This document shows positions 1-64,000 of a DNA stretch of 64,000 nt, one piece after another (position 1 is the stretch's first letter; each line of letters begins with the position of its first letter). Under the pieces are notes generated by a model. The model saw only the letters and a list, made by a program, of their open reading frames with translations, did no database searches and was not told the origin of the DNA. The stretch is taken from positions 1-64,000 of the IMG/VR virus record IMGVR_UViG_3300005326_000042; one strand, given 5' to 3'. The stretch comes from a virus (taxonomy: Duplodnaviria > Heunggongvirae > Uroviricota > Caudoviricetes). The position numbers were made by a program, and so were the translations under genes.

Positions 1-6
1 GAGAAA

Positions 7-348
7 TTATCTATTCATTTCTTTAAATTCCCATCTAAATCTCTTAGACTCCCCTCCACATCTGAGTTGATAATCAAATACATGACCAACAGCTTCTCCG
101 CAACCCAGTCCATGATTATCTCCGAACTCCATTACATTGGGTCCTGGCTTGATTTTCTGTTTAATCTTGCCAGCAGACTCTAGAAATTCCTTCTCGGTGA
201 AATTATAGTCGTATTCCTTATTAAAGTCGCGTAGAACCTGAAGATTCTCTTGGGCGAAATCCTTTACGGTTAAAGGATTCTTAGTCTTGTTCTCAATAAT
301 AAAGCTGGTGCTGCTAGAGTTTGAAACCCATCCAGATCTCTTAATCAC
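7..348 (-). CDS. hypothetical protein
   Basis: Track ORF, co-oriented with minus-strand block, no recognisable motif. Confidence 0.45.
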   Translation of the reverse strand: MIKRSGWVSNSSSTSFIIENKTKNPLTVKDFAQENLQVLRDFNKEYDYNFTEKEFLESAGKIKQKIKPGPNVMEFGDNHGLGCGEAVGHVFDYQLRCGGESKRFRWEFKEMNR

Positions 349-560
349 TCTTCTGCCTCCATAGAATTAGTATCTGGCTTAGTATTTAAAACTTCCTCAA
401 CCTCGTTGCCGAGGAACCACGTTAGATCATGAATCGAACTTAGAAGTTTAAACCAATTTTCTTTATTATTTAACCGGCTAGAAGATTCAATTTCCTCCAG
501 CCTCTTAAGTGTTCTTTCAATCATATCTAACCCGTTCTCATCAAACTTATATTCCTTCAT
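345..560 (-). CDS. hypothetical protein
   Basis: Track ORF with 4-nt overlaps to both neighbours (operon-like). Confidence 0.4.
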   Translation of the reverse strand: MKEYKFDENGLDMIERTLKRLEEIESSSRLNNKENWFKLLSSIHDLTWFLGNEVEEVLNTKPDTNSMEAEE

Positions 561-1308
561 TCTTTAGCACCTCTTTTGGATTCATATTCCATATCTCCTT
601 CTGATTACCAAACTCATCTTTCAAATACCTTCCATTACATCTAGGAGACCTTCGAATATACTTCGCGAGGAAATCGATCTTTTCTTCCCTTTCGACTCTG
701 TACACAACTCCCTCTGTTCTCTCCAGAGCACCGTGGAATCCAAATTCTCCAAGAAGATCTAGAGATTCTTCAATAGATAATGGGCCTCCTATATGGAGCA
801 ACTTGGGTCTTGGGAACCAGCCTGGAAGTCTGAAATTGAAGGTTTCGTAGTTAAGTCTATTTGGGATACCTTTAATTGATACTCCGCTTCGCTGCGTGTC
901 TATCATGATGTCGAACGGAACAAACGGTATGTGCTCCAACTTATAGAGAGTTCCGTGGGCCTGCATCATCCATTCTCCGCAAATTCTTTCTCCTTCTTCA
1001 AGAAAATCAAATCTATCATAATTCTGCATTACCCATTGATGGAAAATTTGATGTTGAGTCCGAGGAGAATCTGTTGCTCTATATCCTGCGCGAATTAGAG
1101 GGATTAATTCTCCGTTAATCTTTGCAACAGAAACGTTTGATCCGTCGAGTTTTTCCGATATCGATATTACATCTTTCTTATCTCTCGGTTTCAAGGTGCA
1201 AATTCTGTGCTGCCCTTCTCCAACATACTTATCTCCATCTGCATTAGAACCCAATAGATGAGGAATAGAACCATAGGATCTACAAAGAAGCGGTTTTATT
1301 TTCTTCAT
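547..1308 (-). CDS. ATP-dependent RNA ligase-like nucleotidyltransferase (Rnl2-like, NTase domain only)
   Basis: Covalent nucleotidyltransferase motif I KxDG (SEKLDGSN), motif IV EGVVYRV, motif V K-x-R near C-terminus; 253 aa. Confidence 0.6.
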   Translation of the reverse strand: MKKIKPLLCRSYGSIPHLLGSNADGDKYVGEGQHRICTLKPRDKKDVISISEKLDGSNVSVAKINGELIPLIRAGYRATDSPRTQHQIFHQWVMQNYDRFDFLEEGERICGEWMMQAHGTLYKLEHIPFVPFDIMIDTQRSGVSIKGIPNRLNYETFNFRLPGWFPRPKLLHIGGPLSIEESLDLLGEFGFHGALERTEGVVYRVEREEKIDFLAKYIRRSPRCNGRYLKDEFGNQKEIWNMNPKEVLKNEGI

Positions 1309-1601
1309 TTTTTAACCTCTTTCATTAGCTTCTGCCATTCGGGATTCAATCTGGACGTAAGCTGAAGCTCGGCAGGGTACACTTTCTTAAACCAATTATA
1401 TGTCCAGAAAGCGTTTAATCCAAATAGAATAAACCATATAATTATGCCATGCCATGAACTAAGTTGGTATCCAAATATAAATCTATTTTGAAAACTCAGA
1501 ATGAACATCAGAGCCATCATTGGTCCATTTACAAAAATGGAATACCAGAAGAAATACTGAGTTAGGAGTATTTTACCTAGAGCTAGTTTTTGGGAATTCA
1601 T
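1305..1601 (-). CDS. small hydrophobic membrane protein
   Basis: 98 aa, aromatic/hydrophobic, several predicted TM helices. Confidence 0.45.
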   Translation of the reverse strand: MNSQKLALGKILLTQYFFWYSIFVNGPMMALMFILSFQNRFIFGYQLSSWHGIIIWFILFGLNAFWTYNWFKKVYPAELQLTSRLNPEWQKLMKEVKK

Positions 1602-2358
1602 TTGAGATTACCTTTAAAATTTCTTTTTCAAACATCTTATTGTAGTGAGAATTGACGCTTATTGTAGTTAAACTTCCGACTTTTAAATTCGTACTGTTTG
1701 CTACAAACTCTAATAATCGTGTTAATCCATACGCATTATTTTCATAAGCTCCCCAGAAATCGTGGCTTCTAAAACCTACAGTTAGATGTAAGATATCATT
1801 GATGCTACTCCAAACCAACCAATTCATACATGGAACTTCTTCCTTTCTGAGGTCTACTGATGGAATCCAAGTTGTACAAACCGCGCGGCGGGAGGATGGC
1901 GATTTCTTTAAAAGATCTATGATCTCGCTTATTTGGTCTATATATTCAGAATCAACCAGTTTTGTATCTTCAAAAGACACAAATTTTTGTTTAGATAGCC
2001 TAGACCGCCTCTTTCTAAGCCTCTCATGATAAGAGTACTCAAAAGGGAAATCGCTCTCTTTGGGGCCATTTATAAGCTGATCTGCATAAGAATCTAGATA
2101 ATTCAGATTATAAGGAGATAGATGAGCTTTATTTAGTTTTTTTAGTTCCTTTAAGTTCTCTAGTGGTTTCTTAATCGTCATCATCAGATTAAAGAAAACT
2201 TTGGTTTCATCTCCGCGCTCGTCGAGGTAATCTATTCCGTGGCAGTAGATTTGAGTTAAGCCTTGAACCCAAGCTTGTGAGATATGATCTACTTTTATGT
2301 GAGTGGACATAAAAGATAGAAAGGAGTTGGATTTATTTGTAGGATGGAAGGGATACAC
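1573..2358 (-). CDS. thymidylate synthase (ThyA) family enzyme, possibly pyrimidine hydroxymethylase variant
   Basis: SRRAV..W.PS.DL...PC(M) catalytic Cys region, FRSHD and NNAYGLTRL (ThyA RS.D and N..Y.L), NSHY (His207 equivalent); Asn at the dUMP-specificity position; PCM replaces canonical PCH. Confidence 0.65.
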   Translation of the reverse strand: MYPFHPTNKSNSFLSFMSTHIKVDHISQAWVQGLTQIYCHGIDYLDERGDETKVFFNLMMTIKKPLENLKELKKLNKAHLSPYNLNYLDSYADQLINGPKESDFPFEYSYHERLRKRRSRLSKQKFVSFEDTKLVDSEYIDQISEIIDLLKKSPSSRRAVCTTWIPSVDLRKEEVPCMNWLVWSSINDILHLTVGFRSHDFWGAYENNAYGLTRLLEFVANSTNLKVGSLTTISVNSHYNKMFEKEILKVISNEFPKTSSR

Positions 2359-2362
2359 GAAA

Positions 2363-2575
2363 TCACTTCCATGCCTTTTCTGTTTTACTTAGTTCCTTAA
2401 ACTTTTTTAGTATCCTACCATAATTAACGTTTTTTGTAGTAGCGGTTGCAATCTCAAACATTTCGGTTTCTATGTCAGAATCTTTCTCTCCATTCTCTAT
2501 CATTTCTAAGAACAAGTTTTTCAAAGTATAGTCGTTTAAAAACATTTCGTATATAAGATTATGAGCTTCTGTCAT
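2363..2575 (-). CDS. hypothetical protein
   Basis: Track ORF, co-oriented, no motif. Confidence 0.4.
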   Translation of the reverse strand: MTEAHNLIYEMFLNDYTLKNLFLEMIENGEKDSDIETEMFEIATATTKNVNYGRILKKFKELSKTEKAWK

Positions 2576-2766
2576 TTTCTTTCCACCACCTTCAGTAATT
2601 CTTTCGGATAGAACATATCATATTTTAAACCCTCAATGCGAATATGAGCCGACCCATAATCTGGCCCCAAACTGTTGATAACGAGTGCGCGGCGGCCTTT
2701 TAAATTATTTTCCTGAAAATCCGTGCCGTCCAGGATTTCTACGATGTCGTGTTTCTTGACGAACAT
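2572..2766 (-). CDS. hypothetical protein
   Basis: Track ORF, 4-nt overlap with neighbour. Confidence 0.4.
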   Translation of the reverse strand: MFVKKHDIVEILDGTDFQENNLKGRRALVINSLGPDYGSAHIRIEGLKYDMFYPKELLKVVERK

Positions 2767-2767
2767 A

Positions 2768-3031
2768 TCAATCTCCTCTTTGAGCGCCTTTTACCTTTAT
2801 TGAACACCTTATTCTTTCATTCATGGTTCTTACAGGAAATTTCAGCGTGCTAGTTCCTATTTTAACCTCTTCGATTGTATCTTTAACAGGATAAATTTCT
2901 TTAACTGCCCAAGCACATTCTTCTCCTATACATTCTGTTTGATTTTTATTAATCAAACTAAAAATTGGACACACAATAACAAGATCGGAAATTTTAATCC
3001 CTCCTAAAAGAGTATCCTTATATAATCTCAC
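2768..3031 (-). CDS. hypothetical Cys-containing protein
   Basis: Track ORF. Confidence 0.4.
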   Translation of the reverse strand: MRLYKDTLLGGIKISDLVIVCPIFSLINKNQTECIGEECAWAVKEIYPVKDTIEEVKIGTSTLKFPVRTMNERIRCSIKVKGAQRGD

Positions 3032-3052
3032 AAAGTACTTAAAGGTTGCGGG

Positions 3053-3355
3053 CTATTCAACCAAATCATCAAAATAATCATCGGGCAGATGAGGCTTGCT
3101 TGGTAAGTGTTTGTGTACTTTTTCGAGTTCCATATATTTATCCAGTAATATCCTAATCCTCCTCAGCAGACACAGCGGTTTGCCGCCTTCCTCTCTTGGG
3201 ATTCCAGCATCGTTTAACATTTCGTGGATTGTCTTTCTTTGAGTATGCTTCGCATAGATTTCTATGAAACGTTTATTCAGGTCGTCGTAGTCGGATTGGA
3301 GTTGAGCGAGATTAGTCGTCATTTTCTTCTCTCCTGATATATTCTTCAATCTCAT
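3053..3355 (-). CDS. hypothetical protein
   Basis: Track ORF. Confidence 0.4.
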   Translation of the reverse strand: MRLKNISGEKKMTTNLAQLQSDYDDLNKRFIEIYAKHTQRKTIHEMLNDAGIPREEGGKPLCLLRRIRILLDKYMELEKVHKHLPSKPHLPDDYFDDLVE

Positions 3356-3405
3356 CTGCGGTAAATCCTGCGAGGATTAGTTGCTGGAAGGTTTCGCGGG
3401 ACAAG

Positions 3406-3720
3406 TTAACTCTTCCCTTGCTTTAAATCCCATTCAATAGATACGTTTCTTAGATTCTTTTTGTCTTTTAAATAATTATAAACTTTTGTTTTAGAAATGT
3501 ATTTACCATATCTTTTTTCAACTATGTCCATAATAAAACAAAAGAACGGATCAAAACCTGATGCATAATAGTATGAAGATGTATCAAATCTATCCAAATA
3601 TTCCATATAATCATCTATGGTAAAATTCTTTAATATCCAACTAATGATTTCTTTTGGAGAGGTTTCGTATTGGGTAGACTCTCCGTAGATTTGATAACTA
3701 TTGGGAGCTAAGATGTTCAT
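3406..3720 (-). CDS. hypothetical protein
   Basis: Track ORF, 4-nt overlap with helicase gene. Confidence 0.4.
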   Translation of the reverse strand: MNILAPNSYQIYGESTQYETSPKEIISWILKNFTIDDYMEYLDRFDTSSYYYASGFDPFFCFIMDIVEKRYGKYISKTKVYNYLKDKKNLRNVSIEWDLKQGKS

Positions 3721-5453
3721 AGCATCGCCTCCTTTGCCAGCACGAATTCACTTAACTTCGTCTTCTTACTCAAAATATTCTCAACCCTCTTTTCAATTAC
3801 CGAAGATTTATCTCTAATTTCATAAAACTGCATCGAACTCTTCTGTCCAGATCTTTCAATGCGGCCTAGAAGTTGTTGATGTTTGGCTGGATTATAAGCT
3901 TTATTTACGGTTAGGAGAAGGTGACAATGTTGAAGGTTCAAACCTTCCGCACCAGCTTCACTCATCAGAAGAATCCTGGTATCTCCTCTAAACTTTTCTG
4001 ATTCTTTTTGAATGTCACATCCTCCAACAATCATTGCGGAAGGCTCTTTTAAAATGCATCTTCTTATAAGCTCTAAAGCTCTGACATAAGTGCTAAATAT
4101 GATAAGCTTTTCTCCGGCGGAATCATCGACTATCTCGATCACCTCTTGGAGCCTCGGAGTCAGAATTATGTCCTTTGGTTTTAGCTCTCCGCTTATGAGT
4201 TGGTCCACTCTTGCGGGAACTCCAGTTTGAATTCCGTCTCCTATTTCTTCTCCAAGGAATTTAGCCCAAATATCCTTAAATCCCCGATCTTCGAGAGGCG
4301 GAATCAAATCAGGGCTAATAACTGCCTCCCGCGCATACGTAAAATACCTGAGTATATTTTCTGGATCTTCCTTTGCAAGCTCGAACAACTTCTTCTCTAT
4401 TTCTTTCTGTTTTTTAGATGATTCTACCCAACGAACTATTGTATTAGACGGAGGTAGATTTAAACACTCTCTCTTCTCTTTTCTGAAAACTAATGGTTGA
4501 ATTAGTTGTCTAAATGTTTGGACATTTTTTTCTCCTCTCACGAGAATGTAAGGTTTCTGTTTCATTTTCATTGTTTTCTTGTCGAAATATTCTTTATATT
4601 TTATCTCTGTGATTAAAAACGCTTCTGCAAACTTGTCGTAATTTGGGAGGAAAGACGGATTTACCACATTAAGCACATTCCAGAACTCCGTGATTGAATT
4701 TTCGAGTGGCGTGCCTGTGAGTCCAATGCAATATTTGGCACTTTTCCTTAATTCCTTTGCACATTTTGTTCTTTTAGATGTCGGGGTTTTAATTCTCATA
4801 ATCTCATCAAAAATAAGGAAACCATTATCTAAGGATTCTATAGCCTGACACAGATCTTCAGGTTGTTTTAAGAGATCGTAGGAGCATATAGTATACTTTC
4901 TATCTAAGGATTGATTCCACTGTTTATCGCGCTTTGATCTGGATTTACCATCTATGACTATTTTCTGGTTATCAGGTATGTCCGCGAACTTAAGCAACTC
5001 TCCCGTCCACTGATATTTCAGACTACTAGGAACAATTACCATATTTTTAAGACCAAGGAATTCTGCATAACCGATAGCAGTCGGGGTTTTGCCACAACCA
5101 ATCGCCAAGGCCACCAACCCCGATCTTGCCTTCTTGCAGAATTCCAGAGCCTCGGTTTGATAGTCCAAAAGCATTTCAGTTTTAAAAGTACTCGGATATA
5201 CCCTCTCTGGAAACGGACCCATACACTTAGAATACTCTTCAAGTACAGCATTGGATATGTCCACTTCATCTAGAGTCTTAACTACATCTACTGTATGGGG
5301 TTCAAATTCCTTCTTGAACCAGAATTTTTGTAAAGTACTATATGTAAAGCCCAAAACTCCAAGTTTGTCTTTCAGTTTTAGAGTATCTTGACCAATTAAC
5401 GCAAGAACCCTTTCGGTAAACCCCTCTGGCTTTCCAAAGCGCATCTGTATCAA
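3717..5453 (-). CDS. SNF2/SF2 family DNA helicase
   Basis: Walker A GCGKTPTA, DExH-like box LIFDEIMRIK, motif VI QQLLGRIERSGQ, helicase C region LLMSEAGAEGLNLQ. Confidence 0.7.
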   Translation of the reverse strand: MIQMRFGKPEGFTERVLALIGQDTLKLKDKLGVLGFTYSTLQKFWFKKEFEPHTVDVVKTLDEVDISNAVLEEYSKCMGPFPERVYPSTFKTEMLLDYQTEALEFCKKARSGLVALAIGCGKTPTAIGYAEFLGLKNMVIVPSSLKYQWTGELLKFADIPDNQKIVIDGKSRSKRDKQWNQSLDRKYTICSYDLLKQPEDLCQAIESLDNGFLIFDEIMRIKTPTSKRTKCAKELRKSAKYCIGLTGTPLENSITEFWNVLNVVNPSFLPNYDKFAEAFLITEIKYKEYFDKKTMKMKQKPYILVRGEKNVQTFRQLIQPLVFRKEKRECLNLPPSNTIVRWVESSKKQKEIEKKLFELAKEDPENILRYFTYAREAVISPDLIPPLEDRGFKDIWAKFLGEEIGDGIQTGVPARVDQLISGELKPKDIILTPRLQEVIEIVDDSAGEKLIIFSTYVRALELIRRCILKEPSAMIVGGCDIQKESEKFRGDTRILLMSEAGAEGLNLQHCHLLLTVNKAYNPAKHQQLLGRIERSGQKSSMQFYEIRDKSSVIEKRVENILSKKTKLSEFVLAKEAML

Positions 5454-5477
5454 TTTGTATCTCCTAAGAATAAATAC

Positions 5478-5771
5478 CTATTCCTTCTTTACTACAGCAA
5501 CTTTAACAAACCCGCTTATCTCATTTTTACTAGCACTAACAACGCTTATATGATAGTCATTGAATCTCGATGTATGTTCTAAGCTATATAGAATATTCCA
5601 AACTGAAGTCTTTTTAAGGTCATACTCAAAAATATATGTTACATTTTCACTTTCATCAATAGTAATTCTATCGAGTCTCTTTACTCCAGGAACCAGTAAT
5701 GCCCAACCAGCAAGATCGTTCATTAGTTGTAATTCCTCTGGAAGGATAGAGATTTTGAAATTAAAGTTCAT
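5478..5771 (-). CDS. hypothetical protein
   Basis: Track ORF. Confidence 0.4.
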   Translation of the reverse strand: MNFNFKISILPEELQLMNDLAGWALLVPGVKRLDRITIDESENVTYIFEYDLKKTSVWNILYSLEHTSRFNDYHISVVSASKNEISGFVKVAVVKKE

Positions 5772-5773
5772 AT

Positions 5774-5995
5774 CTATATCCTCTTTTTATTCGAATATTT
5801 AGCCAAATAAATCGCTCCACCATCTTCTTGATAGATTTTATCAAAACCAACTAAGAATGCCTCTTTGGACCTATCCAGCTCTGCTATTGCGTGCATTATT
5901 TCCCATTCATCGCGTTCTTTAGTCTTCTTGCCTAAGTCAGGAATCGTAACGCCATCTTCGGTTAATTCCTTTTTAATTTGTTCTTTTAGATTCAT
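5774..5995 (-). CDS. hypothetical protein
   Basis: Track ORF. Confidence 0.4.
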   Translation of the reverse strand: MNLKEQIKKELTEDGVTIPDLGKKTKERDEWEIMHAIAELDRSKEAFLVGFDKIYQEDGGAIYLAKYSNKKRI

Positions 5996-6360
5996 CTATC
6001 CTTCCATTCCGACTTACAAGGAACTTCAATTTCATAAAAAGACATCTCATCCTCAGAAGGCTCCATTTGAAACAGAACGCTAGCATTGCGAAGAGAGATA
6101 CAAACTTCCTCTCCACCCAACTCAAGAAACTCTTTAATTAATGGAATATTTTCTAACTCAAAACTTCCCTCAATAAAGATGTCGTCTTCATTGTGATGAA
6201 CAAACTTTATGCCTTCTTTAATTCGAAATTCAAGGACATTTCTTGGAACAAATTTCTCATTTGTAATAAGAAAAGAATTGTATCTTGTTAAGTCCAACAA
6301 TTCCTTTAGAAAATATCTTTTGACTATAATACAGGAATCGCCCATTAGGTCAGTTGACAT
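5992..6360 (-). CDS. hypothetical protein
   Basis: Track ORF. Confidence 0.4.
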   Translation of the reverse strand: MSTDLMGDSCIIVKRYFLKELLDLTRYNSFLITNEKFVPRNVLEFRIKEGIKFVHHNEDDIFIEGSFELENIPLIKEFLELGGEEVCISLRNASVLFQMEPSEDEMSFYEIEVPCKSEWKDR

Positions 6361-6367
6361 TTAATAA

Positions 6368-6796
6368 TCACCTTAGAGAATCCAAACATTCATCCATCAT
6401 TTTCGCGGCCTCTTCTAAACTCATTTCTCTATTTTGAGACATTCCACGGCCTAAATATTTGTACCACGAAACGAAAAATTCATGTCCATTCCAACGGAAA
6501 TTGTATGTTTGTGGGACTTCTTCATTCCAACTATAAGCATAAACTTCAAAGACTTTGTTTTCGTAAGAAGAACCTGTATTTCTAAAGGGGTTGTCATCAT
6601 CTCCAAACCTAAGAACAAATCTTGTTTCGATTGCCTCTAAAATTGATTCAACATACCAAGTACACTCTAGTTCTTGATGCGGCTGACCCCAAGCTAATTG
6701 CCCCAATTCTGGTTCGTAGGGTTTTGATTTCTTCGACTCTTCTTCAATTTGCTTCCAAATTTCTAAATCTTCCAGAAAATCTTCTTCTTGAGACAT
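6368..6796 (-). CDS. hypothetical acidic protein
   Basis: Track ORF. Confidence 0.4.
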   Translation of the reverse strand: MSQEEDFLEDLEIWKQIEEESKKSKPYEPELGQLAWGQPHQELECTWYVESILEAIETRFVLRFGDDDNPFRNTGSSYENKVFEVYAYSWNEEVPQTYNFRWNGHEFFVSWYKYLGRGMSQNREMSLEEAAKMMDECLDSLR

Positions 6797-6800
6797 ATAA

Positions 6801-7526
6801 TTACCTCAAAGTTCTTTCATAATCCTCAAATCTCAACTTTGCAATTATAGATCTATCTGATAATCTTGCTACAATTCCTTCTGGGCGACCAAGGGCTCCA
6901 CCATCGAGGGCTGCGTTGGTTATATGAATCATGCTCTTCAACCAATCATGGGTTTCTTTGACATCAATAGGCGGATGTCCAAGATTTATTCGTGGGGTTA
7001 GCTGGAATCCCGAATCCAAGAGTTGTGCCTCGCCATAGAACGTTTGGCCTCCATTGTCTCTCCATGTTGCTATTCTCTCAACGGGCATCTCCAAGATTTC
7101 TTTCCATTCGGGAATAGCTACGATATCAAATAACCTGTGCCCAACCGTCTTACTTCCCGTATATTGTTTGCTATTCTTGGTTACGTTTCCGCCGTATACT
7201 TCGAAATAATATACAGTTAGAATACTAGAAGGCTTGATCCGTTCCGCTATTGGTTTTAGAGCATCGACTATTCCAAGTTGCGGGTTGCCTATCATATCCC
7301 CTTTGGCATATAACAATTCTTCGCGGCTGCCAATGATGTATAGTCCGTCTGGCATCACGATAATTCGCCCATTGACGCCATCGATTTTTTCAGTCAGAAT
7401 CGCTGGGCTATCAAAGGGCACTTGAACTTCATTTACCAGTTTTCCGCGTTCGCCCATTTTGTGATAGGTTAGTATGCTCGGATACTTTGTCATAGAATTT
7501 AATTTGTTTAAATCCACCTTAATCAC
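6801..7526 (-). CDS. ATP-dependent RNA ligase-like nucleotidyltransferase, second paralog
   Basis: Motif I TEKIDGVNGR (KxDG), motif IV PEGIVAR, motif V K-L-R; 241 aa, NTase domain only. Confidence 0.55.
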   Translation of the reverse strand: MIKVDLNKLNSMTKYPSILTYHKMGERGKLVNEVQVPFDSPAILTEKIDGVNGRIIVMPDGLYIIGSREELLYAKGDMIGNPQLGIVDALKPIAERIKPSSILTVYYFEVYGGNVTKNSKQYTGSKTVGHRLFDIVAIPEWKEILEMPVERIATWRDNGGQTFYGEAQLLDSGFQLTPRINLGHPPIDVKETHDWLKSMIHITNAALDGGALGRPEGIVARLSDRSIIAKLRFEDYERTLR

Positions 7527-7786
7527 CCCAACTTAATCTCCAACTCTTTCGCAACAATAAAATAGCCATTTTTAATTGTAAATTTGGAGTCCAAAATTTC
7601 TCTCGAACTTTGGAACATCCTAGCATCGTTTGCTCTGATTTCGTATCTAATAATAGAGTTAAACGGCACAAATGCCAAGTTATAACCCTCTGGTATATCG
7701 GGGATCAATTGACGAAGCTTTTCTGGAATTTTCTTGTGTTCCCAGGATTGGATGAAGATGTTACTCATCTCCTCCACCTCTCGCAA
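7523..7786 (-). CDS. hypothetical protein
   Basis: Track ORF. Confidence 0.4.
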   Translation of the reverse strand: MREVEEMSNIFIQSWEHKKIPEKLRQLIPDIPEGYNLAFVPFNSIIRYEIRANDARMFQSSREILDSKFTIKNGYFIVAKELEIKLG

Positions 7787-8169
7787 ACATCGTCTTCCTT
7801 CGTAGTCGGATTTATCAGTCCATAATCCATGTGATCATCTATGCTGCAAACAGATCTTTGGGAATTATACTCTTTGCAGTACTTGCAATGTCTTTTCTCA
7901 TATGCAGGACACCATCCGCTGTCTTTCATAAAATACGTATTCCCATCAGAACTATGAACTTCACAGCTTCCGTGTTCATAAATAAGTTTTGAATCCTCAT
8001 TAAAATTCTTACACCCGCAACATTTCTCGTTTTGAATATACCTTGCAATAGGTTGCGCAATATTTTTAAGGTAGAGGTGATCAATAGCTGGATAATATTG
8101 GTCTAGATTTAATTTCTCAAGAATTTTAAAAATTAGATCTAGATCGGAGTAGGGATATTCAAGCTTCAT
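7765..8169 (-). CDS. Cys-rich hypothetical protein
   Basis: Multiple CxxC pairs. Confidence 0.4.
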   Translation of the reverse strand: MKLEYPYSDLDLIFKILEKLNLDQYYPAIDHLYLKNIAQPIARYIQNEKCCGCKNFNEDSKLIYEHGSCEVHSSDGNTYFMKDSGWCPAYEKRHCKYCKEYNSQRSVCSIDDHMDYGLINPTTKEDDVCERWRR

Positions 8170-8404
8170 AAAAATTCACTACCTCAATATGTCCTATAAT
8201 CATTTCTTCTCCTCTATCGGGGTTATCTCTCATATCTAAGTATATCTTATAATTGCTCAGTTTTCGTCCATTCTTTCGTGCAAATTCGATTAACTTATCC
8301 CAAACCATATCCTCATCATTTCCCGCGCAGATTGGAGTATCATTTATCATACCGACGAAAATAGTAGAGGACGGGAAGGGTGGAAAGCCGTCAGATATTG
8401 CCAT
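8159..8404 (-). CDS. hypothetical protein
   Basis: Track ORF. Confidence 0.4.
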   Translation of the reverse strand: MAISDGFPPFPSSTIFVGMINDTPICAGNDEDMVWDKLIEFARKNGRKLSNYKIYLDMRDNPDRGEEMIIGHIEVVNFYEA

Positions 8405-8818
8405 TCACTCCTCTCCCTTCAATCTATATTCCCCAGAATCCCGCGCGAAACAGGTCTTACATGTTTTACACTGAAGTATATCTAAGGCTTCATCTGGTTC
8501 TGTCTTCCACAATAGTCTTATGGCAACAGTGTTTATATCATCACTACCACATTCTGGACATTTTACCAAAGGATCTCCTTGATCTACCCAATCACAGTAT
8601 TTAAACAACCTTCTAGCCATTCCAGAGTCATCCCACTGGCCTTCATGGAACGGGATTACTTTCCCATCCTCGCGAAGATAATAGTCCGCACTAAATATTC
8701 CTCCATCCAAGTCTTCAAAACATCTCAGACTATACCCGTCTACATTGTCGTATCCATTCTCTTGAAGAGCCTCAAAGAGAGTCTTGTCTAGATATCTTTT
8801 GTCTGCCATTTTAATCAC
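8405..8818 (-). CDS. hypothetical zinc-ribbon protein
   Basis: CPECG...CKTCKTC. Confidence 0.4.
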   Translation of the reverse strand: MIKMADKRYLDKTLFEALQENGYDNVDGYSLRCFEDLDGGIFSADYYLREDGKVIPFHEGQWDDSGMARRLFKYCDWVDQGDPLVKCPECGSDDINTVAIRLLWKTEPDEALDILQCKTCKTCFARDSGEYRLKGEE

Positions 8819-9072
8819 TCCTCATAAGACACATGCCAAACATATCCAGCATTAGTCTGGACCGTTCCTACATAGATATAATCCTTCTCAATTTCCCAAC
8901 CAGTTCCAAATACTAAAAACCTAGTTCTTATAAGTTCCTTAGCATCCAGATCTACTAGAATCCATACATAGAGTCCGTCATTCTGTATTCCAACGTGAAG
9001 GGCTTTAAAATTCGCGGGCAGGTCTAGATAATTTTCTCCAACAGATATCTTATATTTGTATATCGATTTCAT
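8815..9072 (-). CDS. hypothetical protein
   Basis: Track ORF. Confidence 0.4.
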   Translation of the reverse strand: MKSIYKYKISVGENYLDLPANFKALHVGIQNDGLYVWILVDLDAKELIRTRFLVFGTGWEIEKDYIYVGTVQTNAGYVWHVSYEE

Positions 9073-9115
9073 TGTTGTACCTCGATTAGTGCTTCATCTC
9101 TCATTCTATTTAACC

Positions 9116-9646
9116 TTAACCAACGGTTTTAATCCACTTATCTAACTCTTCCTTATGCCTCAAATACCCCATCAATTTTGTTTCGTTAGCCTCGCACCAA
9201 TCCTGGTTTTTGCCATAATTCATTCCAATTTCTTCACACAACATTTTATTAACCCAAAGAAACAACTTCAAAAATTCAAAATCTCCTGCGCGAAGAGATT
9301 TTAGTTTCCTACAGCAATAATCGTAACTTGTGTAGTTGTGTCGCAGAGAAGATATAACCAAGCTTTTAGTTGGATGTTTGACCCCGCGAACCATAGAAAT
9401 GAGTTGTTTATAATTTGGAGGAATTTCCCAAAATTCTACCTCGATTTCTAGAATTGTTTCCTCTTCTTTAGTACACTCTTTATAAAAGATTTCTTTTTCT
9501 TCCTGTTTCTTTCGATTTCTCTGAATTACTTCTAGTTTGCGATCCTGTTTTTGTTGGACTTTGAATTCTTTCCACTTTCTCTTAGCTTCTTTTTCTCTAA
9601 TCTTGTATGCTTGCCTTTTGGCTTTCTTAGCTGCTTTTGAAGTCAC
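9116..9646 (-). CDS. hypothetical protein with highly basic N-terminus
   Basis: Lys/Arg-rich first 60 aa; possible nucleic-acid binder. Confidence 0.4.
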   Translation of the reverse strand: MTSKAAKKAKRQAYKIREKEAKRKWKEFKVQQKQDRKLEVIQRNRKKQEEKEIFYKECTKEEETILEIEVEFWEIPPNYKQLISMVRGVKHPTKSLVISSLRHNYTSYDYCCRKLKSLRAGDFEFLKLFLWVNKMLCEEIGMNYGKNQDWCEANETKLMGYLRHKEELDKWIKTVG

Positions 9647-9725
9647 GATAAGTCCCTCCTAAACTTTAATAAAAGAGTATCGCAAACCCATTGGTTTGCT
9701 TAGGAGCACTTATCTGTCTTGGTAT

Positions 9726-10016
9726 TTAACTCTTTCTAAATGGGTGATAGTTTATGCGTCCTCCCCAATTAGATTTAATTCCCCTCAAATTGAAAAATTG
9801 ATATAACCCGAATGTTACAACCATAGGTAGATTACCGAGGTTATAGTAATCATAAAGTAAAAATCCATTACTAAACAGCCACAAAAAGAATCCGAGACCT
9901 CGTAGAGTTTGACTTGTTCCTGATGTCAAAAACGCGCCTGCAATTGCTAAGACCATTGTAACATAGAAGAGAGGTTTTGAGAGGATGTCTTGGAGGATAA
10001 AATTAAAGTCAATCAT
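9726..10016 (-). CDS. small membrane protein
   Basis: Three hydrophobic segments. Confidence 0.4.
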   Translation of the reverse strand: MIDFNFILQDILSKPLFYVTMVLAIAGAFLTSGTSQTLRGLGFFLWLFSNGFLLYDYYNLGNLPMVVTFGLYQFFNLRGIKSNWGGRINYHPFRKS

Positions 10017-10239
10017 CGTCTCCCTCGCGAACCTTTTTGTCTCCTGAAATATAAACTATATCACAATCTCCAGGCTTTTGTACCATTATAAGCGAATTAA
10101 ATTCGTCTAAGATTTCCTGTTTGGTTGCGTTTTCAAGAATTTTGATATTTGCCTCTGGAACGCCGAATGTGTTACTTAGGGTATCTGCAAATTCGGAAGT
10201 CTCACTTGGTCTTCCGACGAGAAGGGCTTTGAGGGTCAT
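10009..10239 (-). CDS. hypothetical protein
   Basis: Track ORF. Confidence 0.35.
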   Translation of the reverse strand: MTLKALLVGRPSETSEFADTLSNTFGVPEANIKILENATKQEILDEFNSLIMVQKPGDCDIVYISGDKKVREGDDD

Positions 10240-10694
10240 TTAGAATTCTCCTTTACCAATTTAATTCCATAATTCTGTCCTCTCTTGCAGAAAGTGAATA
10301 TACTATGAACTTGGCCCCAAGAAATATCTCTATTCTTGATTAGTTCATCTAAATCCTTAAGAAACATGGTATATTTTACTCCCTCGCTCAAATCTAAGAA
10401 TTCGGCATATGCAGCACTGCGTCCTCTACAAAATCCCTGAAATTCAAGAACGGCTTCAAATTCACAGTTCTCTACCCAAGTGGGAGGAACAGATCTGGTC
10501 TCATAGTTTCTTTCTATATCTTCATTTAAATACGATTTGTAATTCTCAGATCCATATTCTCCTATAGAATAGTGAACTCCTCGAATCAGCATTTCATTTG
10601 TAATTTTATGAAAACCGCGATAACTGTTTTCTGGATAGTGCATCTGGTTTTCATCGGGATCGAAGGGAATTAAGAGAACCCCTTTCTTGGACAT
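10236..10694 (-). CDS. hypothetical protein
   Basis: Track ORF. Confidence 0.4.
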   Translation of the reverse strand: MSKKGVLLIPFDPDENQMHYPENSYRGFHKITNEMLIRGVHYSIGEYGSENYKSYLNEDIERNYETRSVPPTWVENCEFEAVLEFQGFCRGRSAAYAEFLDLSEGVKYTMFLKDLDELIKNRDISWGQVHSIFTFCKRGQNYGIKLVKENSK

Positions 10695-10948
10695 TCTTCC
10701 TTCTCCTTAATTTCAATCCATTCGTTTATCCTTTCAAGAAGAATCTTGCTGGAATCAAAAATATCAACCAAAATTTGTCTTTCTCTTTCAGATCCTTCTA
10801 CAGGACATCCCCAGTTTCCAGATTCTAGGGCACACTGGATATCTAGAGCAAAATCCTGAAAAGCGTCTATTCTATGCCACAGATCGTAGAGTTCGTCTAT
10901 ATCTGTAAAATCCCTCTTGTAATGGTAATTAGTATCGGAAATCGGCAT
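10670..10948 (-). CDS. hypothetical protein
   Basis: Track ORF. Confidence 0.4.
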   Translation of the reverse strand: MPISDTNYHYKRDFTDIDELYDLWHRIDAFQDFALDIQCALESGNWGCPVEGSERERQILVDIFDSSKILLERINEWIEIKEKEECPRKGFS

Positions 10949-11017
10949 GTTAATTCCTCTGACGCTCAGTTGCTTCGCAACGTCGCTTATCCTCCGCGAT
11001 CTGATGATCGCTGCGGT

Positions 11018-11323
11018 TCACCACAATCCCCAACTCCTCAGACCTTCCCATCCTTTGAAGTGTTCGCAAATTATTTCTCTAAGATCGACATCCTCAAGTC
11101 CCATTTCGAGAAGATCAACTAAATTTTCTTTCTGCTTCTCATCCAGAGTGTCCATAAGACTTGAGATAAGTTTAATTACCATATCTTTTCGAACTTCGGA
11201 ATAACAATTCCAAGAACAGTAGTGTTCTAGGTAATTATATCCATCGCTATAATATAAGTATTCATCAGAGACTTCATATTCTTTACCGCAGCGTTTGCAG
11301 GTTTTCTTTGTGTAGAAGGGCAT
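11018..11323 (-). CDS. zinc-finger hypothetical protein
   Basis: CKRCG...C..NC. Confidence 0.4.
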   Translation of the reverse strand: MPFYTKKTCKRCGKEYEVSDEYLYYSDGYNYLEHYCSWNCYSEVRKDMVIKLISSLMDTLDEKQKENLVDLLEMGLEDVDLREIICEHFKGWEGLRSWGLW

Positions 11324-11329
11324 GATTAA

Positions 11330-11581
11330 TCACCCTAAAATCTTTTTCAAATCCTTCAGATTATTTCCATCAAACAAATCATTTGTTGTATAAAATTTAT
11401 CATCTACTTGTAGGATCGGAGCAGATATAGTAAATACTCCATTTGTATACAACTCAGTCATTGCATCTGGAGTTGCCATATTCCATTCTTCATAAGACTC
11501 ACACAAAAGTCTTATTCTTTCTTTTAACATCTTACACTTCGGACAATTTTCTGTAGAAAAGATTCTAATCACGCAAAACAC
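11330..11581 (-). CDS. NrdH-like glutaredoxin/thioredoxin-fold redoxin
   Basis: CPKC redox motif after a beta strand (IRIFSTENCPKC); 83 aa; immediately downstream of nrdG-nrdD. Confidence 0.55.
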   Translation of the reverse strand: MFCVIRIFSTENCPKCKMLKERIRLLCESYEEWNMATPDAMTELYTNGVFTISAPILQVDDKFYTTNDLFDGNNLKDLKKILG

Positions 11582-12155
11582 CTTCTTGTTTTTTCCAAGT
11601 CAGATTACAATTTTCAACAAAATGTTCTATTCTTTTTAAACTATCAGAGTCTGGATAGTCTTTAAATATAGTTGTTCTAACTTCTAATTCGATTCCTGTA
11701 AATATACAGCAAATTATACTATCCATTACATCATGCCAAGATGTTTTAGATCCTGTAAGATTAAAGTAATTATCTTCACCCCAAGTTTTTAGATCTACAA
11801 AAACCGCATCAAGGTAGCCGCCAGAAATTAGGTCTTTTAGAGCAAGACTATTGTATCCTGAAGTCTCGATTCCTACCTTTAGACCCAAAGAATGGGAGTA
11901 GTGGGAGAGTTCTTGGATTACTAGGGGTTGAAGCATTGGTTCCCCGCCGCCGAGAATTACGGCTGAAATTAATCTTGAACTCTCCCTTATCATAGATTTT
12001 ACTTCTTCTAAAGATATATAGTTTTCACCAGATCGAAGGTCTTTGTTGTGACAAAACCAACATCGGTAAGGACAGGTTCTAAACCCGATTAAACTGGCTG
12101 CGTGTCTTGGGTAATCGGAAAGGGTTAGAGGGAGGAAGGAGGCAAAGTTAAATAT
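11565..12155 (-). CDS. nrdG: anaerobic ribonucleotide reductase activating protein (radical SAM)
   Basis: CPYRCWFC radical-SAM cluster motif lies upstream of the only in-frame ATG (11993); frame is open to 12182 with no canonical start codon; candidate ATA at 12153 follows AAGGAGGAG; 5' end uncertain. Confidence 0.55.
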   Translation of the reverse strand: MFNFASFLPLTLSDYPRHAASLIGFRTCPYRCWFCHNKDLRSGENYISLEEVKSMIRESSRLISAVILGGGEPMLQPLVIQELSHYSHSLGLKVGIETSGYNSLALKDLISGGYLDAVFVDLKTWGEDNYFNLTGSKTSWHDVMDSIICCIFTGIELEVRTTIFKDYPDSDSLKRIEHFVENCNLTWKKQEGVLRD

Positions 12156-14478
12156 CGTATTTTCTCCTCCTTCTTCTCTCCTCTAGTTTTGCCTCCGACC
12201 ATGCGCTCAGACCGGACATGTAGCCAGTAATTCTCCCGAATCCTTCTACATGTTGTGAATTACAGAACTCACATTTTTCTTTTATGCCTCTTCCGGTTTT
12301 ACCACAATCAAGGCATACTGTAAATTCCATGCCAAAATCGAAATACTCAACAGGTGTAGACCAAGCTATACGGAGAATTAGATCTAGTAGGGCTTTAGCC
12401 TCTGGTTTCTTTTCGCCAATCCAAATGTGAGTTATGTTTCCTCCATCTGTGGCTGGGAAGAAAACACCCTCTAATTTAAGACGCTCAGATAAAGATACAT
12501 CAGCAGATACATCAAGGTGACATCCATTTGAGTAATAAACTGGAAGATCTCTTGTGTTCTTCAAGTTTACTAAAGCCTTCTCGACATCTCCTTTAATTAC
12601 CATCGATGCTCTATCCCTATATCTCTTGTTAAGTAGATCAGATACCGCAAACCTCTGAGCTGTACTTTCAGCGGGTGTTCGAGCGAGAGCTAACTTAAGC
12701 CCCGATTCCTTTGAAAGTTGCCTTATATACTCTCTAAGATCAAGAATTAGTTTTATTCCAAATCTCCAAGCTTCGGTAGACTCATGAAGTTGTTTACCAC
12801 AGTGAGTTTGTACTAACTCATTTAAACCCACAAATCCGATCACATAAGATTGAAAATCTAGATCAACAAGTGGAGGAGCGCGTTTTGTAGGATCATTTGG
12901 GTCTATTGGAGTCTGCATCGCAAAAGGAAGCCCGCCGTGAGCAACAACGTCATCGATTCTCTGCCTCTTGAGTTTAAAGACTTCTACGGCCTTTCTACAG
13001 AGGAACTTAAGATACTTTAATAAAACTTCATTATTTCCTTTTGCAACATACGCGGCTCTTGGAAGATTTAGAGTTATAACCTGAGCAGATCCGAGGCTAA
13101 AATGTTCCCCATTTTCAAAGTTCATCTTTTTGTCATATTTAGGATCATTTTCTTTCTCAGATCCCATGCTGTAGCTGCAACATTGTCTACATAATTGTAA
13201 ATTGTCCCAATCTTTTTCTGAAGATAAATGACTCTCTATATAAGGTGATCCATGCGTTGCTGCAAGTTCGGCTGCAAGTTCTAGGAGTTCTTTGTAAGAT
13301 GGAGCAATCTTTATCTTATAAGGTTCACTTGGTTCATCTCCCTCATCCCAATCTGATTCATGGATTTCATAAAGAGGATTGTCCAACGGTTGTTTCGTCT
13401 CTAAATCAAAAAACTCTCTCATCAAAGTTAATTCATATTTGGGCATACTGAACCCACGACCAAATATGTCTCCCTTAATAAGGATCTCTGTTACAGCTTT
13501 AAAAGCAAGACGAACTTCTCGCTCAAATTCACCATATGTTCTCAAAGGAGCTTGGATACCGTTCCAGATCTTACCTTTATATACTGCTGGTTTATCTCGC
13601 CAATTCTTCGGTACTCCGCAAGTTAATTGAATTGAACTAAAGATAGTTTGATCTGAACGAGAAGTCATCATCTGACACATTTCCCAAATATACATCTGAC
13701 AGTTTTGGTAAATCTTTTTATAAGATAACCCTTCGAAATAAGGAGCTAAGAACACCAAGAAGTTCTGATATCCCATACCGCCAGAAAAACAACTCTGTTG
13801 AGATCCTAATGTTTTAGCAAGATGAAGAATAGCCACTTCTGGATTCTGAGCAGCCCTGGCAACGCTTACATAATTTCCTGTGCCATCAGGATAAAGGCCA
13901 TAGTAAAGAGGATATCTTGCATCAGAATCTTGACAGAAATTTCTCTGAAACATATAGTTAAGGTCGTGAAGGTGGATTGACCCTTTTCTGTGAAGATTAG
14001 CTATATTTTGCGGCATAGATAAAAGATTAAACTCCTTATTCATCTTATCCGCTTTATGTTGATGCGCTGCATTGGAACCGTTTGATTGTGTATTCGCATT
14101 CTCTTTAGCCTCAAATCCATTTCCAAGGTCCGTAGAATGAACATCGAAAACACTCATTCCCACTTTAACAGAACAGTTATACCATTCTATTTTACCTGTC
14201 TCCATCAGAATAGAGTTTACGATTTCTCGGACGAAAGCTCCGGTTGTTCTCTCTAAATTTAATTTTCTAATTCTTTTTTCTGCTTTAATGGCAATCTTGT
14301 TTGCCTCATCTCTTGTACAAGGCGGAACACCAAAAAACTTTGTTGCGAGAGTTGTATCCTTCATCAATCTATTTATAATAGCTTCTCGATTCCAATCAAC
14401 TGAGTGTCCATCAGACGTGAATACCTTCGGCAAAGAAACATTATCAGTAACCATAGTTAAACCTCTAGAATTAGGCAA
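12148..14478 (-). CDS. nrdD: anaerobic (class III) ribonucleoside-triphosphate reductase
   Basis: 776 aa; C-terminal Zn ribbon CLDCG...CEFC followed by glycine-radical motif RITGY; gene order nrdD-nrdG-nrdH-like. Confidence 0.75.
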   Translation of the reverse strand: MPNSRGLTMVTDNVSLPKVFTSDGHSVDWNREAIINRLMKDTTLATKFFGVPPCTRDEANKIAIKAEKRIRKLNLERTTGAFVREIVNSILMETGKIEWYNCSVKVGMSVFDVHSTDLGNGFEAKENANTQSNGSNAAHQHKADKMNKEFNLLSMPQNIANLHRKGSIHLHDLNYMFQRNFCQDSDARYPLYYGLYPDGTGNYVSVARAAQNPEVAILHLAKTLGSQQSCFSGGMGYQNFLVFLAPYFEGLSYKKIYQNCQMYIWEMCQMMTSRSDQTIFSSIQLTCGVPKNWRDKPAVYKGKIWNGIQAPLRTYGEFEREVRLAFKAVTEILIKGDIFGRGFSMPKYELTLMREFFDLETKQPLDNPLYEIHESDWDEGDEPSEPYKIKIAPSYKELLELAAELAATHGSPYIESHLSSEKDWDNLQLCRQCCSYSMGSEKENDPKYDKKMNFENGEHFSLGSAQVITLNLPRAAYVAKGNNEVLLKYLKFLCRKAVEVFKLKRQRIDDVVAHGGLPFAMQTPIDPNDPTKRAPPLVDLDFQSYVIGFVGLNELVQTHCGKQLHESTEAWRFGIKLILDLREYIRQLSKESGLKLALARTPAESTAQRFAVSDLLNKRYRDRASMVIKGDVEKALVNLKNTRDLPVYYSNGCHLDVSADVSLSERLKLEGVFFPATDGGNITHIWIGEKKPEAKALLDLILRIAWSTPVEYFDFGMEFTVCLDCGKTGRGIKEKCEFCNSQHVEGFGRITGYMSGLSAWSEAKLEERRRRRKYDI

Positions 14479-14673
14479 AACGATTAAATATCTCCTAAAC
14501 TATTTGAACCTTACGCTCGAATCAAAAATATTCAGGTGTCTTCCAAGAATAAAGATCCTCATAAGCCTTTTTCATCGACTCAATAAATAATAATTGATTT
14601 TCCAGCTCTGGAGGTTTCCAAGGTATATCCCATCTAATGTGCTTTAAACCTTCAAAAACTTCTGGATGATCGA

Positions 14674-15033
14674 TCATACTCTTCCTTCCTTTTTAAGTTG
14701 ATTATAACCAAAAATCATCTCATCTATAGTTTTAGTAATTCTGTTTTCTAAACCTTCCCTCATTCTAAACTGCATTATCATTCTAGAAACCTTACAATCT
14801 AGTTTGTCCAATTCTTTATTTGTGCATTCGCAACAAAGACTAATAACTCCGACAAAATCGCCTTCATTGTCACGAACAAAATAGTTATTTCCTGTGTGTT
14901 CTGTACAAACAGTCTTCTTACAATTTGCACAAACTTGTATTGGATTCTCATGTTCCCAAACATTGATCATATTTCCTTTGTATTCTACTTTTTCTTCCTT
15001 ATGGGAAAGGCCACATATCGAGCAACTCTTCAT
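14674..15033 (-). CDS. zinc-ribbon protein, paralog A
   Basis: CSICG..H...CANCKK..C.EH...C.EC; paralogous to next gene. Confidence 0.5.
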   Translation of the reverse strand: MKSCSICGLSHKEEKVEYKGNMINVWEHENPIQVCANCKKTVCTEHTGNNYFVRDNEGDFVGVISLCCECTNKELDKLDCKVSRMIMQFRMREGLENRITKTIDEMIFGYNQLKKEGRV

Positions 15034-15458
15034 TTTACTCTTCCCTCTTCCTTCAACTTCAGATATCCAAACTCCGTGTCGGTTGCAAGCCTGAAAATTT
15101 TATTCTCAAGAAGAATTCTATTACTAATTTGATCCATCATAAGTTGGACAAGTTTATCTAGCTCGTCAGGATGTTTACCCGCACATTCCCAACACAAATA
15201 TATGTTTCCTATCTCCTCATCGTTTATATCCCAAAGACACATTTCTCTAGCTGTATGTTCTTCGCAAATATCTTTCTTACAATTCGCACATTTATTAATT
15301 TCGTTATATACTTCTCTAACCCATCCATTTTCTGTTTCTACTTCAGTTTCGTGGGGTTTACCACAGATATCACAGCATACGGTCCTTATCTTCTTAGATT
15401 CTGAAACTTTAGTCATCTTATAGCTAGGCACATTAACTTCAATTTCTTTAACTACCAT
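15030..15458 (-). CDS. zinc-ribbon protein, paralog B
   Basis: Same Cys spacing and shared C-terminal ...GY..LK.EGRV; tandem duplicate. Confidence 0.5.
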   Translation of the reverse strand: MVVKEIEVNVPSYKMTKVSESKKIRTVCCDICGKPHETEVETENGWVREVYNEINKCANCKKDICEEHTAREMCLWDINDEEIGNIYLCWECAGKHPDELDKLVQLMMDQISNRILLENKIFRLATDTEFGYLKLKEEGRVK

Positions 15459-15612
15459 TTCCTAATCACTCCACATCTTCTACAATAACTCACATCAACA
15501 TCCAGCTCGGCAAAATCATGATAAATCGCCGCGCAAATTGTATATCTCTTTAAGAAATTAATAAACTTTCGTTTATAAAAATTTAGCTCTAGTTTGAGAG
15601 AAAGAGGAAGTT

Positions 15613-15897
15613 TCAATCTTCCTCATCCCCTTCATCGGACTCTTCTTCGTCCTGACTTGGTTCCTTAGTGCCTTTATGTAACCAAGTTGGATTCGGATTA
15701 CCCTTTCGCGTTGATTTTCTTCCGTTTAAATTGTACGGATGAAATGGAAAAAGAGGACATGCTTCAATTTCGCAAGATTCTCTCCCATCTATATAATCCG
15801 CACAGCAAGAAGCGCACATGGCCTTTATGGACTGACTTTTTGTAAGCTCCTCGCCGTTTCTATATTTTTCCCATTCTCTTGAGCCTTTACCAGACAT
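15613..15897 (-). CDS. Cys-rich protein with acidic C-terminal tail
   Basis: Start moved to internal ATG (MSGKGSREW) abutting upstream gene stop; track ORF extends to 15999. Confidence 0.4.
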   Translation of the reverse strand: MSGKGSREWEKYRNGEELTKSQSIKAMCASCCADYIDGRESCEIEACPLFPFHPYNLNGRKSTRKGNPNPTWLHKGTKEPSQDEEESDEGDEED

Positions 15898-15899
15898 AA

Positions 15900-16142
15900 T
15901 TAATCCTCCAATAAAATATAACCAATTAATGTTGCAATAATAGCTATGAACCATCCAATTACAAAATTCACGTGGCTCTGGAAATCCTGTAAGATACACA
16001 TTCCCGCTTCTTTCAGAAACGGAGAAGCTAGAATAAAGGACACAACAAGAAAACCTCCTGTAAGTCCTATAGCTATTATTCCCCCAAGAATCAAAAATAT
16101 AAATCCTAAAGCCTGTCTTCCTTCTCCCATCTTAATATCCAC
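15900..16142 (-). CDS. small membrane protein (2 TM)
   Basis: Two long hydrophobic helices. Confidence 0.45.
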   Translation of the reverse strand: MDIKMGEGRQALGFIFLILGGIIAIGLTGGFLVVSFILASPFLKEAGMCILQDFQSHVNFVIGWFIAIIATLIGYILLED

Positions 16143-16383
16143 TCCATTCAGCTATTAATTTTTCACCCTTCCCAATAACCTGATACCAGGTGGCCTCATC
16201 CAAGTAATAACCTGCATCTGGTCTGACTTCCAGCCGATAAATCTCATCCTGCCCAGAAATTGCCATCTTAATCCTAGTCCCATCCTCAGTCTGGCCCGCG
16301 AATGAGAACGAGTATTTGTAGTAAGATGTGAATTTTAGAGGAATTTTTCCGTAACGGCTTAGGACTTCTTCGTGAGAGATCAT
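16132..16383 (-). CDS. hypothetical protein
   Basis: Track ORF. Confidence 0.4.
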   Translation of the reverse strand: MISHEEVLSRYGKIPLKFTSYYKYSFSFAGQTEDGTRIKMAISGQDEIYRLEVRPDAGYYLDEATWYQVIGKGEKLIAEWSGY

Positions 16384-16406
16384 AGAATCACCTTACATTC
16401 AACTCT

Positions 16407-16673
16407 TCATCCCATCCTTTTGGGGAAGCCGTTGTCACACAAAGTTGCGTTACATTTCTCATCATTACAAACTTCAAAATAGTTGCAGGAATGTGGAAAC
16501 GGACAATTTCTTAAAACTCTATTCAACCCAACTTTTTGAAGCTTGGATTTGTATTTCACAAAGATTTGTTCACTCATCGGATCTAGTTCAAGGTTTTGGA
16601 AAATTTCTTTATAGATTTCTACGGATTCTTCTAGGAGTTTTGTTTTCTGCCAGAGGGACATGGGGATCACCAA
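16407..16673 (-). CDS. hypothetical Cys-rich protein
   Basis: Track ORF. Confidence 0.4.
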   Translation of the reverse strand: MVIPMSLWQKTKLLEESVEIYKEIFQNLELDPMSEQIFVKYKSKLQKVGLNRVLRNCPFPHSCNYFEVCNDEKCNATLCDNGFPKRMG

Positions 16674-16680
16674 AAAAGAT

Positions 16681-17646
16681 TTAGCTTTCGTTAGGATTAT
16701 AGATACAATCGGTTGCTTTCTTGTCGGGCCTAAGATTTTTTATCCTCGGATGTCTGAAGCGGCCCGTTTTAGGTATTCTTTCCTGTGCGGTAATTTCTAT
16801 GACTGTACCGATGTATTTCTCTTTGTTGTTGGACATGTCTTCTCTAAGGGCGTCACTCATCCCTGAGCAGTACCCGAATGATATTAATTTACCACTAAAA
16901 TATTGTCCAAACTCAACGGCCCCCACCCATCCGAGTTCTGCGAACTTCGAAATTGACTCAGTGCCATCGACTTTGGTAGTCATTTCTTTGGCATCTTTAA
17001 AATTTGTAACCACTACGTCCCATGTGGCAGATCGCTTCGCCTTGACCCATCCAGTTTTCTTGCCATAAGGTGCTGTGGTGTCTTTTAAAATTATTCCTTC
17101 GCCCCCGCTCTCAAGAACTTCTTCGTATAAAGATTTCTTGTCGCCTTTTACGATTTCTGTTATTGAAACATGATTTAAATCTAAATCTTCAAAGTACCCT
17201 TCGAGGACAGCCCTCCTATAAGACCAAGGCTTATCTCGGATATCCTGACCCTTATTCATCAAAACGTCAAATATTACGTAGTTCAACCATCCATTTTGAC
17301 GTTGAAACTCAATTGCGCGGGATGGGAGTGCGCCAGTTATCTTAGTTACATCCATGCTGTTGGAACCGAATACAAGCTCCCCATCGAAGATTGTTCCAGA
17401 AAAATCCCCATCTAGGTTATTATCTACGAAAATATTTTTCAAATGTGGGAAATTTTCTGTTTTTTCTGTGAATAAATTTGTCTTCTTAGATATGTGCCTG
17501 CTTGTGAACCTGTTTCCTCCAATACCGCAATGCATGAGTGCTCTGCTTCCATCGTATTTGATTTCACCAACATATTGCGAAGAATTCCACATACTTTCTT
17601 TCAATTTGCCGCGTGCCTGTGCGGGTTCGATTTGTAAGATTTCCAT
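16681..17646 (-). CDS. ATP-dependent DNA ligase (T7-like, compact)
   Basis: Motif I EIKYDGSR, motif IV EGIILKD, motif V WVKAKR; 321 aa. Confidence 0.7.
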   Translation of the reverse strand: MEILQIEPAQARGKLKESMWNSSQYVGEIKYDGSRALMHCGIGGNRFTSRHISKKTNLFTEKTENFPHLKNIFVDNNLDGDFSGTIFDGELVFGSNSMDVTKITGALPSRAIEFQRQNGWLNYVIFDVLMNKGQDIRDKPWSYRRAVLEGYFEDLDLNHVSITEIVKGDKKSLYEEVLESGGEGIILKDTTAPYGKKTGWVKAKRSATWDVVVTNFKDAKEMTTKVDGTESISKFAELGWVGAVEFGQYFSGKLISFGYCSGMSDALREDMSNNKEKYIGTVIEITAQERIPKTGRFRHPRIKNLRPDKKATDCIYNPNES

Positions 17647-17649
17647 AAA

Positions 17650-18972
17650 TTATTTCTCCTCTAATTTTCGCTTCTTTAGTTCCTTGTATTCTTCCTTAGT
17701 GTAATAAGATCTCCCTGAGTATATATAGTTTATGGATGTGTGGAAATTTTCTTCCCATCGTTGTCGGTCTCCATGCGTCGTTTTACTATGACACTTTTTA
17801 CAAAGTGGAACAAACATTACAATTTTATCATCACAACACGCATTTTTATCATATTCAACATGATGTACTGATAGTTCGCAGCCGTTCTCTTCTTTGCTTG
17901 TTCCACACATAAAACATTCGTTCTCAAAGAAATCTCTTACTCTCCGCCTCAAATCATTATTAAACTTAGGACAATATGGCTCAAAAGAGAGACCACCTTT
18001 CCAATTTGGGTTTTGTTCTCCTTTCTTTCCATACATTCCATTCTTTTCGCCCTTGTTAGATTCTGATATTTTAGCTTTAGTTTCCTCTGTATGACGTTTG
18101 CCAAAGAAAGTTGATTCTTCACCCCTTTTACCATAAAGGGGGTGCTCTTCACCTTTTCTCCTAAAAGCGGGGTCTTCCCTATTCTTTTGAGAAATAGACA
18201 TTTTCTTTTTAGTCTCGTCAGAAAACTTTTTCCCATAATTTGGAGATTTTTCACCACTTAAAACTTCCGAAAGTTTCTTTCTTGTTTCTTCTGGTAAATG
18301 TTTTCCAAACCAATGGTTTTTCTCACCTTTGTTCGCTTCAGAAATTTTTCTACGGGCTTCTGGAGAAGGGGAGTTACCTTTATTCTTCTCAGAAATTGTT
18401 TTCTTTGTTTCTTCTGTATGATGTTTTCCATACATACCGTTATTTTCTCCAGAATGGGCAATTGACATCTTTACTTTAGTTTCCTCACTCGCTTTCATTC
18501 CTCTATGGGCTTCCGCAATCTTCTCTCTATTTTCTGGATGACTCATTCTTTCTTTCGCTTTTTCAGAAAGTTTTTCTTTGGTTTCATCAGAAAGGTGTTT
18601 TCCAAAACGTGGATTTTCTTCTCCTTTTCTACCAAACATTGGATTATTTTCACCTTTATTAAGTTCTGCAAGTTTAGCTTTAGTTTCTTCCGTATGATGT
18701 TTCCCAGTCATTGGGCTTGGAACCCCATACATGGGATTATTTTCACCAGATAATTTCTGAGAAATGATTTCTTTTGTTTCTGGATGTTCTTGGTAATATT
18801 TTATTAAGGCTTCAGAAATCTTTCTTCCAATTTCTTTTGCGGGTTTTTTACCAAATAAGGGGTGATCCTTGCCTCTTCGTATCTTGTTTGGATTATCTTT
18901 GAAAAACTTCTTTTTAGATTCTGAAAGCTTTTTCTTAGATTCCTCACTCATCTTTTGTCCTTTTCTCATTCC
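17650..18972 (-). CDS. HNH homing endonuclease with multiple NUMOD3 DNA-binding repeats
   Basis: Repeated GKHHTEETK/GK.H.EE.K NUMOD3-like units; C-terminal HNH (HHVEYD...CKKCH); likely ATG at 18972 (track GTG at 18984). Confidence 0.65.
   Translation of the reverse strand, partial: GMRKGQKMSEESKKKLSESKKKFFKDNPNKIRRGKDHPLFGKKPAKEIGRKISEALIKYYQEHPETKEIISQKLSGENNPMYGVPSPMTGKHHTEETKAKLAELNKGENNPMFGRKGEENPRFGKHLSDETKEKLSEKAKERMSHPENREKIAEAHRGMKASEETKVKMSIAHSGENNGMYGKHHTEETKKTISEKNKGNSPSPEARRKISEANKGEKNHWFGKHLPEETRKKLSEVLSGEKSPNYGKKFSDETKKKMSISQKNREDPAFRRKGEEHPLYGKRGEESTFFGKRHTEETKAKISESNKGEKNGMYGKKGEQNPNWKGGLSFEPYCPKFNNDLRRRVRDFFENECFMCGTSKEENGCELSVHHVEYDKNACCDDKIVMFVPLCKKCHSKTTHGDRQRWEENFHTSINYIYSGRSYYTKEEYKELKKRKLEEK
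17990..18780 (-). repeat. intragenic tandem repeats encoding NUMOD3 units
   Basis: Periodic DNA repeats produce spurious ORFs in other frames (17949..18257, 18258..18461, 18505..18753). Confidence 0.5.
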
Positions 18973-19085
18973 TTCACCCTCCACGTTCCTTGGTCAAATC
19001 TGACCTTACATCGAGGGCAAGCTTTCGGATCGGCAACACGCGGAACCCATTTGTATAAACACTTAGGACATACTTTTTCTGTCAT
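18969..19085 (-). CDS. small zinc-ribbon protein, translationally coupled to HNH gene
   Basis: 38 aa; CPKC...CPRC; stop overlaps HNH ATG (ATGA); below track size cutoff. Confidence 0.4.
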
Positions 19086-19176
19086 AATATCATTATATTA
19101 ATATTATGATATTTAAAGATTTCGCATAAAATTAATTAAATAAAAATAAGTTGAAATGGAGAAGATGGGTAAGGAA

Positions 19177-19368
19177 TTACTTTATTGGTTCAAACTCATG
19201 CACAGCTCTGTCCCGAATAACATCCTTCGTAATCGAAATTTCAACTGCCTTTCCTTCTCCATTTTCCCACGCGCTAAGATTTAATTCTTCTCCTACAGCC
19301 CAACCGAGTTCTTCGACAAGCTCCATTGGGAGTTTTATATAGCCTTCATTTAGCATTTTAATTATCAT
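19177..19368 (-). CDS. AbrB/SpoVT-like small DNA-binding protein (tentative)
   Basis: 63 aa; IKLPMELVEELGW pattern. Confidence 0.35.
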   Translation of the reverse strand: MIIKMLNEGYIKLPMELVEELGWAVGEELNLSAWENGEGKAVEISITKDVIRDRAVHEFEPIK

Positions 19369-19372
19369 TCCG

Positions 19373-19801
19373 TCACCTGATCCATTTCTTCAACAGCCCA
19401 ACGCTTATCCACTCGTCATAATTCTTATTCTCATATGTATACTTTACGCGAGCAAAATCATAGTATACATCAACAACTTCTACCTCAATGGGTCTAGATC
19501 CAAACAAAATTCCATCAACTGTGACTATAAAATTTTCTCCAATTTTCCAAGCATGTTCTCTCGGATCGGGTATCATCTTGAAGTCATACGCCTCATCATG
19601 CGGCGGAACATGGAAAGTCACATTTCCTGAAAGTGGATGTGGGCCTAGAGTAAGTTCGTTTGTTCCATAAATTCCAAGTTTAGCGGTAGATATAGTTATA
19701 TTCCCTATCGGATCATCGCTAAGGTTCAAATAATCTTCATCTGCGACGCATACTACTGAAAGTAGAAATAGCAATGTTAAAGAAAATAAAATTGATTTCA
19801 T
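19373..19801 (-). CDS. secreted/lipoprotein-like protein
   Basis: N-terminal signal peptide MKSILFSLTLLFLLSVVCVA. Confidence 0.5.
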   Translation of the reverse strand: MKSILFSLTLLFLLSVVCVADEDYLNLSDDPIGNITISTAKLGIYGTNELTLGPHPLSGNVTFHVPPHDEAYDFKMIPDPREHAWKIGENFIVTVDGILFGSRPIEVEVVDVYYDFARVKYTYENKNYDEWISVGLLKKWIR

Positions 19802-19820
19802 TTAAATCTCCTCTTTCCCA

Positions 19821-20099
19821 TTACGTTCGAAACATTTTACCTTGAGCTATGCCTGAAAATATGAAGAACGGCTCCTCTAAATATCCTTCTTTAATCTTCC
19901 GTATCCACTTCTTCCTAGCCTCAGATTCCGCCTGCAAATGAAGGTTAGTTTCAGAAGTCAGCTTTGTTACAGATTGTCTTCTTATCTTTGGAGTAGTCGT
20001 AGTTGTTCCCGTTGAAACTACTATGATGTTGTTTTCTGTAGAAATTTCATAGGTTCTGGTCACTCCATCTTCGCTTTTGTAGAGTTTTGGTAATTGCAA
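19821..20099 (-). CDS. hypothetical beta-rich protein downstream of SPFH gene (possible NfeD-like partner)
   Basis: Position only; no TM helix seen. Confidence 0.3.
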   Translation of the reverse strand: MQLPKLYKSEDGVTRTYEISTENNIIVVSTGTTTTTPKIRRQSVTKLTSETNLHLQAESEARKKWIRKIKEGYLEEPFFIFSGIAQGKMFRT

Positions 20100-20146
20100 T
20101 TTAGATTCCTCCTCTAAAGTTTATTATCTGTCATTCTATAAAAGGG

Positions 20147-21082
20147 TTATGCCTTCACTGGCACAACCGCTGGGTTTATGGCAGAATCGGCCATTGCAAC
20201 TATACTGGCTCCCTCTGGAACAAACACCTTAGTATTGTTGGCAAACGTCTTTTCCGTAGCTTCAAGCCTTCGGAGTTCTACCGCAGGCCCCTTGAAGGTT
20301 TCGTTTGCTGCATCGTTGACCTTCTTAATGGCTCCAGCCTTTGCGTCTGCCTCGATTGTGATTGCTTGAGCCTTACCTTCAGCCTTCTTAATTTCCGCTC
20401 TCTTCTCACCATCTGCTTTAGTCTCAACAGCAGTAGCGAAGTCAATCGCAGCCCTCTTTTCACTTTCAGCCTTAACGATATTATTCATTGCAGCCTGAAC
20501 ATCTTTCGGAGCGTCAATTTCGGCAATCTCACAACGTACAATCTCTATGCCCCAATCGGTGGTTTCTTTTGCAATAATTGTTTGTAGATCGATATTTAAT
20601 TTACTTCTCTGAGAATTCGCTTCCTTTAGGGTGAGTCCTCCAATTACATTTCTCAGAGTTGTTTGGGCAAGAGAAACTATCTGATACTCCACATCATTAA
20701 CATTATACTGAGAATTCTTTACACTTTCCTTATCGGCCTTAATCTTGTAATAAACCTGAGCACTTACACCAGCATTCAGATTGTCTCCAGTAATAACTTC
20801 CTGCCTATCGCAAGTTACCATTGTTTCCGTAATATCTACCAAATAGAATCTTTCTACAATTGGAATGCAAACTACCAATCCAGATTCTGCATACCGACTG
20901 AATTTTCCAAACCTCTCAATCACACATCTCTGAGTTGGTCTCACTTGCGCTACCGAATTCTTAAAAACAACTGCAACTACGGCCAGTAGCACAATAAATA
21001 CTACTGTACTTGCAACAAAACTTAAAATATCTCCCATAAAATCACCTACTATCTCTCTGTTCTCTATATTCTTCCCATTCAT
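20147..21082 (-). CDS. SPFH/band-7 (stomatin/prohibitin-like) membrane protein
   Basis: N-terminal TM helix then SPFH core (VRPTQRCVIERFGK...VDITE...TGDNL) and Ala/Lys/Glu coiled-coil tail. Confidence 0.65.
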   Translation of the reverse strand: MNGKNIENREIVGDFMGDILSFVASTVVFIVLLAVVAVVFKNSVAQVRPTQRCVIERFGKFSRYAESGLVVCIPIVERFYLVDITETMVTCDRQEVITGDNLNAGVSAQVYYKIKADKESVKNSQYNVNDVEYQIVSLAQTTLRNVIGGLTLKEANSQRSKLNIDLQTIIAKETTDWGIEIVRCEIAEIDAPKDVQAAMNNIVKAESEKRAAIDFATAVETKADGEKRAEIKKAEGKAQAITIEADAKAGAIKKVNDAANETFKGPAVELRRLEATEKTFANNTKVFVPEGASIVAMADSAINPAVVPVKA

Positions 21083-21305
21083 CGTCCCGTCCAGGTCTCA
21101 CCTGTCCGATGACGCCACAAAAAGACTTCTTAAAACGAACTTTATCTCCATTTTCTTTTTCCAAGAAGAACCACATTTCGTTTACCTTCCGAAGCCAGCC
21201 CTTTATTTTAGATCTGCCTGACTCGGAATCTAAACGAACAAACTCTTCTTGAAACTCATCAAAATTGTCTTCTTCCAGACTATATTTATTCTCAGTTTCT
21301 GACAT
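21042..21305 (-). CDS. hypothetical protein
   Basis: Track ORF, overlaps SPFH start by 41 nt. Confidence 0.35.
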   Translation of the reverse strand: MSETENKYSLEEDNFDEFQEEFVRLDSESGRSKIKGWLRKVNEMWFFLEKENGDKVRFKKSFCGVIGQVRPGRDDEWEEYREQRDSR

Positions 21306-21323
21306 TTAAATCTCCTAAAATAA

Positions 21324-21518
21324 TTAACTATAACAACCACTTAAAACTTCTCTCGGAACTATTATTCCCTCGTTTAACTTTCTGATTCTTCCTAAAACAA
21401 CATCGTATCTTTTACACTTAAAATCTTCGCCCACAAACTTAATTTCAATTTTCTCAAGATCTACACAGCCCCAACAAGGCGTACCCGTTGGGATAATAGT
21501 CAAATCAGATGTTTCCAT
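21324..21518 (-). CDS. hypothetical protein
   Basis: Track ORF. Confidence 0.4.
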   Translation of the reverse strand: METSDLTIIPTGTPCWGCVDLEKIEIKFVGEDFKCKRYDVVLGRIRKLNEGIIVPREVLSGCYS

Positions 21519-21538
21519 AAAAATCCCACTAAAATTAG

Positions 21539-21724
21539 TTATCCCACTGGGACATTAAAATAAGAGCCATGATAGCTCCCCACAAAGAAGCCGCTCCAAA
21601 AACCTGCTATTTCTAAAGAAGCTAAAACTATAATCGCGGCCACATCACAATATACAAGCGCCATCCAATACATAGGATCTGTAAAATAACTGGAGGAAGA
21701 TTTTTTAAAAACGAACATTTTCAA
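21539..21724 (-). CDS. small membrane protein
   Basis: Hydrophobic. Confidence 0.4.
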   Translation of the reverse strand: MKMFVFKKSSSSYFTDPMYWMALVYCDVAAIIVLASLEIAGFWSGFFVGSYHGSYFNVPVG

Positions 21725-21737
21725 TCACCTTAAAAAT

Positions 21738-21899
21738 TTAATTATGTTTCCTGAACATCTTATTCCCCTTCTTAACTTCCAATCCTGGCTTGTGGCAGAA
21801 AGTACAGAATGGGATGTCTCCCTCAAACTTCACAAATTTTCTTCCTGTCTGAATAGTCGTGTGGCAGGATGGACATTTGATCTCTATCAGGTTATTCAT
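21738..21899 (-). CDS. small zinc-ribbon protein
   Basis: 53 aa, CPSC...CTFC; fills minus-strand gap; preferred over antisense track ORF 21744..22169. Confidence 0.4.
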   Translation of the reverse strand: MNNLIEIKCPSCHTTIQTGRKFVKFEGDIPFCTFCHKPGLEVKKGNKMFRKHN

Positions 21900-21974
21900 T
21901 GTAATTCCTCTTGTCTACCTTTACTATATCTCTCTTCCTATTTAAGGTTTTCCAGAACCAAGAAAAGAAGAGGG

Positions 21975-22841
21975 TTAAGCAGGAGCCTCTTCACTCTCCC
22001 CAGCTGGATTTGCAACTTGGACCTGTATATATTTCACAAACACCGTCTCCTTGATTCGGAAGGTAAACGATATCGGAGAGTCTGCGGCAATTGCGATCTT
22101 CATTTCTTCATCCTTCGCAGTCTTCGCGGCGGAAATCACAGCCGCCATTGGTTCAGGATAGAACTTTGAAGCGAAATTTTCCTTTACGTCCTCCTCTGGG
22201 AGATCATGTTTCGCAAACAGGAAATCGTCCGCTTCCTGAGAGATAATAGAGAAACCAATACCTTCCATAGATGGGTTAAGCGGACCTATTGAGGCATTTA
22301 AACTAAACTTCCCAACTGCGAAAATTGCTTCCCGTTCTATAGCTCTCGCACGCTTCAGAATATTTATCATCTTTCCGCCAGGGATACCAAACTGGATTGA
22401 ATTATCCGGTACATCTGGGATATCGCGACGAATATCGGGAGCCTGCCGCTTCTCAACTTTCTCTTCTGAGGTTCTTGATTTGAAAGTTACAGTATTTTCT
22501 TCGGGGATCGCGACCATCAGAATATCGTCAGAAACCCCTCCGCCAAACCCAGGTTGGTCGAAAACGTCCATCAGATCTCCCATACTTATGGCAAATCTCT
22601 CACCCTTTGTCCCTTCGATCAAGGGTTTCTTTCCCCATCCAGGTCTGATTCTAATTTCTCCAAAGGAGAATGACGGAGACGAAATTGTAATCTTTATTCC
22701 GCCTTCAGGACCGATGTATTCAAACTGCCCATATCCTCCCTCGTCTCTAAAACCCTCTGGTCCTGCGATTGCTGCTCCGGTTTGTACAATCTTACCAAAG
22801 GTTCTCGCGTCTAACATTAGCTTCATTCTTGTCCCTCTCAT
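21975..22841 (-). CDS. putative sliding clamp (PCNA/gp45-like)
   Basis: MKL..D...L....A.I N-terminus, 288 aa, C-terminal PISFTF.IKE..FVKYI resembling clamp C-terminal strand; tentative. Confidence 0.35.
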   Translation of the reverse strand: MRGTRMKLMLDARTFGKIVQTGAAIAGPEGFRDEGGYGQFEYIGPEGGIKITISSPSFSFGEIRIRPGWGKKPLIEGTKGERFAISMGDLMDVFDQPGFGGGVSDDILMVAIPEENTVTFKSRTSEEKVEKRQAPDIRRDIPDVPDNSIQFGIPGGKMINILKRARAIEREAIFAVGKFSLNASIGPLNPSMEGIGFSIISQEADDFLFAKHDLPEEDVKENFASKFYPEPMAAVISAAKTAKDEEMKIAIAADSPISFTFRIKETVFVKYIQVQVANPAGESEEAPA

Positions 22842-22913
22842 TTACAATTTTCTATTAAATAAAAGAGGATGTTGGAGAATAAGAACCTTTCGCCCGCTCG
22901 TTTAGCGGGCGTC

Positions 22914-23435
22914 CTAGATATTTTCGTTCTGGTAAATTCCAGAATATAACTTCTCAGCTTCTTTATCCAACCTTAGAAATATGATCTGCATTAGCCGCGC
23001 GTTTTTTGTAATTACAAGTCCATTTAGATTGTGGACCACCAGAAGAGAGGAAGATCTTCCTTTGTAGCCAGGATCCCACAAGGAGCTGAATATTGTTGCC
23101 CCTGCGCGAAGAAGAGAAGACCTTGGGCGGGCAAGTCCAATACAATCTTTTGGAACATCTACGATTTCGTTGAATGTTATTAGATAACACCCAGGACCAA
23201 GAAGCGAGACATCAATTGGATCTTCATCACCCCTTTTCATTGTTACAAGTCCAATTTCTTCCAGATTGGGCTTAGTTCTTCTAGAATTATCAAAGTCTAT
23301 CCAACCTGAATTAGTAAACCTCTCCACCTTCTGCACAGTCAGATCTATCCCTGCCATCTGGGTCTGCAAATCTGCATCTATAAGATCGGTTACGATTCCT
23401 TGTTTAATTATTTGATCGCCTGTAAGAACTGTCAT
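22914..23435 (-). CDS. dCTP deaminase/dUTPase family enzyme
   Basis: ARPRSSLLRAG (R.SS..R.G) and DPGYKG motifs of the Dcd/Dut trimeric family. Confidence 0.65.
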   Translation of the reverse strand: MTVLTGDQIIKQGIVTDLIDADLQTQMAGIDLTVQKVERFTNSGWIDFDNSRRTKPNLEEIGLVTMKRGDEDPIDVSLLGPGCYLITFNEIVDVPKDCIGLARPRSSLLRAGATIFSSLWDPGYKGRSSSLLVVHNLNGLVITKNARLMQIIFLRLDKEAEKLYSGIYQNENI

Positions 23436-23437
23436 AT

Positions 23438-23731
23438 TTATTCCTTCCTCCCATAAATATATTTTAGCGTATCCACTAAATCCTCAACTTCTCTCGGTAA
23501 AACATATACAACATTCTCTCCATCTCCTTTTATTTCAATGATTTCTTCCTCTCCCCAATCGTGGACAATGTTATATTCTTTCTTTTCAAGTTTTTCTATG
23601 AATGTAGGAATGTTATCTATACTCAGAAGATAAGATTCTTCTTCATAATTCCAGATTTCTACAACGTTTTCTCCTGTTTCACAAAATAAACCGAACTCAT
23701 CTTCGGTTTCTTCAGATATAACATATTTCAA
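23438..23731 (-). CDS. hypothetical acidic protein
   Basis: Track ORF. Confidence 0.4.
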   Translation of the reverse strand: MKYVISEETEDEFGLFCETGENVVEIWNYEEESYLLSIDNIPTFIEKLEKKEYNIVHDWGEEEIIEIKGDGENVVYVLPREVEDLVDTLKYIYGRKE

Positions 23732-23734
23732 AAC

Positions 23735-23986
23735 TTATTCCTCCACAGCAAAATTATTTAATCTTTTCTCAACTCTATCAGGCTTCAAAATCTCAATCAG
23801 TTTCTCCTCGGTAACATCATCTTCCTGACCCCAAGTATTCATATAAGGTCTACACGCCTGAGTTTGAACTATGGGAAAGACTTGAAGGTTTTCCAAAAGC
23901 TGACCAAATCGGAGGTCTGGATATTTTTCCCAAACTCGGTGTAAAAGATTGAGGATTCGGATAATACGGGCTTTTTCTCTTGACAA
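23735..23986 (-). CDS. hypothetical protein
   Basis: Track ORF. Confidence 0.4.
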   Translation of the reverse strand: MSREKARIIRILNLLHRVWEKYPDLRFGQLLENLQVFPIVQTQACRPYMNTWGQEDDVTEEKLIEILKPDRVEKRLNNFAVEE

Positions 23987-24177
23987 GGGAAATCAACTCT
24001 TAAGAAAAGATTTAATTTACATATTCGGGCGGATACCACATCTCCACTTTTCCTTTCACATTAATTAACTTCAACATATCTTCAATTGCGCCCGCGATTT
24101 CTGCGGCCTTTTCTTCATCAACTATCTGCTCAAGTTCTATAGAAATTCTATCTATTTGTGTCATTTAAAATATCTCC

Positions 24178-24414
24178 TTAACGCTCAGCTTCGCTAGGCA
24201 TCCGTACCCAAGTCCTAATTCTCGCTCCACTTGACAGAGTTTTGTTCACGTACATTGCCTCTCCATTCTTCCGCGCCGTCCACAATCTTTTAGAAACGGT
24301 TCTGGGATGAATACCTAATTTATCAGAAACCTCTTTTGCTCTTGGAGCATCTTCTGCGGTTTCTGGGAGAAAATTAACTATTTGTTCGCGAACAGTAATT
24401 GTGTCGTTTTGCAT
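24178..24414 (-). CDS. winged-helix transcriptional regulator
   Basis: LGIHPRTVSKRLWTARKNGEA HTH-like. Confidence 0.45.
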   Translation of the reverse strand: MQNDTITVREQIVNFLPETAEDAPRAKEVSDKLGIHPRTVSKRLWTARKNGEAMYVNKTLSSGARIRTWVRMPSEAER

Positions 24415-24415
24415 C

Positions 24416-25084
24416 TTAAAGTTTTCCCTCCCATTCCATCTTTCTTATCTTATAAAGATAATCCCTGAAAGGCTTCTCGTCTATTTCTAAAGGAAACGGG
24501 CTATCTTCAAACGCCTGATCAAGAGCGTCCAAGCACTTATTTACGTCTAATTCGCTTACGTCCAAGTTCACAATAGTCTCGCAAGGCTTAAAATTAAACT
24601 CCCATTTTGTTAGAAGATCCACTCCAAATAGAGCAGTCCTCGCGGCGGTTCTGTAACCTTTTCCACCAGCTAATCTAGGTCTCTTGGTTTCATCCAGCTT
24701 TTGACTTCCCGCCATGCCTTTTATTGCATAGTAATACTTTTTGGATGGATTATTAAGAACAATTTGTCTCAATTTTCTGAGCAGACCATAGTTCGAGGTA
24801 TTATCTTCTATAACTATAGAACTCGTCACATGCCACAAATAGTTTATGTTTCCTCTGAGGAGCTGATTTATTAGTTGTCCTATCTCAACGTAAGAGCAAT
24901 CACAATCTACTCCGTCTTTTAGAAAATGGGTTTGTGCCCATGTTTCCGGAATCCTATATCCAGCCAAAATATTCTTTGTTGGAACTACTCGACACGTAGA
25001 ATAATCGTGATCCGATATTCCCGACTTAAACATTCCCCACATAGAAGAACCATGTTCTGTAGTCCAGAGATCTTTAGGTTCCAT
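24416..25084 (-). CDS. Pol-beta-superfamily nucleotidyltransferase
   Basis: GS-x11-DHD signature (HGSSMWGMFKSGISDHD) near N-terminus; 222 aa. Confidence 0.5.
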   Translation of the reverse strand: MEPKDLWTTEHGSSMWGMFKSGISDHDYSTCRVVPTKNILAGYRIPETWAQTHFLKDGVDCDCSYVEIGQLINQLLRGNINYLWHVTSSIVIEDNTSNYGLLRKLRQIVLNNPSKKYYYAIKGMAGSQKLDETKRPRLAGGKGYRTAARTALFGVDLLTKWEFNFKPCETIVNLDVSELDVNKCLDALDQAFEDSPFPLEIDEKPFRDYLYKIRKMEWEGKL

Positions 25085-25399
25085 TCAGATAACCCCTTAA
25101 ATACTCTTTCCCTTCATCCAGAGTTCTAAACTTCTCATCTATTTGGGCTTCGTACATAGTTTTAAGTATATAACTGTAGTTGGGTCCAGGTTCTATTCCC
25201 AGTTCCATAAGGTGTCTACCCATAATGATAGGTTTGGTTTCATTCTTGATGTCATCGTAGATATCTAAAACATCCAGTAACCTGTTGTATTCTGGTAGGT
25301 CGTCTATTTTTGGTCCGCTTCTGGAAACTTGTGTTTTACGATTGCGCCGCTCGCATGACCATCGAGGTCACTTGCATGAAAAAAGCACTTTATTGCCAT
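25085..25399 (-). pseudogene. interrupted small gene (frameshift at A5 run): DHH-like N-terminal motif plus tRNA-NTase C-terminal-like motif
   Basis: Frame A MAIKCFFHASDLDGHASGAIV... stops after 33 codons at CAAAAATAG; -1 frame continues ...IIMGRHLMELGIEPGPNYSYIL...EGKEYLRGYL with no start of its own. Confidence 0.35.
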
Positions 25400-25400
25400 T

Positions 25401-25784
25401 TTAATTCATCTCCCCCAACCGTTTCTCTAAAATTTTCTCAAAATCTTCCACTCCATACTTGCCGTTCTCTACGTAGATAAACCCTTCGGCCAGCAACCGA
25501 TTTAGAGAGTTAGATATGGTTTCCCTCAGATAGATCTTTCCGAGAACAGATACAAGTTCTTTATGTGATATATCTGGATTTTCCTTAATGAAATCGTATA
25601 CATCACAATCGATGTCTACGGATTTCAAAATCGGATTTCTAGGACTGTAGATGCCATTATTATTACAGTACTTCGCAACGGTATCCGCAGCTACTCCAAA
25701 ATCTCGCGCGATATCTTCGTAGGTTCTGATTTGAAGTTGTTCTTCCAGCCAGATTAAGTCTTTGTTAAAAAGAGTTTGTTTCAT
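25401..25784 (-). CDS. HTH DNA-binding protein
   Basis: TYEDIARDFGVAADTVAKY HTH resembling N-termini of the HNH paralogs. Confidence 0.45.
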   Translation of the reverse strand: MKQTLFNKDLIWLEEQLQIRTYEDIARDFGVAADTVAKYCNNNGIYSPRNPILKSVDIDCDVYDFIKENPDISHKELVSVLGKIYLRETISNSLNRLLAEGFIYVENGKYGVEDFEKILEKRLGEMN

Positions 25785-25805
25785 GATTTAAAAGGTCTCC
25801 TAAAA

Positions 25806-26153
25806 TTAAATTATTCCATTTTTCTGAAGCGGTTTATAAACTCCTTTTCTAACTTCCTCGCGATCAGATTCTTTCTCACTCTCGGTTAAGTCTTTATAAT
25901 CGGTTTCAATTTGATGAGACCATCGTTCTACAGCCCACGCGGGAATAGTTGCAGTTCCGTCTGAGTTCATAATACATTTTGAGAAAAGATGTTTCATCCA
26001 GTGGGACCAACGAATATGCTCCTCATCCGCGAGGTCTTCCATTAGAGACTTAGACGTTAGAAGCCTTAATTGATATTCCATATCGGAGATTTTCTTGTTT
26101 TTTTCTCTTAATACCGATCCAGGTATTTCATAAAAATTTTCAGTTTCTTCCAT
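25806..26153 (-). CDS. hypothetical protein
   Basis: Track ORF. Confidence 0.4.
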   Translation of the reverse strand: MEETENFYEIPGSVLREKNKKISDMEYQLRLLTSKSLMEDLADEEHIRWSHWMKHLFSKCIMNSDGTATIPAWAVERWSHQIETDYKDLTESEKESDREEVRKGVYKPLQKNGII

Positions 26154-26228
26154 TTACACCACTCCAAATTAACCAAAAGTAATAAACGATAAATATAGCT
26201 GCAAATAAGATGAAGGATTCTATGAAAG

Positions 26229-26486
26229 TCATAGTAACGTCCTCATATTGATTCTTATTAACTTAGGAGAAATCCTACCAGAATCATATTCAATTTCTCT
26301 ATTAATAACTTCATACGAATAACGATGTGAATCATCGCTAAATGATACGGTATCTCCCTTATTTGGTAATACGGGGTTCGCATAATTTGTACCATAAGCT
26401 AGATGGTTTACCAATACGTCTTCATTGTAATAATAGACATCGGTTCGCATCTTACTCACCCCAAACCTTCTTATAATCTTCTTCAC
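26229..26486 (-). CDS. hypothetical protein
   Basis: Track ORF. Confidence 0.35.
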   Translation of the reverse strand: MKKIIRRFGVSKMRTDVYYYNEDVLVNHLAYGTNYANPVLPNKGDTVSFSDDSHRYSYEVINREIEYDSGRISPKLIRINMRTLL

Positions 26487-26880
26487 ACTCTTTCAGCTCT
26501 TTATAAGTCTCCGTTGAAGCCGCGCGGCCATCGTCTACTTTATCTATGAGCTTCTTTCCTATTTCTCTATATTTTCTCAAGAGACCCCACAAAGCTTCAT
26601 TCTCACCCTCTAATATGAGTCTCAGATCTCCCTCGGTAAGCTCGGTTTCATCTGCGAGGACTTGGATTTGATTTATAAGAACATCTATACTTCCCTGGAC
26701 TCCGTGAATGTAATGCTCAATTTCCATAGATTCATCAGAAGAAAGAAAATAATCTATACTAGACTCGGCTAAAGCCAGAAAATTTTTACTTATGTAAAGA
26801 TGATCTGATGCTTTTTCTAATTCTAACCAAGCTTGACGTATAAGGACACAGGCTTCAATTCGGTCGCGCATTTTAATCAC
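26452..26880 (-). CDS. hypothetical protein
   Basis: Track ORF. Confidence 0.4.
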   Translation of the reverse strand: MIKMRDRIEACVLIRQAWLELEKASDHLYISKNFLALAESSIDYFLSSDESMEIEHYIHGVQGSIDVLINQIQVLADETELTEGDLRLILEGENEALWGLLRKYREIGKKLIDKVDDGRAASTETYKELKECEEDYKKVWGE

Positions 26881-27221
26881 TCCGTAAATACAACTTCTTT
26901 ATGATCCAACATTATACACTCTATTACATCCTGTCCCATCATAGTATCTGCTCTTATGGCCAACAGTGGACTATTTCTCTCCTCATAGAGATAAAATTCT
27001 CCATTTTCCTCTAGGTACAAATCTTTATTAAATTTTCCTAACATTGGAAAGCTCCGAATAATGCCTTTTACAGAATATGGAAGATCTTTAATTAGTATCC
27101 ATCTATCTTGTCCGGGCAAAGATGTCCTCCACCAATCTCCATTTGTTACCAACCTATTCTTTTCCACTATTGTCCTGAAGGTTGGATATTTTTCTTTTAG
27201 GGTGAATGATTTATCTTCCAT
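26877..27221 (-). CDS. hypothetical protein
   Basis: Track ORF. Confidence 0.4.
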   Translation of the reverse strand: MEDKSFTLKEKYPTFRTIVEKNRLVTNGDWWRTSLPGQDRWILIKDLPYSVKGIIRSFPMLGKFNKDLYLEENGEFYLYEERNSPLLAIRADTMMGQDVIECIMLDHKEVVFTE

Positions 27222-27294
27222 TTTAATTCCTCAAAATAAGTATTATCTTTCATAAGATAAATAGATTTCTCCGCTCGCGGGAAGCTCGCTGCGG

Positions 27295-27669
27295 TCACTC
27301 GTATCCCAAGTCAAACAGAAGTTGGGTCGCCCGCGCGAGGATACCGTCTAGGGATTGCCAGAGCATTTTTTCAAAGCTGCAGCTTCGCACTAGGTTTAGA
27401 AGATCATAATGAAAACCCAAGCCTTCATAATAATCACCTGTATTCCACCAATCATTTTCTTTTGGATATAGAATAAATTTTGCTATATTTCTGCCGTTAA
27501 CCTCCCTAAAACTTCTAACTTCGAGAGTCCAGGTTGCAGGTACAATTTGATACCAACCTTTTTCAACCAATTCTGTTAAATTATCTGCCTCATTATATTG
27601 CAAATACGCCACAAAATTCTCGCCCTTCGCTACGTAAAGGGTGTTGTTGATTTTGGAAAAGGACATCAT
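27295..27669 (-). CDS. hypothetical protein
   Basis: Track ORF. Confidence 0.4.
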   Translation of the reverse strand: MMSFSKINNTLYVAKGENFVAYLQYNEADNLTELVEKGWYQIVPATWTLEVRSFREVNGRNIAKFILYPKENDWWNTGDYYEGLGFHYDLLNLVRSCSFEKMLWQSLDGILARATQLLFDLGYE

Positions 27670-27953
27670 AGTTCTTTCTCCATTTCCTTTATCTTCCTCA
27701 AATACTCTTCTGCTTTCAGAATATGAAATTCTGCATCATTTAATTGACATCTATATTCGCACTTTAAAGTATCAATTCTTCTGTAAATTACTAGCTTTCT
27801 TAACCACTCTACAGATTTTAAAACTCCATCCTGAGTTGTGTCACTCAACCAGAATCCAATCATTTCTGCGGGGTCTAGTGTGGTTTTGGGTGAATGACGG
27901 ATCTCGTACTTCATGCGATGATATAAGGGAGAGGATTTATTGCGGCGGGACAT
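27666..27953 (-). CDS. hypothetical protein
   Basis: Track ORF. Confidence 0.4.
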   Translation of the reverse strand: MSRRNKSSPLYHRMKYEIRHSPKTTLDPAEMIGFWLSDTTQDGVLKSVEWLRKLVIYRRIDTLKCEYRCQLNDAEFHILKAEEYLRKIKEMEKEL

Positions 27954-28324
27954 TAATATCCCTTCCTCAGTTGTCTATCCACAAACTTAGGATGTAAATC
28001 TCCTCCCTCAATCGTGATTTCGTCTGCGGGCCAGAGCCTGCCGTAACACTCTTCAGGACCATATTTTACCATAGTTCTGAAGGTATCAAGGAAAGTCCCT
28101 TCTGGATTTAAACAAAATCCACATGACAACATCCCATGCTGGATTATTTCACCGTCTTTGTCTGTGATGGCAAAGATTCCAAAATGCCGACTGGATACCT
28201 CGTCTTTGTACATCCACTTTCCGATATGGATAGACCAGATCTTCTCGTCTATTTCTTCTTCGATGAGTTTTTCAAACCAATAGTCATCCCTTTTCCAGAG
28301 ATCTAGTAATTGAGAGAGTTTCAT
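27953..28324 (-). CDS. hypothetical protein
   Basis: Track ORF. Confidence 0.4.
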   Translation of the reverse strand: MKLSQLLDLWKRDDYWFEKLIEEEIDEKIWSIHIGKWMYKDEVSSRHFGIFAITDKDGEIIQHGMLSCGFCLNPEGTFLDTFRTMVKYGPEECYGRLWPADEITIEGGDLHPKFVDRQLRKGY

Positions 28325-28773
28325 AGTTGCTCCTTATTTTTCATCTCCTCTTTAATAAATTCATCCTCGCAAAGATCAATCCACATTTGTCCATACTTTT
28401 CACATTCTCTAGAACAGACTATATCTTCATCCCAACCAGTAACACAGCACAATCTATTAATCCATCCGTTCCACTTATGTTCTATTGGCTTTCCACAAAT
28501 GAGACAAATCTCTTCTTTTGATTGGAACTTAGGACAAATTGTGGCAAAATCCTCTGGATTGAAATAATGAGATTGTCCGTTCGCAGTAAGAATTTTATGA
28601 ATTCCCCTAAGAGCCTCAAAATGTGTTATCTCTTCAAGGAACTTCTTATAATCTTCCTCGATCTCTTTAAACATTTCCTCGTCTTCGCATCCAGCAGATG
28701 AAGATAATCCAACAGAGGAATCACCTTCATCTATGTAGGCGAATTTGCAGTGAAAACATGTAGCGGGAATCAT
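28321..28773 (-). CDS. Cys-rich zinc-binding hypothetical protein
   Basis: Several CxxC pairs. Confidence 0.4.
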   Translation of the reverse strand: MIPATCFHCKFAYIDEGDSSVGLSSSAGCEDEEMFKEIEEDYKKFLEEITHFEALRGIHKILTANGQSHYFNPEDFATICPKFQSKEEICLICGKPIEHKWNGWINRLCCVTGWDEDIVCSRECEKYGQMWIDLCEDEFIKEEMKNKEQL

Positions 28774-29159
28774 GCGGAATCACCTAAGATTTCTTTTATC
28801 TTTCTCATTTCCTCAAGAGTACAATATTCCCATTTCTGCTTACTCAAACAAACAACCAAATTATATCTTTCATTTATATCCAAAATTCCTTGGGTTATTG
28901 GCACTATTCTATAATTATCGTCCCAAGTATCGGATATTTTTCTAATTCCGCTTGTTGAGTCTATAAGATCTCCATTATCAAGTCTGATTGCACCTTTTGG
29001 AGTAATCTTCTTTACTTTTGCGAAATTGTAATAACTTACAAATCTTGGGCCATATGCTATTTTGTCTCCAGGCTTGAGAGACTTAAGCCAGAGGTAGTAT
29101 TCGGGAACGGTCATTCTACCACACTCCCCTTTTCTCCAAATCTTGGGTAATCTAACCAC
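28770..29159 (-). CDS. hypothetical protein
   Basis: Track ORF. Confidence 0.4.
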   Translation of the reverse strand: MVRLPKIWRKGECGRMTVPEYYLWLKSLKPGDKIAYGPRFVSYYNFAKVKKITPKGAIRLDNGDLIDSTSGIRKISDTWDDNYRIVPITQGILDINERYNLVVCLSKQKWEYCTLEEMRKIKEILGDSA

Positions 29160-29410
29160 TCAATACTTCTGCCCTTAATATCTTTTATATTAGGTTTTCC
29201 GTCTCTTACAAAGAGGTTATTAAAGAGATGATAAGTTTCTTCCTCGGTTAAATCGATTCGTCCTCTATTCCCATCTTTGTCGGTTACTATGAAACTGACG
29301 TAGATTTCAGAGATTTTGACTTGTTCTGCGGGCATTTTTAAATCCTCCTTTTGACGCTCGACCTCGCTGTTGCTCGGCGTCGCTATGCCTTCGCGATTCT
29401 GTTGAATCAC
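29111..29410 (-). CDS. hypothetical protein
   Basis: Track ORF. Confidence 0.35.
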   Translation of the reverse strand: MIQQNREGIATPSNSEVERQKEDLKMPAEQVKISEIYVSFIVTDKDGNRGRIDLTEEETYHLFNNLFVRDGKPNIKDIKGRSIEWLDYPRFGEKGSVVE

Positions 29411-29416
29411 TACGGT

Positions 29417-29917
29417 TCACACCAGCTTCAAACTCTTCGTAATCTTCTTCAACTCATCGGTCTGTTTAAACCCAATACAAGTCATCGTCCCTAGAGGAAC
29501 TTCGGTAAGTCCTGCATCTTTTATGTAGACAACATCATCAAGAGTTGCAAGTTCCTTAAATGTCTCATGGTCTGCCTTAAGAATTATTGCTCTTCCAAGA
29601 CAGTTATATTTGTCCGCGAGCTGCATTGCTATATGGGAAATTTGTGCAGCAATTTTTCCTTTAGACATCTTCAAGCTTTCGTCGATTACGTAGATGAAGG
29701 TTGTGGAGAGGTCAACTTGTCTTGATATCATATTATCTTCAGAATAACGGTGTCTATGACAAAAACAAGTTCCAGCTATTGCGCCGCAGATTCCACAACG
29801 AAAAATATCGTGGTGGCCCGCGAATCCAAAATGTTCTTGACAATAAAAGGCGTTTCTATCTGAGTCAAATGTTCCAGGTTTACCACATTTAACGCATTTA
29901 TTATTTTCGTTATTCAT
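29417..29917 (-). CDS. zinc-finger fused to peptidyl-tRNA hydrolase PTH2 (archaeal/eukaryal type)
   Basis: N-terminal CVKCG...CQEH...CGICG...CFCHRH; then PTH2 core TFIYVIDESLKMSKGKIAAQISHIA and ...DAGLTEVPLGTMTCIGF. Confidence 0.65.
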   Translation of the reverse strand: MNNENNKCVKCGKPGTFDSDRNAFYCQEHFGFAGHHDIFRCGICGAIAGTCFCHRHRYSEDNMISRQVDLSTTFIYVIDESLKMSKGKIAAQISHIAMQLADKYNCLGRAIILKADHETFKELATLDDVVYIKDAGLTEVPLGTMTCIGFKQTDELKKITKSLKLV

Positions 29918-30156
29918 TTTAGTTACCTCAAACTACCTATTATCTCTCAAGGTATTTAATCTTTTCGTGAGCGAGAATTGGTGTATCTTTGATAAGCAAA
30001 GAAGATAAATAGCCTTAGAGATCATAATAGTACTAAAATCGAAGCATACCAAGAGACACCCAAAACTGGGCGACAACCTGCCTAACTTGGAGGCCGGGAA
30101 GGGCTTCCTCATCAGAACCAGCCTGGGCTGTCTCTCGGAAAGGATGTGTTTACAAC

Positions 30157-30699
30157 ATGAATCTAGGGCTTAAATCTATAAATACTTTGTGTTCCGACTC
30201 CCAACCCGGAGTCATAGTTTATAAATGGGATCTATTGAAAGCAACCGCTTGTGTTTGCACCCGAAATATTAACAGGATGTTGGAGAGACTTGAGAATAAA
30301 GGAGCAAAGGTTCTATACATCTATCCAGTTCAAGAAAGGGATACTCATGGTCGAAAGCTATGGAGATTCCTGCGGGCGAGAGTGAAGGTGGTGGGTGTAG
30401 ATGGGTATACGTTTTATTTTACATCGCGCGATGAATCTCTATTCAAAGTACTATCTGAGTCCTGGACTGGAGATACCTTGAAATCTAAAGTACAACTTAT
30501 GAAAGCGACGGTTAGAAAGGCAATAAAAGAAGTTGCTTTAGAGAAAGGTCATGTGAGTGTCTTAGACATAGTTTCTCGGACTCACAGGATAGTTGATGGA
30601 TTAGAGATAGAAAAGTGGCTGTACGCTTTTGTAAATGAAGGCGAAATAAAAATACAGAGATTTTCAGATTGGTTTGCAAGTAGGATAATACTGCTCTGA
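30157..30699 (+). CDS. hypothetical protein (isolated plus-strand gene)
   Basis: 180 aa track ORF between two minus blocks. Confidence 0.45.
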   Translation: MNLGLKSINTLCSDSQPGVIVYKWDLLKATACVCTRNINRMLERLENKGAKVLYIYPVQERDTHGRKLWRFLRARVKVVGVDGYTFYFTSRDESLFKVLSESWTGDTLKSKVQLMKATVRKAIKEVALEKGHVSVLDIVSRTHRIVDGLEIEKWLYAFVNEGEIKIQRFSDWFASRIILL

Positions 30700-31008
30700 G
30701 AATGCGTGGGATCAATCAAATAAAAGACTTTTAGTGGATAACATCTATTTTTGGTAAGATTGTACACTCTTTATAATTTATACTTAAATTTTCAATGTTG
30801 TATTTAATCTGGCGCGAGGGTTAGACCTTTGCTTCTGGTCGAACTCTTCAGGAATTTCTAATGGTTGGAAGTATACGTGGGCTAGAATAAAATATATCTC
30901 GGATTTTATAGAAGAAATATTATATTTATAAAAATCCGATAGATTTTATATTTGGGAATAGGAGTTCATTTTATTTAAGGATATCGGTGGCCCAGGAGAG
31001 GGTCTTAT

Positions 31009-31218
31009 CTAGCAGAGTGTAAGCGGAGTTCTATTGGAAATTGAGGGTTCTTCCTTTTCGAAGAACAACCAATACGTTGCCGCGAGGATTCCTAATATCG
31101 CTACTCCGTAGAGTTCCCAAATTCTGAAGTAGAAAAATCCGAAGCAGAAGAGGTAGATCTGTGCAGCAGACACGTATTTAATGATCTTTAAGTGAAGAAG
31201 AAGATTGGGGAAAGTCAT
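31009..31218 (-). CDS. small membrane protein
   Basis: Two hydrophobic helices. Confidence 0.4.
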   Translation of the reverse strand: MTFPNLLLHLKIIKYVSAAQIYLFCFGFFYFRIWELYGVAILGILAATYWLFFEKEEPSISNRTPLTLC

Positions 31219-31499
31219 ATCTTGCTATCCACCAAGTCCTTAAGATATTTCTTCGTAGCTTTATGGACCATATTGGATACTCTCCAAATAGGGACATCTT
31301 CAAGAGTCAAAGTTTCTCTATTAAATATTTTAATATTTTGAGTCTCCGCCGGATGTCTATTGGCAAAATGTTCTGCCATTGCATTAACTATTCCCTCTCT
31401 ATCTCCATAGATTACTGTACTTCCGAGGCTCGCGATGTAGTATTCACTTGGAATGCCATTGGGAAGTTCTACTAAGATTGGGTCTATCGAAATTGACAT
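31215..31499 (-). CDS. hypothetical protein
   Basis: Track ORF. Confidence 0.4.
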   Translation of the reverse strand: MSISIDPILVELPNGIPSEYYIASLGSTVIYGDREGIVNAMAEHFANRHPAETQNIKIFNRETLTLEDVPIWRVSNMVHKATKKYLKDLVDSKI

Positions 31500-31668
31500 A
31501 GATCTACTATTATCTCTCTTAATACTTATAGGTTGCGAGAGATGAAAGCATTACTTAAGTAAAAACTTAAAGTATTACTAAAGCCTTGTATGAAAGTTCT
31601 ATAAAACAACCGAAACATTTATATAGCTTGAGGTATATTTTATCTTAACTCTTTTATAGGTGAGTTGA

Positions 31669-31851
31669 ATGAGACCAATGATAAATGATGTTATGGTTTC
31701 TTTTGGTTTGTCAAACGACATAAAAACCAGAATGGAAACGCTTGCGCAGATTAAAGGATTATCCAGTTCAGCATTGATAAGAATGTTGATCCTAGAGAAA
31801 TATTCTGAAGAAATGAAGGCTGGGAATATACCCGAAGAAAAGGTGGTTTGA
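31669..31851 (+). CDS. ribbon-helix-helix (CopG-like) DNA-binding protein
   Basis: VMVSFGLSNDIKTRMETLAQIKGLSSSALIRMLI; SD AGGTGA 6 nt upstream. Confidence 0.5.
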   Translation: MRPMINDVMVSFGLSNDIKTRMETLAQIKGLSSSALIRMLILEKYSEEMKAGNIPEEKVV

Positions 31852-32544
31852 ATGAGTCGATTTCATGATGAGTTTTTCAGGAATGGAAGTCCAGCACACG
31901 ATTCTTTAATGATAAAGTGTATGTCTGAGAAAGGAATTAAGAAGATAATTGAGGAGTTGAATATAGAGAATACAGAGGTAAAACCTTTCTATGAAATATT
32001 TTGTAAGAAATCTTCAAATTACAGAAACGTTACAATATGTCAATGTGACAATTTCGAAAACAGAAAGAGGGCTTTTCTTGGCACAAAGAAGGAGTGCGAG
32101 TGGCGATGGGGTTGTGAGAATAAAAAAACGTGCGGTTTTGAAATAGAAGAACCAAAACCATATATCATTGAGGCAAGATCGATTACACATCTTTCTAAAC
32201 CAAATATATCAAAAGAAACTGAAGTTATTATTAAAAATGGAAATTTTATAATTGGATACGCGGACGGCCTAATCTCTGTTGCATATTATGCGAGTGAAGA
32301 TCTAGAGGTGGAAGAACGCCAAATAAATCATAGGAGCGATTCTATTGATTTTAAAATATTAATTGAAGTTAAACCAGAATTAACAAGTATTGGTGACACA
32401 ATTAGACAAATAAAAACCTATAAGAGTCTTTTGAGGAATAGCAATATTGTTTCGGTAATAGTAACTTATACCACTCTAGATGAGGCCGCACTAGAATATT
32501 TAAAAGGAGAAGGAATAATAGCTATCGTTTGGAAAGATAATTGA
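31852..32544 (+). CDS. zinc-finger / PD-(D/E)xK nuclease-like protein (tentative)
   Basis: Cys cluster then GYADG...D..ILIEVK resembling D-x(n)-E-x-K. Confidence 0.35.
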   Translation: MSRFHDEFFRNGSPAHDSLMIKCMSEKGIKKIIEELNIENTEVKPFYEIFCKKSSNYRNVTICQCDNFENRKRAFLGTKKECEWRWGCENKKTCGFEIEEPKPYIIEARSITHLSKPNISKETEVIIKNGNFIIGYADGLISVAYYASEDLEVEERQINHRSDSIDFKILIEVKPELTSIGDTIRQIKTYKSLLRNSNIVSVIVTYTTLDEAALEYLKGEGIIAIVWKDN

Positions 32545-32554
32545 GGTTCTTAAA

Positions 32555-35335
32555 ATGTCTGAAGAAAAGAAAATTGCAGGTGCGGCAAACACCTGCCAAG
32601 AGGATTTTATTCCTGATAATAGTGATGCTTTACAAGTAGATAAATCTTTCGGTCAAAAGGTTCCAAAGATTGAGAGACCCGCTACCGAGGAAACTATTAA
32701 ACACTACAAGAACCCCAAAGTAATGGCGGTTGTCAGAGAATTTTGCGAAGACCCAAATGGTTGGAGAGGTTGTAACGCCGGAACACATTGGTATAGATCC
32801 ACTCAAAACGGGAAAGTAAGGCTTAGGAATTTTCTAGACGATTATATAGATAGTATTGAACACAATAGAGTTCTGTATGCTACATTAGATTTCTTTGAGA
32901 AAAACTTAAAATCCAAAGACGAAGCTATTAAACCAGGAAGCAACAAACCTATACATCCAATAGGAAGTCTTGAAAATTTAATTTCTTATACTTTAACCTG
33001 TGATATTGACTTAAAAGGATCTGTAGATGATCCTTCTTCAAAACTCGCTTTAGAGTGTGCAGCACAATTTTTTGTAGACTACTTGAAAAAGCGCGGAGTT
33101 TTTAGAAGCGTATACACTCTTTTTAGTGGAAACGGCATATATATTTTAATCCACCATAATCTCTTTGCAGTAGAAAATAGAAATTATGAGCAGAGAGAAA
33201 AATTCTTTGGATCTTTAATTACAGCATATAATATGTTAATTGATAAAATTGAAACAGAGTTTTTCAAAATTCATCCAGAATATAAAGAATTAATAGCGTT
33301 TGATACTGTAAACAATAAGAAAAGAAAATTAAAATGTATTTTTAGTATTCACGCAAAGAAAAATTATGTAGTAATTCCATTAGATCCATCTAATATTAAA
33401 ATTGATTTGGAAAAAGCTAAATTACCTTTATCAGAAGAAGTAATTTTTCTTGGAGAAAAATGGTACAAAGATTTTCATCTCGGAGAAAAAGAAGTTCTCC
33501 TCTCTGTTCTAAAAGAATATATAGATTTAGACCGAAAGAGAAATTCTCACAAGAGAGGAGAGAAAGGAGAAAACGAGAAGGAATTACCTCCAAGAAGATG
33601 TGAACAACCCATTCTCACAGATGATATGCCTCCTTGTATTCAAACAATCATATCTGATCTACAACCAAAAGGTGCTACAGGAGCACTAACTTTTCTGGCA
33701 AGCTATCTATACGAAGTTGGATGGTCCGAAGAAGAGGCTTTTAAGCTCTGGAGTTCTCTAGCCGACAAGGTATGGAAGGATTACAGATACTTTGATGAAC
33801 ATTTCGGAGAACGCTGGACTCCATCTTGCGAAAAATTAAATAATGGTTTCCAATATCCCCGACCAGGAATCGGACATTACTGTAAGAAAGACAAATTCTG
33901 TAAACATTGTTCTAGACCGACAGAATATACACTGAAAGTCCCGAATTTCTCTTGGAACGATAAGGGTAATGGCGAAAGAATGGCATTTTATTTTGGAGAC
34001 ACGATAAAATATTGCGCACAATCGAGAGGATGGTATGTGTGGGATGGAAAGAAATGGTCCGCAGACGAGACGAAAGAGTTTATGAAATATGCAAAGAAGG
34101 TTGTCAGAAATATGTATAACGAGGCTTCAGAAATAGAAAACGATGATCTTAGAAAAAAGTTTGTAAAATGGATTCATTCAAAATGCGAAACTGCGGTAGG
34201 CATAAAACATATGGTAGAAATGGCAGAATCTGAGGATGAGATTTCCATTAGCCTAAAACAAATATATTCTGAATCAAAATATTTTAATCTAGAAAATGGG
34301 GTTCTGAATACAGAAAACCTAGAGATACTTCCACACGATCCATCTAGACTTATTACAATGATATCGAAGGTGGCCTACGACCCAAATGCGGATTGCCCAA
34401 GATGGAAAGAAACAATTAAATTAGTATTTGAAGAAAAAGAAAGTTTAATGAAATATTTCCAGAGAGTTTGTGGCTATATTTTAACTGGAAGACCAATTGA
34501 GCAGGCATTTTTCTTCTTATATGGAGAGAATGGAAAGAATGGAAAATCCACTTTGATGAATGCAATTCTTTATCTCATGGGAGATTATGGATTGAAAGCG
34601 GAAATTAAATCTTTCTTGGAGAGCGGAAATAACATGTCCATCAGAAACGATTTAGCTAGAATGGCAGGAAAGAGATTTGTTTGGGCATCAGAACCAGATG
34701 AAGGAAAGAAATATTCTATGGAAATTTTAAAACAAATCACAGGAAGCGAGCCTATTACTTGCCGTTTTCTTCACCAAGAATATTTTGAATATTTGCCTCA
34801 ATTCAGTCTTTTTATTTCTGCAAACAACAGACCAACCATTTCTGAAAAGAGCGATGCGGCTTGGAGAAGGGTTCAGAGCATTCCTTTTAATAAAACAATT
34901 CCAGAAGAAATGAGAGATAAAAACATAGATATATGTCTACAAGCCGAAGCTTCGGGAATTTTTAATTGGATGCTAGAGGGACTTAGAGAATATTATAAAA
35001 TCGGATTAAATTCTCCTTCAGAGGTATTAGCATCAATTAAAGAATATAAGGAAGATATGAACTCATTTGAGAACTTTATAAGAGACTGCTGCGTTACAAA
35101 AGACGCTAAATCAATTGCAATATTAAATTCTGAACTTTACGAGAACTATAAGTCATACTGTGAAGACCTCGGAATTGTTAGCAAAGATTCATTAAAATCT
35201 TTTATAAAACAGATGACTAAGCTCGAAGAAGAAGGAAAGGTTTCCCGAATTACTGTACATAAACAAACCGGATGGTTGGGGATTCACCTGAAAGATGACA
35301 TGGAGAGAAACACAATTGAAATTAGAAATCCTTAA
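32555..35335 (+). CDS. primase-helicase 1 (D5/P4-alpha-like SF3 NTPase)
   Basis: 926 aa; Walker A YGENGKNGKST, Walker B region, large N-terminal primase-like region; SD GAGGT. Confidence 0.65.
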   Translation: MSEEKKIAGAANTCQEDFIPDNSDALQVDKSFGQKVPKIERPATEETIKHYKNPKVMAVVREFCEDPNGWRGCNAGTHWYRSTQNGKVRLRNFLDDYIDSIEHNRVLYATLDFFEKNLKSKDEAIKPGSNKPIHPIGSLENLISYTLTCDIDLKGSVDDPSSKLALECAAQFFVDYLKKRGVFRSVYTLFSGNGIYILIHHNLFAVENRNYEQREKFFGSLITAYNMLIDKIETEFFKIHPEYKELIAFDTVNNKKRKLKCIFSIHAKKNYVVIPLDPSNIKIDLEKAKLPLSEEVIFLGEKWYKDFHLGEKEVLLSVLKEYIDLDRKRNSHKRGEKGENEKELPPRRCEQPILTDDMPPCIQTIISDLQPKGATGALTFLASYLYEVGWSEEEAFKLWSSLADKVWKDYRYFDEHFGERWTPSCEKLNNGFQYPRPGIGHYCKKDKFCKHCSRPTEYTLKVPNFSWNDKGNGERMAFYFGDTIKYCAQSRGWYVWDGKKWSADETKEFMKYAKKVVRNMYNEASEIENDDLRKKFVKWIHSKCETAVGIKHMVEMAESEDEISISLKQIYSESKYFNLENGVLNTENLEILPHDPSRLITMISKVAYDPNADCPRWKETIKLVFEEKESLMKYFQRVCGYILTGRPIEQAFFFLYGENGKNGKSTLMNAILYLMGDYGLKAEIKSFLESGNNMSIRNDLARMAGKRFVWASEPDEGKKYSMEILKQITGSEPITCRFLHQEYFEYLPQFSLFISANNRPTISEKSDAAWRRVQSIPFNKTIPEEMRDKNIDICLQAEASGIFNWMLEGLREYYKIGLNSPSEVLASIKEYKEDMNSFENFIRDCCVTKDAKSIAILNSELYENYKSYCEDLGIVSKDSLKSFIKQMTKLEEEGKVSRITVHKQTGWLGIHLKDDMERNTIEIRNP

Positions 35336-35379
35336 TTTCTTTTTTTTTCGATATATTTGTACTGATTAATAATAACAAT

Positions 35380-35620
35380 AAAGATTTCTTCCAACTCCCC
35401 CTTCAACTCCCCTTTTTTAAGCGCCCCGCGCATATTGAAAATTGTGAAAGGGGGAGTTGGGGAGGTAATTTTCAGTATTTTCCTATATAGTTTTTTTAAA
35501 AAATAAAATTAATACCTTCTAGATATCCCCAACTCCCCCTTCGATAGCAGGCGGCAGGGGGAGTAAAATGATCTCCCCTTTCTGCGGGCATTGTGTTACG
35601 ATTTTTAAAAATCGTAATAA
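35380..35620. promoter_or_regulatory. putative replication origin: repeats + inverted repeat + AT-rich spacer + palindrome
   Basis: CCCCAACTCCCCCTT at 35391 and 35527 (direct) and inverted at 35448-35462; AT-rich 35484-35515; palindrome ACGATTTTTAAAAATCGT 35599-35616. Confidence 0.45.
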
Positions 35621-35696
35621 TGGCCTACTGATATTGAATTATAATTCGCCGCAAATCTCACACCATTAATCATTACAAATCCCACCAATAAAAAAA

Positions 35697-35933
35697 TTAA
35701 ACCCACACATCCGTCCTAAATTCAACCCTAGTGTCGCAACCAGAAAGTAAAGTTAGCCCAACTGAATCCACGATGTCCAAAACTGATTCTGTATTGAAGT
35801 TAAACAAACTTGATATCCTGGTATGAATTATCAGGTACGCAAAAGGAGATCTGGTGTTTCTATCCTCTCGATACCTCACCAAAATATTTTCCATATCGTC
35901 TTCAAGAAAAGGGATGATTACTTCTTCGCGCAT
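35697..35933 (-). CDS. hypothetical protein
   Basis: Track ORF. Confidence 0.4.
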   Translation of the reverse strand: MREEVIIPFLEDDMENILVRYREDRNTRSPFAYLIIHTRISSLFNFNTESVLDIVDSVGLTLLSGCDTRVEFRTDVWV

Positions 35934-35934
35934 A

Positions 35935-36375
35935 CTAATCCCTAAACCTACACTCCTCTTTCGTCATCAAACACTCTTTCCTCGACCCGTCGCAAACAAA
36001 TCCCACAATCCCATTAGTAATTTTCACAATATACTCAGGCGGAATCATAACACCATCTCCATACCAATAATATGGGAGATGGAGATCAATGGAATCTTTA
36101 ACCTTCCTATCCAAGGTTGTTTGACCTTTGTTCTCTAATAGGTCTTTATATGTTGCATAAAGAACATGTCTAAATTCTCTACAGGAAAGTTCGGGCATTT
36201 CATGGATTATTTGAATAATGGTAAGAGCCAATGGTTTATAATACTCTGGTATCTCTTGAAACCTATCCATTACTTCTTCCTGAGATAACTTTCCAGCAGT
36301 ACTCCAAAACTCCTCTGGTCTGGATAATTCTAACCAGTTATAACCTTCTTCCTGATCTGTGAGATAATCGAACAT
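35935..36375 (-). CDS. hypothetical protein
   Basis: Track ORF. Confidence 0.4.
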   Translation of the reverse strand: MFDYLTDQEEGYNWLELSRPEEFWSTAGKLSQEEVMDRFQEIPEYYKPLALTIIQIIHEMPELSCREFRHVLYATYKDLLENKGQTTLDRKVKDSIDLHLPYYWYGDGVMIPPEYIVKITNGIVGFVCDGSRKECLMTKEECRFRD

Positions 36376-36539
36376 AATTTATCACACCAAGGATGCTCCT
36401 CTTTTTCAAACAATTTTCCGTCTGGTCCGCAGATGCCTCCAACCTCTCTTGCTGATTTACAAAATTGTCGTGTAAAAGACCCATCTATCGGATCGGGACC
36501 AGATTCTGTTTTCCACAGTAATGGTTGTAAGACATCCAA
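36330..36539 (-). CDS. hypothetical Cys-containing protein
   Basis: Overlaps previous by 46 nt. Confidence 0.3.
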   Translation of the reverse strand: MDVLQPLLWKTESGPDPIDGSFTRQFCKSAREVGGICGPDGKLFEKEEHPWCDKLCSIISQIRKKVITG

Positions 36540-36751
36540 TACCCATGATTTTTGCAGTGAATGCAGATTTTTGTCATTTCTTTTTCATCTCCTTCTCAAC
36601 CAAGTTCCTTCCATAGGATCTGGTCTTTCAATTGGCCGCAGACCAGATGTCCCATGTCTAAATGGCGATTTTGGCTCGTCTGCTACATGATTTTTGATTC
36701 TACAAATGCCATCAGCTATGACGTAAGATACGGCTAATGCGAATAAATATC

Positions 36752-36964
36752 CTAACATTCTGATTCCTTCCCAACCTCTACTATCCCATACCCCAGATTC
36801 TTAACTTTCAAATTAACCAGATTTCCTTTAAAAATAATAGAATCTTGCCCGCGAAGAAGCAATTCTCCCCACTCCTTAGATGTCATTCTCTGTTTAAAGT
36901 CTTCTTGGGTCCAATGATTAGGGTGAAGTTGAATCACACTCTCACCATTTCCTGTCCACAACAC
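36752..36964 (-). CDS. hypothetical protein
   Basis: Track ORF. Confidence 0.35.
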   Translation of the reverse strand: MLWTGNGESVIQLHPNHWTQEDFKQRMTSKEWGELLLRGQDSIIFKGNLVNLKVKNLGYGIVEVGKESEC

Positions 36965-37152
36965 GTATACGGATGCACAGGTAATCTATCCAAAGGTACA
37001 GGGAGTCCAGATGGGAATCCATTTTGAGTTATATCCCATTTCTCTTCAGTGACTTCTTGCTCCCATCCACAAATTTTACATTTGAGTTTCATCACCATCT
37101 CTCCTTCCAAGCCTTTAAATTCCACTTCAAAATCTTCTTCATTAAACTCCAA
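36934..37152 (-). CDS. hypothetical zinc-ribbon protein
   Basis: CKICG...CCGQE; overlaps neighbours. Confidence 0.3.
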   Translation of the reverse strand: MEFNEEDFEVEFKGLEGEMVMKLKCKICGWEQEVTEEKWDITQNGFPSGLPVPLDRLPVHPYTCCGQEMVRV

Positions 37153-37481
37153 CTCATCAGTCCTTCAGGAAAATCTTTCTTCCATAAATAACTACATCCT
37201 CCACGTAAACAAACTTCAGATATTTCGTCCTCCATGTATCCAATCTCTTTTAAACCTTCGTCCAAGAAGTTCTGGAGTTTATAACCATCTACGAGTTCAT
37301 GCCCTATAATGTGGCCTCGCGATGGAGAATCGTACTCGAATGTGAGTTCTTCAGGATTAATTTGATATTTTTCTAAAATTAAACTTACATCTGCCTCAAA
37401 CTCTTCTTTGGTTTTGGTGGGATGCAGATAGTCTTTAGGACTATATGATTCCCAATCAGAAACTGAAATACGAAAGATCAT
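37092..37481 (-). CDS. hypothetical protein
   Basis: Track ORF. Confidence 0.4.
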   Translation of the reverse strand: MIFRISVSDWESYSPKDYLHPTKTKEEFEADVSLILEKYQINPEELTFEYDSPSRGHIIGHELVDGYKLQNFLDEGLKEIGYMEDEISEVCLRGGCSYLWKKDFPEGLMSWSLMKKILKWNLKAWKERW

Positions 37482-37903
37482 TCATATCCCTCAAGTAACA
37501 TCTCTGTCATAGCTACATGTTCTTCCAGTTCTTTTCTAAAGTTGTTATCCAAATTCGGCGTAGTTAAAATAAGTTTCACAAGCGTAACTTGATTTCTAAG
37601 AGCTTTGGCTAGAGCTTTAGTTAAGCCCTCCTTCTCCTGCCGCGCGGATTCTAAGTCTTGTTTAAGTAGTTCTATGGCGTTATCTTTAACCTGCAATAAC
37701 GTTTCGGTGTCTTGATTTCTATAGTCTTGTTCCCATCCAGATTTCCAAGATTCGATTTCTTCTTCCATCTCCTTATATTCCATCAACAAATGTTCTGTGT
37801 AATTTGTCAAAGCCCAAATATCTAACATCTTTATATCAGAAGATTTTGTGTGCTTAATTTGGGTAACGTGGTCTTCTATGTTTTTAATGTCTTCAGAATT
37901 CAT
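37478..37903 (-). CDS. coiled-coil hypothetical protein
   Basis: Heptad-rich. Confidence 0.4.
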   Translation of the reverse strand: MNSEDIKNIEDHVTQIKHTKSSDIKMLDIWALTNYTEHLLMEYKEMEEEIESWKSGWEQDYRNQDTETLLQVKDNAIELLKQDLESARQEKEGLTKALAKALRNQVTLVKLILTTPNLDNNFRKELEEHVAMTEMLLEGYE

Positions 37904-38190
37904 TTTGTATCCTCCAAAATCCTACTTAATGTTATAATAGCCCTATTTTCAGAGTTTCCTTTAAATGGATTATTCTTAAAAGTTTCAATTACGTATCTAA
38001 GAACTTCTCTATCTCCATCAAATAGAATAACTGGTTTGCCGCCGCACCAATCTTTCACAAAATCCTCAAGATGTTCTCCAGCCATCATTTGCCATCCCAA
38101 CTCGCGTTGATCTTCGGGTTCTTCTAACATAGATGTTAGTTTTCTATTCCATTCTTTTAATTGGTCGAAGTTCACTCTTTCCACCACCAA
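37900..38190 (-). CDS. hypothetical protein
   Basis: Track ORF. Confidence 0.4.
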   Translation of the reverse strand: MVVERVNFDQLKEWNRKLTSMLEEPEDQRELGWQMMAGEHLEDFVKDWCGGKPVILFDGDREVLRYVIETFKNNPFKGNSENRAIITLSRILEDTK

Positions 38191-38292
38191 GGAGTATATT
38201 CTTCAGATTTAACTTTCCTTTTTGATAAAGAATTGATATTCTCAAGAGACTGGAGAATATTAATTATAGGAATTGTGGAGTCGAAGTTCATG

Positions 38293-38667
38293 TTAATCTC
38301 CTTTCTTCGCCATCCTAAATTCTCGGTCGCACTCTCCACCTAATTCCTCTGCATCATTTATCAATTTGTCAATAGCTTTTATTTTCGCTGCCAACCTCTT
38401 GTGTAATCTTATTAAATCTGGATTCTTTTCTGCGCAAGATTTACAGAATTGAGTGTGATGACTTGTTAGAGGTTCCCGACCCCCATCGTCGTATGTAATA
38501 TACTCGCTTTCATCATTAAACCCAATTATTTCCTCTCTACAGGAATGACAAGCAAACTTCCCGCAGATAGCACAGTATCTGTTTCCCCAATGTTCTACTT
38601 CTTTTTCCTTGCAGAAATCACAGATTTCTATGTCCTTGGTGGTTGTAATTGTTATTTGTTGTTTCAT
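38293..38667 (-). CDS. zinc-finger hypothetical protein
   Basis: CDFC...CAICG..CHSC...CKSC. Confidence 0.4.
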   Translation of the reverse strand: MKQQITITTTKDIEICDFCKEKEVEHWGNRYCAICGKFACHSCREEIIGFNDESEYITYDDGGREPLTSHHTQFCKSCAEKNPDLIRLHKRLAAKIKAIDKLINDAEELGGECDREFRMAKKGD

Positions 38668-38669
38668 TT

Positions 38670-38954
38670 CTATTTCTCCTCCACCTTCAAAACCCCACTA
38701 TCCTTTCCAGCAAGTGTATCTGAACTAATCGCGCGGAGGATAGGAGCGGTTTGTGAATCGTTATTGATATCTTCAGAAATAAATCTGTACCCTAGTCTGG
38801 AGTCATATACGACTGTCGGACTTCCATTTTCGTAGTGATAGATAGTTAGAGTGTTGGTTTCTTGTGTAATTTCTCCTTGGATTTGCCAAGATAAGAATCC
38901 TATCCAGAGAAACAGAATCATTAGTGCCGCGAGAGCGATGTAATTTTGTTTCAT
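38670..38954 (-). CDS. membrane-anchored hypothetical protein
   Basis: N-terminal TM/signal anchor. Confidence 0.4.
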   Translation of the reverse strand: MKQNYIALAALMILFLWIGFLSWQIQGEITQETNTLTIYHYENGSPTVVYDSRLGYRFISEDINNDSQTAPILRAISSDTLAGKDSGVLKVEEK

Positions 38955-39208
38955 GAAGATTCCTTTTCCAACTTCTTTTCTGCTTTTAACATCCTTGTTA
39001 CGATAATTGTAAATTCTTTCTCAAATTCGCCCCATGATCCATCTTTAGTGGCATATCCAAAACATCTTCCAATCTCTAACCAATGTCGAAGATAATCTTC
39101 AGGTTTGGCTTCTTTGTGGCGAATTCCAGTATCGATCAAATTTTCAATTGCGCCCCAATCGCCTTCTTTGGCAGCGGCTTCTAGTTTTGCTTTTATGGTT
39201 ATGGGCAT
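38951..39208 (-). CDS. hypothetical protein
   Basis: Track ORF. Confidence 0.4.
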   Translation of the reverse strand: MPITIKAKLEAAAKEGDWGAIENLIDTGIRHKEAKPEDYLRHWLEIGRCFGYATKDGSWGEFEKEFTIIVTRMLKAEKKLEKESS

Positions 39209-39641
39209 AATATCTCCTTATCCGACATCGTATTTATAGTTAACGCTAGGACGCTAAAATACTCCTTATCTTCTGTAAGCGATATCTATAATTGGTGTTA
39301 CCATTTTAATCAACTAAGACCTTTTAGAACAAAATAGATATTTATTCAGGATCATCGTCTTCTAATTCGTCTAATCTTCTATTTAGTTTAAAAATTACAT
39401 ATCCGATTCCTAATATGGCTATACTCTGAATCATATCAACAAACTGCTCAGGTGTCATTAAATACTTATTACTTGGTATAGTATTTATATTTACTGTTAA
39501 GGCGACTTAGAAATAAATTACAAAAGATAAAAATAGACTATCGCTTTTCTAATTTCCGAAGTCTAATTCTTGTATCCATGAGTAGATATATGATTCCAAG
39601 CGATATAAAAGTCTGCATCATGTCAAGAAATTGTTGGAAAG

Positions 39642-39980
39642 TCATTCTTTTGTTGCCTCCTCGTTTTCTGTTTCGAACAACATGTAATGAAGTTCGCCCG
39701 CGATGTTACATTTTACGTTGGAATCTCTGTTTACGGAATAATAGTCGTAACCTTCTTCAATACAAAATTTCTTGTCCTCTTCAGAATAGTCTGGAGCTAG
39801 GATGAAAGGAGGCGAGCATAGCGAATTTCCGTCTATCATAACTAAGATTGAGTGAGCCAGTCCATATAGTTTCTCTTTCTCAGTTCTGTCATGGACTTGA
39901 TCGGACCAGAATTCACATAGATTTCTCAGGTTTTGCAGGAATTCGTCTCTTACTTGTTCCATATTCAATTCGTGTGACAT
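39642..39980 (-). CDS. hypothetical protein
   Basis: Track ORF. Confidence 0.4.
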   Translation of the reverse strand: MSHELNMEQVRDEFLQNLRNLCEFWSDQVHDRTEKEKLYGLAHSILVMIDGNSLCSPPFILAPDYSEEDKKFCIEEGYDYYSVNRDSNVKCNIAGELHYMLFETENEEATKE

Positions 39981-40005
39981 AATTTAGTATTATATGGGAA
40001 AGTAT

Positions 40006-40875
40006 TTAAGCCTTTCTAAGTTTGTGACTTTTTCTTATAGCTTCTCCCTTTCTACTACAATTACAGTTTGCACATTCAAGTCTATAATCCTCTTTTAAAG
40101 ATTCGGGCCAGCCTTGTTGACGAAAATTGGAGAGCAATGCCGTACTATTGCGCTCTCCATTTCTTCTCCGCTCCGCGCCATCGTTATGTATGTGAGAGAT
40201 AGTTAAAAATTTTAATTCCGTTATTCCACATGGACAACCACCAAAGAATTCAAAAGCTTCTTTCCAGAGTTTAGCTGAGTATCTTTGATTTTTAGTTTGC
40301 AATTCCCAAGGTAAATCCAAATATTCCCTTCTTCTCGCCAAATTATGATTCCAACATAAAACTCTCAGATTAGATAATTTATCTTTCGGATAAGTATCAT
40401 TAGTAACGGCTAGACGTAAGGAATGTCCACTATATCCCTTCTTCTTGTCGATATATCCTGTCTCATCGATATGGTCTACGGTTAAATAATCGGGATTAGT
40501 CACATTACAAAGAGAACATTTACAGCCACCCAAGATTTCAAGTACTTGAATTTTATTTTCTTCGCGATATTTTTTATGGTGTTCTTTTATTTTATCTTTA
40601 TTTTCATTATAATACCTTTTCCCGTATTCTTTATTATGTTCTTTATTTTCCTTATAATACTTTTTTCCACATTCTTTCCTGTGCTCTTTATTTTCTTCAC
40701 GATATTTTATATCGTATTCTTTTTTGTGTTCTTTGTAGTTTGGATTATCCCAATTAGATATCGTTTGTTGACACACTCCACATTCCTTAGCTATTTCTCC
40801 CTGACTTTTCCCAAAAACATTAATTTGGAGATCCAACCATTCTTTATTTTGATAAATAGGTTTTTCTTCACTCAC
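40006..40875 (-). CDS. HTH + double HNH-motif endonuclease, paralog 1
   Basis: N-terminal KEWLDLQ...IAKECGVCQQTISNW HTH; K/E/Y repeats; GGCKCSLC...VDHID...LRVLCWNHN and GGCPCG...ISHIHND...ECANCN; GTG start after AGGAGGT. Confidence 0.6.
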   Translation of the reverse strand: MSEEKPIYQNKEWLDLQINVFGKSQGEIAKECGVCQQTISNWDNPNYKEHKKEYDIKYREENKEHRKECGKKYYKENKEHNKEYGKRYYNENKDKIKEHHKKYREENKIQVLEILGGCKCSLCNVTNPDYLTVDHIDETGYIDKKKGYSGHSLRLAVTNDTYPKDKLSNLRVLCWNHNLARRREYLDLPWELQTKNQRYSAKLWKEAFEFFGGCPCGITELKFLTISHIHNDGAERRRNGERNSTALLSNFRQQGWPESLKEDYRLECANCNCSRKGEAIRKSHKLRKA

Positions 40876-41029
40876 TTTTTGACCTCCTCTTAATATCTTC
40901 CTTGATTAATCCCCTTAGAAGAGCGGAAGCGGAAGTCTCATCGTCGTCAGCCATGTTTTCTAACTCATCTTTTAAATGTTTAGAGAGTTTGAAAATAAAA
41001 GTAGCTGTTTCTTTGTCAAGTTGTTTCAT
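40868..41029 (-). CDS. ribbon-helix-helix protein coupled to HNH paralog 1
   Basis: 53 aa, TFIFKLSKHLKDELENMADDDETSASALLRGLI; stop overlaps HNH start; below track cutoff. Confidence 0.45.
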   Translation of the reverse strand: MKQLDKETATFIFKLSKHLKDELENMADDDETSASALLRGLIKEDIKRRSKSE

Positions 41030-41303
41030 ATTAAACACCATATATAAAATTTGTAGTTATAATATAATAATTATTAATATTTAAATCTTTCGGTTGAATT
41101 TAATTTTATTCAATTAATTTTTTTAAAAACAAACTTAAATTTGCCTTTAGACAGTTAAATCAGAATTTAAAAGCGAGGTTCATAACGCGATCCAACCGCG
41201 CTAATTCCCTCGCCATGCGCATATGATCGGCATCCCATTTAAGGCTTGCTATCCGCGCCTTGGTGAGGCAACGTTCCAACTATAATATCTGTGAGGTCTC
41301 ACC

Positions 41304-42125
41304 ATGACAAATAAAGCTTTACTTGCGGGAATCAATGCCTATATGCAATCTCCGCTTAGAGGTTGCATCAACGATGTACTTGATGTAGAGAACTATTTAC
41401 TAGGAAAGAATTTCCAGTGTACCAAACTTCTCGACTCTTCCGCCACCAAACCCAATATTCTAAATGGACTTAACACACTTATAAACGGAAGCCACGCAGG
41501 AGATGTATTGGTGTGGTATTTTAGCGGCCACGGATCTTACATTTTAGATAATAATGGAGATGAAACAGACGATCAATATGATGAGTGCTTGATTTCTTAT
41601 GACTACTTCACAAACGGAAATTTCATTCGTGATGATGATTTAGCTGAAATATTTACAAGAATTCCAGAAGGAGTTTTAGTTGAGTGTATCCATGACTCCT
41701 GCTTTTCAGGAGATTCCACAAAACTATTTAATGATCTAAATTCAAATACCCGTTTTGTAGATATCGATACTAATTCTATAGATTTAAAATCTTCTGCTTC
41801 AAAATATATTCCTATCCAGCTTTCTAGACCTAAAAAGAAAGTTGTGAAAATTGGAAGGATAGGACATAAAGTCAGTAATATTACCATGAACCACATCTTA
41901 TCAAGCGCCTGTGGTGAAACTCAGACTTCAAGCGAGGTTCGGGTAAACGGTCAATATCGCGGAATTTTTACATACCTGCTTACAAGAAGACTCAGACTTT
42001 CTCCAACTATGAGCCGATCTGGAGTAATAAGTAATGTTCGAGCAAACCTTGCTGCACTAGGGTTGTCACAAATACCTATGTTAGAGTGTATCGATAGTGA
42101 AAAATTAGAGCCTTATTTCTCATAA
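41304..42125 (+). CDS. caspase-like cysteine peptidase (peptidase C14 / metacaspase family)
   Basis: Catalytic His in VLVWYFSGHGS and catalytic Cys in IHDSCFSGDS in caspase order (His before Cys); N-terminal KALLAGINAY; SD GAGGT. Confidence 0.65.
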   Translation: MTNKALLAGINAYMQSPLRGCINDVLDVENYLLGKNFQCTKLLDSSATKPNILNGLNTLINGSHAGDVLVWYFSGHGSYILDNNGDETDDQYDECLISYDYFTNGNFIRDDDLAEIFTRIPEGVLVECIHDSCFSGDSTKLFNDLNSNTRFVDIDTNSIDLKSSASKYIPIQLSRPKKKVVKIGRIGHKVSNITMNHILSSACGETQTSSEVRVNGQYRGIFTYLLTRRLRLSPTMSRSGVISNVRANLAALGLSQIPMLECIDSEKLEPYFS

Positions 42126-42142
42126 TTTTTTGAGGTTTTCCT

Positions 42143-42514
42143 ATGCAAGACTCAGAGGCTCGGATTTTGACCGCTATTGGCGAGTTGAAGACTGATATTC
42201 AGAATATAAAGGATGATTTGGACGAACTAAAAACGTTCAAGGACGAACTACAACGGACCCAACAATCATTTATAGATTATAAAGAAACTAGAAAAGATCT
42301 TCCGAAACAAATTTCTGATCTGAAGGAGAAAGTTACGGTTTGCCAAACAAATTGTATTAATGAGTCCAAGGTGTTTGAACAAGTTTGTAAAGAGGTTAAA
42401 TTCCTAATGGGATGGTATAAAACAGGAACAGGAGTCGTTATATCCGTGAATGTTCTTGTTGCTGTTTTAGTTCTCGTTTCTAAATATATTGATATTTCTA
42501 AATTATTTTCGTGA
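42143..42514 (+). CDS. coiled-coil protein with C-terminal TM anchor
   Basis: Heptad N-terminus, C-terminal GVVISVNVLVAVLVLV. Confidence 0.45.
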   Translation: MQDSEARILTAIGELKTDIQNIKDDLDELKTFKDELQRTQQSFIDYKETRKDLPKQISDLKEKVTVCQTNCINESKVFEQVCKEVKFLMGWYKTGTGVVISVNVLVAVLVLVSKYIDISKLFS

Positions 42515-42523
42515 GGGATTGAG

Positions 42524-42940
42524 ATGGATATTTCATTTTTAGCTGCTGTTATACTGTTCTTACTGGCTTCCGCTCTGGTTGCTTGGTATCTGGCTTCATA
42601 TAAGAGATTGTCTGTAATTCTAAAATTCCTCCTCATCACTCCTTTTATTCTCGGTTTTGCAATAGCTCAAGATGAGATCGAAGAAGGGCTTTTTGTAGAC
42701 GATCTTACGGGAATAGAAGTCACAGAAGACGACAAACCTCTCATCCTCAATCCCGATATTTTAACAAAATCCGCAGAAGCAATTAATAACGCGGTAGAAT
42801 CTGTAATTAAACTTCCAGAAATCATCCCAGACGGTTTATCTCAGGAACTTCAAATTCAGGAAAAGAATAGAGTCTTTTTGTTAGATAATACCTTGAATTT
42901 CACACCAAGAAATAACACTACGGAGTTGATTGTGGTTTGA
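42524..42940 (+). CDS. membrane protein with two N-terminal TM helices
   Basis: MDISFLAAVILFLLASALVAWYL and LLITPFILGFAIA. Confidence 0.45.
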   Translation: MDISFLAAVILFLLASALVAWYLASYKRLSVILKFLLITPFILGFAIAQDEIEEGLFVDDLTGIEVTEDDKPLILNPDILTKSAEAINNAVESVIKLPEIIPDGLSQELQIQEKNRVFLLDNTLNFTPRNNTTELIVV

Positions 42941-43107
42941 ATTCTGACGAAGAGCCGTTGGTTTGTAGAAAATGTTTTTGCAGGTTTTCTTGTGGGGAGA
43001 GGTGTGAGAAAGCAAAAGAAGTTAATTTTATCTAATTAATTTTTTTAAATTACTTTGTTAATATAGACAACTTCTAAACTATACTCTTTACAAGGAGAAT
43101 TGTTTGT

Positions 43108-43749
43108 ATGGCTAAATTATATAATGCTCCGTTTCAAGGTCCGAGGTACACGCTTCACGGACCTTTGGCGTCTCGTCCTACTACTGCCAAGGAAGAGACA
43201 TATTTTCACGATACTACGAATAATGAATGGTACTACTATACTTCGTCTGCTTGGAATAAAATAGGAAAATCTGACGTTCTCCTTAAAGACGGAACAATTG
43301 GATTAACCGCAGATTGGGACGCTGGATCTATAGATATCCAGGCAGAAACTTTTACTTCAGATGTTCCAATCGGAACCGCGCCTCTCACCGTTACCTCTAC
43401 CACAAAAGTTACCAATTTAAATTCTGATCAGGTCGATGGTTCAGACCTGTCAGATCTCCTTGCAAAAGAAGAGACGCCGTATTTAGGAAGAGGAACAAAT
43501 TATCAAATAACTGCGGGAGATTATATTATCGCGGTTACTTGTGTTGGAACAGATATTGATGTCACTCTTCCAAACCCGACCCTCAAGAAGACGGTGATTA
43601 TCAAAAAGCTAGATAGTACGTCTCATGCTGTTAACATTGAAGCCTACGACGGAGAAAACATTGAGGACAGCGCTACCGATCTTATTCTGACTCACCAGTA
43701 CGACTCTGTGACTCTTTCCAGTAACGGAATTAATTGGTTTATTGTTTAG
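43108..43749 (+). CDS. tail fibre / baseplate-associated protein
   Basis: Thr/Ser/Gly-rich beta-type composition, precedes fibre module; SD AAGGAG. Confidence 0.45.
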   Translation: MAKLYNAPFQGPRYTLHGPLASRPTTAKEETYFHDTTNNEWYYYTSSAWNKIGKSDVLLKDGTIGLTADWDAGSIDIQAETFTSDVPIGTAPLTVTSTTKVTNLNSDQVDGSDLSDLLAKEETPYLGRGTNYQITAGDYIIAVTCVGTDIDVTLPNPTLKKTVIIKKLDSTSHAVNIEAYDGENIEDSATDLILTHQYDSVTLSSNGINWFIV

Positions 43750-43759
43750 GTGATTTAAT

Positions 43760-44224
43760 ATGACTTATTTTGGTTTATTGAAAGGAAAGACCGTCCTCGG
43801 AGTCGTAAAAGAATGGCTCATGGACGATGACGGTCATGGGCAGGTGGATGTGGTGTCCACAGCAGCGCCAGCCACCCTACCTTTGCCCACAGGCGCGGCT
43901 ACGGAATCGACTTTGGCGGCGATGAACGGGAAGCTCGGTGCTCTCAGCAGAACTCCCCGCTCGGGTCAGCAAACGGTAGCCGCAGCGGGAACAGAAGTCG
44001 CTCTAGGTGCATCCCAAGTCTATAGGGAAGTTACAGTGATTGCCAACAGCGACAACACCGGAAACATCTATATTGGTAACGACGGGACTGATCATGTATC
44101 AAGTACCACGGGCGGCAAGCTTCCAGCGGGCGGATTTGCCACTTTCCACAATGTAGATATCTCTAAGATATTTGTAGATGTTGCGGTCTCCGGCGAAGGT
44201 GTCTCCTGGTTTGGTGAGATTTGA
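43760..44224 (+). CDS. fibre-associated structural protein, paralog A
   Basis: GQQTVAAAGTEVALG...VTVIANSDNTGNIYIGNDGTD...GEGVSWFGEI; paralogous to 44473..44865. Confidence 0.5.
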   Translation: MTYFGLLKGKTVLGVVKEWLMDDDGHGQVDVVSTAAPATLPLPTGAATESTLAAMNGKLGALSRTPRSGQQTVAAAGTEVALGASQVYREVTVIANSDNTGNIYIGNDGTDHVSSTTGGKLPAGGFATFHNVDISKIFVDVAVSGEGVSWFGEI

Positions 44225-44472
44225 TGTTCGGCCAGCATCACTGCTCAAAATGTGGCCTAAAATATAACAATGCGTCAGTAGACGGGCGAGATTACACTTA
44301 CACCTGCAAGAACTGCTGCCAAGTTGAAACCTTCCACATGGATGGTACTAGCACCACATTCGACTGCCCGATATGCGCGAAGACTGCATTGAATGCAAAT
44401 TTCGCGCCCAATAACGTGAACAGGAAGATGGATTTCTCGGATAAATATAACTCAATGTATCGGGTGATTTGA
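44221..44472 (+). CDS. zinc-finger small protein between fibre paralogs
   Basis: CSKCG...CKNCC...CPICAKT. Confidence 0.4.
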   Translation: MMFGQHHCSKCGLKYNNASVDGRDYTYTCKNCCQVETFHMDGTSTTFDCPICAKTALNANFAPNNVNRKMDFSDKYNSMYRVI

Positions 44473-44865
44473 ATGGCAGATAGCAATTTGAAGATTCTGA
44501 ATGCGGATGAAGATCCGAAATGGCAGAAGGTGAAGGGGGCGCAAACGGAGGGAGATCCCGGATCGCCGTACGTGTGCCTGGATGGGAGCAATACCCCGAA
44601 GAGTGGACAGAAAGCAGTGGCATCAGCAGGTACTGCGGAAGCCCTGGGAACGACCCAAGTATTCAAGCGGGTTACAGTGGTTGCCAATGCCGATAATACA
44701 GGAGATGTGTATGTTGGCAATGACGGTGCTGACGATGTCAGCAGCATCACGGGAATAATCTTACCCCCGGGCGGCTGGTTCGACTGGTTCTTTGTGGATA
44801 TCGCTGATCTCTATGTAGATGCTGAAGTATCTACTGAAGGCGTGTCTTATGGGGGAGAAATATGA
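44473..44865 (+). CDS. fibre-associated structural protein, paralog B
   Basis: GQKAVASAGTAEALG...VTVVANADNTGDVYVGNDGAD...TEGVSYGGEI. Confidence 0.5.
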   Translation: MADSNLKILNADEDPKWQKVKGAQTEGDPGSPYVCLDGSNTPKSGQKAVASAGTAEALGTTQVFKRVTVVANADNTGDVYVGNDGADDVSSITGIILPPGGWFDWFFVDIADLYVDAEVSTEGVSYGGEI

Positions 44866-47039
44866 GCGCAGGACAATTTATTCAGGGAGTGCTACGCGGT
44901 GCATATCGCATATATAATGTGCACGATTTTGGCGCGGTGGGGGATGGCGTCCACGATGACACAGCAGCATTCCAAGCATGCATAACAGCCGCCGCTGGAA
45001 AGGGGCCTGCCATCGTTCCCAAGCCACTTGTTCGATATCTAGTATCGTCTCAGGCCCCGATGGCGTATGGATCATGGAATTATTGCATCGCTGTTCCCAG
45101 CCACACGCAGATAATTGGTCTCGATAGGCCCGAAATTCAGCTCAATGCCGCAGATACAGATGTTTGCCGAACTATATTTACAAATTCGGATTGGGTAAAC
45201 GGGAATACTGATATCGAGATCGTGGGACTGTCTATAGATGGAAATTACAGGAACAGACAGGCGGGAACAGCTAATAATCTGGTACTTATTCACATGGGAG
45301 TATCAGACGCTGGCGCTACCGTTGGATGCACTGACATTCGAATAGAGTCAAATAAGTTGTACGATGGAATTCTCGGTATCGGACTATATAACTACATCAA
45401 AGGTGCTGCCAAAAACAGCAACTGCAAGGTCAATTCGAATGTCATCGACTCGATGCAAAATTTCTGCATAGAATTCGACTCCACCGATAACTCTGAGATG
45501 AGTGGCAACCAATCATCGAACAGTTTGAATTACGATGTCGGCGGGGCGTATAATCTAATATTTTGGTCAAACAACAACACCGTTGATGCAAACCAATTCA
45601 AGTCTTCGAATATCAACAACACGGGCATCTGGATCAAGCACGGCAGTTCGGGAAACATCATCACTAACAACAACATCATTGCTCCGATGGGGTGCATCTT
45701 CTTCGAGACCGAGCCGGTTGAAACCGCTTCGATCACTGAAAACAACACTGTATCGGAAAATTACTTCGAGGAAACCGGCGCTTCGTCCAAGTTCTTGATC
45801 TACAATGCAGCTGGATCGACATTCAGAAACAATACAATCCGTGACAACAAATTCGTAGGTTGGCCTCTGTGGATCAGGGCAACGCAAACCGCTGCGAGAG
45901 ATTGCACAATCGATGGTCTTTATATTCGTAACAATGAATTTATTGTGCCCGACAATGTTAAGAACATGTGCATAGGATCAGCCGCCACAGAGGGCGGCGC
46001 CGGCACGTCCTGGGACAATATATTCGTCGAGGGGAACACATTCAGGAGGGGGTATATTGCTCTAGTTGGAAAAGTCAATCGCCTCTTCATCCGACGCAAC
46101 AAATTCATAGCAGTGGCCGGAACTCAGATCAATATCGATACTACAACATCGATTACAGAAGCTTACATTGATGATAATACAGCGATTGGCGGAAATAACT
46201 TCGTCTACACAGATGGAACGCTCCTGGGGCTGAAAACTCTCAGGCGCAATACGATTATTGCAAGCGGTGGGACGGCGATAACAGTCGGATCTGCAAATGC
46301 AATAGACATTTCTGACAATGATATAGATGTACCGACGACAGGATACGCATTCAATATATTAGCCGGATCACATACATTTAAGCGGAATAAAATTCACGAT
46401 GGGCAATACGGAATTACCGCCCCAGTGGGCACCGTTCAAACAATAAAGGATTGTGAGTTTTCGGGGTTGACTGGAGCCACACCTCGCCTAAAAGGCGCGG
46501 CAACGTATATTACCGATGTTTCGACAGAGCATTTCCAAGGTGTATTAGCGGCATCGGCTACTGCGATTAGATCAAATGAAGATCTGAGCGCGGCAACACC
46601 CCTCACCTTTACACTGGATGCTCAACCCGATGTTCCGAGGCGGCTTGTATGGGCCTTTGATGCGCATGCTCAGATAACAGCATTCTCCATTACTTTTACT
46701 GGAGTGAATGCGAAGGACGTTGCCGTTACACAAACGATCACAGAAGCTTCTGGCTGGTCAGGTGTCACGAATGAAGCATTTGCCACTATCACATCTATCA
46801 TCATGACCGCCAGAACAGGAACTGGTGCAGGTGATACGATTGATATCGGTGTCAATGATGTGATTGGCTTGGCAACCTCGCTTGATGTCGCGGCGGATGT
46901 GTTTAAGGTGAAAAAGAACAGTGCGAATTATCCCGCAGCAAGTTATACGGTGGAAGATGTTTATGACACGATCGACTTGAGCACGGGCGGGGCGATAACA
47001 GGCGGGGATGATTTCACGATTTGGTACAAGGCACTATAG
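44862..47039 (+). CDS. tailspike/receptor-binding protein with pectate-lyase-like right-handed beta-helix
   Basis: YNVHDFGAVGDGVHDDTAAFQACI N-terminal motif of the pectate-lyase superfamily; many N..I/N.F beta-helix rungs; 725 aa. Confidence 0.6.
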   Translation: MSAGQFIQGVLRGAYRIYNVHDFGAVGDGVHDDTAAFQACITAAAGKGPAIVPKPLVRYLVSSQAPMAYGSWNYCIAVPSHTQIIGLDRPEIQLNAADTDVCRTIFTNSDWVNGNTDIEIVGLSIDGNYRNRQAGTANNLVLIHMGVSDAGATVGCTDIRIESNKLYDGILGIGLYNYIKGAAKNSNCKVNSNVIDSMQNFCIEFDSTDNSEMSGNQSSNSLNYDVGGAYNLIFWSNNNTVDANQFKSSNINNTGIWIKHGSSGNIITNNNIIAPMGCIFFETEPVETASITENNTVSENYFEETGASSKFLIYNAAGSTFRNNTIRDNKFVGWPLWIRATQTAARDCTIDGLYIRNNEFIVPDNVKNMCIGSAATEGGAGTSWDNIFVEGNTFRRGYIALVGKVNRLFIRRNKFIAVAGTQINIDTTTSITEAYIDDNTAIGGNNFVYTDGTLLGLKTLRRNTIIASGGTAITVGSANAIDISDNDIDVPTTGYAFNILAGSHTFKRNKIHDGQYGITAPVGTVQTIKDCEFSGLTGATPRLKGAATYITDVSTEHFQGVLAASATAIRSNEDLSAATPLTFTLDAQPDVPRRLVWAFDAHAQITAFSITFTGVNAKDVAVTQTITEASGWSGVTNEAFATITSIIMTARTGTGAGDTIDIGVNDVIGLATSLDVAADVFKVKKNSANYPAASYTVEDVYDTIDLSTGGAITGGDDFTIWYKAL

Positions 47040-47080
47040 GGCAAAAGGAGAACCCCAGTTCTCCTAAGTCCCTCATTTCA

Positions 47081-47485
47081 TCATTTTTGGCTGAGAACTT
47101 CCGTATTAGTCCTATGTGATATCATTAGGCTCTTCAGTGCAGCGTTCTGCGACTCTATGATATCCAAGGCCCGCTTTGACCAATCTGCTACTGATTCTCC
47201 TGGCTTCCCCGCACATTCTTTGAGACGGTCGTAATCCGCTGCATATACCCAAATCATTTTCTTTTCATCCGACTTCTTTTTCGCGGATAAAAACATGCAC
47301 TTATCGAAGGATACTTGCCCTGGATACAATTTAAAATCCCTTAAATTGATCTCCTCTATATCCGGATAGAAGGTGCAATTGATAAAACGCACTTCGGCGC
47401 TCTCGTTTATAGCATCCGCGATTATTGTTTCGCACTCCGATAGGTTCAGAACCTCATCAAATCGTCTTATTATTTTTGGCTCCAT
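47081..47485 (-). CDS. hypothetical protein
   Basis: Track ORF. Confidence 0.4.
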   Translation of the reverse strand: MEPKIIRRFDEVLNLSECETIIADAINESAEVRFINCTFYPDIEEINLRDFKLYPGQVSFDKCMFLSAKKKSDEKKMIWVYAADYDRLKECAGKPGESVADWSKRALDIIESQNAALKSLMISHRTNTEVLSQK

Positions 47486-47665
47486 GTAGAAAACTTATAA
47501 TCTTTATAATATTTATAACCATCGTACAACATAAGTCCAAAAGTACATGACTATTCAGCAAAGTCGATCATTCCAATCATTATAGGAATACATAGATCCT
47601 AGAGCGCGCCCCTATGCGGCAGATAGCGAAAATAGGAGTATAAGAAAAGGAGAATAAAAAATAGA

Positions 47666-47935
47666 CTAAAGTCCTAGATGCCGAAGAGTCGAGGATTTCC
47701 TTCGCTTCGGTCTCTCCTTCTGAATCTGATACGCAGGCCGCTCGACCTCTTTCGGCACAGCGTCCACGATGTCGGACTTGCCACAGTTCGGGCACGGTCT
47801 GCCCTCTGGTTCAACCTCGTGGATCTTGTCGGGCTTTAGGGTGGGCATTCTAATGCCTCTGTGGAGGTGGGTCCACTGGAGGAAGTGATGCTCGCAGTCG
47901 AGGCAGCGTTTCTCCTGGACGCCGACGATCTTCAT
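47666..47935 (-). CDS. zinc-ribbon protein (GC-rich operon)
   Basis: Start at internal ATG (MKIVGV) overlapping upstream stop (ATGA); CLDCEHH...CPNCG. Confidence 0.4.
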   Translation of the reverse strand: MKIVGVQEKRCLDCEHHFLQWTHLHRGIRMPTLKPDKIHEVEPEGRPCPNCGKSDIVDAVPKEVERPAYQIQKERPKRRKSSTLRHLGL

Positions 47936-48075
47936 GGCTTCCTCTTGCGAAGATCTATCTCCGCTTGAAGGGCCTTGCGACATACGGCGGCCACGTTGAT
48001 CTCCTCCAGATCCTCTAGGGATTTTTGCATCTCTTCGGAGATCTGGAAGGTTTTTGGGATGGGGTATTTCGCCAT
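47932..48075 (-). CDS. ribbon-helix-helix-like small protein (GC-rich operon)
   Basis: Internal ATG (MAKYPIPKTFQISEEMQKSLEDLEE...) coupled to neighbours. Confidence 0.35.
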   Translation of the reverse strand: MAKYPIPKTFQISEEMQKSLEDLEEINVAAVCRKALQAEIDLRKRKP

Positions 48076-48617
48076 CACTGCCTGCCCCCAAATTTCTCTA
48101 GGATGGGCGTCAGACAAATGTCTAGCGCCATTCCTCGGAAATGGCATTCGTGCATTGTTACGAGCGACGCGACCGCACGCTCCTCCTCAATTTCTGGAGT
48201 GGTGACCTCCCCGAGGTCGATCAATGCCTGGACAACCCAGTCAGGCATGGTCTCTATCGGGGTCGCTGGCTCCTGTGGCCACCATGGGCACCCCTGATTT
48301 GGCGGGGTAACTCGGAATCGCTGTATCTTCCCATCTTGGAAAGATACGAACTGGTAATATTGATCGTTTATCCCATACCAGGTGGCAATTACGCAACCTG
48401 GATGAGCTTTCAGCCAGTTATCCCAATCGTCCCATCCCACTCGAAGGGATGTCTCCCCGGCTATTCTCTCATGATCCGTACTCGCTGTTATCCAGCGAGA
48501 GTCAGTCCCATGATGGGACTGAAACGTTTTGCTCTCACCCGGTTGGGGCTCTTTCCGCCCCTTCATACTATCTCTCATATTTGGCATAGCATCTACTAGT
48601 ATCTCATAGTATATCAA
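48075..48617 (-). CDS. hypothetical protein (GC-rich operon)
   Basis: Start uncertain (possibly internal MPNMRD). Confidence 0.35.
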   Translation of the reverse strand: MIYYEILVDAMPNMRDSMKGRKEPQPGESKTFQSHHGTDSRWITASTDHERIAGETSLRVGWDDWDNWLKAHPGCVIATWYGINDQYYQFVSFQDGKIQRFRVTPPNQGCPWWPQEPATPIETMPDWVVQALIDLGEVTTPEIEEERAVASLVTMHECHFRGMALDICLTPILEKFGGRQ

Positions 48618-49006
48618 TGTATCGCCTTAATCAGTGTGTACTTTTGCCACCTACCATTCAGGTACATCAAGCAGAACAAGGACTATAGGAATAGAAAACA
48701 ACGCCTACCGATATCGGTTATAAAACAGCAAAATCGACCCTCTGATATCGATGTGCTTCTAGGATAGAATCTTGGCTGGAAGTACATGATTATCGAGGTA
48801 GCTCTGCCCTCCAAAAGAGCTTTTCACAGATAACCAATAGCAGTAAAACCACGCACTGCGAACAATGGACGCCCCAATGACTGTTCATAAGAATCCAATC
48901 GGAGAAACTAACAATCGAAATTATCCTCATTGAGAAATAAAATCTACTAAAAGAGAAGAAACCATCCATCGAAATCTTTTTATAGTAATAGATATATTAA
49001 TTCATT

Positions 49007-49597
49007 ATGAAAAAGAAACTCAAAGAATCCTCCACAGATATTCCTCTCGATTCTATATCTATTGATCCAAACCTGTATTCTGATTCCAGCAGTAATACCA
49101 GCACAGACTACGAGGGTTTAACCACAAGCTCAAATGTGACTTTAGATCCAGAGGAAGGCCAATGGAACTATACAAACGAGTTGCCACCTCTAGAAGGAGC
49201 AAAGTATGAACCTTTTGATTTAACTCCTTTCTCTCCAGACGAAGAAAGAGAATTTATCCCCAGCAAGAAATCTGCTCGTTTCTATGGACAGCTCGAATTC
49301 CCTAAAAACGTAACCATAATTCGCGCTCCAGAAAAGGAATATCAATTCTCCTCTCTCCTCGCTGTAAATCAGATCTTGGATTCTCTAGAATTCAACACCA
49401 ACGATTCCCGCGCGGCAAGTGAGGCGGTTAGAAACGCACTGATTGCGAAGTTTCCGAATCTGCCTGTGGGTTTAGCAAAAGACGATTCTGGTTTTGTGGT
49501 AAACGTAATCTGGTTTGCGCCTAATGTGAGGAAATATTTTGATTACGGAACGAAGAGTTGGATGGTGTTTCATCCGAGCAATGTCGTGATGATTTGA
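49007..49597 (+). CDS. hypothetical Ser/Thr-rich protein
   Basis: Track ORF. Confidence 0.4.
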   Translation: MKKKLKESSTDIPLDSISIDPNLYSDSSSNTSTDYEGLTTSSNVTLDPEEGQWNYTNELPPLEGAKYEPFDLTPFSPDEEREFIPSKKSARFYGQLEFPKNVTIIRAPEKEYQFSSLLAVNQILDSLEFNTNDSRAASEAVRNALIAKFPNLPVGLAKDDSGFVVNVIWFAPNVRKYFDYGTKSWMVFHPSNVVMI

Positions 49598-49705
49598 ATT
49601 CTGGATTTAAATATTTGGAGTATTTGGAAAGGATCAAAAGATGTAGTGTAGCATACGAAAGTTGGAAGAAAATTGTAGATAATTTTGGTAAAAAGGTGAT
49701 AAAAG

Positions 49706-49909
49706 ATGAGTGAAGATGGATGTTGTTCTGATGAAAAGTGTTGTTCCTCAGAAGATGAATGTAAAATAGTTGTATGTGAAGCTTGTGAAAATAAGGGATG
49801 GCAACTTAATCTGGTAACAGGAATGAACGAGATATGTCAGGTTTGTTGCGGCTCAGGAATTCGGTTTAAGTGTAATTGCGGAGACATTCCGAGTTATGAT
49901 ATGTTTTGA
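49706..49909 (+). CDS. Cys-rich small protein
   Basis: CC..EKCC...C..CEAC...CQVCCGSG..FKCNCG. Confidence 0.4.
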   Translation: MSEDGCCSDEKCCSSEDECKIVVCEACENKGWQLNLVTGMNEICQVCCGSGIRFKCNCGDIPSYDMF

Positions 49910-49922
49910 AGGGTGATGAGAA

Positions 49923-50300
49923 GTGAGAAAGCTGAAATGTGCAAATTGTTCTAAAATTGTAGAAACCGAAAAAGAATTGAAGAAATATGTGTGCCCCTCT
50001 TGTGGCGCAATAAATACCCCTGAAGATCCTAATGCTGGTTTTGGAGATCAAGCGTGTGGTTGTCTCTTACCGGATGGGTTTGAGTTCAGGCTACCAGCGG
50101 GCAAGATAGGAAACAAATTTACTGGATATAAGTACATTAGTCCTGATAATGGCGACGAGTTAACTAAGACTGAATGGATGCTCTCATTTGGACTTGACCC
50201 AGATTTGGCTCTGGAATATATGAGGTCAAATGCTGCCGCAGATGAGAGAGATGATGATGTGGATCTGTCCACTCTCGGCAAGAAGAAGGTGAGAAAGTGA
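49923..50300 (+). CDS. zinc-ribbon protein
   Basis: CANCS...CPSCG. Confidence 0.4.
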   Translation: MRKLKCANCSKIVETEKELKKYVCPSCGAINTPEDPNAGFGDQACGCLLPDGFEFRLPAGKIGNKFTGYKYISPDNGDELTKTEWMLSFGLDPDLALEYMRSNAAADERDDDVDLSTLGKKKVRK

Positions 50301-50713
50301 GACTTCTTTTAACTATCCTCCTTTTGGTTTCTCTAATTTCTGTTTCTCTTGCTGCTCCAATCGCACTGAAGCCAGATGAGATTGTTAAGAACCATAAAGG
50401 ATTAGCACCCGAAAAAGTGGATCTTTCTTGGACGGATGAAGGGGCTCTTGGAGAGATAGATGGTTCTATGAATCATTTATCTTCCTGGAAACCGATAGTT
50501 ATTCCTAGTTTTGGTCATTATAATACTGAATCTCTTGGTGTTACTCAGGAAAAGAGCGTCGGAATACCAACTGGACTCATAAATTTCAGTAAAACAATTG
50601 AGCCGATCCCAGTGAGCATAAAAGAGACAAATTATCTCCTTGAGCTTAATTTGTCTGAGTTAAACAACACAAACGTAACTGAAATTAGTTCTAAAGATTG
50701 GGTTTATCTATGA
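50297..50713 (+). CDS. secreted protein
   Basis: Signal peptide LLLTILLLVSLISVSLAAP. Confidence 0.45.
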   Translation: MRLLLTILLLVSLISVSLAAPIALKPDEIVKNHKGLAPEKVDLSWTDEGALGEIDGSMNHLSSWKPIVIPSFGHYNTESLGVTQEKSVGIPTGLINFSKTIEPIPVSIKETNYLLELNLSELNNTNVTEISSKDWVYL

Positions 50714-50725
50714 GATAAAGTCTAA

Positions 50726-51538
50726 TTATACTACATATTTTTTACTAAGGTTGCAGTTAGCACATTCTAATCTGTAATCTTCTTTCAGAGTTTCGGGCCA
50801 ACCTTGTTGGTAGAATCTTTCTAATAATCTGATTCCAGTCTTTTCTCCGTTTTTTCTTTGCTCCGCCCCATCGTTGTGAATGTGGGAGATTGTTAAAAAT
50901 TTTAGTTCTGATATTCCACAAGGGCAAGGACCGAAGAAATCAAATGCCATCTTCCAAAATTTAGTTTGTCGTCTTTGTTGTCTTGTCTGGAGGGTGGGTG
51001 GAAAATCTAAATATTCTTTTGTCCTTCCAAGATTATGATTATAACACAATACCCTTAAATTAGATAATTTTTCTTGTGGATAAATCTTATTTAAAATTGC
51101 AGAATATAAAGATATACTATATAATCCGTCTTTCCTATCTAGGTGTCCTGTTTTATCGATATGATCTATTGACAGAAAGTCCACGTTGGTCACATCACAA
51201 AGACTACATTTACAGCCTCCAAGAACATTTAATACCTGAATCTTTATGTTTTTTCGATATTCTTTTACTTTATATTTATTTTTTTCTTTCTGTTCTTTTA
51301 TTTTTTCTCTATTTTCTTTATAATAACTTTCTTGATATTCTTTTATTTTATGCTTGTTTTCTTCCCGATATTCTTTTTGTCTTTTTCTATTGTGTTCATC
51401 GCTCCAATAAGATATTGTAGACTTACCCACTCCACACTCTTTTGCAACTTGTCTTTGGTTCTTTTTCAAAACATTTAATTGATAATCCAACCATTCTTTA
51501 TCTCGATAAAGAGGTTCTTCTTTCTTAAAACCACTCAT
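50726..51538 (-). CDS. HTH + double HNH-motif endonuclease, paralog 2
   Basis: Same architecture as 40006..40875 (KEWLDYQ...VAKECGV...TISYW; LRVLCYNHN; ECANCN). Confidence 0.6.
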   Translation of the reverse strand: MSGFKKEEPLYRDKEWLDYQLNVLKKNQRQVAKECGVGKSTISYWSDEHNRKRQKEYREENKHKIKEYQESYYKENREKIKEQKEKNKYKVKEYRKNIKIQVLNVLGGCKCSLCDVTNVDFLSIDHIDKTGHLDRKDGLYSISLYSAILNKIYPQEKLSNLRVLCYNHNLGRTKEYLDFPPTLQTRQQRRQTKFWKMAFDFFGPCPCGISELKFLTISHIHNDGAEQRKNGEKTGIRLLERFYQQGWPETLKEDYRLECANCNLSKKYVV

Positions 51539-51696
51539 ATAACCAACTCTGGAAAAGGAAACGTTTCTCTGTATTTTTCTTTAATTATTTGCCTTAAAAA
51601 CGCGGCTTCAGAGAGTTCATTAAAATCTGAAAGTTTAGAAAGCATTTTTCGGGTTTCTGGTTTCATCCGAAACCCAACCATAACAGTATCTGACAT
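51535..51696 (-). CDS. ribbon-helix-helix protein coupled to HNH paralog 2
   Basis: VMVGFRMKPETRKMLSKLSDFNELSEAAFLRQII; ATGA overlap with HNH start. Confidence 0.45.
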   Translation of the reverse strand: MSDTVMVGFRMKPETRKMLSKLSDFNELSEAAFLRQIIKEKYRETFPFPELVI

Positions 51697-51974
51697 AGTT
51701 AACACCAAATAAAATTATTTTTATAATAATATAAACTATTAGTATTTAAATGTTTCGCTAGAATTAACCGAAAGTTTTAAATATTAAAAGTGATGATAGA
51801 TAATATCACGGAGATTTAAAAATGACAGATCTAGAATGGTTCTGTTGGATTGCTTATCAAGAAAATATGTGGAGCAAAGATCTAGAAATCTCTGAATACA
51901 TCCATGTTTTAATTGAAGAAACAAATTGGTCTAATTTACAGAATGGACCTATTTGCGGAATTTAAAAAAAGAAA

Positions 51975-52271
51975 TTAAAGGTAGGGATTAACAGACCCTA
52001 CGTACAAAATAGGTTTAGAAACATTTATGGGCTTTCCCAAGTCTTTACCGCTATTTAAAAATGCGTAAATGGACGGCGTATACACAGAACCGACTGCATC
52101 AACAGGTTTCATGCTCATAAAATAAGGCTCATCGAATACAGAAGCTTGCAGTCCAGATAGAGAAACTATTCCATCTTCTCCAATCGCGAATTTTGTTTTC
52201 TCATCGACCTGTCCACCACTGCCGCCCGCAAGAATTGCAAGTGCCGCGAGTAATAGAATTATTGTTTTCAT
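51975..52271 (-). CDS. secreted protein
   Basis: Signal peptide MKTIILLLAALAILAGGSGG. Confidence 0.45.
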   Translation of the reverse strand: MKTIILLLAALAILAGGSGGQVDEKTKFAIGEDGIVSLSGLQASVFDEPYFMSMKPVDAVGSVYTPSIYAFLNSGKDLGKPINVSKPILYVGSVNPYL

Positions 52272-52302
52272 AAAACATTACCTCTAGGATGTTAAATATC
52301 TC

Positions 52303-52572
52303 TCATTCTATAAAAAGTTGGTGGTCGTCATATTTCTTTTGGAATCCTTCTTTCTCAGATAACATCTCTTTCTTATGTTCTTCTAAGACATTAATAGAAC
52401 ATTGGATTGCTAATACTAATTGAAGTTGACTTGAAGGTGCTCTCATTCTATTCTTGAGAAGACCAATGGCAAAATTGAGAGAAATGATGCTCTGCTCTAA
52501 TTCAAATATTTTGCTTATTAAATTATTCATCTCGGAGACCGTCTTCCTCCACTTAACTTCTGATTCATTCAT
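52303..52572 (-). CDS. hypothetical coiled-coil protein
   Basis: Track ORF. Confidence 0.4.
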   Translation of the reverse strand: MNESEVKWRKTVSEMNNLISKIFELEQSIISLNFAIGLLKNRMRAPSSQLQLVLAIQCSINVLEEHKKEMLSEKEGFQKKYDDHQLFIE

Positions 52573-52798
52573 CTAAATACACCCTCGACTCCCTAATCTC
52601 AATACCCTCCATCTCAGAAATCATTCTCTCAATCTCCGCCACAGAAACACCTAACATCCAGGCAACGAAACCTAACGCTGGAGGATGTTTTCCGTGGGTG
52701 TTACAATCTTGGAGAAGTCTTAGAAGATCTTGTTTTGTTGGTTCGTAAATTGTGTCTTTAGAAAAGGTTAACATTTTACTCAATACGATCACATCCAT
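52565..52798 (-). CDS. hypothetical protein
   Basis: Track ORF. Confidence 0.4.
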   Translation of the reverse strand: MDVIVLSKMLTFSKDTIYEPTKQDLLRLLQDCNTHGKHPPALGFVAWMLGVSVAEIERMISEMEGIEIRESRVYLDE

Positions 52799-53126
52799 TC
52801 AAATGGGAGAACATATCCTTTACCCGACGATCATCTCCGTTTATACCTATTATATCACATTGGTGGCATTTATATGGCGATATAGAGTAACCTAGAAGTA
52901 CTCCATGCTTCTTACATTTCCACTCAGAGAGAGTTCGTCGCAATATCCTATATCAGAACATTTGCCGCAAGGATATCTCATCTATCGTCACCTATCATTT
53001 CCTCAAGCCTTTTGATCCGCTTTTCTAATTGTTTAATCGCTTCTTTATAATTTCTATTTTGAATTGGATTCCGTCCAAAACACCTGCAATCCTCATATTC
53101 CTCGCCGCAGCGTCTACAATGGTCGC

Positions 53127-53600
53127 TCATTCAAATATCTCCTCATTAATCTCATATTTCCCTTTAACCCGAACACATTTCGGATATGTCATAATTTCCT
53201 TAACCTTAAAGGATCTCTCTTCGGATTTATACTTTTCGTAAACATCTAAAAAAGGAACAAAATAAGAGATTCTTTTCTTCCCTACTCCCTCTCTGCACTC
53301 AACTACGAGGTATCCCTTGCGCCCTGAAAAATCTAGGAAAAAATGTTCTTTGTCAATTTGATGCACACCTTCTGATTCTGAGAATCTTGAACGAAAATTT
53401 AGTGTACCATATTTTGCAGTATTGATAGATTTACATTCTAGAAAGTAGTAGTATTTTTTGTCCGCGCTGTCGCTTAGAATGTCCGCCCATTGCCCTTTAG
53501 AATATTGTGATTGAAACAAACGGTAGCAGAGGGCTTTAATGTTATTTTCTTTATAAAAAAAGTTTAGAGATTTCGCAATCTCGTTTTCCATTGAGGTCAT
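53127..53600 (-). CDS. PD-(D/E)xK nuclease-like protein (Hjc/RecB-family-like, tentative)
   Basis: DILSDSADKKYYYFLECKS and LVVECREG resemble D-x(n)-E-x-K core. Confidence 0.35.
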   Translation of the reverse strand: MTSMENEIAKSLNFFYKENNIKALCYRLFQSQYSKGQWADILSDSADKKYYYFLECKSINTAKYGTLNFRSRFSESEGVHQIDKEHFFLDFSGRKGYLVVECREGVGKKRISYFVPFLDVYEKYKSEERSFKVKEIMTYPKCVRVKGKYEINEEIFE

Positions 53601-53633
53601 TAAATAAATATAATATTCTTTAACTATTTAAAT

Positions 53634-53834
53634 TTAACTAATCAAATCCTTCAGTTCCCCAATCAACCTCACAACATCCTCGTGCGAGAGAAGGACACTT
53701 GTCCAATGTTGATCTCTTTCTCTCCAAACGAGAACTTCAAAGGTTCCCGCATCTTTATCTGCGGGGCTAAAAGAAACTGTATTTTTACATTCTCCGCAAA
53801 CGCATTTGAAATCGGTCATAACAACACTACCCAA
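53634..53834 (-). CDS. hypothetical Cys-containing small protein
   Basis: Track ORF. Confidence 0.35.
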   Translation of the reverse strand: MGSVVMTDFKCVCGECKNTVSFSPADKDAGTFEVLVWRERDQHWTSVLLSHEDVVRLIGELKDLIS

Positions 53835-53861
53835 CTCTTACCAAACAATTCAACATACATT

Positions 53862-54245
53862 TTACTCACCATATAGCCACTCAAAGAAATCTAAATACAT
53901 AGAATAAAAATAACTTACGGGTTCTTGAATATCTTCCCAATTAGTTAAGGTTTCGTGGCTTAGTGTTTCTCGAAGTTCCTCTTTTCTATCTAATCTTCCT
54001 CTTTTGCCGCCTTTGAGGGGTTTCTTTCTGGTGTTTAACCTGCTCTGGGTACACCAAGAGCATTTGCAATGACCCTCGGTTTGTTTATAGGGATGGTATC
54101 CGATCCAAGGAAGGAACCATTTTGTGTATTTATACTCCAGCTCCTTGAGATCTTCGGCAGTAAGTTTTTGGCTCTTAATCCATCCCTTAAAACCTGGGCC
54201 GCCAATGATGGGTTCTTTATTGTAGGTTCTTCGCGTTTTGGTCAT
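53862..54245 (-). CDS. hypothetical basic protein
   Basis: Start moved to MTKTRRTY so it does not read through the tRNA-like element. Confidence 0.4.
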   Translation of the reverse strand: MTKTRRTYNKEPIIGGPGFKGWIKSQKLTAEDLKELEYKYTKWFLPWIGYHPYKQTEGHCKCSWCTQSRLNTRKKPLKGGKRGRLDRKEELRETLSHETLTNWEDIQEPVSYFYSMYLDFFEWLYGE

Positions 54246-54248
54246 ATA

Positions 54249-54296
54249 CGGGCGCGGCAAGAATCGAACTTGCTATGAAAACCAACTTTCGCGCCC
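54249..54296 (-). other. tRNA-derived minihelix (acceptor stem + T-arm only)
   Basis: GGGCGCG-AAAGTTGGTTTTCATA-GCAAG-TTCGATT-CTTGC-CGCGCCC-G: perfect 7-bp acceptor helix and 5-bp T-stem with TTCGATT loop; no D or anticodon arm. Confidence 0.45.
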
Positions 54297-54365
54297 AAAA
54301 AAAATAAATAAAACTAGGCAACCCCGCCTAGCCAAAGGATAGATCTATGCCTCCAAAATCCTTCC

Positions 54366-54773
54366 TCACATCAACCCCCAACTATCCCTCAATATCCCAT
54401 CGTACACGGCGTCCATATCAGGCTCTTGCCAGTTTTCTACATTCGTGTTTAGGGTGAATAGTAGGTCATAATCCATGCTGAACCAATCTGACATCATCGG
54501 GTCATAGAAATCGTTGTAAACGCTCTGAATCCCATCAAGATTATCCGTAGTCTGCTGGCTTGTGGTATCTGTGAAGAATATTGAACCATCGTCTCCGACT
54601 ACCATCTCCGAGTTCATGAATACGTCTTGCCAGGTTACTAGATTGTTGTTATCTCCCCAATAGTTGTCTCCCTCCAACAATGGATCTGTATATGCCATCG
54701 TCGTTGGTATTCCTACCGCTATACCTGCTGCCAGTATCAGCAGCAACACTATTCTATATGCTTGCATTTTCAT
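54366..54773 (-). CDS. secreted protein
   Basis: Signal peptide MKMQAYRIVLLLILAAGIAVG. Confidence 0.45.
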   Translation of the reverse strand: MKMQAYRIVLLLILAAGIAVGIPTTMAYTDPLLEGDNYWGDNNNLVTWQDVFMNSEMVVGDDGSIFFTDTTSQQTTDNLDGIQSVYNDFYDPMMSDWFSMDYDLLFTLNTNVENWQEPDMDAVYDGILRDSWGLM

Positions 54774-55053
54774 ACCTCAGTGTCGAATTAAAATCATTAA
54801 ATATAGCCATCCCGTTCGAATTTGCTCTCATCGCCCGCGTTTCTGTGATTGTGCCATTCCTGGTTAGAGCCACAACCACGCTATAATTTCCGCTTTCCTG
54901 CCAGGCGATAAATGTTAGCCCATCATCACTTAGATTTCCAACGAAACCTTTTACCACCAAAGGGTTTCCCTTTGTGTCATATGGAAGACGTATTGCTGCG
55001 GTCGCTGTTGTCATTAATAGCAGGAGTATTAATATTATTGGTATGGCTTTCAT
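54754..55053 (-). CDS. secreted/membrane protein
   Basis: Internal start MKAIPIILILLLLMTTATAA taken as true start. Confidence 0.35.
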   Translation of the reverse strand: MKAIPIILILLLLMTTATAAIRLPYDTKGNPLVVKGFVGNLSDDGLTFIAWQESGNYSVVVALTRNGTITETRAMRANSNGMAIFNDFNSTLRYENASI

Positions 55054-55235
55054 GTCTTTTCCCTCTTTAACCGCTCTATTTCGTCCTTCAACCGTTCTAT
55101 CTCTACCATCAGTTTCGGGTAGTCCTTGATTAATGCGTTCAGTGCCCTCCCTTGGTTTGAATGTCTCTCTTGTATCTTGTAATCTTTGAGTATATTGTGT
55201 GCTTCGTCGTCTAAGTCCTCGTTGATCTTTGGCAT
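55050..55235 (-). CDS. coiled-coil small protein
   Basis: Track ORF. Confidence 0.35.
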   Translation of the reverse strand: MPKINEDLDDEAHNILKDYKIQERHSNQGRALNALIKDYPKLMVEIERLKDEIERLKREKT

Positions 55236-55258
55236 AAGTAATTATTAGGTAATTATTA

Positions 55259-55627
55259 CTACTTAAAACTTTGCTCTCCCGAAGAAGTTTTATACGGAAC
55301 AATCTTTAATCCAGTGACATACATATTCAATCTGAGAACTTTTACGTCATTTTTAACAGAAGTGATTACTTCTCCAGAAAATCCTACAAATATTGGTTCT
55401 TCATTAGGTCCAGTTTTCATATAATGAAGATTTTCTATGAACTTCGAGTCCTCAGATGTTACAATCCTTGCGGAAATAGTAATATCCGTATAAAGCCCAT
55501 CTTCTCCATGAATGTAGTAGATAGCTTTTGCCAAACTTTTGTCTATTAAATCCACAATAACGGATTCTCTTTGAGTTTTTAGCTCTTCCATCTGGGTTTC
55601 ATTATTTTTGAGGTCAGAAATTTTCAT
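55259..55627 (-). CDS. hypothetical protein
   Basis: Track ORF. Confidence 0.4.
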   Translation of the reverse strand: MKISDLKNNETQMEELKTQRESVIVDLIDKSLAKAIYYIHGEDGLYTDITISARIVTSEDSKFIENLHYMKTGPNEEPIFVGFSGEVITSVKNDVKVLRLNMYVTGLKIVPYKTSSGEQSFK

Positions 55628-55786
55628 TTATAATCTCCTGAGCGTAATATCTTTTAAAATTATCTCTTCTTTCGCGAAGGAATCTACGAATTTTCCAAGT
55701 CAAACAATGTCGGCACGCGGAGAATTTGTTTAATCTCGCGTGGCCTGAGTTGCGGAGGGTGTGAGACATGATAAGATTTTCCTACT

Positions 55787-55963
55787 TCAACTCTTATCAA
55801 ACATTTCCTCCATTGGAATTTCTACAGGGGCCCAATCTTTCTGTCCTTCAAGTTTATAATATCCTACAAAAGACAACTCCTGTAATTCATTTTCTTTAAA
55901 ATGTGCTTTAATTCCTATATCTTCACTGAAGATGATGGTAACGTATCCGTACATAGATATCAT
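55787..55963 (-). CDS. hypothetical protein
   Basis: Track ORF trimmed to internal ATG so it does not translate the tRNA. Confidence 0.35.
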   Translation of the reverse strand: MISMYGYVTIIFSEDIGIKAHFKENELQELSFVGYYKLEGQKDWAPVEIPMEEMFDKS

Positions 55964-56076
55964 GGGCAAGGTAGGATTTGAACCCACATCGCGAGTTTTG
56001 GAACACACGACATCGGTCGTGTTAGAGCAAAACTAAAGTTTTGCGACTCGCTACTTATCCAATTAGTGACATGCCC
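55963..56076 (-). tRNA. putative intron-containing tRNA (anticodon CCA/Trp or CAA/Leu depending on intron placement)
   Basis: 5' GGGCATG pairs with 3' CTTGCCC + discriminator A; T-arm GTGGG-TTCAAAT-CCTAC; anticodon stem CGAGT/ACTCG; about 42-nt insert with two perfect 7-bp hairpins; 114 nt; no encoded CCA. Confidence 0.5.
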
Positions 56077-56402
56077 GATAAATTTTGAACTGTTAACCTT
56101 CTTTCAGCTATATCGATCTCAACTATGTAGCATATTTTTGGTGGTTGAGTTTCTGATATTCGCTTACTCTGGGCTGCAACCCGCGTCCATACACAGCAAG
56201 GTTTGGACTCCAGTTATTAGATGCTGGCAAACTCTTTGGACACCAGATCCCAATCTAAAACGTTGGGTCAGCAAATCATATTCCAGAGGTGGAATCAATG
56301 CCAATATCTGGGTTATCTTTTGATAACTATGAACCGGAAACGAATTAATTCGTTTCCGACGTTTTATCTGCGGAGTTAGCTTGCCTCCACTGAAGAATAT
56401 AC

Positions 56403-57509
56403 TTAATCCTTCTTGGTATTTATACTTTCCGCTTCCTCGCGACTTGTCACACAATAGGACATCACATTAGACCCGCCAGATGTCCATCTTCGCCTTCTGG
56501 GAATAGTAGATGGAGACGTAGTAAACGGCTGAACCGCGTATGCACTTACCTCATAAGGTTGCGACCAAGGATCTGTATCATCCTTCTCGGACCCAAAATC
56601 CTCTGGATTTGTTATAGGGACGACCTTTTCAAGAATCTCTCTTGTTGTTCCATCAACCTTTTCGGGAACCAACTTCTTAGTCTCTACCTTCTCATCACTG
56701 GGATACTCAATAAAATCGCGACAACATTTTCTATCACATGGGCCAAACCTTATATTCCTAAATCCAGGTTCCCAGATATTCGCAAGAGATTCTTTGAGCA
56801 GATTTCCCCAAGTATATAGACCAGTTGAATTGTAAGACCTCTCCGACAGACAGGTAATTACATCTCCATTATAGAGAATAGAACAAGATCTTATTCCAGC
56901 AGAACACGTGTGTTCAGACTGTAGATTGTCCGCGAGAACATAACTTACATTCTTCAGGCTTCGTATCTTGTCTCTAAGATACTTAATTCCATCTGCCAAA
57001 AGTTGATATTCTGATCCCATAGTAAGCTGAATCTGCCAGAGCTTAAAGTTCTTCGCGATTTCCGCCAGTTTATCAAATTCCCAGATATTGTGAGACCCGA
57101 AGTTTGTAACTATGGTTATATTATCGCAATATTCTGTTGTCGTAACAACGTGGTCTTCTTTATAGTCTGAAGGGAAATTAACCGATAATCCAATGCAGTA
57201 AACTTTATCCCAAGGAATAAATTTATCAAATATTCCACCGTTTGATATAATTTTAACCTTACATCCCGAATTATCTAGTATCTCTATTACTTGAGATAAC
57301 AACTCATCTGATAGAGTCGAAGGTTCTCCTCCCGTAAGAGTCACTTCATTCACTTTATATTCAACGATTCGTTCTGCGATTTTTAGAACTTGGTCGTCTG
57401 ACAAAGGTTCATTTTTAGTTATATCCTTAGAGCCGCAGTACTTACAGTTTTTGTTACACTTGGGTGTAATTTCCCAAAGTATTTCTTCTAGTTTTAAAAT
57501 AGGTTGCAT
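56403..57509 (-). CDS. radical SAM enzyme with C-terminal SPASM/twitch-like Cys cluster
   Basis: CNKNCKYCG (CxxxCxxC) at residues 18-26; later CSAGIRSC...C...C.RKCC cluster; 368 aa with low-complexity tail. Confidence 0.6.
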   Translation of the reverse strand: MQPILKLEEILWEITPKCNKNCKYCGSKDITKNEPLSDDQVLKIAERIVEYKVNEVTLTGGEPSTLSDELLSQVIEILDNSGCKVKIISNGGIFDKFIPWDKVYCIGLSVNFPSDYKEDHVVTTTEYCDNITIVTNFGSHNIWEFDKLAEIAKNFKLWQIQLTMGSEYQLLADGIKYLRDKIRSLKNVSYVLADNLQSEHTCSAGIRSCSILYNGDVITCLSERSYNSTGLYTWGNLLKESLANIWEPGFRNIRFGPCDRKCCRDFIEYPSDEKVETKKLVPEKVDGTTREILEKVVPITNPEDFGSEKDDTDPWSQPYEVSAYAVQPFTTSPSTIPRRRRWTSGGSNVMSYCVTSREEAESINTKKD

Positions 57510-57737
57510 TTCTTAATCACCTGAAAAGAGACTTATTTAGAAAAGATATGTTAAAGTATTTAAAGATATTGGTTCTTTCAATCTCTCCTAATTTTCTCCC
57601 AGCAAACTCTGCCATACCTACCGCCGAAAATCTTAGTTATTTTCCTTCTGCAACGGGCACATCGCCTTGGAGCAGAAGATTCTTTGGGTTTTTCGGTGGA
57701 TTGCATATATGGAGATTATCTGGCTTAGGATAAATAG

Positions 57738-57959
57738 TTAATCCTCGGAATACAAACTTCCTTCTTCGATATGTAGATCATTTAGTGGAGCACTACAGAC
57801 ATTTCCTTCTGTAATGTGCTCATACATTTCTAGTTCCATGATATCTTCATCTTCAAATCCTTGCGCGAATGCTTTATCTATTGCTTCTTCTTTACTGTCG
57901 GCTTCGATTTCTAGGCTTACGTATCCTGCTATTGGGATGTCAACTACGTATTTGGGCAT
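57738..57959 (-). CDS. small acidic protein (candidate rSAM substrate)
   Basis: 73 aa, pI acidic, single Cys, directly upstream of rSAM gene. Confidence 0.35.
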   Translation of the reverse strand: MPKYVVDIPIAGYVSLEIEADSKEEAIDKAFAQGFEDEDIMELEMYEHITEGNVCSAPLNDLHIEEGSLYSED

Positions 57960-58030
57960 ATGAGTAGATTATCTGGTTTAAGATATAAAGGTTTTGGGAG
58001 GACGGTTGAAATTATGGAGTATAAGATTAT

Positions 58031-58879
58031 TTAAAGAACACCTGTCTGTTTGCTTCGCTCCTTTTTAATTCTTCTACCACAATTGCAGTTTGCGCACTCT
58101 AAACAATAGTCTTCTTTTAAGGATTTGGGCCAACCTATTTTGTTGAAATCCATAAGTAAACGCACCCCAGTATGTTCCCCCTTCTTTCTTTTCTTGTTGC
58201 CATCATCATTTTTGTGCGATACTTGAAGAAATTTTAACTCCGTGATTTCGCAAGGACAACCGCCAAATAAGCTAAAAGCTTGGTTCCAAAGTCTAGTATA
58301 ATATTTTTGAATAGTAGTTTGTAATTCGGGTGGGATATCTAAATATTCTTTTTGTCTGCCATCATTATGATTCCAGCAGAGAACTCTGAGATTTGATAGT
58401 TTTTCTTTTGGATAAGTTCCTCGCGCAACAGAAATGTATAATTTTCTTCCCCCAAATCCAGATTTCTCATCTAAATAACCAGCTGAATCTATATGATCTA
58501 TTGTGAGTAGATCCGTATCGGTTATATCACATAACTGACATTTACAGCCGCCTAAAACTTCAAAAGCAGCCTTTTTAATATTTTGAGTATATTCTCTTCT
58601 TCTTTTACTTATCGCTTCTGAATTATTTCTTGCGTATTTTCTGGCGTGCCCTTTTAGGCGTTCTTTATTATTTTTTCTATAAATCTTAAAATAATTGTTA
58701 AAATGTTCTTTATTATTCTGCCGATATTGCTTCTGTGAATCATCATACCAATAAGATATGGTTGTATAGCAAACCCCACACTCTCTTCCAATTTGTGCAT
58801 AGCTTTTTCCTAAAACCTCAATTTGTTCCTTCAACCATTCTTTATCTCTATACCGCAGATCTTTTTCAGACCCGCTCAT
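58031..58879 (-). CDS. HTH + double HNH-motif endonuclease, paralog 3
   Basis: KEWLKEQ...IGRECGVCYTTISYW; GGCKCQLC...IDHID...LRVLCWNHN; GGCPCE...ECANCN. Confidence 0.6.
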   Translation of the reverse strand: MSGSEKDLRYRDKEWLKEQIEVLGKSYAQIGRECGVCYTTISYWYDDSQKQYRQNNKEHFNNYFKIYRKNNKERLKGHARKYARNNSEAISKRRREYTQNIKKAAFEVLGGCKCQLCDITDTDLLTIDHIDSAGYLDEKSGFGGRKLYISVARGTYPKEKLSNLRVLCWNHNDGRQKEYLDIPPELQTTIQKYYTRLWNQAFSLFGGCPCEITELKFLQVSHKNDDGNKKRKKGEHTGVRLLMDFNKIGWPKSLKEDYCLECANCNCGRRIKKERSKQTGVL

Positions 58880-59034
58880 TCTATTCCCCTCTTTTGTTGT
58901 TCTTTCTCAATCAATTTTCTCAGAAAAGCCGCAGTTGTGATTCCATCTGCAATCGACATTTCTTCTAAAGTCTCGCGCAAACTCTTTGAGAGCTTGAAGG
59001 TAAACAAAATAGTCTGAACTCTTTGTTGTTTCAT
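58876..59034 (-). CDS. ribbon-helix-helix protein coupled to HNH paralog 3
   Basis: ILFTFKLSKSLRETLEEMSIADGITTAAFLRKLI; ATGA overlap. Confidence 0.45.
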   Translation of the reverse strand: MKQQRVQTILFTFKLSKSLRETLEEMSIADGITTAAFLRKLIEKEQQKRGIE

Positions 59035-59183
59035 TCTAAACACCATATAGAAAAGATTCTATAATATAATAAATATCTCATACTATATAAACTTTTCTAT
59101 ATTATTTAATTCATGAACCGAAAGGTTTATTAATAAACAAAGATATTCTTAGTTTGTTGTCGATTTTGGTTAAGTGATCATAA

Positions 59184-61643
59184 ATGGCAGATTCTTCATT
59201 ATTTCAGAAATACTTAGAAATGGGCTTTGGGCTGATTCCCGTTCACGAACCGGGATCTGTTGACCCTAAAACTTTGGAGTCAATAGAGAAGATTCCTTAT
59301 ATTAAGTGGGGAAATTATAAAGATAAAAAACCGGAAGAATCTGAAATGCTCTCTTGGTTTGCGACCTACGCGCGAGCAGACTTCGCAGTACTCACCGGCT
59401 TTGACAATCTGGTCCTTTGTGATATTGATGACCCCAACATCTATGACCGCTATCTGGCGGGTACTTTTAAAAACATGGTGGCCCGTACGCCCAGTGGAGG
59501 GATCGGACTCTTTGTAAAAAGTTCTGTTGTACCCAAATCTTTTGCAGGATTATCGGGGCTTCCCGTAGATATAAGAGGGTTAAATGGTTATTCAGTTCTT
59601 CCTTCCCAAGACCTTACTCCTGAAGAAATAGCCCGCGAGGAACAGGAAGAGTTGGAAGGTAAAAAAGGGAAAGACAAAGGGAACCCTTGGATTCGTCGCT
59701 GGTTATCTTTTGAATCTCCCGAAGAGGTAACAGATATTGTAGCCACCCTCAAGAAACTATTACCAGAGATTAAAAAACCAAAAGAAAACATTCCAGTAAA
59801 CGGTATCGATTGGGTTCAAAATCACAACACCTGGAATATCGTTCGGCGCGGCCACGGATATATACAGGTTAGATGCCCCATAGAGGGTCATGTTGATAAT
59901 AATGCATCTTTCACGATTTACGAAGATGGTTTTATATGCTACGGATGTGGCGCAAAAGGAAATATAATAAAGCTCCTTTCTTTGGCTACCGGCCAATCCG
60001 AAGAACAGGTCTTGCAACAATATCCAGGAGCCGCAAGAGTCGGAACGACATTTAAGGATAAGCTCATCGAATTGGTAAGTGAAAAGACAAATTTGTTGAA
60101 AGATTATAATGAAAATACTTTTTATTACGTCAAAGAGTTAGATACTGAGTTTGGAATTTCACAAAATATATTCCCCATAAACTCAGATATAGCTCAATAT
60201 TGGATCAATAGAACGGCAGAAAAGAAGTTGGGTAAGAAAGTTCCAGATATAGATCTCAAATATGTGACAAAATGGATGAACGGAGAAGCAAAAGCGAAGG
60301 CGGCCAGGGTAAATATTTGGAGGCGTATAGGAGGAGATAGCAGTAATATATACTACGATATGGGAGATAATACATACACAAAGATTACTGCAAATTCTCT
60401 TGAGATTCTTCCTGAATCTGATATAGTATTTGTAAGAGAGGCTATCCAAGATGCCCAAGCCCCTCCTTCAAGTTATAAAAAAGAAGATATATTAAAAATA
60501 TTTGATTATATTAATATCGAAGGAGAAGAGAAGAAGCTTTTAGTTCTAACTTGGATTTTAACATGCTTTTTGCCAAATGCTCAGTATCCAATTTTACTTC
60601 TCTGTGGTACTAGAGGATCTGGAAAAACCGAGGCTGCTAAGAAAATAAAAAGGATTATAGATCCTGTATCGGGCGGTAAATTTGGACCAGAAACATTAGT
60701 GTATGCTCCGAATGATTTAGATAAACTGACTCATCAGTTATCTCACACAGCTTTGGCGGTTTTGGATAACATAAGTCATATTAACTTAAACACTGGAAAT
60801 TTGCTATGCCAAGCAGTCACGTCGGGGCACACTCAGACGAGGCTTTTATACACTACAAATGAATCTTTGTACATTTCAATTCGTACAAGAATCATTTTGA
60901 CAAGTATTAACAGAGAAATTTTCAATGTTGAGTCTTTAGATGCGTCAGAAAGAACAGTTTGTATAGAATTGGATCGTCCAGATGGGAAGTATATAGATAT
61001 AGATTTTTTAGACGAAACTTTCGAACTCGAAAAATCCAAATTTTTAGGATCTGCCTTTGCTCTTCTAAAAGGATATCTTCGCGATGGTAAGCCTAAAACA
61101 GGTGAAAGATCTGACTTTAGAATGACCGTGTTTGCTTCAATGGGAAAGTATTTAGCAAAAGAGTTAAATTTTAAATGTGATTTTAACAAAGTGTATGCAA
61201 GGAATCAAGGAATACTCTCACAAGGTTCGATAGACGCGGAACCACTTTCCCAATTCATTTTCTATTTCAGTCGCAAGTATGGGTCTTCCGACTTCAGTGG
61301 TAATAAAGGATGGGGGATCAGCAAGAATCGCATTTTTGACAAATGCTTTACCTCTTGGATCGAAAAGAGACATGGAGATTTTGGAAATAAAGAACTTCCA
61401 AGAAACGCAAACATCTTGTTTTCAAAGCTTCGTAAAATGAAGCCAGACCTTAAAAAACTATATGGAATCGAACTCAAGTTTAGCTCTCATAGAAATACAG
61501 ATTGGGTAATGATTTCCAAACCGACAGATGGGGCGCTAGAAGAAGAAGAAATTTCCGAGGCAATTATCGTAGGAGATTTTAACTCAGAGGAAGAAGTTGA
61601 TAAAGCTCTGGGTCAGACGGATTTAGAAGATGAATGGAGTTAA
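59184..61643 (+). CDS. primase-helicase 2 (Prim-Pol N-terminal domain + zinc finger + SF3/D5-like NTPase)
   Basis: ADFAVLTGFDNLVLCDIDD prim-pol motif; CPIEGH...CYGCG zinc finger; Walker A CGTRGSGKT; 819 aa. Confidence 0.65.
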   Translation: MADSSLFQKYLEMGFGLIPVHEPGSVDPKTLESIEKIPYIKWGNYKDKKPEESEMLSWFATYARADFAVLTGFDNLVLCDIDDPNIYDRYLAGTFKNMVARTPSGGIGLFVKSSVVPKSFAGLSGLPVDIRGLNGYSVLPSQDLTPEEIAREEQEELEGKKGKDKGNPWIRRWLSFESPEEVTDIVATLKKLLPEIKKPKENIPVNGIDWVQNHNTWNIVRRGHGYIQVRCPIEGHVDNNASFTIYEDGFICYGCGAKGNIIKLLSLATGQSEEQVLQQYPGAARVGTTFKDKLIELVSEKTNLLKDYNENTFYYVKELDTEFGISQNIFPINSDIAQYWINRTAEKKLGKKVPDIDLKYVTKWMNGEAKAKAARVNIWRRIGGDSSNIYYDMGDNTYTKITANSLEILPESDIVFVREAIQDAQAPPSSYKKEDILKIFDYINIEGEEKKLLVLTWILTCFLPNAQYPILLLCGTRGSGKTEAAKKIKRIIDPVSGGKFGPETLVYAPNDLDKLTHQLSHTALAVLDNISHINLNTGNLLCQAVTSGHTQTRLLYTTNESLYISIRTRIILTSINREIFNVESLDASERTVCIELDRPDGKYIDIDFLDETFELEKSKFLGSAFALLKGYLRDGKPKTGERSDFRMTVFASMGKYLAKELNFKCDFNKVYARNQGILSQGSIDAEPLSQFIFYFSRKYGSSDFSGNKGWGISKNRIFDKCFTSWIEKRHGDFGNKELPRNANILFSKLRKMKPDLKKLYGIELKFSSHRNTDWVMISKPTDGALEEEEISEAIIVGDFNSEEEVDKALGQTDLEDEWS

Positions 61644-61726
61644 TTTTATTTATTTTTTAAATCCAAAACCTTAAATACCAAAACCACCGTTAATCTAATA
61701 TCCACTCTTTTAAGGAGAATTTAAAA

Positions 61727-61909
61727 ATGGACTTAATTCGTATTCCAGAACTTGATATGACCTTGGACGAACTAGATTCTAAGCTTCAAAACTTAGCGAG
61801 ACAAAAGGTAGAACTTCAAGAAACCATGTTAAAACTAGAGGGAGAACTTGTTTTAGTTGCATCTGTCTTCGCCGTAAGAGCAATACAGGAATTGGATAAG
61901 AGGAAGTGA
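61727..61909 (+). CDS. small coiled-coil protein
   Basis: SD AAGGAG. Confidence 0.4.
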   Translation: MDLIRIPELDMTLDELDSKLQNLARQKVELQETMLKLEGELVLVASVFAVRAIQELDKRK

Positions 61910-62259
61910 GATTATCGAAGCATATTCCACCACATGTTATATCCCTTGCTCAGAAAATTTGCCTTAAGTCACAAATGAAACATAAACTTTCCTGTATAAT
62001 CTACAATAAAAAGGGTCATATAATCAACATCGGCTATAACAAATGGCTCACGATTGGAAAGAGAAGCAAAGTTCCATTAAAGTGTTCTATTCACTCAGAA
62101 ATGGATGCGATTGCGGGCTGCGACCGTCGCGAACTCTATGGGGCTAATATTTATGTTTATCGAAAAGGAAATTTGCTCGCGAAACCATGTGAGAATTGTA
62201 TGAAGGAATTAGAGAAATATGGGTTTAGAAATATAAGTTGGTCTGGAGAATTAGAATGA
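61906..62259 (+). CDS. CDA-fold (cytidine/dCMP) deaminase, minimal
   Basis: HSEMDAI (H-x-E) and PCENC (PCxxC) zinc motifs; GTG start overlapping upstream stop. Confidence 0.55.
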   Translation: MRLSKHIPPHVISLAQKICLKSQMKHKLSCIIYNKKGHIINIGYNKWLTIGKRSKVPLKCSIHSEMDAIAGCDRRELYGANIYVYRKGNLLAKPCENCMKELEKYGFRNISWSGELE

Positions 62260-62362
62260 AAATCCTATCTGAAAACAAATACACTTTGATGGTCATATGC
62301 GATTGTGGAAGAAAACATCGTCTTATCTTTAATCCAGACATGAATCTCTCTGTGGGAGAATC

Positions 62363-62560
62363 ATGGGTCGGGCCAACAAACCAAGAGCCTTGGTGGTGGA
62401 CGAAATGAAATTCTCTCAAATCCCAATAGAACCTATATGTGAATTCTGTAACTATTGGCGAAGATCTGTAGACCCATATGCTGGATACTGTACAATTAAG
62501 AAATCTCGCGGCGAAATAAATTATGGGACTTGGAGTTATCATACTTGTGACGAGGAATAG
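62363..62560 (+). CDS. small Cys-rich protein, paralog A (ends HTCDEE)
   Basis: CEFCNYW...C...HTCDEE. Confidence 0.4.
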   Translation: MGRANKPRALVVDEMKFSQIPIEPICEFCNYWRRSVDPYAGYCTIKKSRGEINYGTWSYHTCDEE

Positions 62561-62562
62561 AT

Positions 62563-62730
62563 ATGAAGTTTAAATGTCGTGAAGAGCAAACATGTAGGCT
62601 TTGTGAATATTGGGGCGGACCAGAATGGGATTGCAGCGGAGCTTGTGAATTTAAGGCAAAAAGACAAGCGAAATCAAATAAATGTATAGATGTGTTTACT
62701 TACATAGATCATAAGTGCGACGAGGAATGA
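62563..62730 (+). CDS. small Cys-rich protein, paralog B (ends HKCDEE)
   Basis: 55 aa, CRLCEYW...C...HKCDEE; below track cutoff. Confidence 0.4.
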   Translation: MKFKCREEQTCRLCEYWGGPEWDCSGACEFKAKRQAKSNKCIDVFTYIDHKCDEE

Positions 62731-62732
62731 AT

Positions 62733-62924
62733 ATGAAATACCACAACAAATATTTAAATTCTCAGACATGGGACGAACCCGAACTTAATATTTTTAAGTC
62801 TGAAATAAAACTTCCATGTTTTATATGTAAAGATTATACCGAATGGACTGATTTGTTGTTTGGATTCACAATATGCTCTGAGGAATGTAGGGATAAGCTT
62901 TACAAGAAATTTCAAGGGGATTAA
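62733..62924 (+). CDS. small zinc-finger protein
   Basis: Internal ATG (MKYHNKYL) chosen; CFIC...CSEEC. Confidence 0.35.
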   Translation: MKYHNKYLNSQTWDEPELNIFKSEIKLPCFICKDYTEWTDLLFGFTICSEECRDKLYKKFQGD

Positions 62925-62925
62925 A

Positions 62926-63084
62926 ATGCGTCAAGAAAACTGTAAACATATTGCCTTCAGATCTGATTGGGATCATACCTATCTGGAAGATGCTGCTTGT
63001 ATAAAGCTCAAGAAAGGATATCCCAAAGAATTAGATTGTGAAGGATGCAAAGAATTTGAAATAAATCCGTTAATGGAGAAATAA
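62926..63084 (+). CDS. small Cys-containing protein
   Basis: Internal ATG (MRQENCKH). Confidence 0.35.
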   Translation: MRQENCKHIAFRSDWDHTYLEDAACIKLKKGYPKELDCEGCKEFEINPLMEK

Positions 63085-63086
63085 CT

Positions 63087-63416
63087 ATGAACCTAACTCC
63101 AAATGATATGGTAATCGCCCTTGCCTATGTTGGTGGAATAAACGGCTTTGGCGAAAAAGAAATGCTGAAGATAAGCAATTTCTGTAACGACTTTGTGGAC
63201 CAAACTCGCGGGAAAACAAACCAGGAGATTTTGGATACATATAATAGTCTTGTGAAATCCAGGAAACTAAACTCAAAAGAGAAGATTCTTTTTGGGTCCA
63301 TGATGATTATTAGCTTCCTAATAGAAATTTCTCAGGCAAGAGAGATAGAATTGCAGAAGGTAAAACAGGAACAGGAAAAGAAGACTATTGAGGATACAAG
63401 TAATTACATTGGATAG
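63087..63416 (+). CDS. hypothetical protein
   Basis: Track ORF. Confidence 0.4.
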   Translation: MNLTPNDMVIALAYVGGINGFGEKEMLKISNFCNDFVDQTRGKTNQEILDTYNSLVKSRKLNSKEKILFGSMMIISFLIEISQAREIELQKVKQEQEKKTIEDTSNYIG

Positions 63417-63462
63417 CCGTAGTGAGCGAAGCCGAAAGGAGCGTTAGCGACTGAAGGATTAG

Positions 63463-63482
63463 CCCGCGTTTCTCAGCGGGCG
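63463..63482 (+). promoter_or_regulatory. GC hairpin just upstream of the SD of next gene
   Basis: GCCCGC-GTTTCTCA-GCGGGC; no clear U tract so not a confident terminator. Confidence 0.3.
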
Positions 63483-63492
63483 AGGTGGTTTC

Positions 63493-64000
63493 ATGACCTG
63501 TATAGTCGGCCTAATCGACCCAGAAAAGAATGTCTGGATGGGCGCGGATTCTATGACCTCTTTTGAGGATGATGTTTATATTTCTAGGGAACCAAAGATT
63601 TTTCAAAAAGAAAATATTCTAATTGGTTCTTGTGGAAGATCTCTTCTAGGAGACGTAATTGATTGTTTTGAACCCCCAAATGACAAATGGGTTAAAGACC
63701 TGAAATTTGGACCTTTAAAGTACATACGGACGGTTTTTATGCCGGAATTTAAGGATCTTCTTGAGAAGGAAAATATCTTAGAAGAAGAAAACAATCTTAA
63801 AGAGATCCCGAATTCCGAATTACTGATAGGTTATCGAGGAAGACTTTTTAGAATTTCTACAGACCTAGCGGTATTAGAAAACACTCTTCCCTATGAAGCC
63901 ATTGGTGGAGGCGGTCCCTACGCACTAGGCTCCCTCTACTCAACCGACCTAGAAGAGATCTACAAAACCAATCCTCACGCCAGAGCAATGACTGCTCTCA
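63493..64000 (+). CDS. HslV-like Ntn-hydrolase peptidase (partial, runs off window)
   Basis: MTCIVG N-terminal Thr; GADSMTS; later EAIGGGGPYALGS matching HslV AIGSGGPYA; SD GAGGTGG. Confidence 0.55.
   Translation, partial: MTCIVGLIDPEKNVWMGADSMTSFEDDVYISREPKIFQKENILIGSCGRSLLGDVIDCFEPPNDKWVKDLKFGPLKYIRTVFMPEFKDLLEKENILEEENNLKEIPNSELLIGYRGRLFRISTDLAVLENTLPYEAIGGGGPYALGSLYSTDLEEIYKTNPHARAMTAL

Follow-up and report, generated by a model that had tools for sequence, protein, structure and literature searches.

In E. coli the genes infC and pcnB have AUU start codons, and the AUU of infC is conserved and serves as the sensor of an IF3 autoregulatory loop. To our knowledge, non-AUG initiation in archaea is poorly documented. 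In E. coli, where all 64 codons were measured systematically, ACG and AUA initiate with methionine at about 0.1-3% of the AUG level (bioRxiv 10.1101/063800), and near-cognate codons make up about 30% of the putative alternative initiation sites of Haloferax volcanii (PMC7261190). Overlapping genes of Haloferax and E. coli are strictly coupled through termination-reinitiation, aided by intragenic Shine-Dalgarno (SD) sequences, and structures that occlude the ribosome binding site are typical of coupled gene pairs (PMC6728339, PMC12548453).

The locus described here resembles the class III ribonucleotide reductase (RNR) operons of phages and methanogens, i.e. nrdD-nrdG with an NrdH/glutaredoxin-like redoxin, in gene content and protein families. 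It is located on the minus strand of a 64,000-nucleotide stretch of the IMG/VR record IMGVR_UViG_3300005326_000042 (the window), and the scope of the analysis is this one uncultured contig (Table 1). In profile searches NrdD matches Pfam NRDD (E=1.5e-119) and TIGR02487 (415 bits). It carries the glycyl-radical motif RITGY, and its C-terminus (...RITGYMSGLSAWSEAKLEERRRRRKYDI-stop) is colinear with that of viral relatives (...KKEERKRRLKYEI-stop). TTG 14478 is a second possible nrdD start. The closest cellular homologues of NrdD are from Methanothrix (47-48% identity). The assignment of the glutaredoxin-like gene (grx) is based on weak matches to TIGR02196/TIGR02194 and on a gene call in L001. 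From three features, namely NrdD similarity, GGTGAT-type SD sequences and gene content, we infer a Methanothrix-like archaeal host, so that the virus probably infects methane-producing archaea. Directly 3' of nrdD, and overlapping it, lies nrdG, followed by grx (order nrdD-nrdG-grx), whereas the related viruses L002, L003, L005, L008, L009, L010, L011, L015, L017 and L018 have the order nrdD-grx-nrdG. The second departure from the operon of these relatives is the loss of the nrdG start codon.

Table 1. Features of the nrdD-nrdG-grx locus (positions in the window)
Feature	Position	Strand	Remarks
nrdD, anaerobic (class III) ribonucleoside-triphosphate reductase	12148..14454	-	768 aa from ATG 14454; stop TAA 12150-12148
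nrdG, class III RNR activating enzyme (radical SAM)	11565..12158	-	197 codons if read from ACG; stop TAG 11567-11565
grx, glutaredoxin/NrdH-like gene	11330..11572	-	80 aa; CPKC; GTG start overlaps nrdG stop (GTGATTAG)
CPYRCWFC, CxxxCxxC [4Fe-4S]/SAM cluster motif	12051..12074	-	from translation; invariant columns C29, C33, C36
Internal ATG (automatic gene calls)	11991..11993	-	142-aa product lacking the cluster; not plausible as functional start
SD AAGGAGGAG within nrdD 3' end	12164..12172	-	codons AGA AGG AGG AGA; read directly
SD-sequestering hairpin	12126..12185	-	predicted minimum free energy (MFE) fold
ACG, candidate near-cognate nrdG start	12156..12158	-	family position -28 from first cluster Cys; 11-nt overlap with nrdD
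ATA, alternative candidate nrdG start	12153..12155	-	8-nt overlap with nrdD; in frame

The nrdG reading frame and its upstream end

The nrdG frame follows a TAG at 12185-12183, is open from 12182 to its terminal TAG, and lies in the +1 frame relative to nrdD. Its translation reads RREEGGENTIFNFASFLPLTLSDYPRHAASLIGFRTCPYRCWFCHNKDL...SM(11993)IRES. An earlier note on this DNA had placed the CxxxCxxC motif upstream of the only in-frame ATG, had described the frame as open to 12182 and offset from nrdD, with the nrdD stop at 12148-50, and had found no canonical start between the upstream stop and 11993. These coordinates proved correct throughout: the three cluster cysteine codons (12074-72, 12062-60 and 12053-51) all precede ATG 11993-91, and none of the 63 nrdG-frame codons between TAG 12185-12183 and that ATG is ATG, GTG or TTG. 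Since these three triplets account for 3.7% of in-frame codons in the genome, a gap of 63 codons has a chance probability of P about 0.09 and is not rare. Judged against the family alignments, the oddity is not the length of the gap, but the noncanonical codon at the one site where NrdG must begin.

The family homology of the encoded protein starts far upstream of the internal ATG. NrdG matches Pfam Radical_SAM PF04055 (E=1.4e-17; 64.8 bits versus a cutoff of 29.5) and TIGR02495 (NrdG2) over profile positions 2-187 of 193, with a score of 132.0 bits that clears the cutoff of 131.15 narrowly, by less than 1 bit. Position 2 of TIGR02495 aligns at residue 13 of the open frame, and homology to the family begins at about codons 9-13. 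In an alignment with nine viral homologues, NrdG retains each of the 47 clade-invariant columns, C29, C33, C36 and GGE among them. NrdG and E. coli PFL-AE are likewise colinear, residue 25 matching residue 25. Because of the TIGR02495 match, the nine-homologue alignment and the PFL-AE comparison, the true N-terminus on these alignments must lie at about 12158-12150. Within the 25 N-terminal residues, several positions conserved in the viral clade are changed, e.g. GG to AS; this divergence could reflect selection for the hairpin described below or relaxed constraint. The gene is an intact activase gene devoid of a canonical initiation codon, and it is probably functional.

ATG 11993 is the sole canonical start and the one that automatic callers choose, and callers applied to public data likewise yield the truncated 142-aa product (P0001). 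It seems most improbable that this product is the real one, i.e. a protein with another role preceded by a remnant frame. Such a product would be devoid of the CxxxCxxC cluster, the defining feature of radical-SAM activases. No SD is found within 25 nt upstream of ATG 11993, and no stop interrupts the 63 codons upstream of it, which are homologous to the family N-terminus. The open frame upstream of M56 encodes SGENYISLEEVK and DLR-containing peptides. Automatic callers thus truncate this nrdG to 142 residues without the cluster, and they mis-start several relatives too. As a consequence of such mis-starts, a class III RNR can wrongly be scored as incomplete when viral or methanogen metabolism is inferred.

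Candidate start codons and the reliability of the sequence

Two near-cognate codons lie at the homologous start position and at a working distance from an SD. The earlier note had pointed to a strong SD in the nrdD 3' end, followed 8 nt later by an in-frame ATA, and both are indeed present (AAGGAGGAG at 12172-12164, ATA at 12155-12153). The distance of the ATA is 8 nt from GGAG and 10 nt from GGAGG, and it is the candidate closest to the nrdD stop. Of the three options considered in that note, noncanonical initiation emerges as the most likely one, but ATA is not its sole candidate, since the ACG at 12158-56 aligns with Met1 of the relatives. That this codon, immediately before ATA, corresponds in position to the relatives' start had gone unnoticed there. 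In a MAFFT alignment it coincides with Met1 of nine viral homologues, and codon by codon ACG ATA TTT AAC TTT stands here against GTG TTA GTT AAC TTT in L008. The ACG site also corresponds to the ATG site of the gene after nrdD in L002, L003 and L008 (AGGAGG-7nt-ACG versus AGGAGG-7nt-ATG), and in relatives with this arrangement the overlap with nrdD likewise measures 11 nt. ACG and AUA are indistinguishable in silico.

The nrdG start codon is ATG or GTG in all 14 viral relatives, whose NrdG proteins are 41-51% identical to this one; the noncanonical start is therefore not conserved among them. No close relatives of this virus were found in the searched collections, and the noncanonical state could be very young. 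A single transition leads from ATG to ACG, and in the overlapping nrdD codon it turns TAT into the synonymous TAC. The comparison of junctions among relatives, as proposed in the earlier note, thus gave a canonical start at the equivalent position and a point change here, the outcome which that note had formally counted against its own observation. The canonical starts of the relatives show where the ACG state came from, not that nrdG goes untranslated.

The same comparison is what one would expect of a start-loss null or near-null allele, in which a recent ATG to ACG transition silenced nrdG, the reading frame has not yet decayed and the host NrdG activates the viral NrdD. We regard this as unlikely, albeit deserving of attention: a single, synonymous transition separates the codon from the canonical start of 14 out of 14 relatives, the likely hosts, methanogens, encode their own NrdG, and the N-terminal region deviates from clade-conserved residues. 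On the other hand, the 197-codon frame contains neither stop nor frameshift and has kept every clade-invariant residue.

An ordinary gene could also be concealed by a consensus substitution error or a minor variant, if the dominant sequence had ATG owing to T at 12157 or G at 12153. The virus is known from one sample only (SRR5248219 and its JGI/ENA assemblies), and nothing was found when IMG/VR and JGI contigs were scanned with a pattern that left the base at 12153 free and the length of the A-run variable. Such an error is nevertheless improbable, being rare in assembled Illumina consensus sequences. The sequence is reproduced by an independent Logan assembly, with 100% identity across 8,429 nt; the four public contigs all lead to the same 142-aa call, and among 5.8 billion protein clusters there is no NrdG variant of 196 or 197 aa. 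An indel error, which the earlier note had listed as an option, was rejected: across the 11-nt overlap neither nrdD nor nrdG loses its family homology, and the Logan assembly is identical.

The nrdD-nrdG junction and its predicted hairpin

The duplex between the SD and the 16S 3' tail GAUCACCUCCU amounts to -10.7 kcal/mol. The gap from AGGAGG is 7 nt to ACG and 10 nt to ATA, and the genome's own genes use gaps of 5-12 nt. In the relatives AGGAGG or AGGAG occupies the equivalent place, where it serves the grx ATG.

This SD is predicted to be buried in a hairpin, a point that the earlier note had missed and that is new here. The 5' arm (12185-12162) is the purine-rich nrdD 3' end including the SD, and the 3' arm (12146-12126) consists of UUU G CCUCCUUCCUCCCUCUA, i.e. 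about codons 5-11 of nrdG, which are CU-rich. Within the 15-nt loop (12161-12147) are ACG, AUA and the UAA of nrdD. Folding of 12118-12190 gives an MFE of -24.2 kcal/mol, corresponding to z = -3.63 against dinucleotide shuffles, only one in 200 of which was as good. Across the 64 kb the hairpin ranks among the top 0.9% of 73-nt segments, although it is not unique there. The hairpin is favoured by the nrdG codon choice: when codons 5-14 were resampled synonymously according to the codon usage of the window, the mean was -14.8 +/- 3.4 kcal/mol and only 12 of 3000 variants were equally stable. At the equivalent junctions of five relatives the hairpin is absent (z -1.25 to +0.5). A codon choice that pairs the first nrdG codons with the SD points to selection on the junction after the rearrangement, which is hard to square with a dead gene and hence speaks against the start-loss allele considered above.

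The arrangement is like that of the coupled overlapping pairs described from Haloferax volcanii and E. coli (PMC6728339) and from phages (f1 VII/IX and MS2 coat-lysis, reviewed in PMC12548453). Stop and restart overlap (-11 nt for ACG or -8 nt for ATA, relative to TAA 12150-48), the SD for nrdG lies inside the upstream gene, and a stable structure, here a predicted one, occludes the downstream ribosome binding site and would have to be opened by the upstream ribosome. The described pairs restart at AUG, GUG or UUG, whereas a near-cognate restart is proposed here.

The earlier note had also considered frameshift-mediated coupling to nrdD. Coupling as such is likely, via termination-reinitiation or RNA unfolding, but the frameshift is not. 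A programmed +1 frameshift at the hairpin-embedded AUU UAA C (12153-12147) would give an NrdD-NrdG fusion (...KYDI-NFASFLPL...) in an archaeal virus. The site resembles prfB (CUU UGA C) in that C follows the 0-frame stop, an NUU-type codon occupies the P site, an SD-like element lies upstream, and the downstream frame is in +1 and has no canonical start of its own; in addition, an unusual hairpin surrounds the site. Despite this resemblance we consider a fusion very improbable. Between the end of the SD and the P-site codon AUU (12153-51) there are 10-12 nt, compared with 3 nt in prfB; counted from GGAGGAG, which ends at 12164, the spacer is 10 nt. Re-pairing may be poor, for by our own reasoning from the sequence two of the three pairs would survive a move of tRNA-Ile from AUU to UUU, and the first position would become a U:U mismatch. 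The hairpin arms cannot both pair while a ribosome occupies the stop, so that the structure is not a downstream stimulator. Moreover, the site is not conserved, and the relatives make NrdD and NrdG as separate proteins from their own starts, often with a glutaredoxin gene in between. None of the best 120 NrdD homologues contains a radical-SAM domain, and both the NrdD end (KYDI-stop versus KYEI-stop) and the NrdG beginning are typical of their families. The fusion would be a protein of about 965 aa with the junction peptide YDINFASFLPLTLSDYPR.

Proposed nrdG expression and the Methanoregulaceae case

On balance we favour low-level near-cognate initiation of nrdG, at ACG or AUA, coupled to the termination of nrdD. 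We infer both the use of these codons and the coupling of expression from the sequence. According to this scenario, nrdG and grx swapped places in this lineage, and as a result nrdG abuts nrdD and would use the SD in the last nrdD codons, which in the relatives is the SD of the grx ATG. Where the relatives have that ATG, the window has ACG, followed by ATA. In free mRNA the SD would be base-paired with the CU-rich nrdG codons 5-11. A ribosome reaching the nrdD UAA, which lies in the hairpin loop 3-6 nt downstream of the candidate starts, would melt the stem. Either the terminated ribosome, held by the freed SD, would then reinitiate a few nucleotides back (termination-reinitiation), or the opened site would be left for a new small subunit (RNA unfolding). 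In both cases initiator Met-tRNA would start NrdG at a low level at ACG 12158-56 or AUA 12155-53, which would keep the activase at a small, fixed ratio to the reductase. A low ratio makes sense because the activase acts catalytically. The combination of an inefficient near-cognate start and a buried SD could also yield almost no product.

Like infC and pcnB, nrdG would be an intact, conserved gene whose sole possible start is noncanonical and located at a proper SD distance, with an expected output of at most a few per cent of that of an AUG start (bioRxiv 10.1101/063800). It differs from infC in that ACG or AUA takes the place of AUU, the translation machinery is probably archaeal, relatives do not share the codon, and no feedback loop is evident. 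If the scenario is true, three throttles would be stacked on one archaeal-virus gene, namely the near-cognate start codon, the sequestered SD and the obligation to restart after nrdD, and together they would set a low activase-to-reductase ratio.

An independent case of weak nrdG starts is the conserved AUH codon of Methanoregulaceae, a distant cellular clade. In 41 of 79 species genomes the nrdG gene has ATC, ATT or ATA at the family start position, 3-5 nt after the archaeal SD GGTGAT and with no canonical alternative at -26; in 22 of those 41 the whole open frame upstream is free of canonical starts. As in the virus, an NrdG2-type activase has no ATG, GTG or TTG at the family start position, which is -28 for the AUH codons compared with -28 for the viral ACG and -27 for AUA. 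In contrast to the viral gene, the Methanoregulaceae nrdG is a stand-alone cellular gene with a promoter-like upstream region and no nrdD overlap, and the proteins are 34-36% identical. Because AUH-only starts are stably maintained in this family, weak starts are compatible with NrdG function, which further argues against a silenced viral allele.

Given AUH in Methanoregulaceae and ACG/AUA with SD sequestration here, it is tempting to speculate that deliberately weak initiation of nrdG arose repeatedly in methanogens and in their viruses, by which the activase would be held at a low and fixed ratio to the reductase. We offer this idea tentatively; it seems likelier than a fusion protein, and it would still be new. 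The viral junction and the Methanoregulaceae AUH starts provide concrete sequences for reporter systems in Methanosarcina or Haloferax. In one Methanoregulaceae nrdG, ATC is annotated as the start by NCBI (P0186 = L154), and the nrdG entries of this family show at least eight different N-termini.

Sequence of the nrdD-nrdG junction and its reliability

All coordinates of the earlier note are correct: when frame, CxxxCxxC motif, stops, SD and ATA were re-read on the minus strand, each was found in its place (see table). A profile search identified the open frame behind nrdD as NrdG, the radical-SAM activase of the class III reductase (TIGR02495, 132.0 bits with a cutoff of 131.15; Radical_SAM, E=1.4e-17). 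According to a codon scan, its earliest ATG, GTG or TTG is ATG 11993, 63 codons into the frame. A start-free run of this length is not rare in the window genome (P ~0.09); the anomaly is the identity of one codon at the NrdG N-terminus, not the length of the run. Since the TIGR02495 alignment opens with profile position 2 opposite residue 13 of this frame, the N-terminus must fall at about 12158-12150, at the end of nrdD. It is extremely improbable that the 142-aa product from ATG 11993 (protein P0001, the truncated nrdG call) is a real protein, as it would have neither an SD nor the cluster.

Features of the nrdD-nrdG junction and of the window genome
Feature	Position	Strand	Details
nrdD	from ATG 14454	-	768 aa; Pfam NRDD E=1.5e-119, TIGR02487 415 bits
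nrdD 3' end	stop 12150-12148	-	...AGA AGA AGG AGG AGA AAA TAC GAT ATT TAA (direct reading)
nrdG open frame	12182 (just past TAG 12185-83) to TAG 11567-65	-, +1 frame vs nrdD	translation RREEGGENTIFNFASFLPLTLSDYPRHAASLIGFRTCPYRCWFCHNKDL...
SD of nrdG	12172-12164	-	AAGGAGGAG (direct reading)
Candidate start ACG	12158-56	-	direct reading
Candidate start ATA	12155-53	-	direct reading
Radical-SAM cysteines of nrdG	12074-72, 12062-60, 12053-51	-	all upstream of ATG 11993
Predicted hairpin, 5' arm	12185-12162	-	purine run CUAGAGGAGAGAAGAAGGAGGAGAA, whole SD included
Predicted hairpin, loop	between arms	-	15 nt, AAUACGAUAUUUAAC; holds ACG, AUA and nrdD UAA
Predicted hairpin, 3' arm	12146-12126	-	UUUGCCUCCUUCCUCCCUCUA, about nrdG codons 5-11
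ATP-dependent DNA ligase gene	16681-17646
Six-fold NUMOD3 ORF, homing-endonuclease-like	17650-18984	-	444 aa; E=1.7e-68; directly upstream of ATP-dependent DNA ligase gene
D5-type primase-helicase			with archaeo-eukaryotic primase large-subunit domain
Prim-pol
SNF2 helicase
Thymidylate synthase
Tail-fibre-like beta-helix protein

The indel error that had been offered as one explanation is excluded. The NrdD C-terminus (...RRRRRKYDI*) is colinear with that of the relatives (...RKRRLKYEI*), and NrdG runs colinear with its homologues beginning at the first codon past the overlap; as both frames run through the same 11 nt, one missing or extra base would break one of them. In the public protein collection, P0001 is found on four contigs, which derive from JGI, ENA and Logan. 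L001, assembled by Logan from SRR5248219, matches window positions 7565-15993 over its whole length without a difference. A 196- or 197-aa NrdG variant was absent among the 5.8 billion clusters searched. Exact-protein look-ups of NrdG, NrdD and glutaredoxin led back solely to this contig family, all of it from one sample. No close relative of the junction was found by a protein-pattern scan of IMG/VR, by blastn of a 3.2 kb query against 50,697 phage records, or by DNA pattern scans across the junction in IMG/VR and JGI metagenomes, in which position 12153 was left free and the A-run could vary. That the virus is known from one sample only would fit a substitution error or a minor allele in the consensus, the real sequence having a canonical start; we regard this as improbable.

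Candidate start codons and related viral junctions

Two codons come into consideration as the nrdG start. The ACG lies at position -28 from the first cluster Cys and is homologous to the relatives' start, where most cellular NrdG also begin; the ATA is one codon further downstream, at -27. The distance of the ACG from AGGAGG, 7 nt, is the modal spacing both in the window genome and in the relatives' junction. The ATA follows AGGAGG by 10 nt (8 nt past GGAG), within the observed range of 5-12 nt. The overlap with nrdD would amount to 11 nt from the ACG and 8 nt from the ATA, which is thus nearer to the nrdD stop, and post-termination scanning prefers the nearest start (PMC12548453). In E. coli, ACG belongs to the 0.1-1% class, its Met start having been confirmed by mass spectrometry, and AUA to the AUH class with 1-2% of AUG (10.1101/063800). 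In silico the two are inseparable and make up one hypothesis with two possible sites, of which the ACG is best read as the equal or better candidate. The N-terminal peptide would be MIFNFASFLPLTLSDYPR if ACG is used and MFNFASFLPLTLSDYPR if ATA is used. Accordingly, the non-canonical initiation suggested in the earlier note holds as the best reading, with the correction that ATA cannot be taken as the sole site, since the ACG aligns with the relatives' start at the proper distance from AGGAGG.

Other routes to an intact NrdG were considered and rejected. Initiation at AGG 12182-80, 9 nt past a GGAGG, would employ a very poor near-cognate codon and add nine residues unmatched in any homologue. 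Recoding of TAG 12185-83 would soon run into TGA 12209-07, with no in-frame ATG between the two stops. We saw no evidence for C-to-U editing of the ACG, as in plant organelles, and as to a virus-encoded tRNA, e.g. an initiator reading AUA or ACG, ARAGORN finds no tRNA gene in the window. A literature search on non-canonical nrdG starts returned nothing specific.

Identity between the window NrdG and its nearest homologues is 41-51%. DNA was recovered for 14 loci of the viral clade (L002, L003, L005, L006, L008 to L015, L017 and L018), and in every one of them the codon placed opposite the ACG by MAFFT is an ATG or GTG that starts nrdG; at the nrdG 5' end, for instance, L008 reads GTG TTA GTT AAC TTT GGG and the window ACG ATA TTT AAC TTT GCC. 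The gene order differs as well, being nrdD-nrdG-grx in the window and nrdD-grx-nrdG in most viral relatives (L002, L003, L005, L008, L009, L010, L011, L015, L017, L018). The final codons of nrdD enclose the glutaredoxin ATG in L002, L003 and L008 (...AGGAGGTTAAAGT ATG AAA TAT AA, with nrdD ...AAG TAT GAA ATA TAA), and the window is in exactly that register (...AGGAGGAGAAAAT ACG ATA TTT AA, with nrdD ...AAA TAC GAT ATT TAA). Window and relatives therefore share a homologous nrdD 3' end, including the SD and the start site within it, and as they do not share the gene order, a swap has put nrdG on the initiation site of glutaredoxin, whose SD it inherited. The ATG at that site in the relatives is ACG in the window, a single transition that is synonymous in nrdD (TAT to TAC, Tyr). 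Thus a canonical start in the homologues with a point change here, which the earlier note had set against its own reading, is in form what we found. The point change, however, accounts for the origin of the non-canonical state, not for whether nrdG is expressed. A young start-loss null allele complemented by a host NrdG would agree with a change that is silent in nrdD and with a non-canonical codon that is not conserved, but the nrdG ORF is intact and the junction appears shaped at the codon level, so we consider such an allele unlikely.

Public calls truncate nrdG also at L002 3848-4432 (143 aa) and L008 5554-6132 (121 aa). Unlike the window nrdG, these are ordinary caller errors, in which a GTG overlapping the glutaredoxin stop was missed. 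In L007 (17-712, JGI 3300044579) the NrdG homologue carries a C-terminal intein end (PF14890 121-155, E=7e-6, ...ANGMISHN|CHNKEL) immediately before the third Cys of CxxxCxxC, and the contig ends within the intein. Further inteins are found in the DNA methylase of a neighbouring virus (L008 6431-8215) and in two NrdD homologues (P0017, P0089).

A predicted hairpin and a possible coupling to nrdD

Folding of 12215-12100 and then of 12190-12118 predicted a hairpin of -24.2 kcal/mol at the junction. In its stem, GAAGGAGG pairs perfectly with CCUCCUUC, which mimics the 16S anti-SD. Compared with dinucleotide shuffles the hairpin has z = -3.63 (1/200 as stable), and it ranks in the top 0.9% of 73-nt windows across the 64 kb. 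Synonymous resampling of FASFLPLTLS with the codon usage of the window gave a mean of -14.8 +/- 3.4 kcal/mol, only 12 of 3000 variants being as stable; the GCC, UCC, CUC and ACC actually used are minority codons in this genome. In five relatives the equivalent stretch is unstructured (z -1.25 to +0.5). Moreover, residues 6-7 of NrdG lie in N(F/Y)GG in 9/9 aligned viral homologues, a motif that is invariant in Methanoregulaceae, and the window has NFASF, with AS encoded by GCC UCC. Pairing with the GGAGG of the SD would call for just this exchange of GG for AS; relaxed constraint would permit it too. A comparison with the RNA families of Rfam produced nothing at the junction beyond sub-threshold mir-483 hits on both strands, which reflect the hairpin. 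The most stable 73-nt folds of the window (-30 to -35 kcal/mol) are located at 35388-35463, just after the D5 primase-helicase gene, and at 48200-48560 on both strands; 44001-48000 is a GC-rich island (0.47 vs ~0.38).

On balance, we favour weak near-cognate initiation at ACG or ATA that is coupled to nrdD termination. Base pairing in free mRNA would sequester the SD and so keep ribosomes from initiating afresh at nrdG. In the course of nrdD translation a ribosome would open the 5' arm and terminate at the UAA in the loop; the SD behind it, located 7-10 nt before ACG/AUA, would now be accessible. Either this ribosome, as a whole or with its small subunit only, could stay on the mRNA and restart at the near-cognate codon, or another subunit may bind before the stem re-forms. 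NrdG output would thereby become a small fixed fraction of NrdD output, which would be appropriate as NrdG is a catalytic activase. Strict termination-reinitiation coupling at overlapping gene pairs, often dependent on an intragenic SD, is known from Haloferax volcanii and E. coli; in the latter, local structure keeps ribosomes from initiating de novo (PMC6728339). RNA-unfolding and scanning models have been reviewed (PMC12548453), and of the putative alternative sites of initiation in H. volcanii, ~30% are near-cognate (PMC7261190). We infer the combination of such coupling with a non-canonical restart codon. From the sequence of this one uncultured genome, the junction would join a near-cognate start and structure-gated translational coupling, both of known kinds, in an unusual setting, the class III RNR activase of a probable methanogen virus.

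A frameshift-mediated coupling to nrdD had previously been suggested as one option. The coupling itself is retained, probably by a structure-gated restart; the frameshift is not. A +1 shift at AUU UAA C, which superficially resembles prfB, would yield an NrdD-NrdG fusion with the junction peptide YDINFASFLPLTLSDYPR, yet the SD spacing is 10-12 nt, re-pairing would be poor, the homologues occur as two proteins, and among the 120 best NrdD matches none is fused to a radical-SAM domain. We thus deem this route very improbable.

Putative non-canonical nrdG starts in Methanoregulaceae and the likely host

A start-codon census revealed a cellular NrdG clade, 34-36% identical to the window NrdG, that is without canonical starts, and a scan of GTDB species representatives assigned it to Methanoregulaceae (Methanoregula, Methanolinea). 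The loci comprise L090-L169 from GTDB genomes and L046-L088 from metagenome contigs (e.g. L154 1501-1509, L147, L149, L164). At -28 the clade has ATC, ATT or ATA, 3-5 nt past GGTGAT, and because 1-nt indels and in-frame stops occur between GGTGAT and this codon, the upstream region is non-coding. Among the 79 Methanoregulaceae species genomes, -28 is ATG, GTG or TTG in 24 and AUH in 53. Twelve species with AUH have a canonical codon at -26; the other 41 have CTG, GTA, GTC, ATA, CTC or ATT there, and in 22 of these 41 the whole upstream open frame is devoid of canonical starts. Databases disagree on the N-termini, placing the first Cys at offsets 8 to 70, and at least one NCBI entry starts at ATC (P0186, 'MEINFGG', corresponding to ATC GAG ATT AAT in L154). 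We found no paper on AUH initiation of Methanoregulaceae nrdG. Judged from these genomes, this archaeal gene seems to have a conserved AUH start. Weak non-canonical nrdG initiation that is stably maintained in one methanogen family would make the same reading more credible for the virus, and it leads us to hypothesise that low synthesis of the activase is selected for.

The window is densely packed and virus-like, with 37-38% GC, and its genes are preceded by AGGAG, GAGGT or GGTGAT at 5-12 nt. Viral relatives of NrdD reach 72-76% identity; the closest cellular ones, at 47-48%, are nearly all from Methanothrix and other Methanosarcinia. This points to an archaeal virus of a Methanothrix-like host. 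Non-canonical starts are not a habit of this genome: the eight other ORFs of the window with long start-free leaders were inspected, and all have an ordinary SD and ATG behind a non-coding leader, which leaves nrdG as the sole case in the window. A second radical-SAM gene (56403-57509, minus strand, 368 aa), which encodes a SPASM domain, is unrelated to nrdG.

Follow-up and report, generated by a model that had tools for sequence, protein, structure and literature searches.

In a large virus, analysed here over a 64,000-nt stretch of its DNA (the window), the region between positions 24,416 and 25,399 most probably consists of an intact RlaP-family gene preceded by the scar of a deletion that spanned a DHH phosphoesterase gene and a gene for a CCA-adding enzyme. 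Judging by homology, the functional element of the locus is the RlaP-family enzyme, whereas the 316-nt interval upstream of it is composed of two unrelated gene ends. The remaining quarter or so of the probability is shared by an ancestral single fusion gene, an exapted CCA-derived tail, real −1 frameshifting and anything else. What the locus shows is gene decay of an ordinary kind, next to a new, divergent member of a known family; it opens no new mechanism. Every gene in the region lies on the minus strand, and the features are, in the direction of transcription:

25401..25784, minus strand: HTH protein of 127 aa, the first gene in the direction of transcription
25304..25399, minus strand: 31-codon ORF, MAIKCFFHASDLDGHASGAIVKHKFPEADQK, the 5′ remnant of a DHH/DHHA1 phosphoesterase gene
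25310..25318, minus strand: putative deletion junction between DHH-derived and CCA-derived sequence, GC/GGACCA
25307..25311, minus strand: A5 run, read as Lys-Ile (AAA ATA) in the CCA-tail frame, while the DHH frame runs into TAG
25074..25316, minus strand: 3′ remnant (∼77–80 codons) of a class II CCA-adding-type tRNA nucleotidyltransferase gene
25074..25223, minus strand: 49-aa ORF from an internal ATG, inside the CCA remnant and reported by gene callers
24416..25084, minus strand: intact nucleotidyltransferase of 222 aa, of a divergent RlaP (PF10127) clade

Two gene ends upstream of the nucleotidyltransferase

The first-pass annotation of this DNA had described an upstream ORF of 33 aa reminiscent of DHH motifs I and II. 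The ORF proved to be 31 aa long and stops, as described there, at a TAG within CAAAAATAG (TAG at 25304..25306). Its codons 1–28 correspond to the start of a DHH/DHHA1 phosphoesterase, with the ATG and a Shine-Dalgarno-like motif retained; GGGGGAG lies upstream of the ATG, which is found one base past the stop codon of the HTH gene. Positions 3–28 align with residues 2–27 of the protein P0209 at 85% identity (E 9.7e-6), and the DHH homology spans 25399 to ∼25317. P0209 is a stand-alone protein of 302 aa with its own stop codon, Pfam DHH and DHHA1 domains and the motifs WIDHH and GGGGH, and it was the sole match of the N-terminal piece among the 150 matches listed in a phmmer search of 1.84 billion representative sequences. 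The N-terminus of phrog_4771, annotated as DHH phosphoesterase, also resembles this piece (E 0.033). The P0209 gene is followed by a PIF1 helicase gene and not by a CCA gene.

Compared with DHH/DHHA1 phosphoesterases (NrnA-like; phrog_4771), the first 28 codons are alike, including motif I (H-x-S-D-L-D-G), but motifs II–IV, among them DHH itself, and the DHHA1 GGGH motif are missing, and ∼9% of the gene is left. Motif I (D11, D13) is the only DHH motif in the window, where the WIDHH and GGGGH of P0209 have no counterpart. The likeness to DHH proteins proposed in the first pass is borne out. Codons 29–31 and the TAG are the beginning of the next, CCA-derived fragment read out of frame.

This second fragment, which is shifted by −1 against the frame of the DHH remnant, comprises the end of the HD region and the tail domain. 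Its frame is open from the junction to 25074, through SGPKIDDLPEYN and IIMGRHLMELGIEPGPNY to GYLNGT and a stop codon; read onward without a stop, it closes with SGPKIDDLPEYNRLLDVLDIYDDIKNETKPIIMGRHLMELGIEPGPNYSYILKTMYEAQIDEKFRTLDEGKEYLRGYLNGT and the stop at 25074. The first-pass annotation had compared it to the C-terminus of CCA-adding enzymes, and our searches agree. The tail piece matches residues 446–500 of 525 of the Aquifex A-adding enzyme (chain 3wfo_A, E 1.8e-4), i.e., the last ∼55 modelled residues of that chain. A phmmer search of the 1.84 billion representatives with a joined 108-aa query returned 403 matches at E≤1e-3, of which 150 were listed; here, the tail piece (positions 31–108) aligns with the final 70–80 residues of many proteins of 430–470 aa. 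E-values reach about 1e-10 for C-termini of ∼440-aa proteins with PolyA_pol and HD domains, and the best match of any length is a protein of 138 aa (E 2e-12). The full-length relatives begin directly at the PolyA_pol head, followed by PolyA_pol_RNAbd and HD (in some cases also tRNA_NucTran2_2), and are CCA-adding-type class II tRNA nucleotidyltransferases.

Only the end of such a protein is encoded in the window. A weak match to tRNA_NucTran2_2 (profile positions 107–139) is the only Pfam hit of the CCA remnant, tblastn with full-length relatives covers only their residues ∼345 to 430, and neither Pfam nor tblastn detects in the remnant a PolyA_pol head with its catalytic carboxylates. In comparison to HD-containing class II CCA- and A-adding enzymes (those of the E. 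coli Cca type and that of Aquifex aeolicus, PDB 3WFO), the 77-codon remnant is homologous to the C-terminal tail, from just past HKAD..GR to the stop, but head, neck, body and the catalytic HD parts (∼365 of ∼440 codons) are missing, as is a start codon. For an estimate of its decay, we built a tail HMM on 21 full-length CCA-type proteins, using the last 110 residues of each. The 78-residue fragment of the window scored 89.3 bits, compared to 61–121 bits for 22 held-out real tails, and since this score falls within the range of real tails, the fragment is not visibly decayed. With its 77 open codons, such an undecayed fragment suggests a recent deletion, although selection on the fragment would fit equally well.

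The two homologies abut within ∼8 nt (25310..25318) and together cover the entire 316-nt interval. In nucleotide sequence, the window resembles the P0209 gene from its start codon up to CCAGAAGC, and the similarity ends at ∼25317. The CCA homology starts at SGPK/IDD, which is aligned with G-R-K-x-I-D, just behind HKAD in the full-length proteins, and the window residues ahead of SGPK (ERRNRKTQVSR) do not match HKAD. A search for repeats revealed nothing relevant to the junction, and no Rfam family matched 24000..26000 at E≤1.

These observations can be accommodated by a single event. The ancestor would have carried a DHH/DHHA1 gene (∼300 codons) and a CCA-adding-type gene (∼440 codons) between the HTH and RlaP genes, both in the same orientation and perhaps separated by further genes. 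The loss of ∼2 kb or more in one deletion would have joined codon ∼28 of the DHH gene out of frame to codon ∼365 of the CCA gene, removing the 3′ nine-tenths of the former and the 5′ five-sixths of the latter. Ribosomes starting at the retained DHH ribosome-binding site and ATG would then synthesize a 31-aa peptide and halt at the TAG; the frame and the stop codon are observed, and translation is predicted from them. The 3′ end of the CCA gene may have survived because it carries the Shine-Dalgarno-like AAGGGG of the RlaP gene and overlaps it by 11 nt. The ancestral gene order is reconstructed rather than observed, since no relative with an intact DHH-CCA-RlaP arrangement was found.

The start of one gene and the end of another are also the leftovers expected from an internal deletion in one long gene, so that the locus could alternatively derive from a single DHH-CCA nucleotidyltransferase fusion gene that lost its interior, and there would never have been two genes. 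Fusions of DHH-CBS-DHHA1 domains to CCA- or A-adding enzymes do exist in some bacteria, e.g., Aquifex and Thermotoga. However, the sole close relative of the N-terminal piece is the stand-alone P0209, the tail relatives of ∼440 aa have the PolyA_pol head first, and both pieces occurred together in none of the 150 matches listed from the 1.84 billion representatives. A local re-search gave the same result, and its few matches with two stretches are tandem tails or a repetitive artefact. We regard the single fusion gene as unlikely. The decaying fusion gene named in the first-pass annotation was nevertheless the closest of its options: there is decay, but the evidence favours a deletion across two genes.

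Stop codon, A5 run and internal start codon

Another option of that annotation was that a frameshift or a homopolymer error breaks up a single small gene. This does not hold: the interval contains parts of two gene families, their junction lies upstream of the A5 run, and three assemblies are identical. The exact nucleotidyltransferase protein is also encoded on contigs of ENA ERZ27247099 and of JGI 3300030493 and 3300029959, and these three independent assemblies come from different samples. Each matches the window with 100% identity (over 6669, 5848 and 3758 nt), with the A5 run and the stop codon unchanged. Some sequencing platforms are prone to errors in homopolymers; because the three assemblies agree base for base, an error in the A5 run that would conceal one continuous small gene is excluded for practical purposes, with a residual probability that is close to nil. 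Likewise, since all available copies are identical, they are silent on selection and on the age of the deletion.

The position of the A5 run adds to this. Both the run and the TAG belong to CCA-derived sequence, so removal of the TAG would rebuild no natural protein, and a changed length of the run would merely fuse two unrelated fragments. Such a product would combine DHH motif I, devoid of the DHH and DHHA1 motifs, with a CCA tail devoid of head, neck, body and HD. In line with this, searches with the repaired product of 106–108 aa (106 aa in the first-pass annotation, which had proposed such a search) found no counterpart in the databases: a word-index search of 5.8 billion proteins with the 108-aa product returned nothing at E≤0.01, and pattern scans detected it neither in IMG/VR nor in GTDB genomes, revealed no close relative, and hit in JGI metagenomes only one ordinary GC-rich CCA gene (L025).

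A functional protein of 106 aa could in principle also arise by programmed −1 frameshifting at C-CAA-AAA-TAG. Here, tRNA-Lys on AAA would find a perfect match in the −1 AAA, the zero-frame codon that follows is a stop, which can promote slippage, and the −1 frame is open to its end. However, the site does not conform to the X-XXY-YYZ heptamer: at −1, only AAA re-pairs, and CAA shifted to CCA mispairs. The 98 nt counted from the site on (25312 down to 25215, minus strand) fold with an MFE of −17.2 kcal/mol (z −1.69); 12 of 200 shuffled sequences fold at least as well, and the structure is thus not significant. Moreover, the two halves are ends of unrelated genes, their product would consist of DHH motif I and a CCA tail alone, and the exhaustive search of 1.84 billion representatives (150 matches listed) revealed no more of such a protein than did the word-index search and the contigs of IMG/VR, JGI and GTDB. 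The two-frame architecture itself was found in none of the protein searches, the IMG/VR, JGI or GTDB contigs or the RlaP loci of relatives. Programmed frameshifting is therefore hardly to be expected, and the locus is probably not a recoding site.

The absence of a start codon in the −1 frame, also noted in the first pass, applies to one part of the frame: there is no ATG, GTG or TTG before 25223, but the internal ATG at this position opens the 49-aa ORF. This ORF might encode a small tRNA-binding helper of the RlaP enzyme, or act as an upstream ORF that couples translation to RlaP, with the CCA tail exapted after the deletion. The family-like score of the tail, comparable to the tails of intact enzymes, fits this possibility, as does the overlap of 11 nt between the stop of the tail ORF and the start of the RlaP gene; in relatives, too, an upstream ORF often overlaps RlaP (e.g., L005 and L010). 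Yet a Shine-Dalgarno-like motif was not found within 20 nt of the internal ATG, although 40 of the 57 long ORFs in the window (70%) have one at ≤20 nt from the start, compared to 18% of random positions, and the RlaP gene has its AAGGGG inside the CCA remnant. The CCA homology also extends ∼28 codons upstream of the internal ATG, over a stretch without a start codon, and the tail ORF is present at none of the RlaP loci of relatives.

Short tail-only ORFs are in themselves frequent, as 47 of the 150 best tail matches are ≤120 aa long, which also speaks for exaptation. Both of those inspected, however, adjoin CCA genes. On a 947-kb cellular contig (L014), a 51-aa tail ORF directly follows a truncated CCA gene of 410 aa, and on a phage-like contig (L015), an extra tail of 62 aa is located after a complete CCA gene of 458 aa and an opposite-strand ORF of 187 aa. 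These two look like split or duplicated gene ends and not like members of an independent family. We consider exaptation of the 49-aa ORF somewhat less probable than an ancestral fusion gene. A shade less probable again is that the CCA remnant was newly exapted as a tRNA-binding module, expressed either with the internal ATG as its start or through a −1 slip of tRNA-Lys at the AAA before the TAG, that works with RlaP or is coupled to it; if so, a new accessory subunit would have been caught arising from a deletion scar. Under the preferred reading, a deletion across two genes, the 31-aa and 49-aa ORFs, which public collections already list as proteins (P0093 and P0090), deserve to be flagged as remnants of a DHH and a CCA gene instead of new small proteins or a recoding site.

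A divergent member of the RlaP family

The 222-aa protein encoded by 24416..25084 carries the Pol-beta signature G12-S13-x11-D25-x-D27 (D25-H-D27). In an alignment of 30 sequences (the window protein and 29 homologues), no variation is seen at G12, S13, S24, D25, D27 and E67, and little at D62 (≥90% conserved). Because these residues do not vary among the 30 aligned homologues, the GS-x11-DxD motif is not a chance match, and the first-pass assignment to the Pol-beta nucleotidyltransferases is confirmed.

By itself, the protein reaches only 14.5 bits (E 0.03) against Pfam RlaP, below the gathering cut-off of 23 bits, and scanned as a member of the alignment it has no RlaP match at E≤0.01; NCBIfam gave no match, while among PHROGs, phrog_388, annotated as nucleotidyltransferase, matches it with E 3.7e-7. 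A database search returned 89 homologues with E-values from 2.6e-19 to 2.8e-86, the self-match left out, and most of them have a precomputed PF10127 annotation. Of the 30 aligned members, 27 individually match RlaP, with a best E of 3.3e-16. The homologues fall into a closer clade of 51–63% identity, found on metagenomic, virus-like contigs, and a larger set of 35–42% identity, nearly all of which are annotated as PF10127. Since most of its homologues carry PF10127, we file the protein by transitive homology as a divergent member of the RlaP family, although it stays below the cut-off of the family HMM itself.

In GTDB, 40 of the 43 loci with a homologue belong to Methanotrichaceae/Methanothrix or to other Methanosarcinales MAGs; the three exceptions are Syntrophomonas, Methanoregula and a Chlorobiaceae MAG. 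The locus adds a divergent RlaP clade that chromosomes of Methanotrichaceae have in common with a group of large, uncultured viruses, and a recently characterised RNA-repair family is extended in this way to archaeal virus-host systems. The motif reads SDHD in the viral clade and SDID in the archaeal one.

RlaP enzymes add one to two NMPs onto the 3′-OH of RNA, as reported for PfRlaP and PaRlaP; T4 NrdC.11 belongs to the same family, and three aspartates are described as strictly conserved (PMC12776372). With PfRlaP/PaRlaP and NrdC.11, the window enzyme shares the Pol-beta GS...DxD core and a C-terminal helical domain. Its size is also typical of the family (∼220–250 aa), homologues at 35–63% identity carry PF10127, and its virus likewise encodes RNA ligases; it differs in its score, which is under the family cut-off. 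Family membership therefore predicts an RNA-repair activity for the 222-aa enzyme.

An AlphaFold (AF2) model of the protein (pLDDT 92.6, pTM 0.89) consists of a beta-rich N-terminal segment (residues 4–94) followed by helices (101–218). Among predicted viral structures, it resembles phage nucleotidyltransferases with TM scores of 0.75–0.79, including those of the Bacillus phages Mater, G and BCD7. The best matches among solved structures in the PDB are weak and correspond to kanamycin nucleotidyltransferase ANT(4′) and Hailong HalB; the PfRlaP crystal structure was not among the matches, and a profile search of PDB sequences returned nothing meaningful. ANT(4′) and HalB are alike in their two-domain architecture and length, but with TM ∼0.35–0.42, an rmsd >11 Å and 10–14% identity, there is no relationship at the sequence level. 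None of the neighbouring genes that were scanned encodes a HalA-like partner. An identity as a CBASS or antibiotic nucleotidyltransferase was thus rejected, as the structural likeness is weak (TM ∼0.4) and the sequence homology is to RlaP; the affiliation check proposed in the first pass accordingly came out on the side of RlaP.

Genomic context and relatives

The window belongs to a large virus, and Pfam matches among its ORFs include genes for DNA replication, repair and remodelling, comprising NrdD, a D5-type primase-helicase with a PriL-like region, PrimPol, an SNF2 helicase, a DNA ligase and a NUMOD3 protein. RNA- and tRNA-related genes encode two RNA_ligase-domain proteins and PTH2, nucleotide metabolism is represented by ThyA-like and DCD/dUTPase genes, and further matches include a caspase-like peptidase, radical SAM/SPASM and SPFH. 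The window contains no tRNA genes. A Cas8a match reported by PADLOC was at chance level, and five ORFs of exactly 142 aa, considered as a possible paralogue family, are unrelated to each other.

The RNA or tRNA repair link drawn in the first-pass annotation is sustained by the membership of the enzyme in the RlaP family and by the PTH2 gene, which is located 4 kb upstream of the RlaP gene. The two RNA_ligase-domain genes (547..1308 and 6801..7526) are at least 17 kb away from it, and no RNA ligase gene was identified within ∼17 kb.

Nucleotide searches with 4 kb (megablast) and with the nucleotidyltransferase (tblastn) found nothing in 50,697 phage records, to which the tail had two weak matches only. 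A scan of IMG/VR with the nucleotidyltransferase sequence alone was likewise negative, and a profile scan yielded 7 loci. In six relatives with a 56–63% identical RlaP, the genes upstream are unrelated and include no DHH or CCA fragment. The HTH protein has no homologue besides itself, and the ancestor could thus not be reconstructed from synteny. At the two Methanothrix loci inspected, the RlaP homologue is flanked by deoxyhypusine synthase and a flavoprotein and is not part of an RtcB or ligase operon.

Among the RNA-repair nucleotidyltransferases of jumbo phages, RlaP and CCA-adding enzymes are reported to be the two found most often, and DHH phosphodiesterases to occur as occasional counter-defence genes (PMC7824862). 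On a distant 127-kb IMG/VR contig (L021), an RNA ligase, RlaP and a PolyA_pol-type nucleotidyltransferase are encoded within 4.6 kb, with RlaP one gene away from the RNA ligase. By analogy with this contig and the jumbo-phage survey, a former CCA gene beside RlaP is plausible, and the CCA remnant hints that the virus lineage may once have held a fuller tRNA-repair set comprising both a CCA-adding enzyme and RlaP.

RlaP in Methanothrix and the host of the virus

Judging by the homologues found in GTDB genomes (loci L026-L068), the divergent RlaP clade to which the window's nucleotidyltransferase belongs occurs, among cellular organisms, almost solely in Methanotrichaceae/Methanothrix. At both Methanothrix chromosomal loci inspected, a deoxyhypusine synthase gene has its end overlapped by the RlaP-clade gene, and a gene for a PF02441 flavoprotein comes next:

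L016 5060-7323, RlaP-clade context, Methanothrix chromosome
L017 81-2344, RlaP-clade context, Methanothrix chromosome

The RlaP family takes its name from its association with RNA ligase, and the lack of an RNA-ligase operon in these contexts (n=2) is thus unusual.

The window looks like part of a large virus whose host is inferred to be an archaeon, because its RlaP is nearest to those of Methanotrichaceae and because it also encodes the following proteins:

29417..29917, PTH2
32555..35335, D5 primase-helicase with a PriL-like region

Methanothrix is possibly the host. Genes for a proteasome subunit, for prefoldin and for a TROVE (Ro60-like) protein occur on contigs that carry the closest relatives of the window's RlaP (L005, L007 and L008).

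RlaP neighbourhoods on other contigs

On a 127-kb IMG/VR contig (L021 3308-7887), the gene for a 438-aa RNA_ligase-domain protein is followed by a 118-aa ORF, RlaP, three ORFs of 226, 87 and 95 aa with no Pfam hit among those scanned, and the gene for a PolyA_pol protein. The latter is short (245 aa) and comprises the head and RNA-binding parts, without HD or tail domains. This cluster looks like a compact RNA-repair module. In L009, whose RlaP is 62% identical to that of the window, the region is flanked by two TnpB/Cas12f-like (OrfB_IS605) genes (97-1242 and 6507-7922).

CCA-tail ORFs outside the window

Separate ORFs for the tail domain of CCA-adding-type enzymes were also found elsewhere. 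On a phage-like contig (L015 987-3189), a complete 458-aa CCA-type gene is followed by an opposite-strand 187-aa ORF and then by a 62-aa ORF, which is a second, separate copy of the tail domain and may be either what remains of another CCA gene or a trace left by a mobile insertion. On a 947-kb cellular contig (L014 1742-3156), gene calling divides the CCA-type gene into a product of 410 aa and a tail ORF of 51 aa, and the gene is either split or frameshifted; this tail ORF and the window's 49-aa ORF both open with MGRHL. Of the 150 best tail-domain matches (from 403 phmmer matches to the joined 108-aa sequence), about a third (47) are proteins of at most 120 aa, so that public protein collections commonly include orphan ORFs of the CCA tail. 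They may represent genes cut short at contig ends, split genes or genuine small proteins.

Other genes of the virus

Further genes of the window include:

16681..17646, ATP-dependent DNA ligase
17650..18984 (-), 444-aa protein with six NUMOD3 motifs (Pfam E 1.7e-68)
20147..21082 (-), SPFH/Band 7 protein
41304..42125 (+), caspase-like Peptidase_C14 protein
56403..57509 (-), radical SAM/SPASM protein

The NUMOD3 protein is probably kin to homing endonucleases, and the ligase gene lies directly downstream of its gene.

Follow-up and report, generated by a model that had tools for sequence, protein, structure and literature searches.

A single open reading frame (ORF) of a large tailed virus combines an apparent peptidyl-tRNA hydrolase of the PTH2 type with an N-terminal cluster of Cys and His residues. 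This locus raises the questions of whether the two parts belong to one protein, what such a protein could do during infection, and whether the type of its hydrolase says anything about the host. The sequence analyzed here, hereafter referred to as the window, is a stretch of 64,000 nucleotides (positions 1 to 64,000 of the IMG/VR record IMGVR_UViG_3300005326_000042) with ∼38% GC that comes from an anaerobic metagenome. The interpretation favored here, with a probability of roughly 0.6, is that the ORF encodes a virus-type shortened PTH2 hydrolase that in one lineage has been joined in frame to a zinc-binding gene formerly located immediately upstream. The ORF and its associated features are as follows:

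29417..29917, minus strand: complete ORF of the putative zinc-module/PTH2 fusion protein (from the ORF list; identical to protein P0001)
29747..29917, minus strand: Cys/His-rich module, residues 1 to 57, whose sole homologue, P0060, is the product of a free-standing gene
29732..29746, minus strand: junction YSEDN, residues 58 to 62, between the end of the homology to the zinc gene and Met63
29417..29731, minus strand: predicted PTH2 domain of the short viral type, residues 63 to 166 plus the stop codon (PF01981, phrog_1866, AlphaFold, and Foldseek)
29925..29929, minus strand: Shine-Dalgarno sequence GAGGT, read from the sequence, 7 nt upstream of the ATG at 29917
29952..29959, minus strand: promoter-like box TTAAATAC within the divergent intergenic region (29918-30156), 42 nt ahead of the start codon

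The PTH2 domain and its relatives

The ORF starts with an ATG codon and runs through 166 codons to a TGA stop. The PTH2 core motifs quoted in the preliminary description, KMSKGKIAAQISHIA and DAGLTEVPLGTMTCIGF, are indeed present and occupy residues 83 to 97 and 134 to 150, respectively. The profile match by which that description proposed to judge the family assignment was also obtained: PF01981 covers residues 75 to 166 (profile positions 4 to 115 of 115) with an E value of 2e-12 and a score of 47.8 bits, compared to the gathering score of 23. The protein also matches phrog_1866 (E = 4.7e-10, profile positions 8 to 125 of 126). Among the sequences in the PDB, phmmer retrieved seven solved Pth2 proteins at E ≤ 0.025 (E ≤ 5.5e-5 for all but one), including the enzymes from Thermoplasma acidophilum, Pyrococcus horikoshii, Archaeoglobus fulgidus, and Sulfolobus solfataricus and human Bit1, and a profile of the clade to which the viral domain belongs (59 relatives; see below) matches seven solved Pth2 sequences end to end with E values from 1e-18 to 2e-13. 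The AlphaFold model built on the 59-sequence alignment has pLDDT values of >90 for residues 70 to 166. A Foldseek comparison with the PDB returned 13 matches with E ≤ 0.001, every one of them a Pth2 structure with a probability of 1.0; the PTH2 domain of the window is 25 to 32% identical to these structures, with target-normalized TM-scores of 0.51 to 0.65. Judged by these sequence and model comparisons, residues 63 to 166 form a PTH2-family domain, and this call is solid.

The predicted α/β fold is the same as that of the cellular Pth2 enzymes (PDB entries 1XTY from S. solfataricus, 3ERJ from A. fulgidus, 1WN2 from P. horikoshii, 1RLK from T. acidophilum, 2ZV3 from Methanocaldococcus jannaschii, and 1Q7S, human PTRH2/Bit1), and the motifs GKGKxAAQxxH and DAGxTQ/E are common to the cellular and viral sequences. 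Alignment of the clade profile with 1xty_A pairs Lys18, Asp86, and Thr90 of the S. solfataricus enzyme with K88, D134, and T138, so that the equivalents of all three residues are kept in the window protein. All 59 sequences share seven residues (G87, K88, Q92, H95, D134, G136, and T146), and T138 is nearly invariant. In published mutagenesis of the S. solfataricus Pth2, Lys18 and Asp86 reportedly were needed for catalysis; K88, D134, and T138 are regarded here as the candidate catalytic residues of the viral domain. Compared to the cellular enzymes, however, the window domain is shorter: all alignments have a gap of 12 to 16 residues directly after helix 1, where the cellular proteins have a W...GQxK segment. 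The domain also falls far short of both NCBIfam equivalog cutoffs, scoring 46.5 bits against 126 for NF003314 and 40.8 bits against 82 for TIGR00283. By sequence, therefore, this is not a canonical cellular Pth2, and because of the deletion and the sub-equivalog scores, its substrate or activity may differ from those of the cellular enzymes.

A search of 5.8 billion proteins yielded 58 PTH2 relatives with 31 to 74% identity, mostly 101 to 114 amino acid residues long, and a further 18 relatives were found in the IMG/VR viral contigs, all of them matching only from about residue 60 onward. In contrast, the best matches among 185,579 species-representative genomes are ordinary full-length archaeal Pth2 proteins (from Poseidoniales, Methanomassiliicoccales, Nitrososphaeraceae, and others) with 28 to 38% identity, and no relative with more than 38% identity was detected in that genome set. 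As the cellular matches are all distant full-length Pth2, the short clade (∼102 residues) was found in these searches only on viral or metagenomic contigs. The shortened form is also carried by cultured phages of bacteria, including Aeromonas phages, Shewanella phage 1/4 (S14_92, 112 residues), and Pseudaeromonas phage KLEP7 (gp109, 93 residues), the last two of which are annotated as peptidyl-tRNA hydrolases. These tailed-phage proteins, together with those of the jumbo phages and phrog_1866 in general, are encoded by single-domain accessory genes, sometimes near tRNA-repair genes. They have the same shortened connection between helix 1 and strand 2 as the window protein and are ∼40% identical to it, but none of them carries a zinc module. 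The subclade of the window protein itself (50 to 74% identity) comes from metagenomes only, without cultured members.

In a neighbor-joining tree, the window protein is the sister of the metagenomic protein P0002 (bootstrap support of 92) and belongs to the short viral clade (bootstrap support of 53), which joins two bacterial-phage PTH2 proteins weakly (bootstrap support of 38) and is separate from both the cellular archaeal and the giant-virus clades. The low support values (38 to 54) are what would be expected from only about 100 aligned positions. The phylogeny that had been proposed for placing the protein among archaeal or other Pth2 enzymes puts it in a viral clade, away from the cellular archaeal Pth2, and no result assigns the gene to Archaea.

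The Cys/His-rich module and its junction with PTH2

The first 57 residues of the protein include 8 Cys and 6 His residues. The pattern reported in the preliminary description is confirmed: the Cys and His residues are arranged as C8xxC11, C26xxH29, C41xxC44, and C51xC53H54xH56, with H35 and H36 in addition, which gives 12 candidate ligands (C8, C11, C26, H29, H35, H36, C41, C44, C51, C53, H54, and H56). The module probably binds two or three Zn ions. No known family could be assigned to it: there was no match to any Pfam or PHROG family, and no Pfam zinc-finger family was retrieved at E < 0.1. The module was also compared to zinc ribbons and treble-clef zinc fingers, in which two CxxC/H knuckles flank a β-hairpin. 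In the AlphaFold model of the full-length protein, the C8xxC11 and C26xxH29 pairs flank a low-confidence hairpin (residues 14 to 26, with strands at 14 to 18 and 23 to 26; pLDDT of 57 to 75), residues 29 to 57 have pLDDT values below 50, and a model of the module alone, based on two sequences, has a pLDDT of 42.

A word-indexed search of the same 5.8 billion proteins found a single homologue of the module, the free-standing 64-residue protein P0060, which is encoded on the ENA contig ERZ27250894 k141_7911 (4.8 kb) and on the JGI contig 3300028602 Ga0265294_10152135 (1.7 kb). A two-sequence alignment scan of the IMG/VR and JGI metagenome contigs revealed no further homologues, nor did a phmmer search with residues 1 to 64 against 1.84 billion cluster representatives (one per 50% cluster), although the latter search also missed the query's own protein and is therefore a weak negative. 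No paralogue of the module was found at E < 0.4 in the window or in the compared loci. P0060 is 77 to 81% identical to residues 2 to 57 and retains all 12 of the Cys and His residues, an outcome with a chance probability of ∼0.07, given 9 substitutions in 50 positions. Over 51 codons, the module and the P0060 genes differ at 38 of 153 nucleotides, distributed as 9, 4, and 25 over the first, second, and third codon positions, and the dN/dS value (NG86) is about 0.05, with dS being saturated. The low ratio and the third-position bias identify the module as a real coding sequence that strong purifying selection maintains in this frame.

The P0060 gene belongs to another virus. It has its own 10-residue tail and a stop codon, and at locus L025 its end overlaps the start of the next gene as ATGA; this next gene codes not for a PTH2 but for a head-morphogenesis protein of the SPP1 gp7/Mu F type; the rest of its contig is unrelated to the window. 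The free-standing state of P0060 beside a head gene argues for an independent function of the module, and the presence of a zinc gene of this kind in a structural gene block makes it less likely that the halves of the window protein are intrinsically linked. Each of the 58 free-standing PTH2 homologues begins where Met63 lies in the window protein, and a Cys-rich extension was found neither in these 58 proteins nor in the best 120 of 574 profile matches, and no cellular Pth2 found in the searches carries such a module. The statement that the zinc module is not part of canonical PTH2 is thereby borne out.

At the junction, DNA similarity to loci L025 and L026 is lost after codon 57 (HRHR), five residues ahead of Met63. 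Because the homology of the module stops so close to the universal PTH2 start, the architecture, judged by sequence, unites two otherwise independent genes in a singleton fusion that is known from one genome only. A second contig, ENA ERZ27247099 k141_268337, does encode the identical protein (P0001), but this contig is 100% identical to the window in DNA sequence over positions 26417 to 32039 (5.6 kb) and so is not an independent confirmation. Shifted to the +1 frame, the junction sequence is AAG ATA ATA TGA, so that a TGA stop codon overlaps the ATG codon of Met63 in the arrangement ATGA, which is typical of coupled phage genes and is the same stop/start overlap in which the zinc gene of locus L025 ends. 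As the simplest history, we infer that the fusion originated by loss of such an overlap: a small zinc gene would have been located directly upstream of pth2, and a change of frame would have removed its stop codon.

The same arrangement could also mean that the cell makes two separate proteins, either because the single ORF stems from an assembly or sequencing indel in an ATGA-overlapped gene pair or because PTH2 is produced mainly from an internal start at Met63. Outside this genome, each half always exists as a gene of its own, Met63 is the exact start of all homologues, the ATGA overlap is still legible in the +1 frame, and the only other copy of the fusion has identical DNA, all of which is what one would expect of two genes. 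The related contig L006 is a further case in point: its PTH2 also has an in-frame upstream extension, a different one, and yet a strong internal AAGGAG precedes the PTH2 ATG. In the window, however, the reading frame is open and continuous, Met63 is preceded only by a weak GAAGA, whereas the start of the fused ORF has the strong GAGGT at optimal spacing, and the same sequence is given by two assemblies whose contigs end at different places. Short-read k-mer assemblies seldom introduce indels. On balance, separate proteins appear unlikely, if still worth bearing in mind. The claim of a PTH2 fused to a zinc finger, made in the preliminary description, can therefore be kept with regard to the single continuous ORF, but has to be qualified in that each half is an independent gene in other genomes, the fusion is known from one genome only, and Met63 is a possible internal start.

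The upstream region contains the TTAAATAC box, which recurs 29 to 56 nt upstream of several gene starts of the window, has purine-rich 5′ flanks, and is overrepresented between genes (6 intergenic regions compared to 0.7 expected); it may serve as a promoter. A sigma-70-like site within the ORF (29756-29727) was considered as a promoter for a short form of the protein and was rejected because its −10 hexamer includes the ATG codon of Met63.

Genome context and possible function

The window represents a virus that has no close relative and no near-identical DNA in the phage collection that was searched. In addition to the gene discussed here, it encodes an anaerobic ribonucleotide reductase (NrdD), an SNF2 helicase, an ATP-dependent DNA ligase, a D5-like primase-helicase, a Prim-Pol protein, thymidylate synthase, dCTP deaminase, a radical SAM/SPASM enzyme, and a beta-helix tail spike. 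Its RNA-related genes code for two Rnl2-like RNA ligases and a nucleotidyltransferase-like protein. The PTH2 gene heads a long leftward block of small ORFs of unknown function, beside the divergent intergenic region.

All-against-all clustering of the ORFs from 15 loci of different viruses detected no recurrent neighbor of PTH2. Genes for a GNAT, a DUSP-like protein, and a zinc ribbon were each seen next to PTH2 at single loci and therefore have the value of anecdotes. As there are no conserved neighbors in these 15 loci, the gene context lends no functional support to any particular role, and PTH2 behaves as a free-moving accessory gene.

The best reading of the PTH2 part is that of an active hydrolase because the fold and the candidate catalytic residues are conserved across a divergent viral clade. 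Like the cellular Pth2, it most likely hydrolyzes peptidyl-tRNA or N-acyl-aminoacyl-tRNA, as far as its sequence indicates: it would cut the ester bond between the tRNA and a peptide or an N-blocked amino acid. The substrate would be peptidyl-tRNA that has dropped off or become stranded on ribosomes, and the reaction would return tRNA to the pool and free the ribosomes, either during heavy viral translation or upon damage by the host to tRNA or to translation. A role in translational rescue or manipulation, as suggested in the preliminary description, is plausible, and the two Rnl2-like ligases and the nucleotidyltransferase-like gene fit a tRNA/RNA maintenance toolkit. The benefit could consist in general maintenance, in countering the acetylation of aminoacyl-tRNA, or in clearing peptidyl-tRNA after tRNA cleavage. 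In the fused protein, the module would most likely either tether the enzyme to RNA, to the ribosome, or to another protein or be a neutral passenger. The enzymatic activity, the metal binding, and the benefit to the virus are all properties that we infer, and a literature search found no experimental study of any viral PTH2, including activity data for the short form.

Some known factors offer partial parallels. Vms1/ANKZF1 and ArfB/ICT1 are ribosome-directed factors that release peptidyl-tRNA and in which a targeting module accompanies the catalytic domain. The window protein would be similar to them in concept only, as their catalytic folds are unrelated and the module has no sequence or structural similarity to theirs. 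A closer counterpart in gene content is DNTV-1, a tailed virus of archaea that, like the window, has a viral PTH2 and two T4 Rnl2-like RNA ligases, with its archaeal-type Pth2 adjoining the two ligases (bioRxiv 10.1101/2025.02.15.638363). Compared by description, DNTV-1 differs from the window in having a nanohaloarchaeal (Nanohaloarchaeota) host and a tRNA-rich genome and in that no zinc fusion has been reported for it.

A more specific proposal is that the viral PTH2 serves in counter-defense rather than in housekeeping, mainly removing the N-acetyl or other blocks that are put on aminoacyl-tRNA by GNAT toxins of the TacT/AtaT type or clearing peptidyl-tRNA after tRNA cleavage by immune nucleases, with the zinc module directing it to the target. 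Bacterial Pth reverses the action of TacT, which yields acetylated aminoacyl-tRNA (PMC9241777), and Iyer et al., who described PTH2 as typical of the jumbo phages of bacteria, placed the phage PTH2 among RNA-repair and conflict systems and proposed in 2021 that it frees ribosomes after tRNA cleavage (PMC7824862). The RNA ligases in the same genome, the location of the KLEP7 PTH2 gene three genes from those for CCA-adding enzymes, and the position of the window gene at the head of a leftward run of small genes, next to a divergent intergenic region, would also agree with such a role. However, the literature search found no experiment that ties a viral PTH2 to a defense system, and conserved neighbors are lacking in the 15 loci. 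As a specific function, counter-defense must be considered rather improbable, although it does not exclude the favored interpretation because the chemistry would be identical.

More speculative still, and correspondingly doubtful, is the idea that the zinc module docks PTH2 on ribosomes, on large subunits with stranded peptidyl-tRNA, or on a specific tRNA. The fused protein would then be a virus-encoded nascent-chain release or rescue factor acting on the ribosome or a dedicated antidote to a tRNA-directed immune effector of the host, and the free-standing zinc protein would be a small translation- or RNA-binding factor of host takeover.

The opposite possibility is that the fold has degenerated or has been repurposed, with the hydrolase activity lost and the protein acting as a tRNA- or ribosome-binding factor. 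The deletion after helix 1 with the loss of W...GQxK, the scores below both equivalog cutoffs, and the TM-scores of only 0.51 to 0.65 could all be explained in this way. However, across the 59 divergent sequences, the GK..Q..H and DAG.T motifs, together with the Lys and Asp that are candidates for catalysis, are invariant or nearly so, as expected of an active enzyme under selection, which makes the loss of activity very unlikely.

Host and implications for viral PTH2

The preliminary description took the PTH2 type as a clue to the domain of the host. This idea fails, as PTH2 is encoded both by phages of bacteria (PMC7824862) and by an archaeal virus (bioRxiv 10.1101/2025.02.15.638363), and the PTH2 type is therefore silent on the host. 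Other genes of the window give a mixed signal. In the virus database, the best matches of the primase are from a Methanosarcinales virus and from Bacillus phage phi105, NrdD is closest to that of Methanobacterium virus PhiF1 (27% identity), and the DNA ligase is closest to the ligases of Alicyclobacillus and Bacillus phages (40% identity) and of Brevibacillus phages; the Prim-Pol protein and the tail spike had no matches in the protein searches for a host signal. A Shine-Dalgarno-like motif precedes 76 of the 128 ORFs. The window also contains a tRNA-like gene (55963-56076) whose anticodon arm carries an insertion of 42 nt, which could hint at an archaeon; no bulge-helix-bulge structure could be drawn by hand at this insertion. 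The TATA-like appearance of the TTAAATAC box upstream of several genes could be a hint of the same kind. Altogether, the host evidence is mixed between archaeal and bacterial virus matches.

Capture of a host Pth2 by an archaeal virus, with the PTH2 type as a host marker, is the least credible explanation, for which one could cite the archaeal origin of the best cellular matches, the methanogen viruses among the best matches of the primase and NrdD, the tRNA-like gene with its insertion, and the TATA-like TTAAATAC, but the archaeal matches are full-length canonical Pth2 proteins with only 28 to 38% identity, the window protein groups with the short viral clade and weakly with the bacterial-phage PTH2, PTH2 is common in phages of bacteria, and the nearest relatives of the DNA ligase are those of Alicyclobacillus, Bacillus, and Brevibacillus phages. 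Were the host an archaeon, the PTH2 gene would still not be a recent capture from it.

The occurrence of PTH2 in viruses was known before: the gene is widespread in jumbo and other large phages, in archaeal viruses, and in giant viruses. What is new is the singleton fusion with the zinc module. None of the points that follow from this locus opens a long-standing question on its own. One of them concerns annotation, in that the label “archaeal/eukaryal-type” attached to a viral PTH2 should not be taken to imply an archaeal host. Another is that the gene contributes to defining a compact viral clade of PTH2 proteins (∼102 residues), in which a helix of the cellular enzyme is missing but the candidate catalytic residues are kept and which would make a convenient minimal enzyme. 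Finally, if the fusion is functional, it would point to a partner, whether RNA, the ribosome, or a protein, for the orphan small zinc proteins of viruses.

Short PTH2 genes and small Cys-rich proteins

A second in-frame N-terminal extension of a short PTH2, unrelated to the Cys/His module of the window, is present at 3770-4321 of L006, a locus on IMGVR_UViG_3300028907_000003, and in the protein search relatives P0007 and P0012 (14 sequences belong to the P0012 cluster). This extension is hydrophobic and transmembrane-like, comprises ∼80 residues, and continues into the PTH2 domain without a stop; the internal PTH2 ATG is immediately preceded by a strong AAGGAG. Such extended proteins may represent membrane-anchored isoforms or read-through from the upstream gene. 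The following open reading frames (ORFs) are neighbors of free-standing short PTH2 genes:

L002: 4152-4568 and 5312-5770
L005: 4583-4996
L006: 4337-4597

A weak match to GNAT acetyltransferases is found two genes upstream of PTH2 in L002 and a weak match to DSPc/Rit1-DUSP-like phosphatases immediately upstream of it in L005, and small CxxC...CxxC zinc-ribbon ORFs are located immediately downstream of it in L002 and L006. None of these neighbors was found to recur among the loci compared.

The window itself encodes one more Cys-rich protein:

28324-28773 (-): Cys-rich ORF, 150 aa, with CFHC ... CLICGKP ... CC ... CSREC

This ORF, which yielded no family match, is part of the leftward gene block that also contains PTH2, and is located three genes further downstream. 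The genome seems to be rich in small predicted zinc-binding proteins.

Other genes of the window

Several additional genes could be assigned to families:

550-1308, 6804-7526, and 24419-25084 (all -): two paralogous RNA ligases (PF09414) and a nucleotidyltransferase-like gene (phrog_388)
17653-18984 (-): homing-endonuclease-like ORF, 444 aa (six NUMOD3 copies, 227 bits)
32555-35332 (+): D5-like primase-helicase, 926 aa
41304-42122 (+): caspase-domain ORF, 273 aa (Pfam Peptidase_C14, E=9e-20)
44862-47036 (+): tail spike, right-handed beta-helix/pectate-lyase-like, 725 aa

The two RNA ligases, the nucleotidyltransferase-like protein, and PTH2 make up a group similar to the tRNA/RNA-repair sets reported for jumbo phages and for DNTV-1, an archaeal tailed virus (bioRxiv 10.1101/2025.02.15.638363). 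The primase-helicase contains an extra region similar to the large subunit of eukaryotic/archaeal primases (PF04104, E=9e-7), and among the phage collection it aligns over the greatest length (629 aa, 31% identity) with Caudoviricetes sp. vir515, which is assigned to Methanosarcinales. The homing-endonuclease-like ORF is directly upstream of an ATP-dependent DNA ligase gene (16684-17646), and the caspase-domain ORF is predicted to be a virus-encoded caspase-like protease. The tail spike, which had no tblastn match among 50,697 phage records, is encoded inside a GC island (44000-48000; 47% versus ∼38% in the rest) and may be a recently acquired receptor-binding protein or depolymerase.

Promoter-like motif and tRNA-like gene

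The motif TTAAATAC occurs at 18 sites within the window and is enriched between genes (6 intergenic regions versus 0.7 expected). Examples include:

9722-9729 (-), 29952-29959 (-), 40002-40009 (-), 57556-57563 (-), and 61671-61678 (+): TTAAATAC

Several start codons have the motif 29 to 56 nt ahead of them, and a purine-rich stretch (GAAAAGA, GAAAGAG) often precedes it. It could be a T4-late-like -10 element or a BRE/TATA-like promoter of the archaeal type. In the intergenic DNA of the window, no enrichment was seen for the classical TTGACA hexamer.

Another feature that could bear on the host is the following:

55963-56076 (-): tRNA-like gene (Rfam RF00005, 30.9 bits; gathering score, 29)

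Its D and T arms are canonical, and 49 nt take the place of the 7-nt anticodon loop. At a relaxed threshold only, ARAGORN calls tRNA-Trp(CCA) and places an intron of 42 nt at position 31/32. This insertion is too small for a group I intron, and attempts to draw a bulge-helix-bulge for it by hand yielded none. An archaeal-type intron, if true, would be a much better clue to the host than PTH2.
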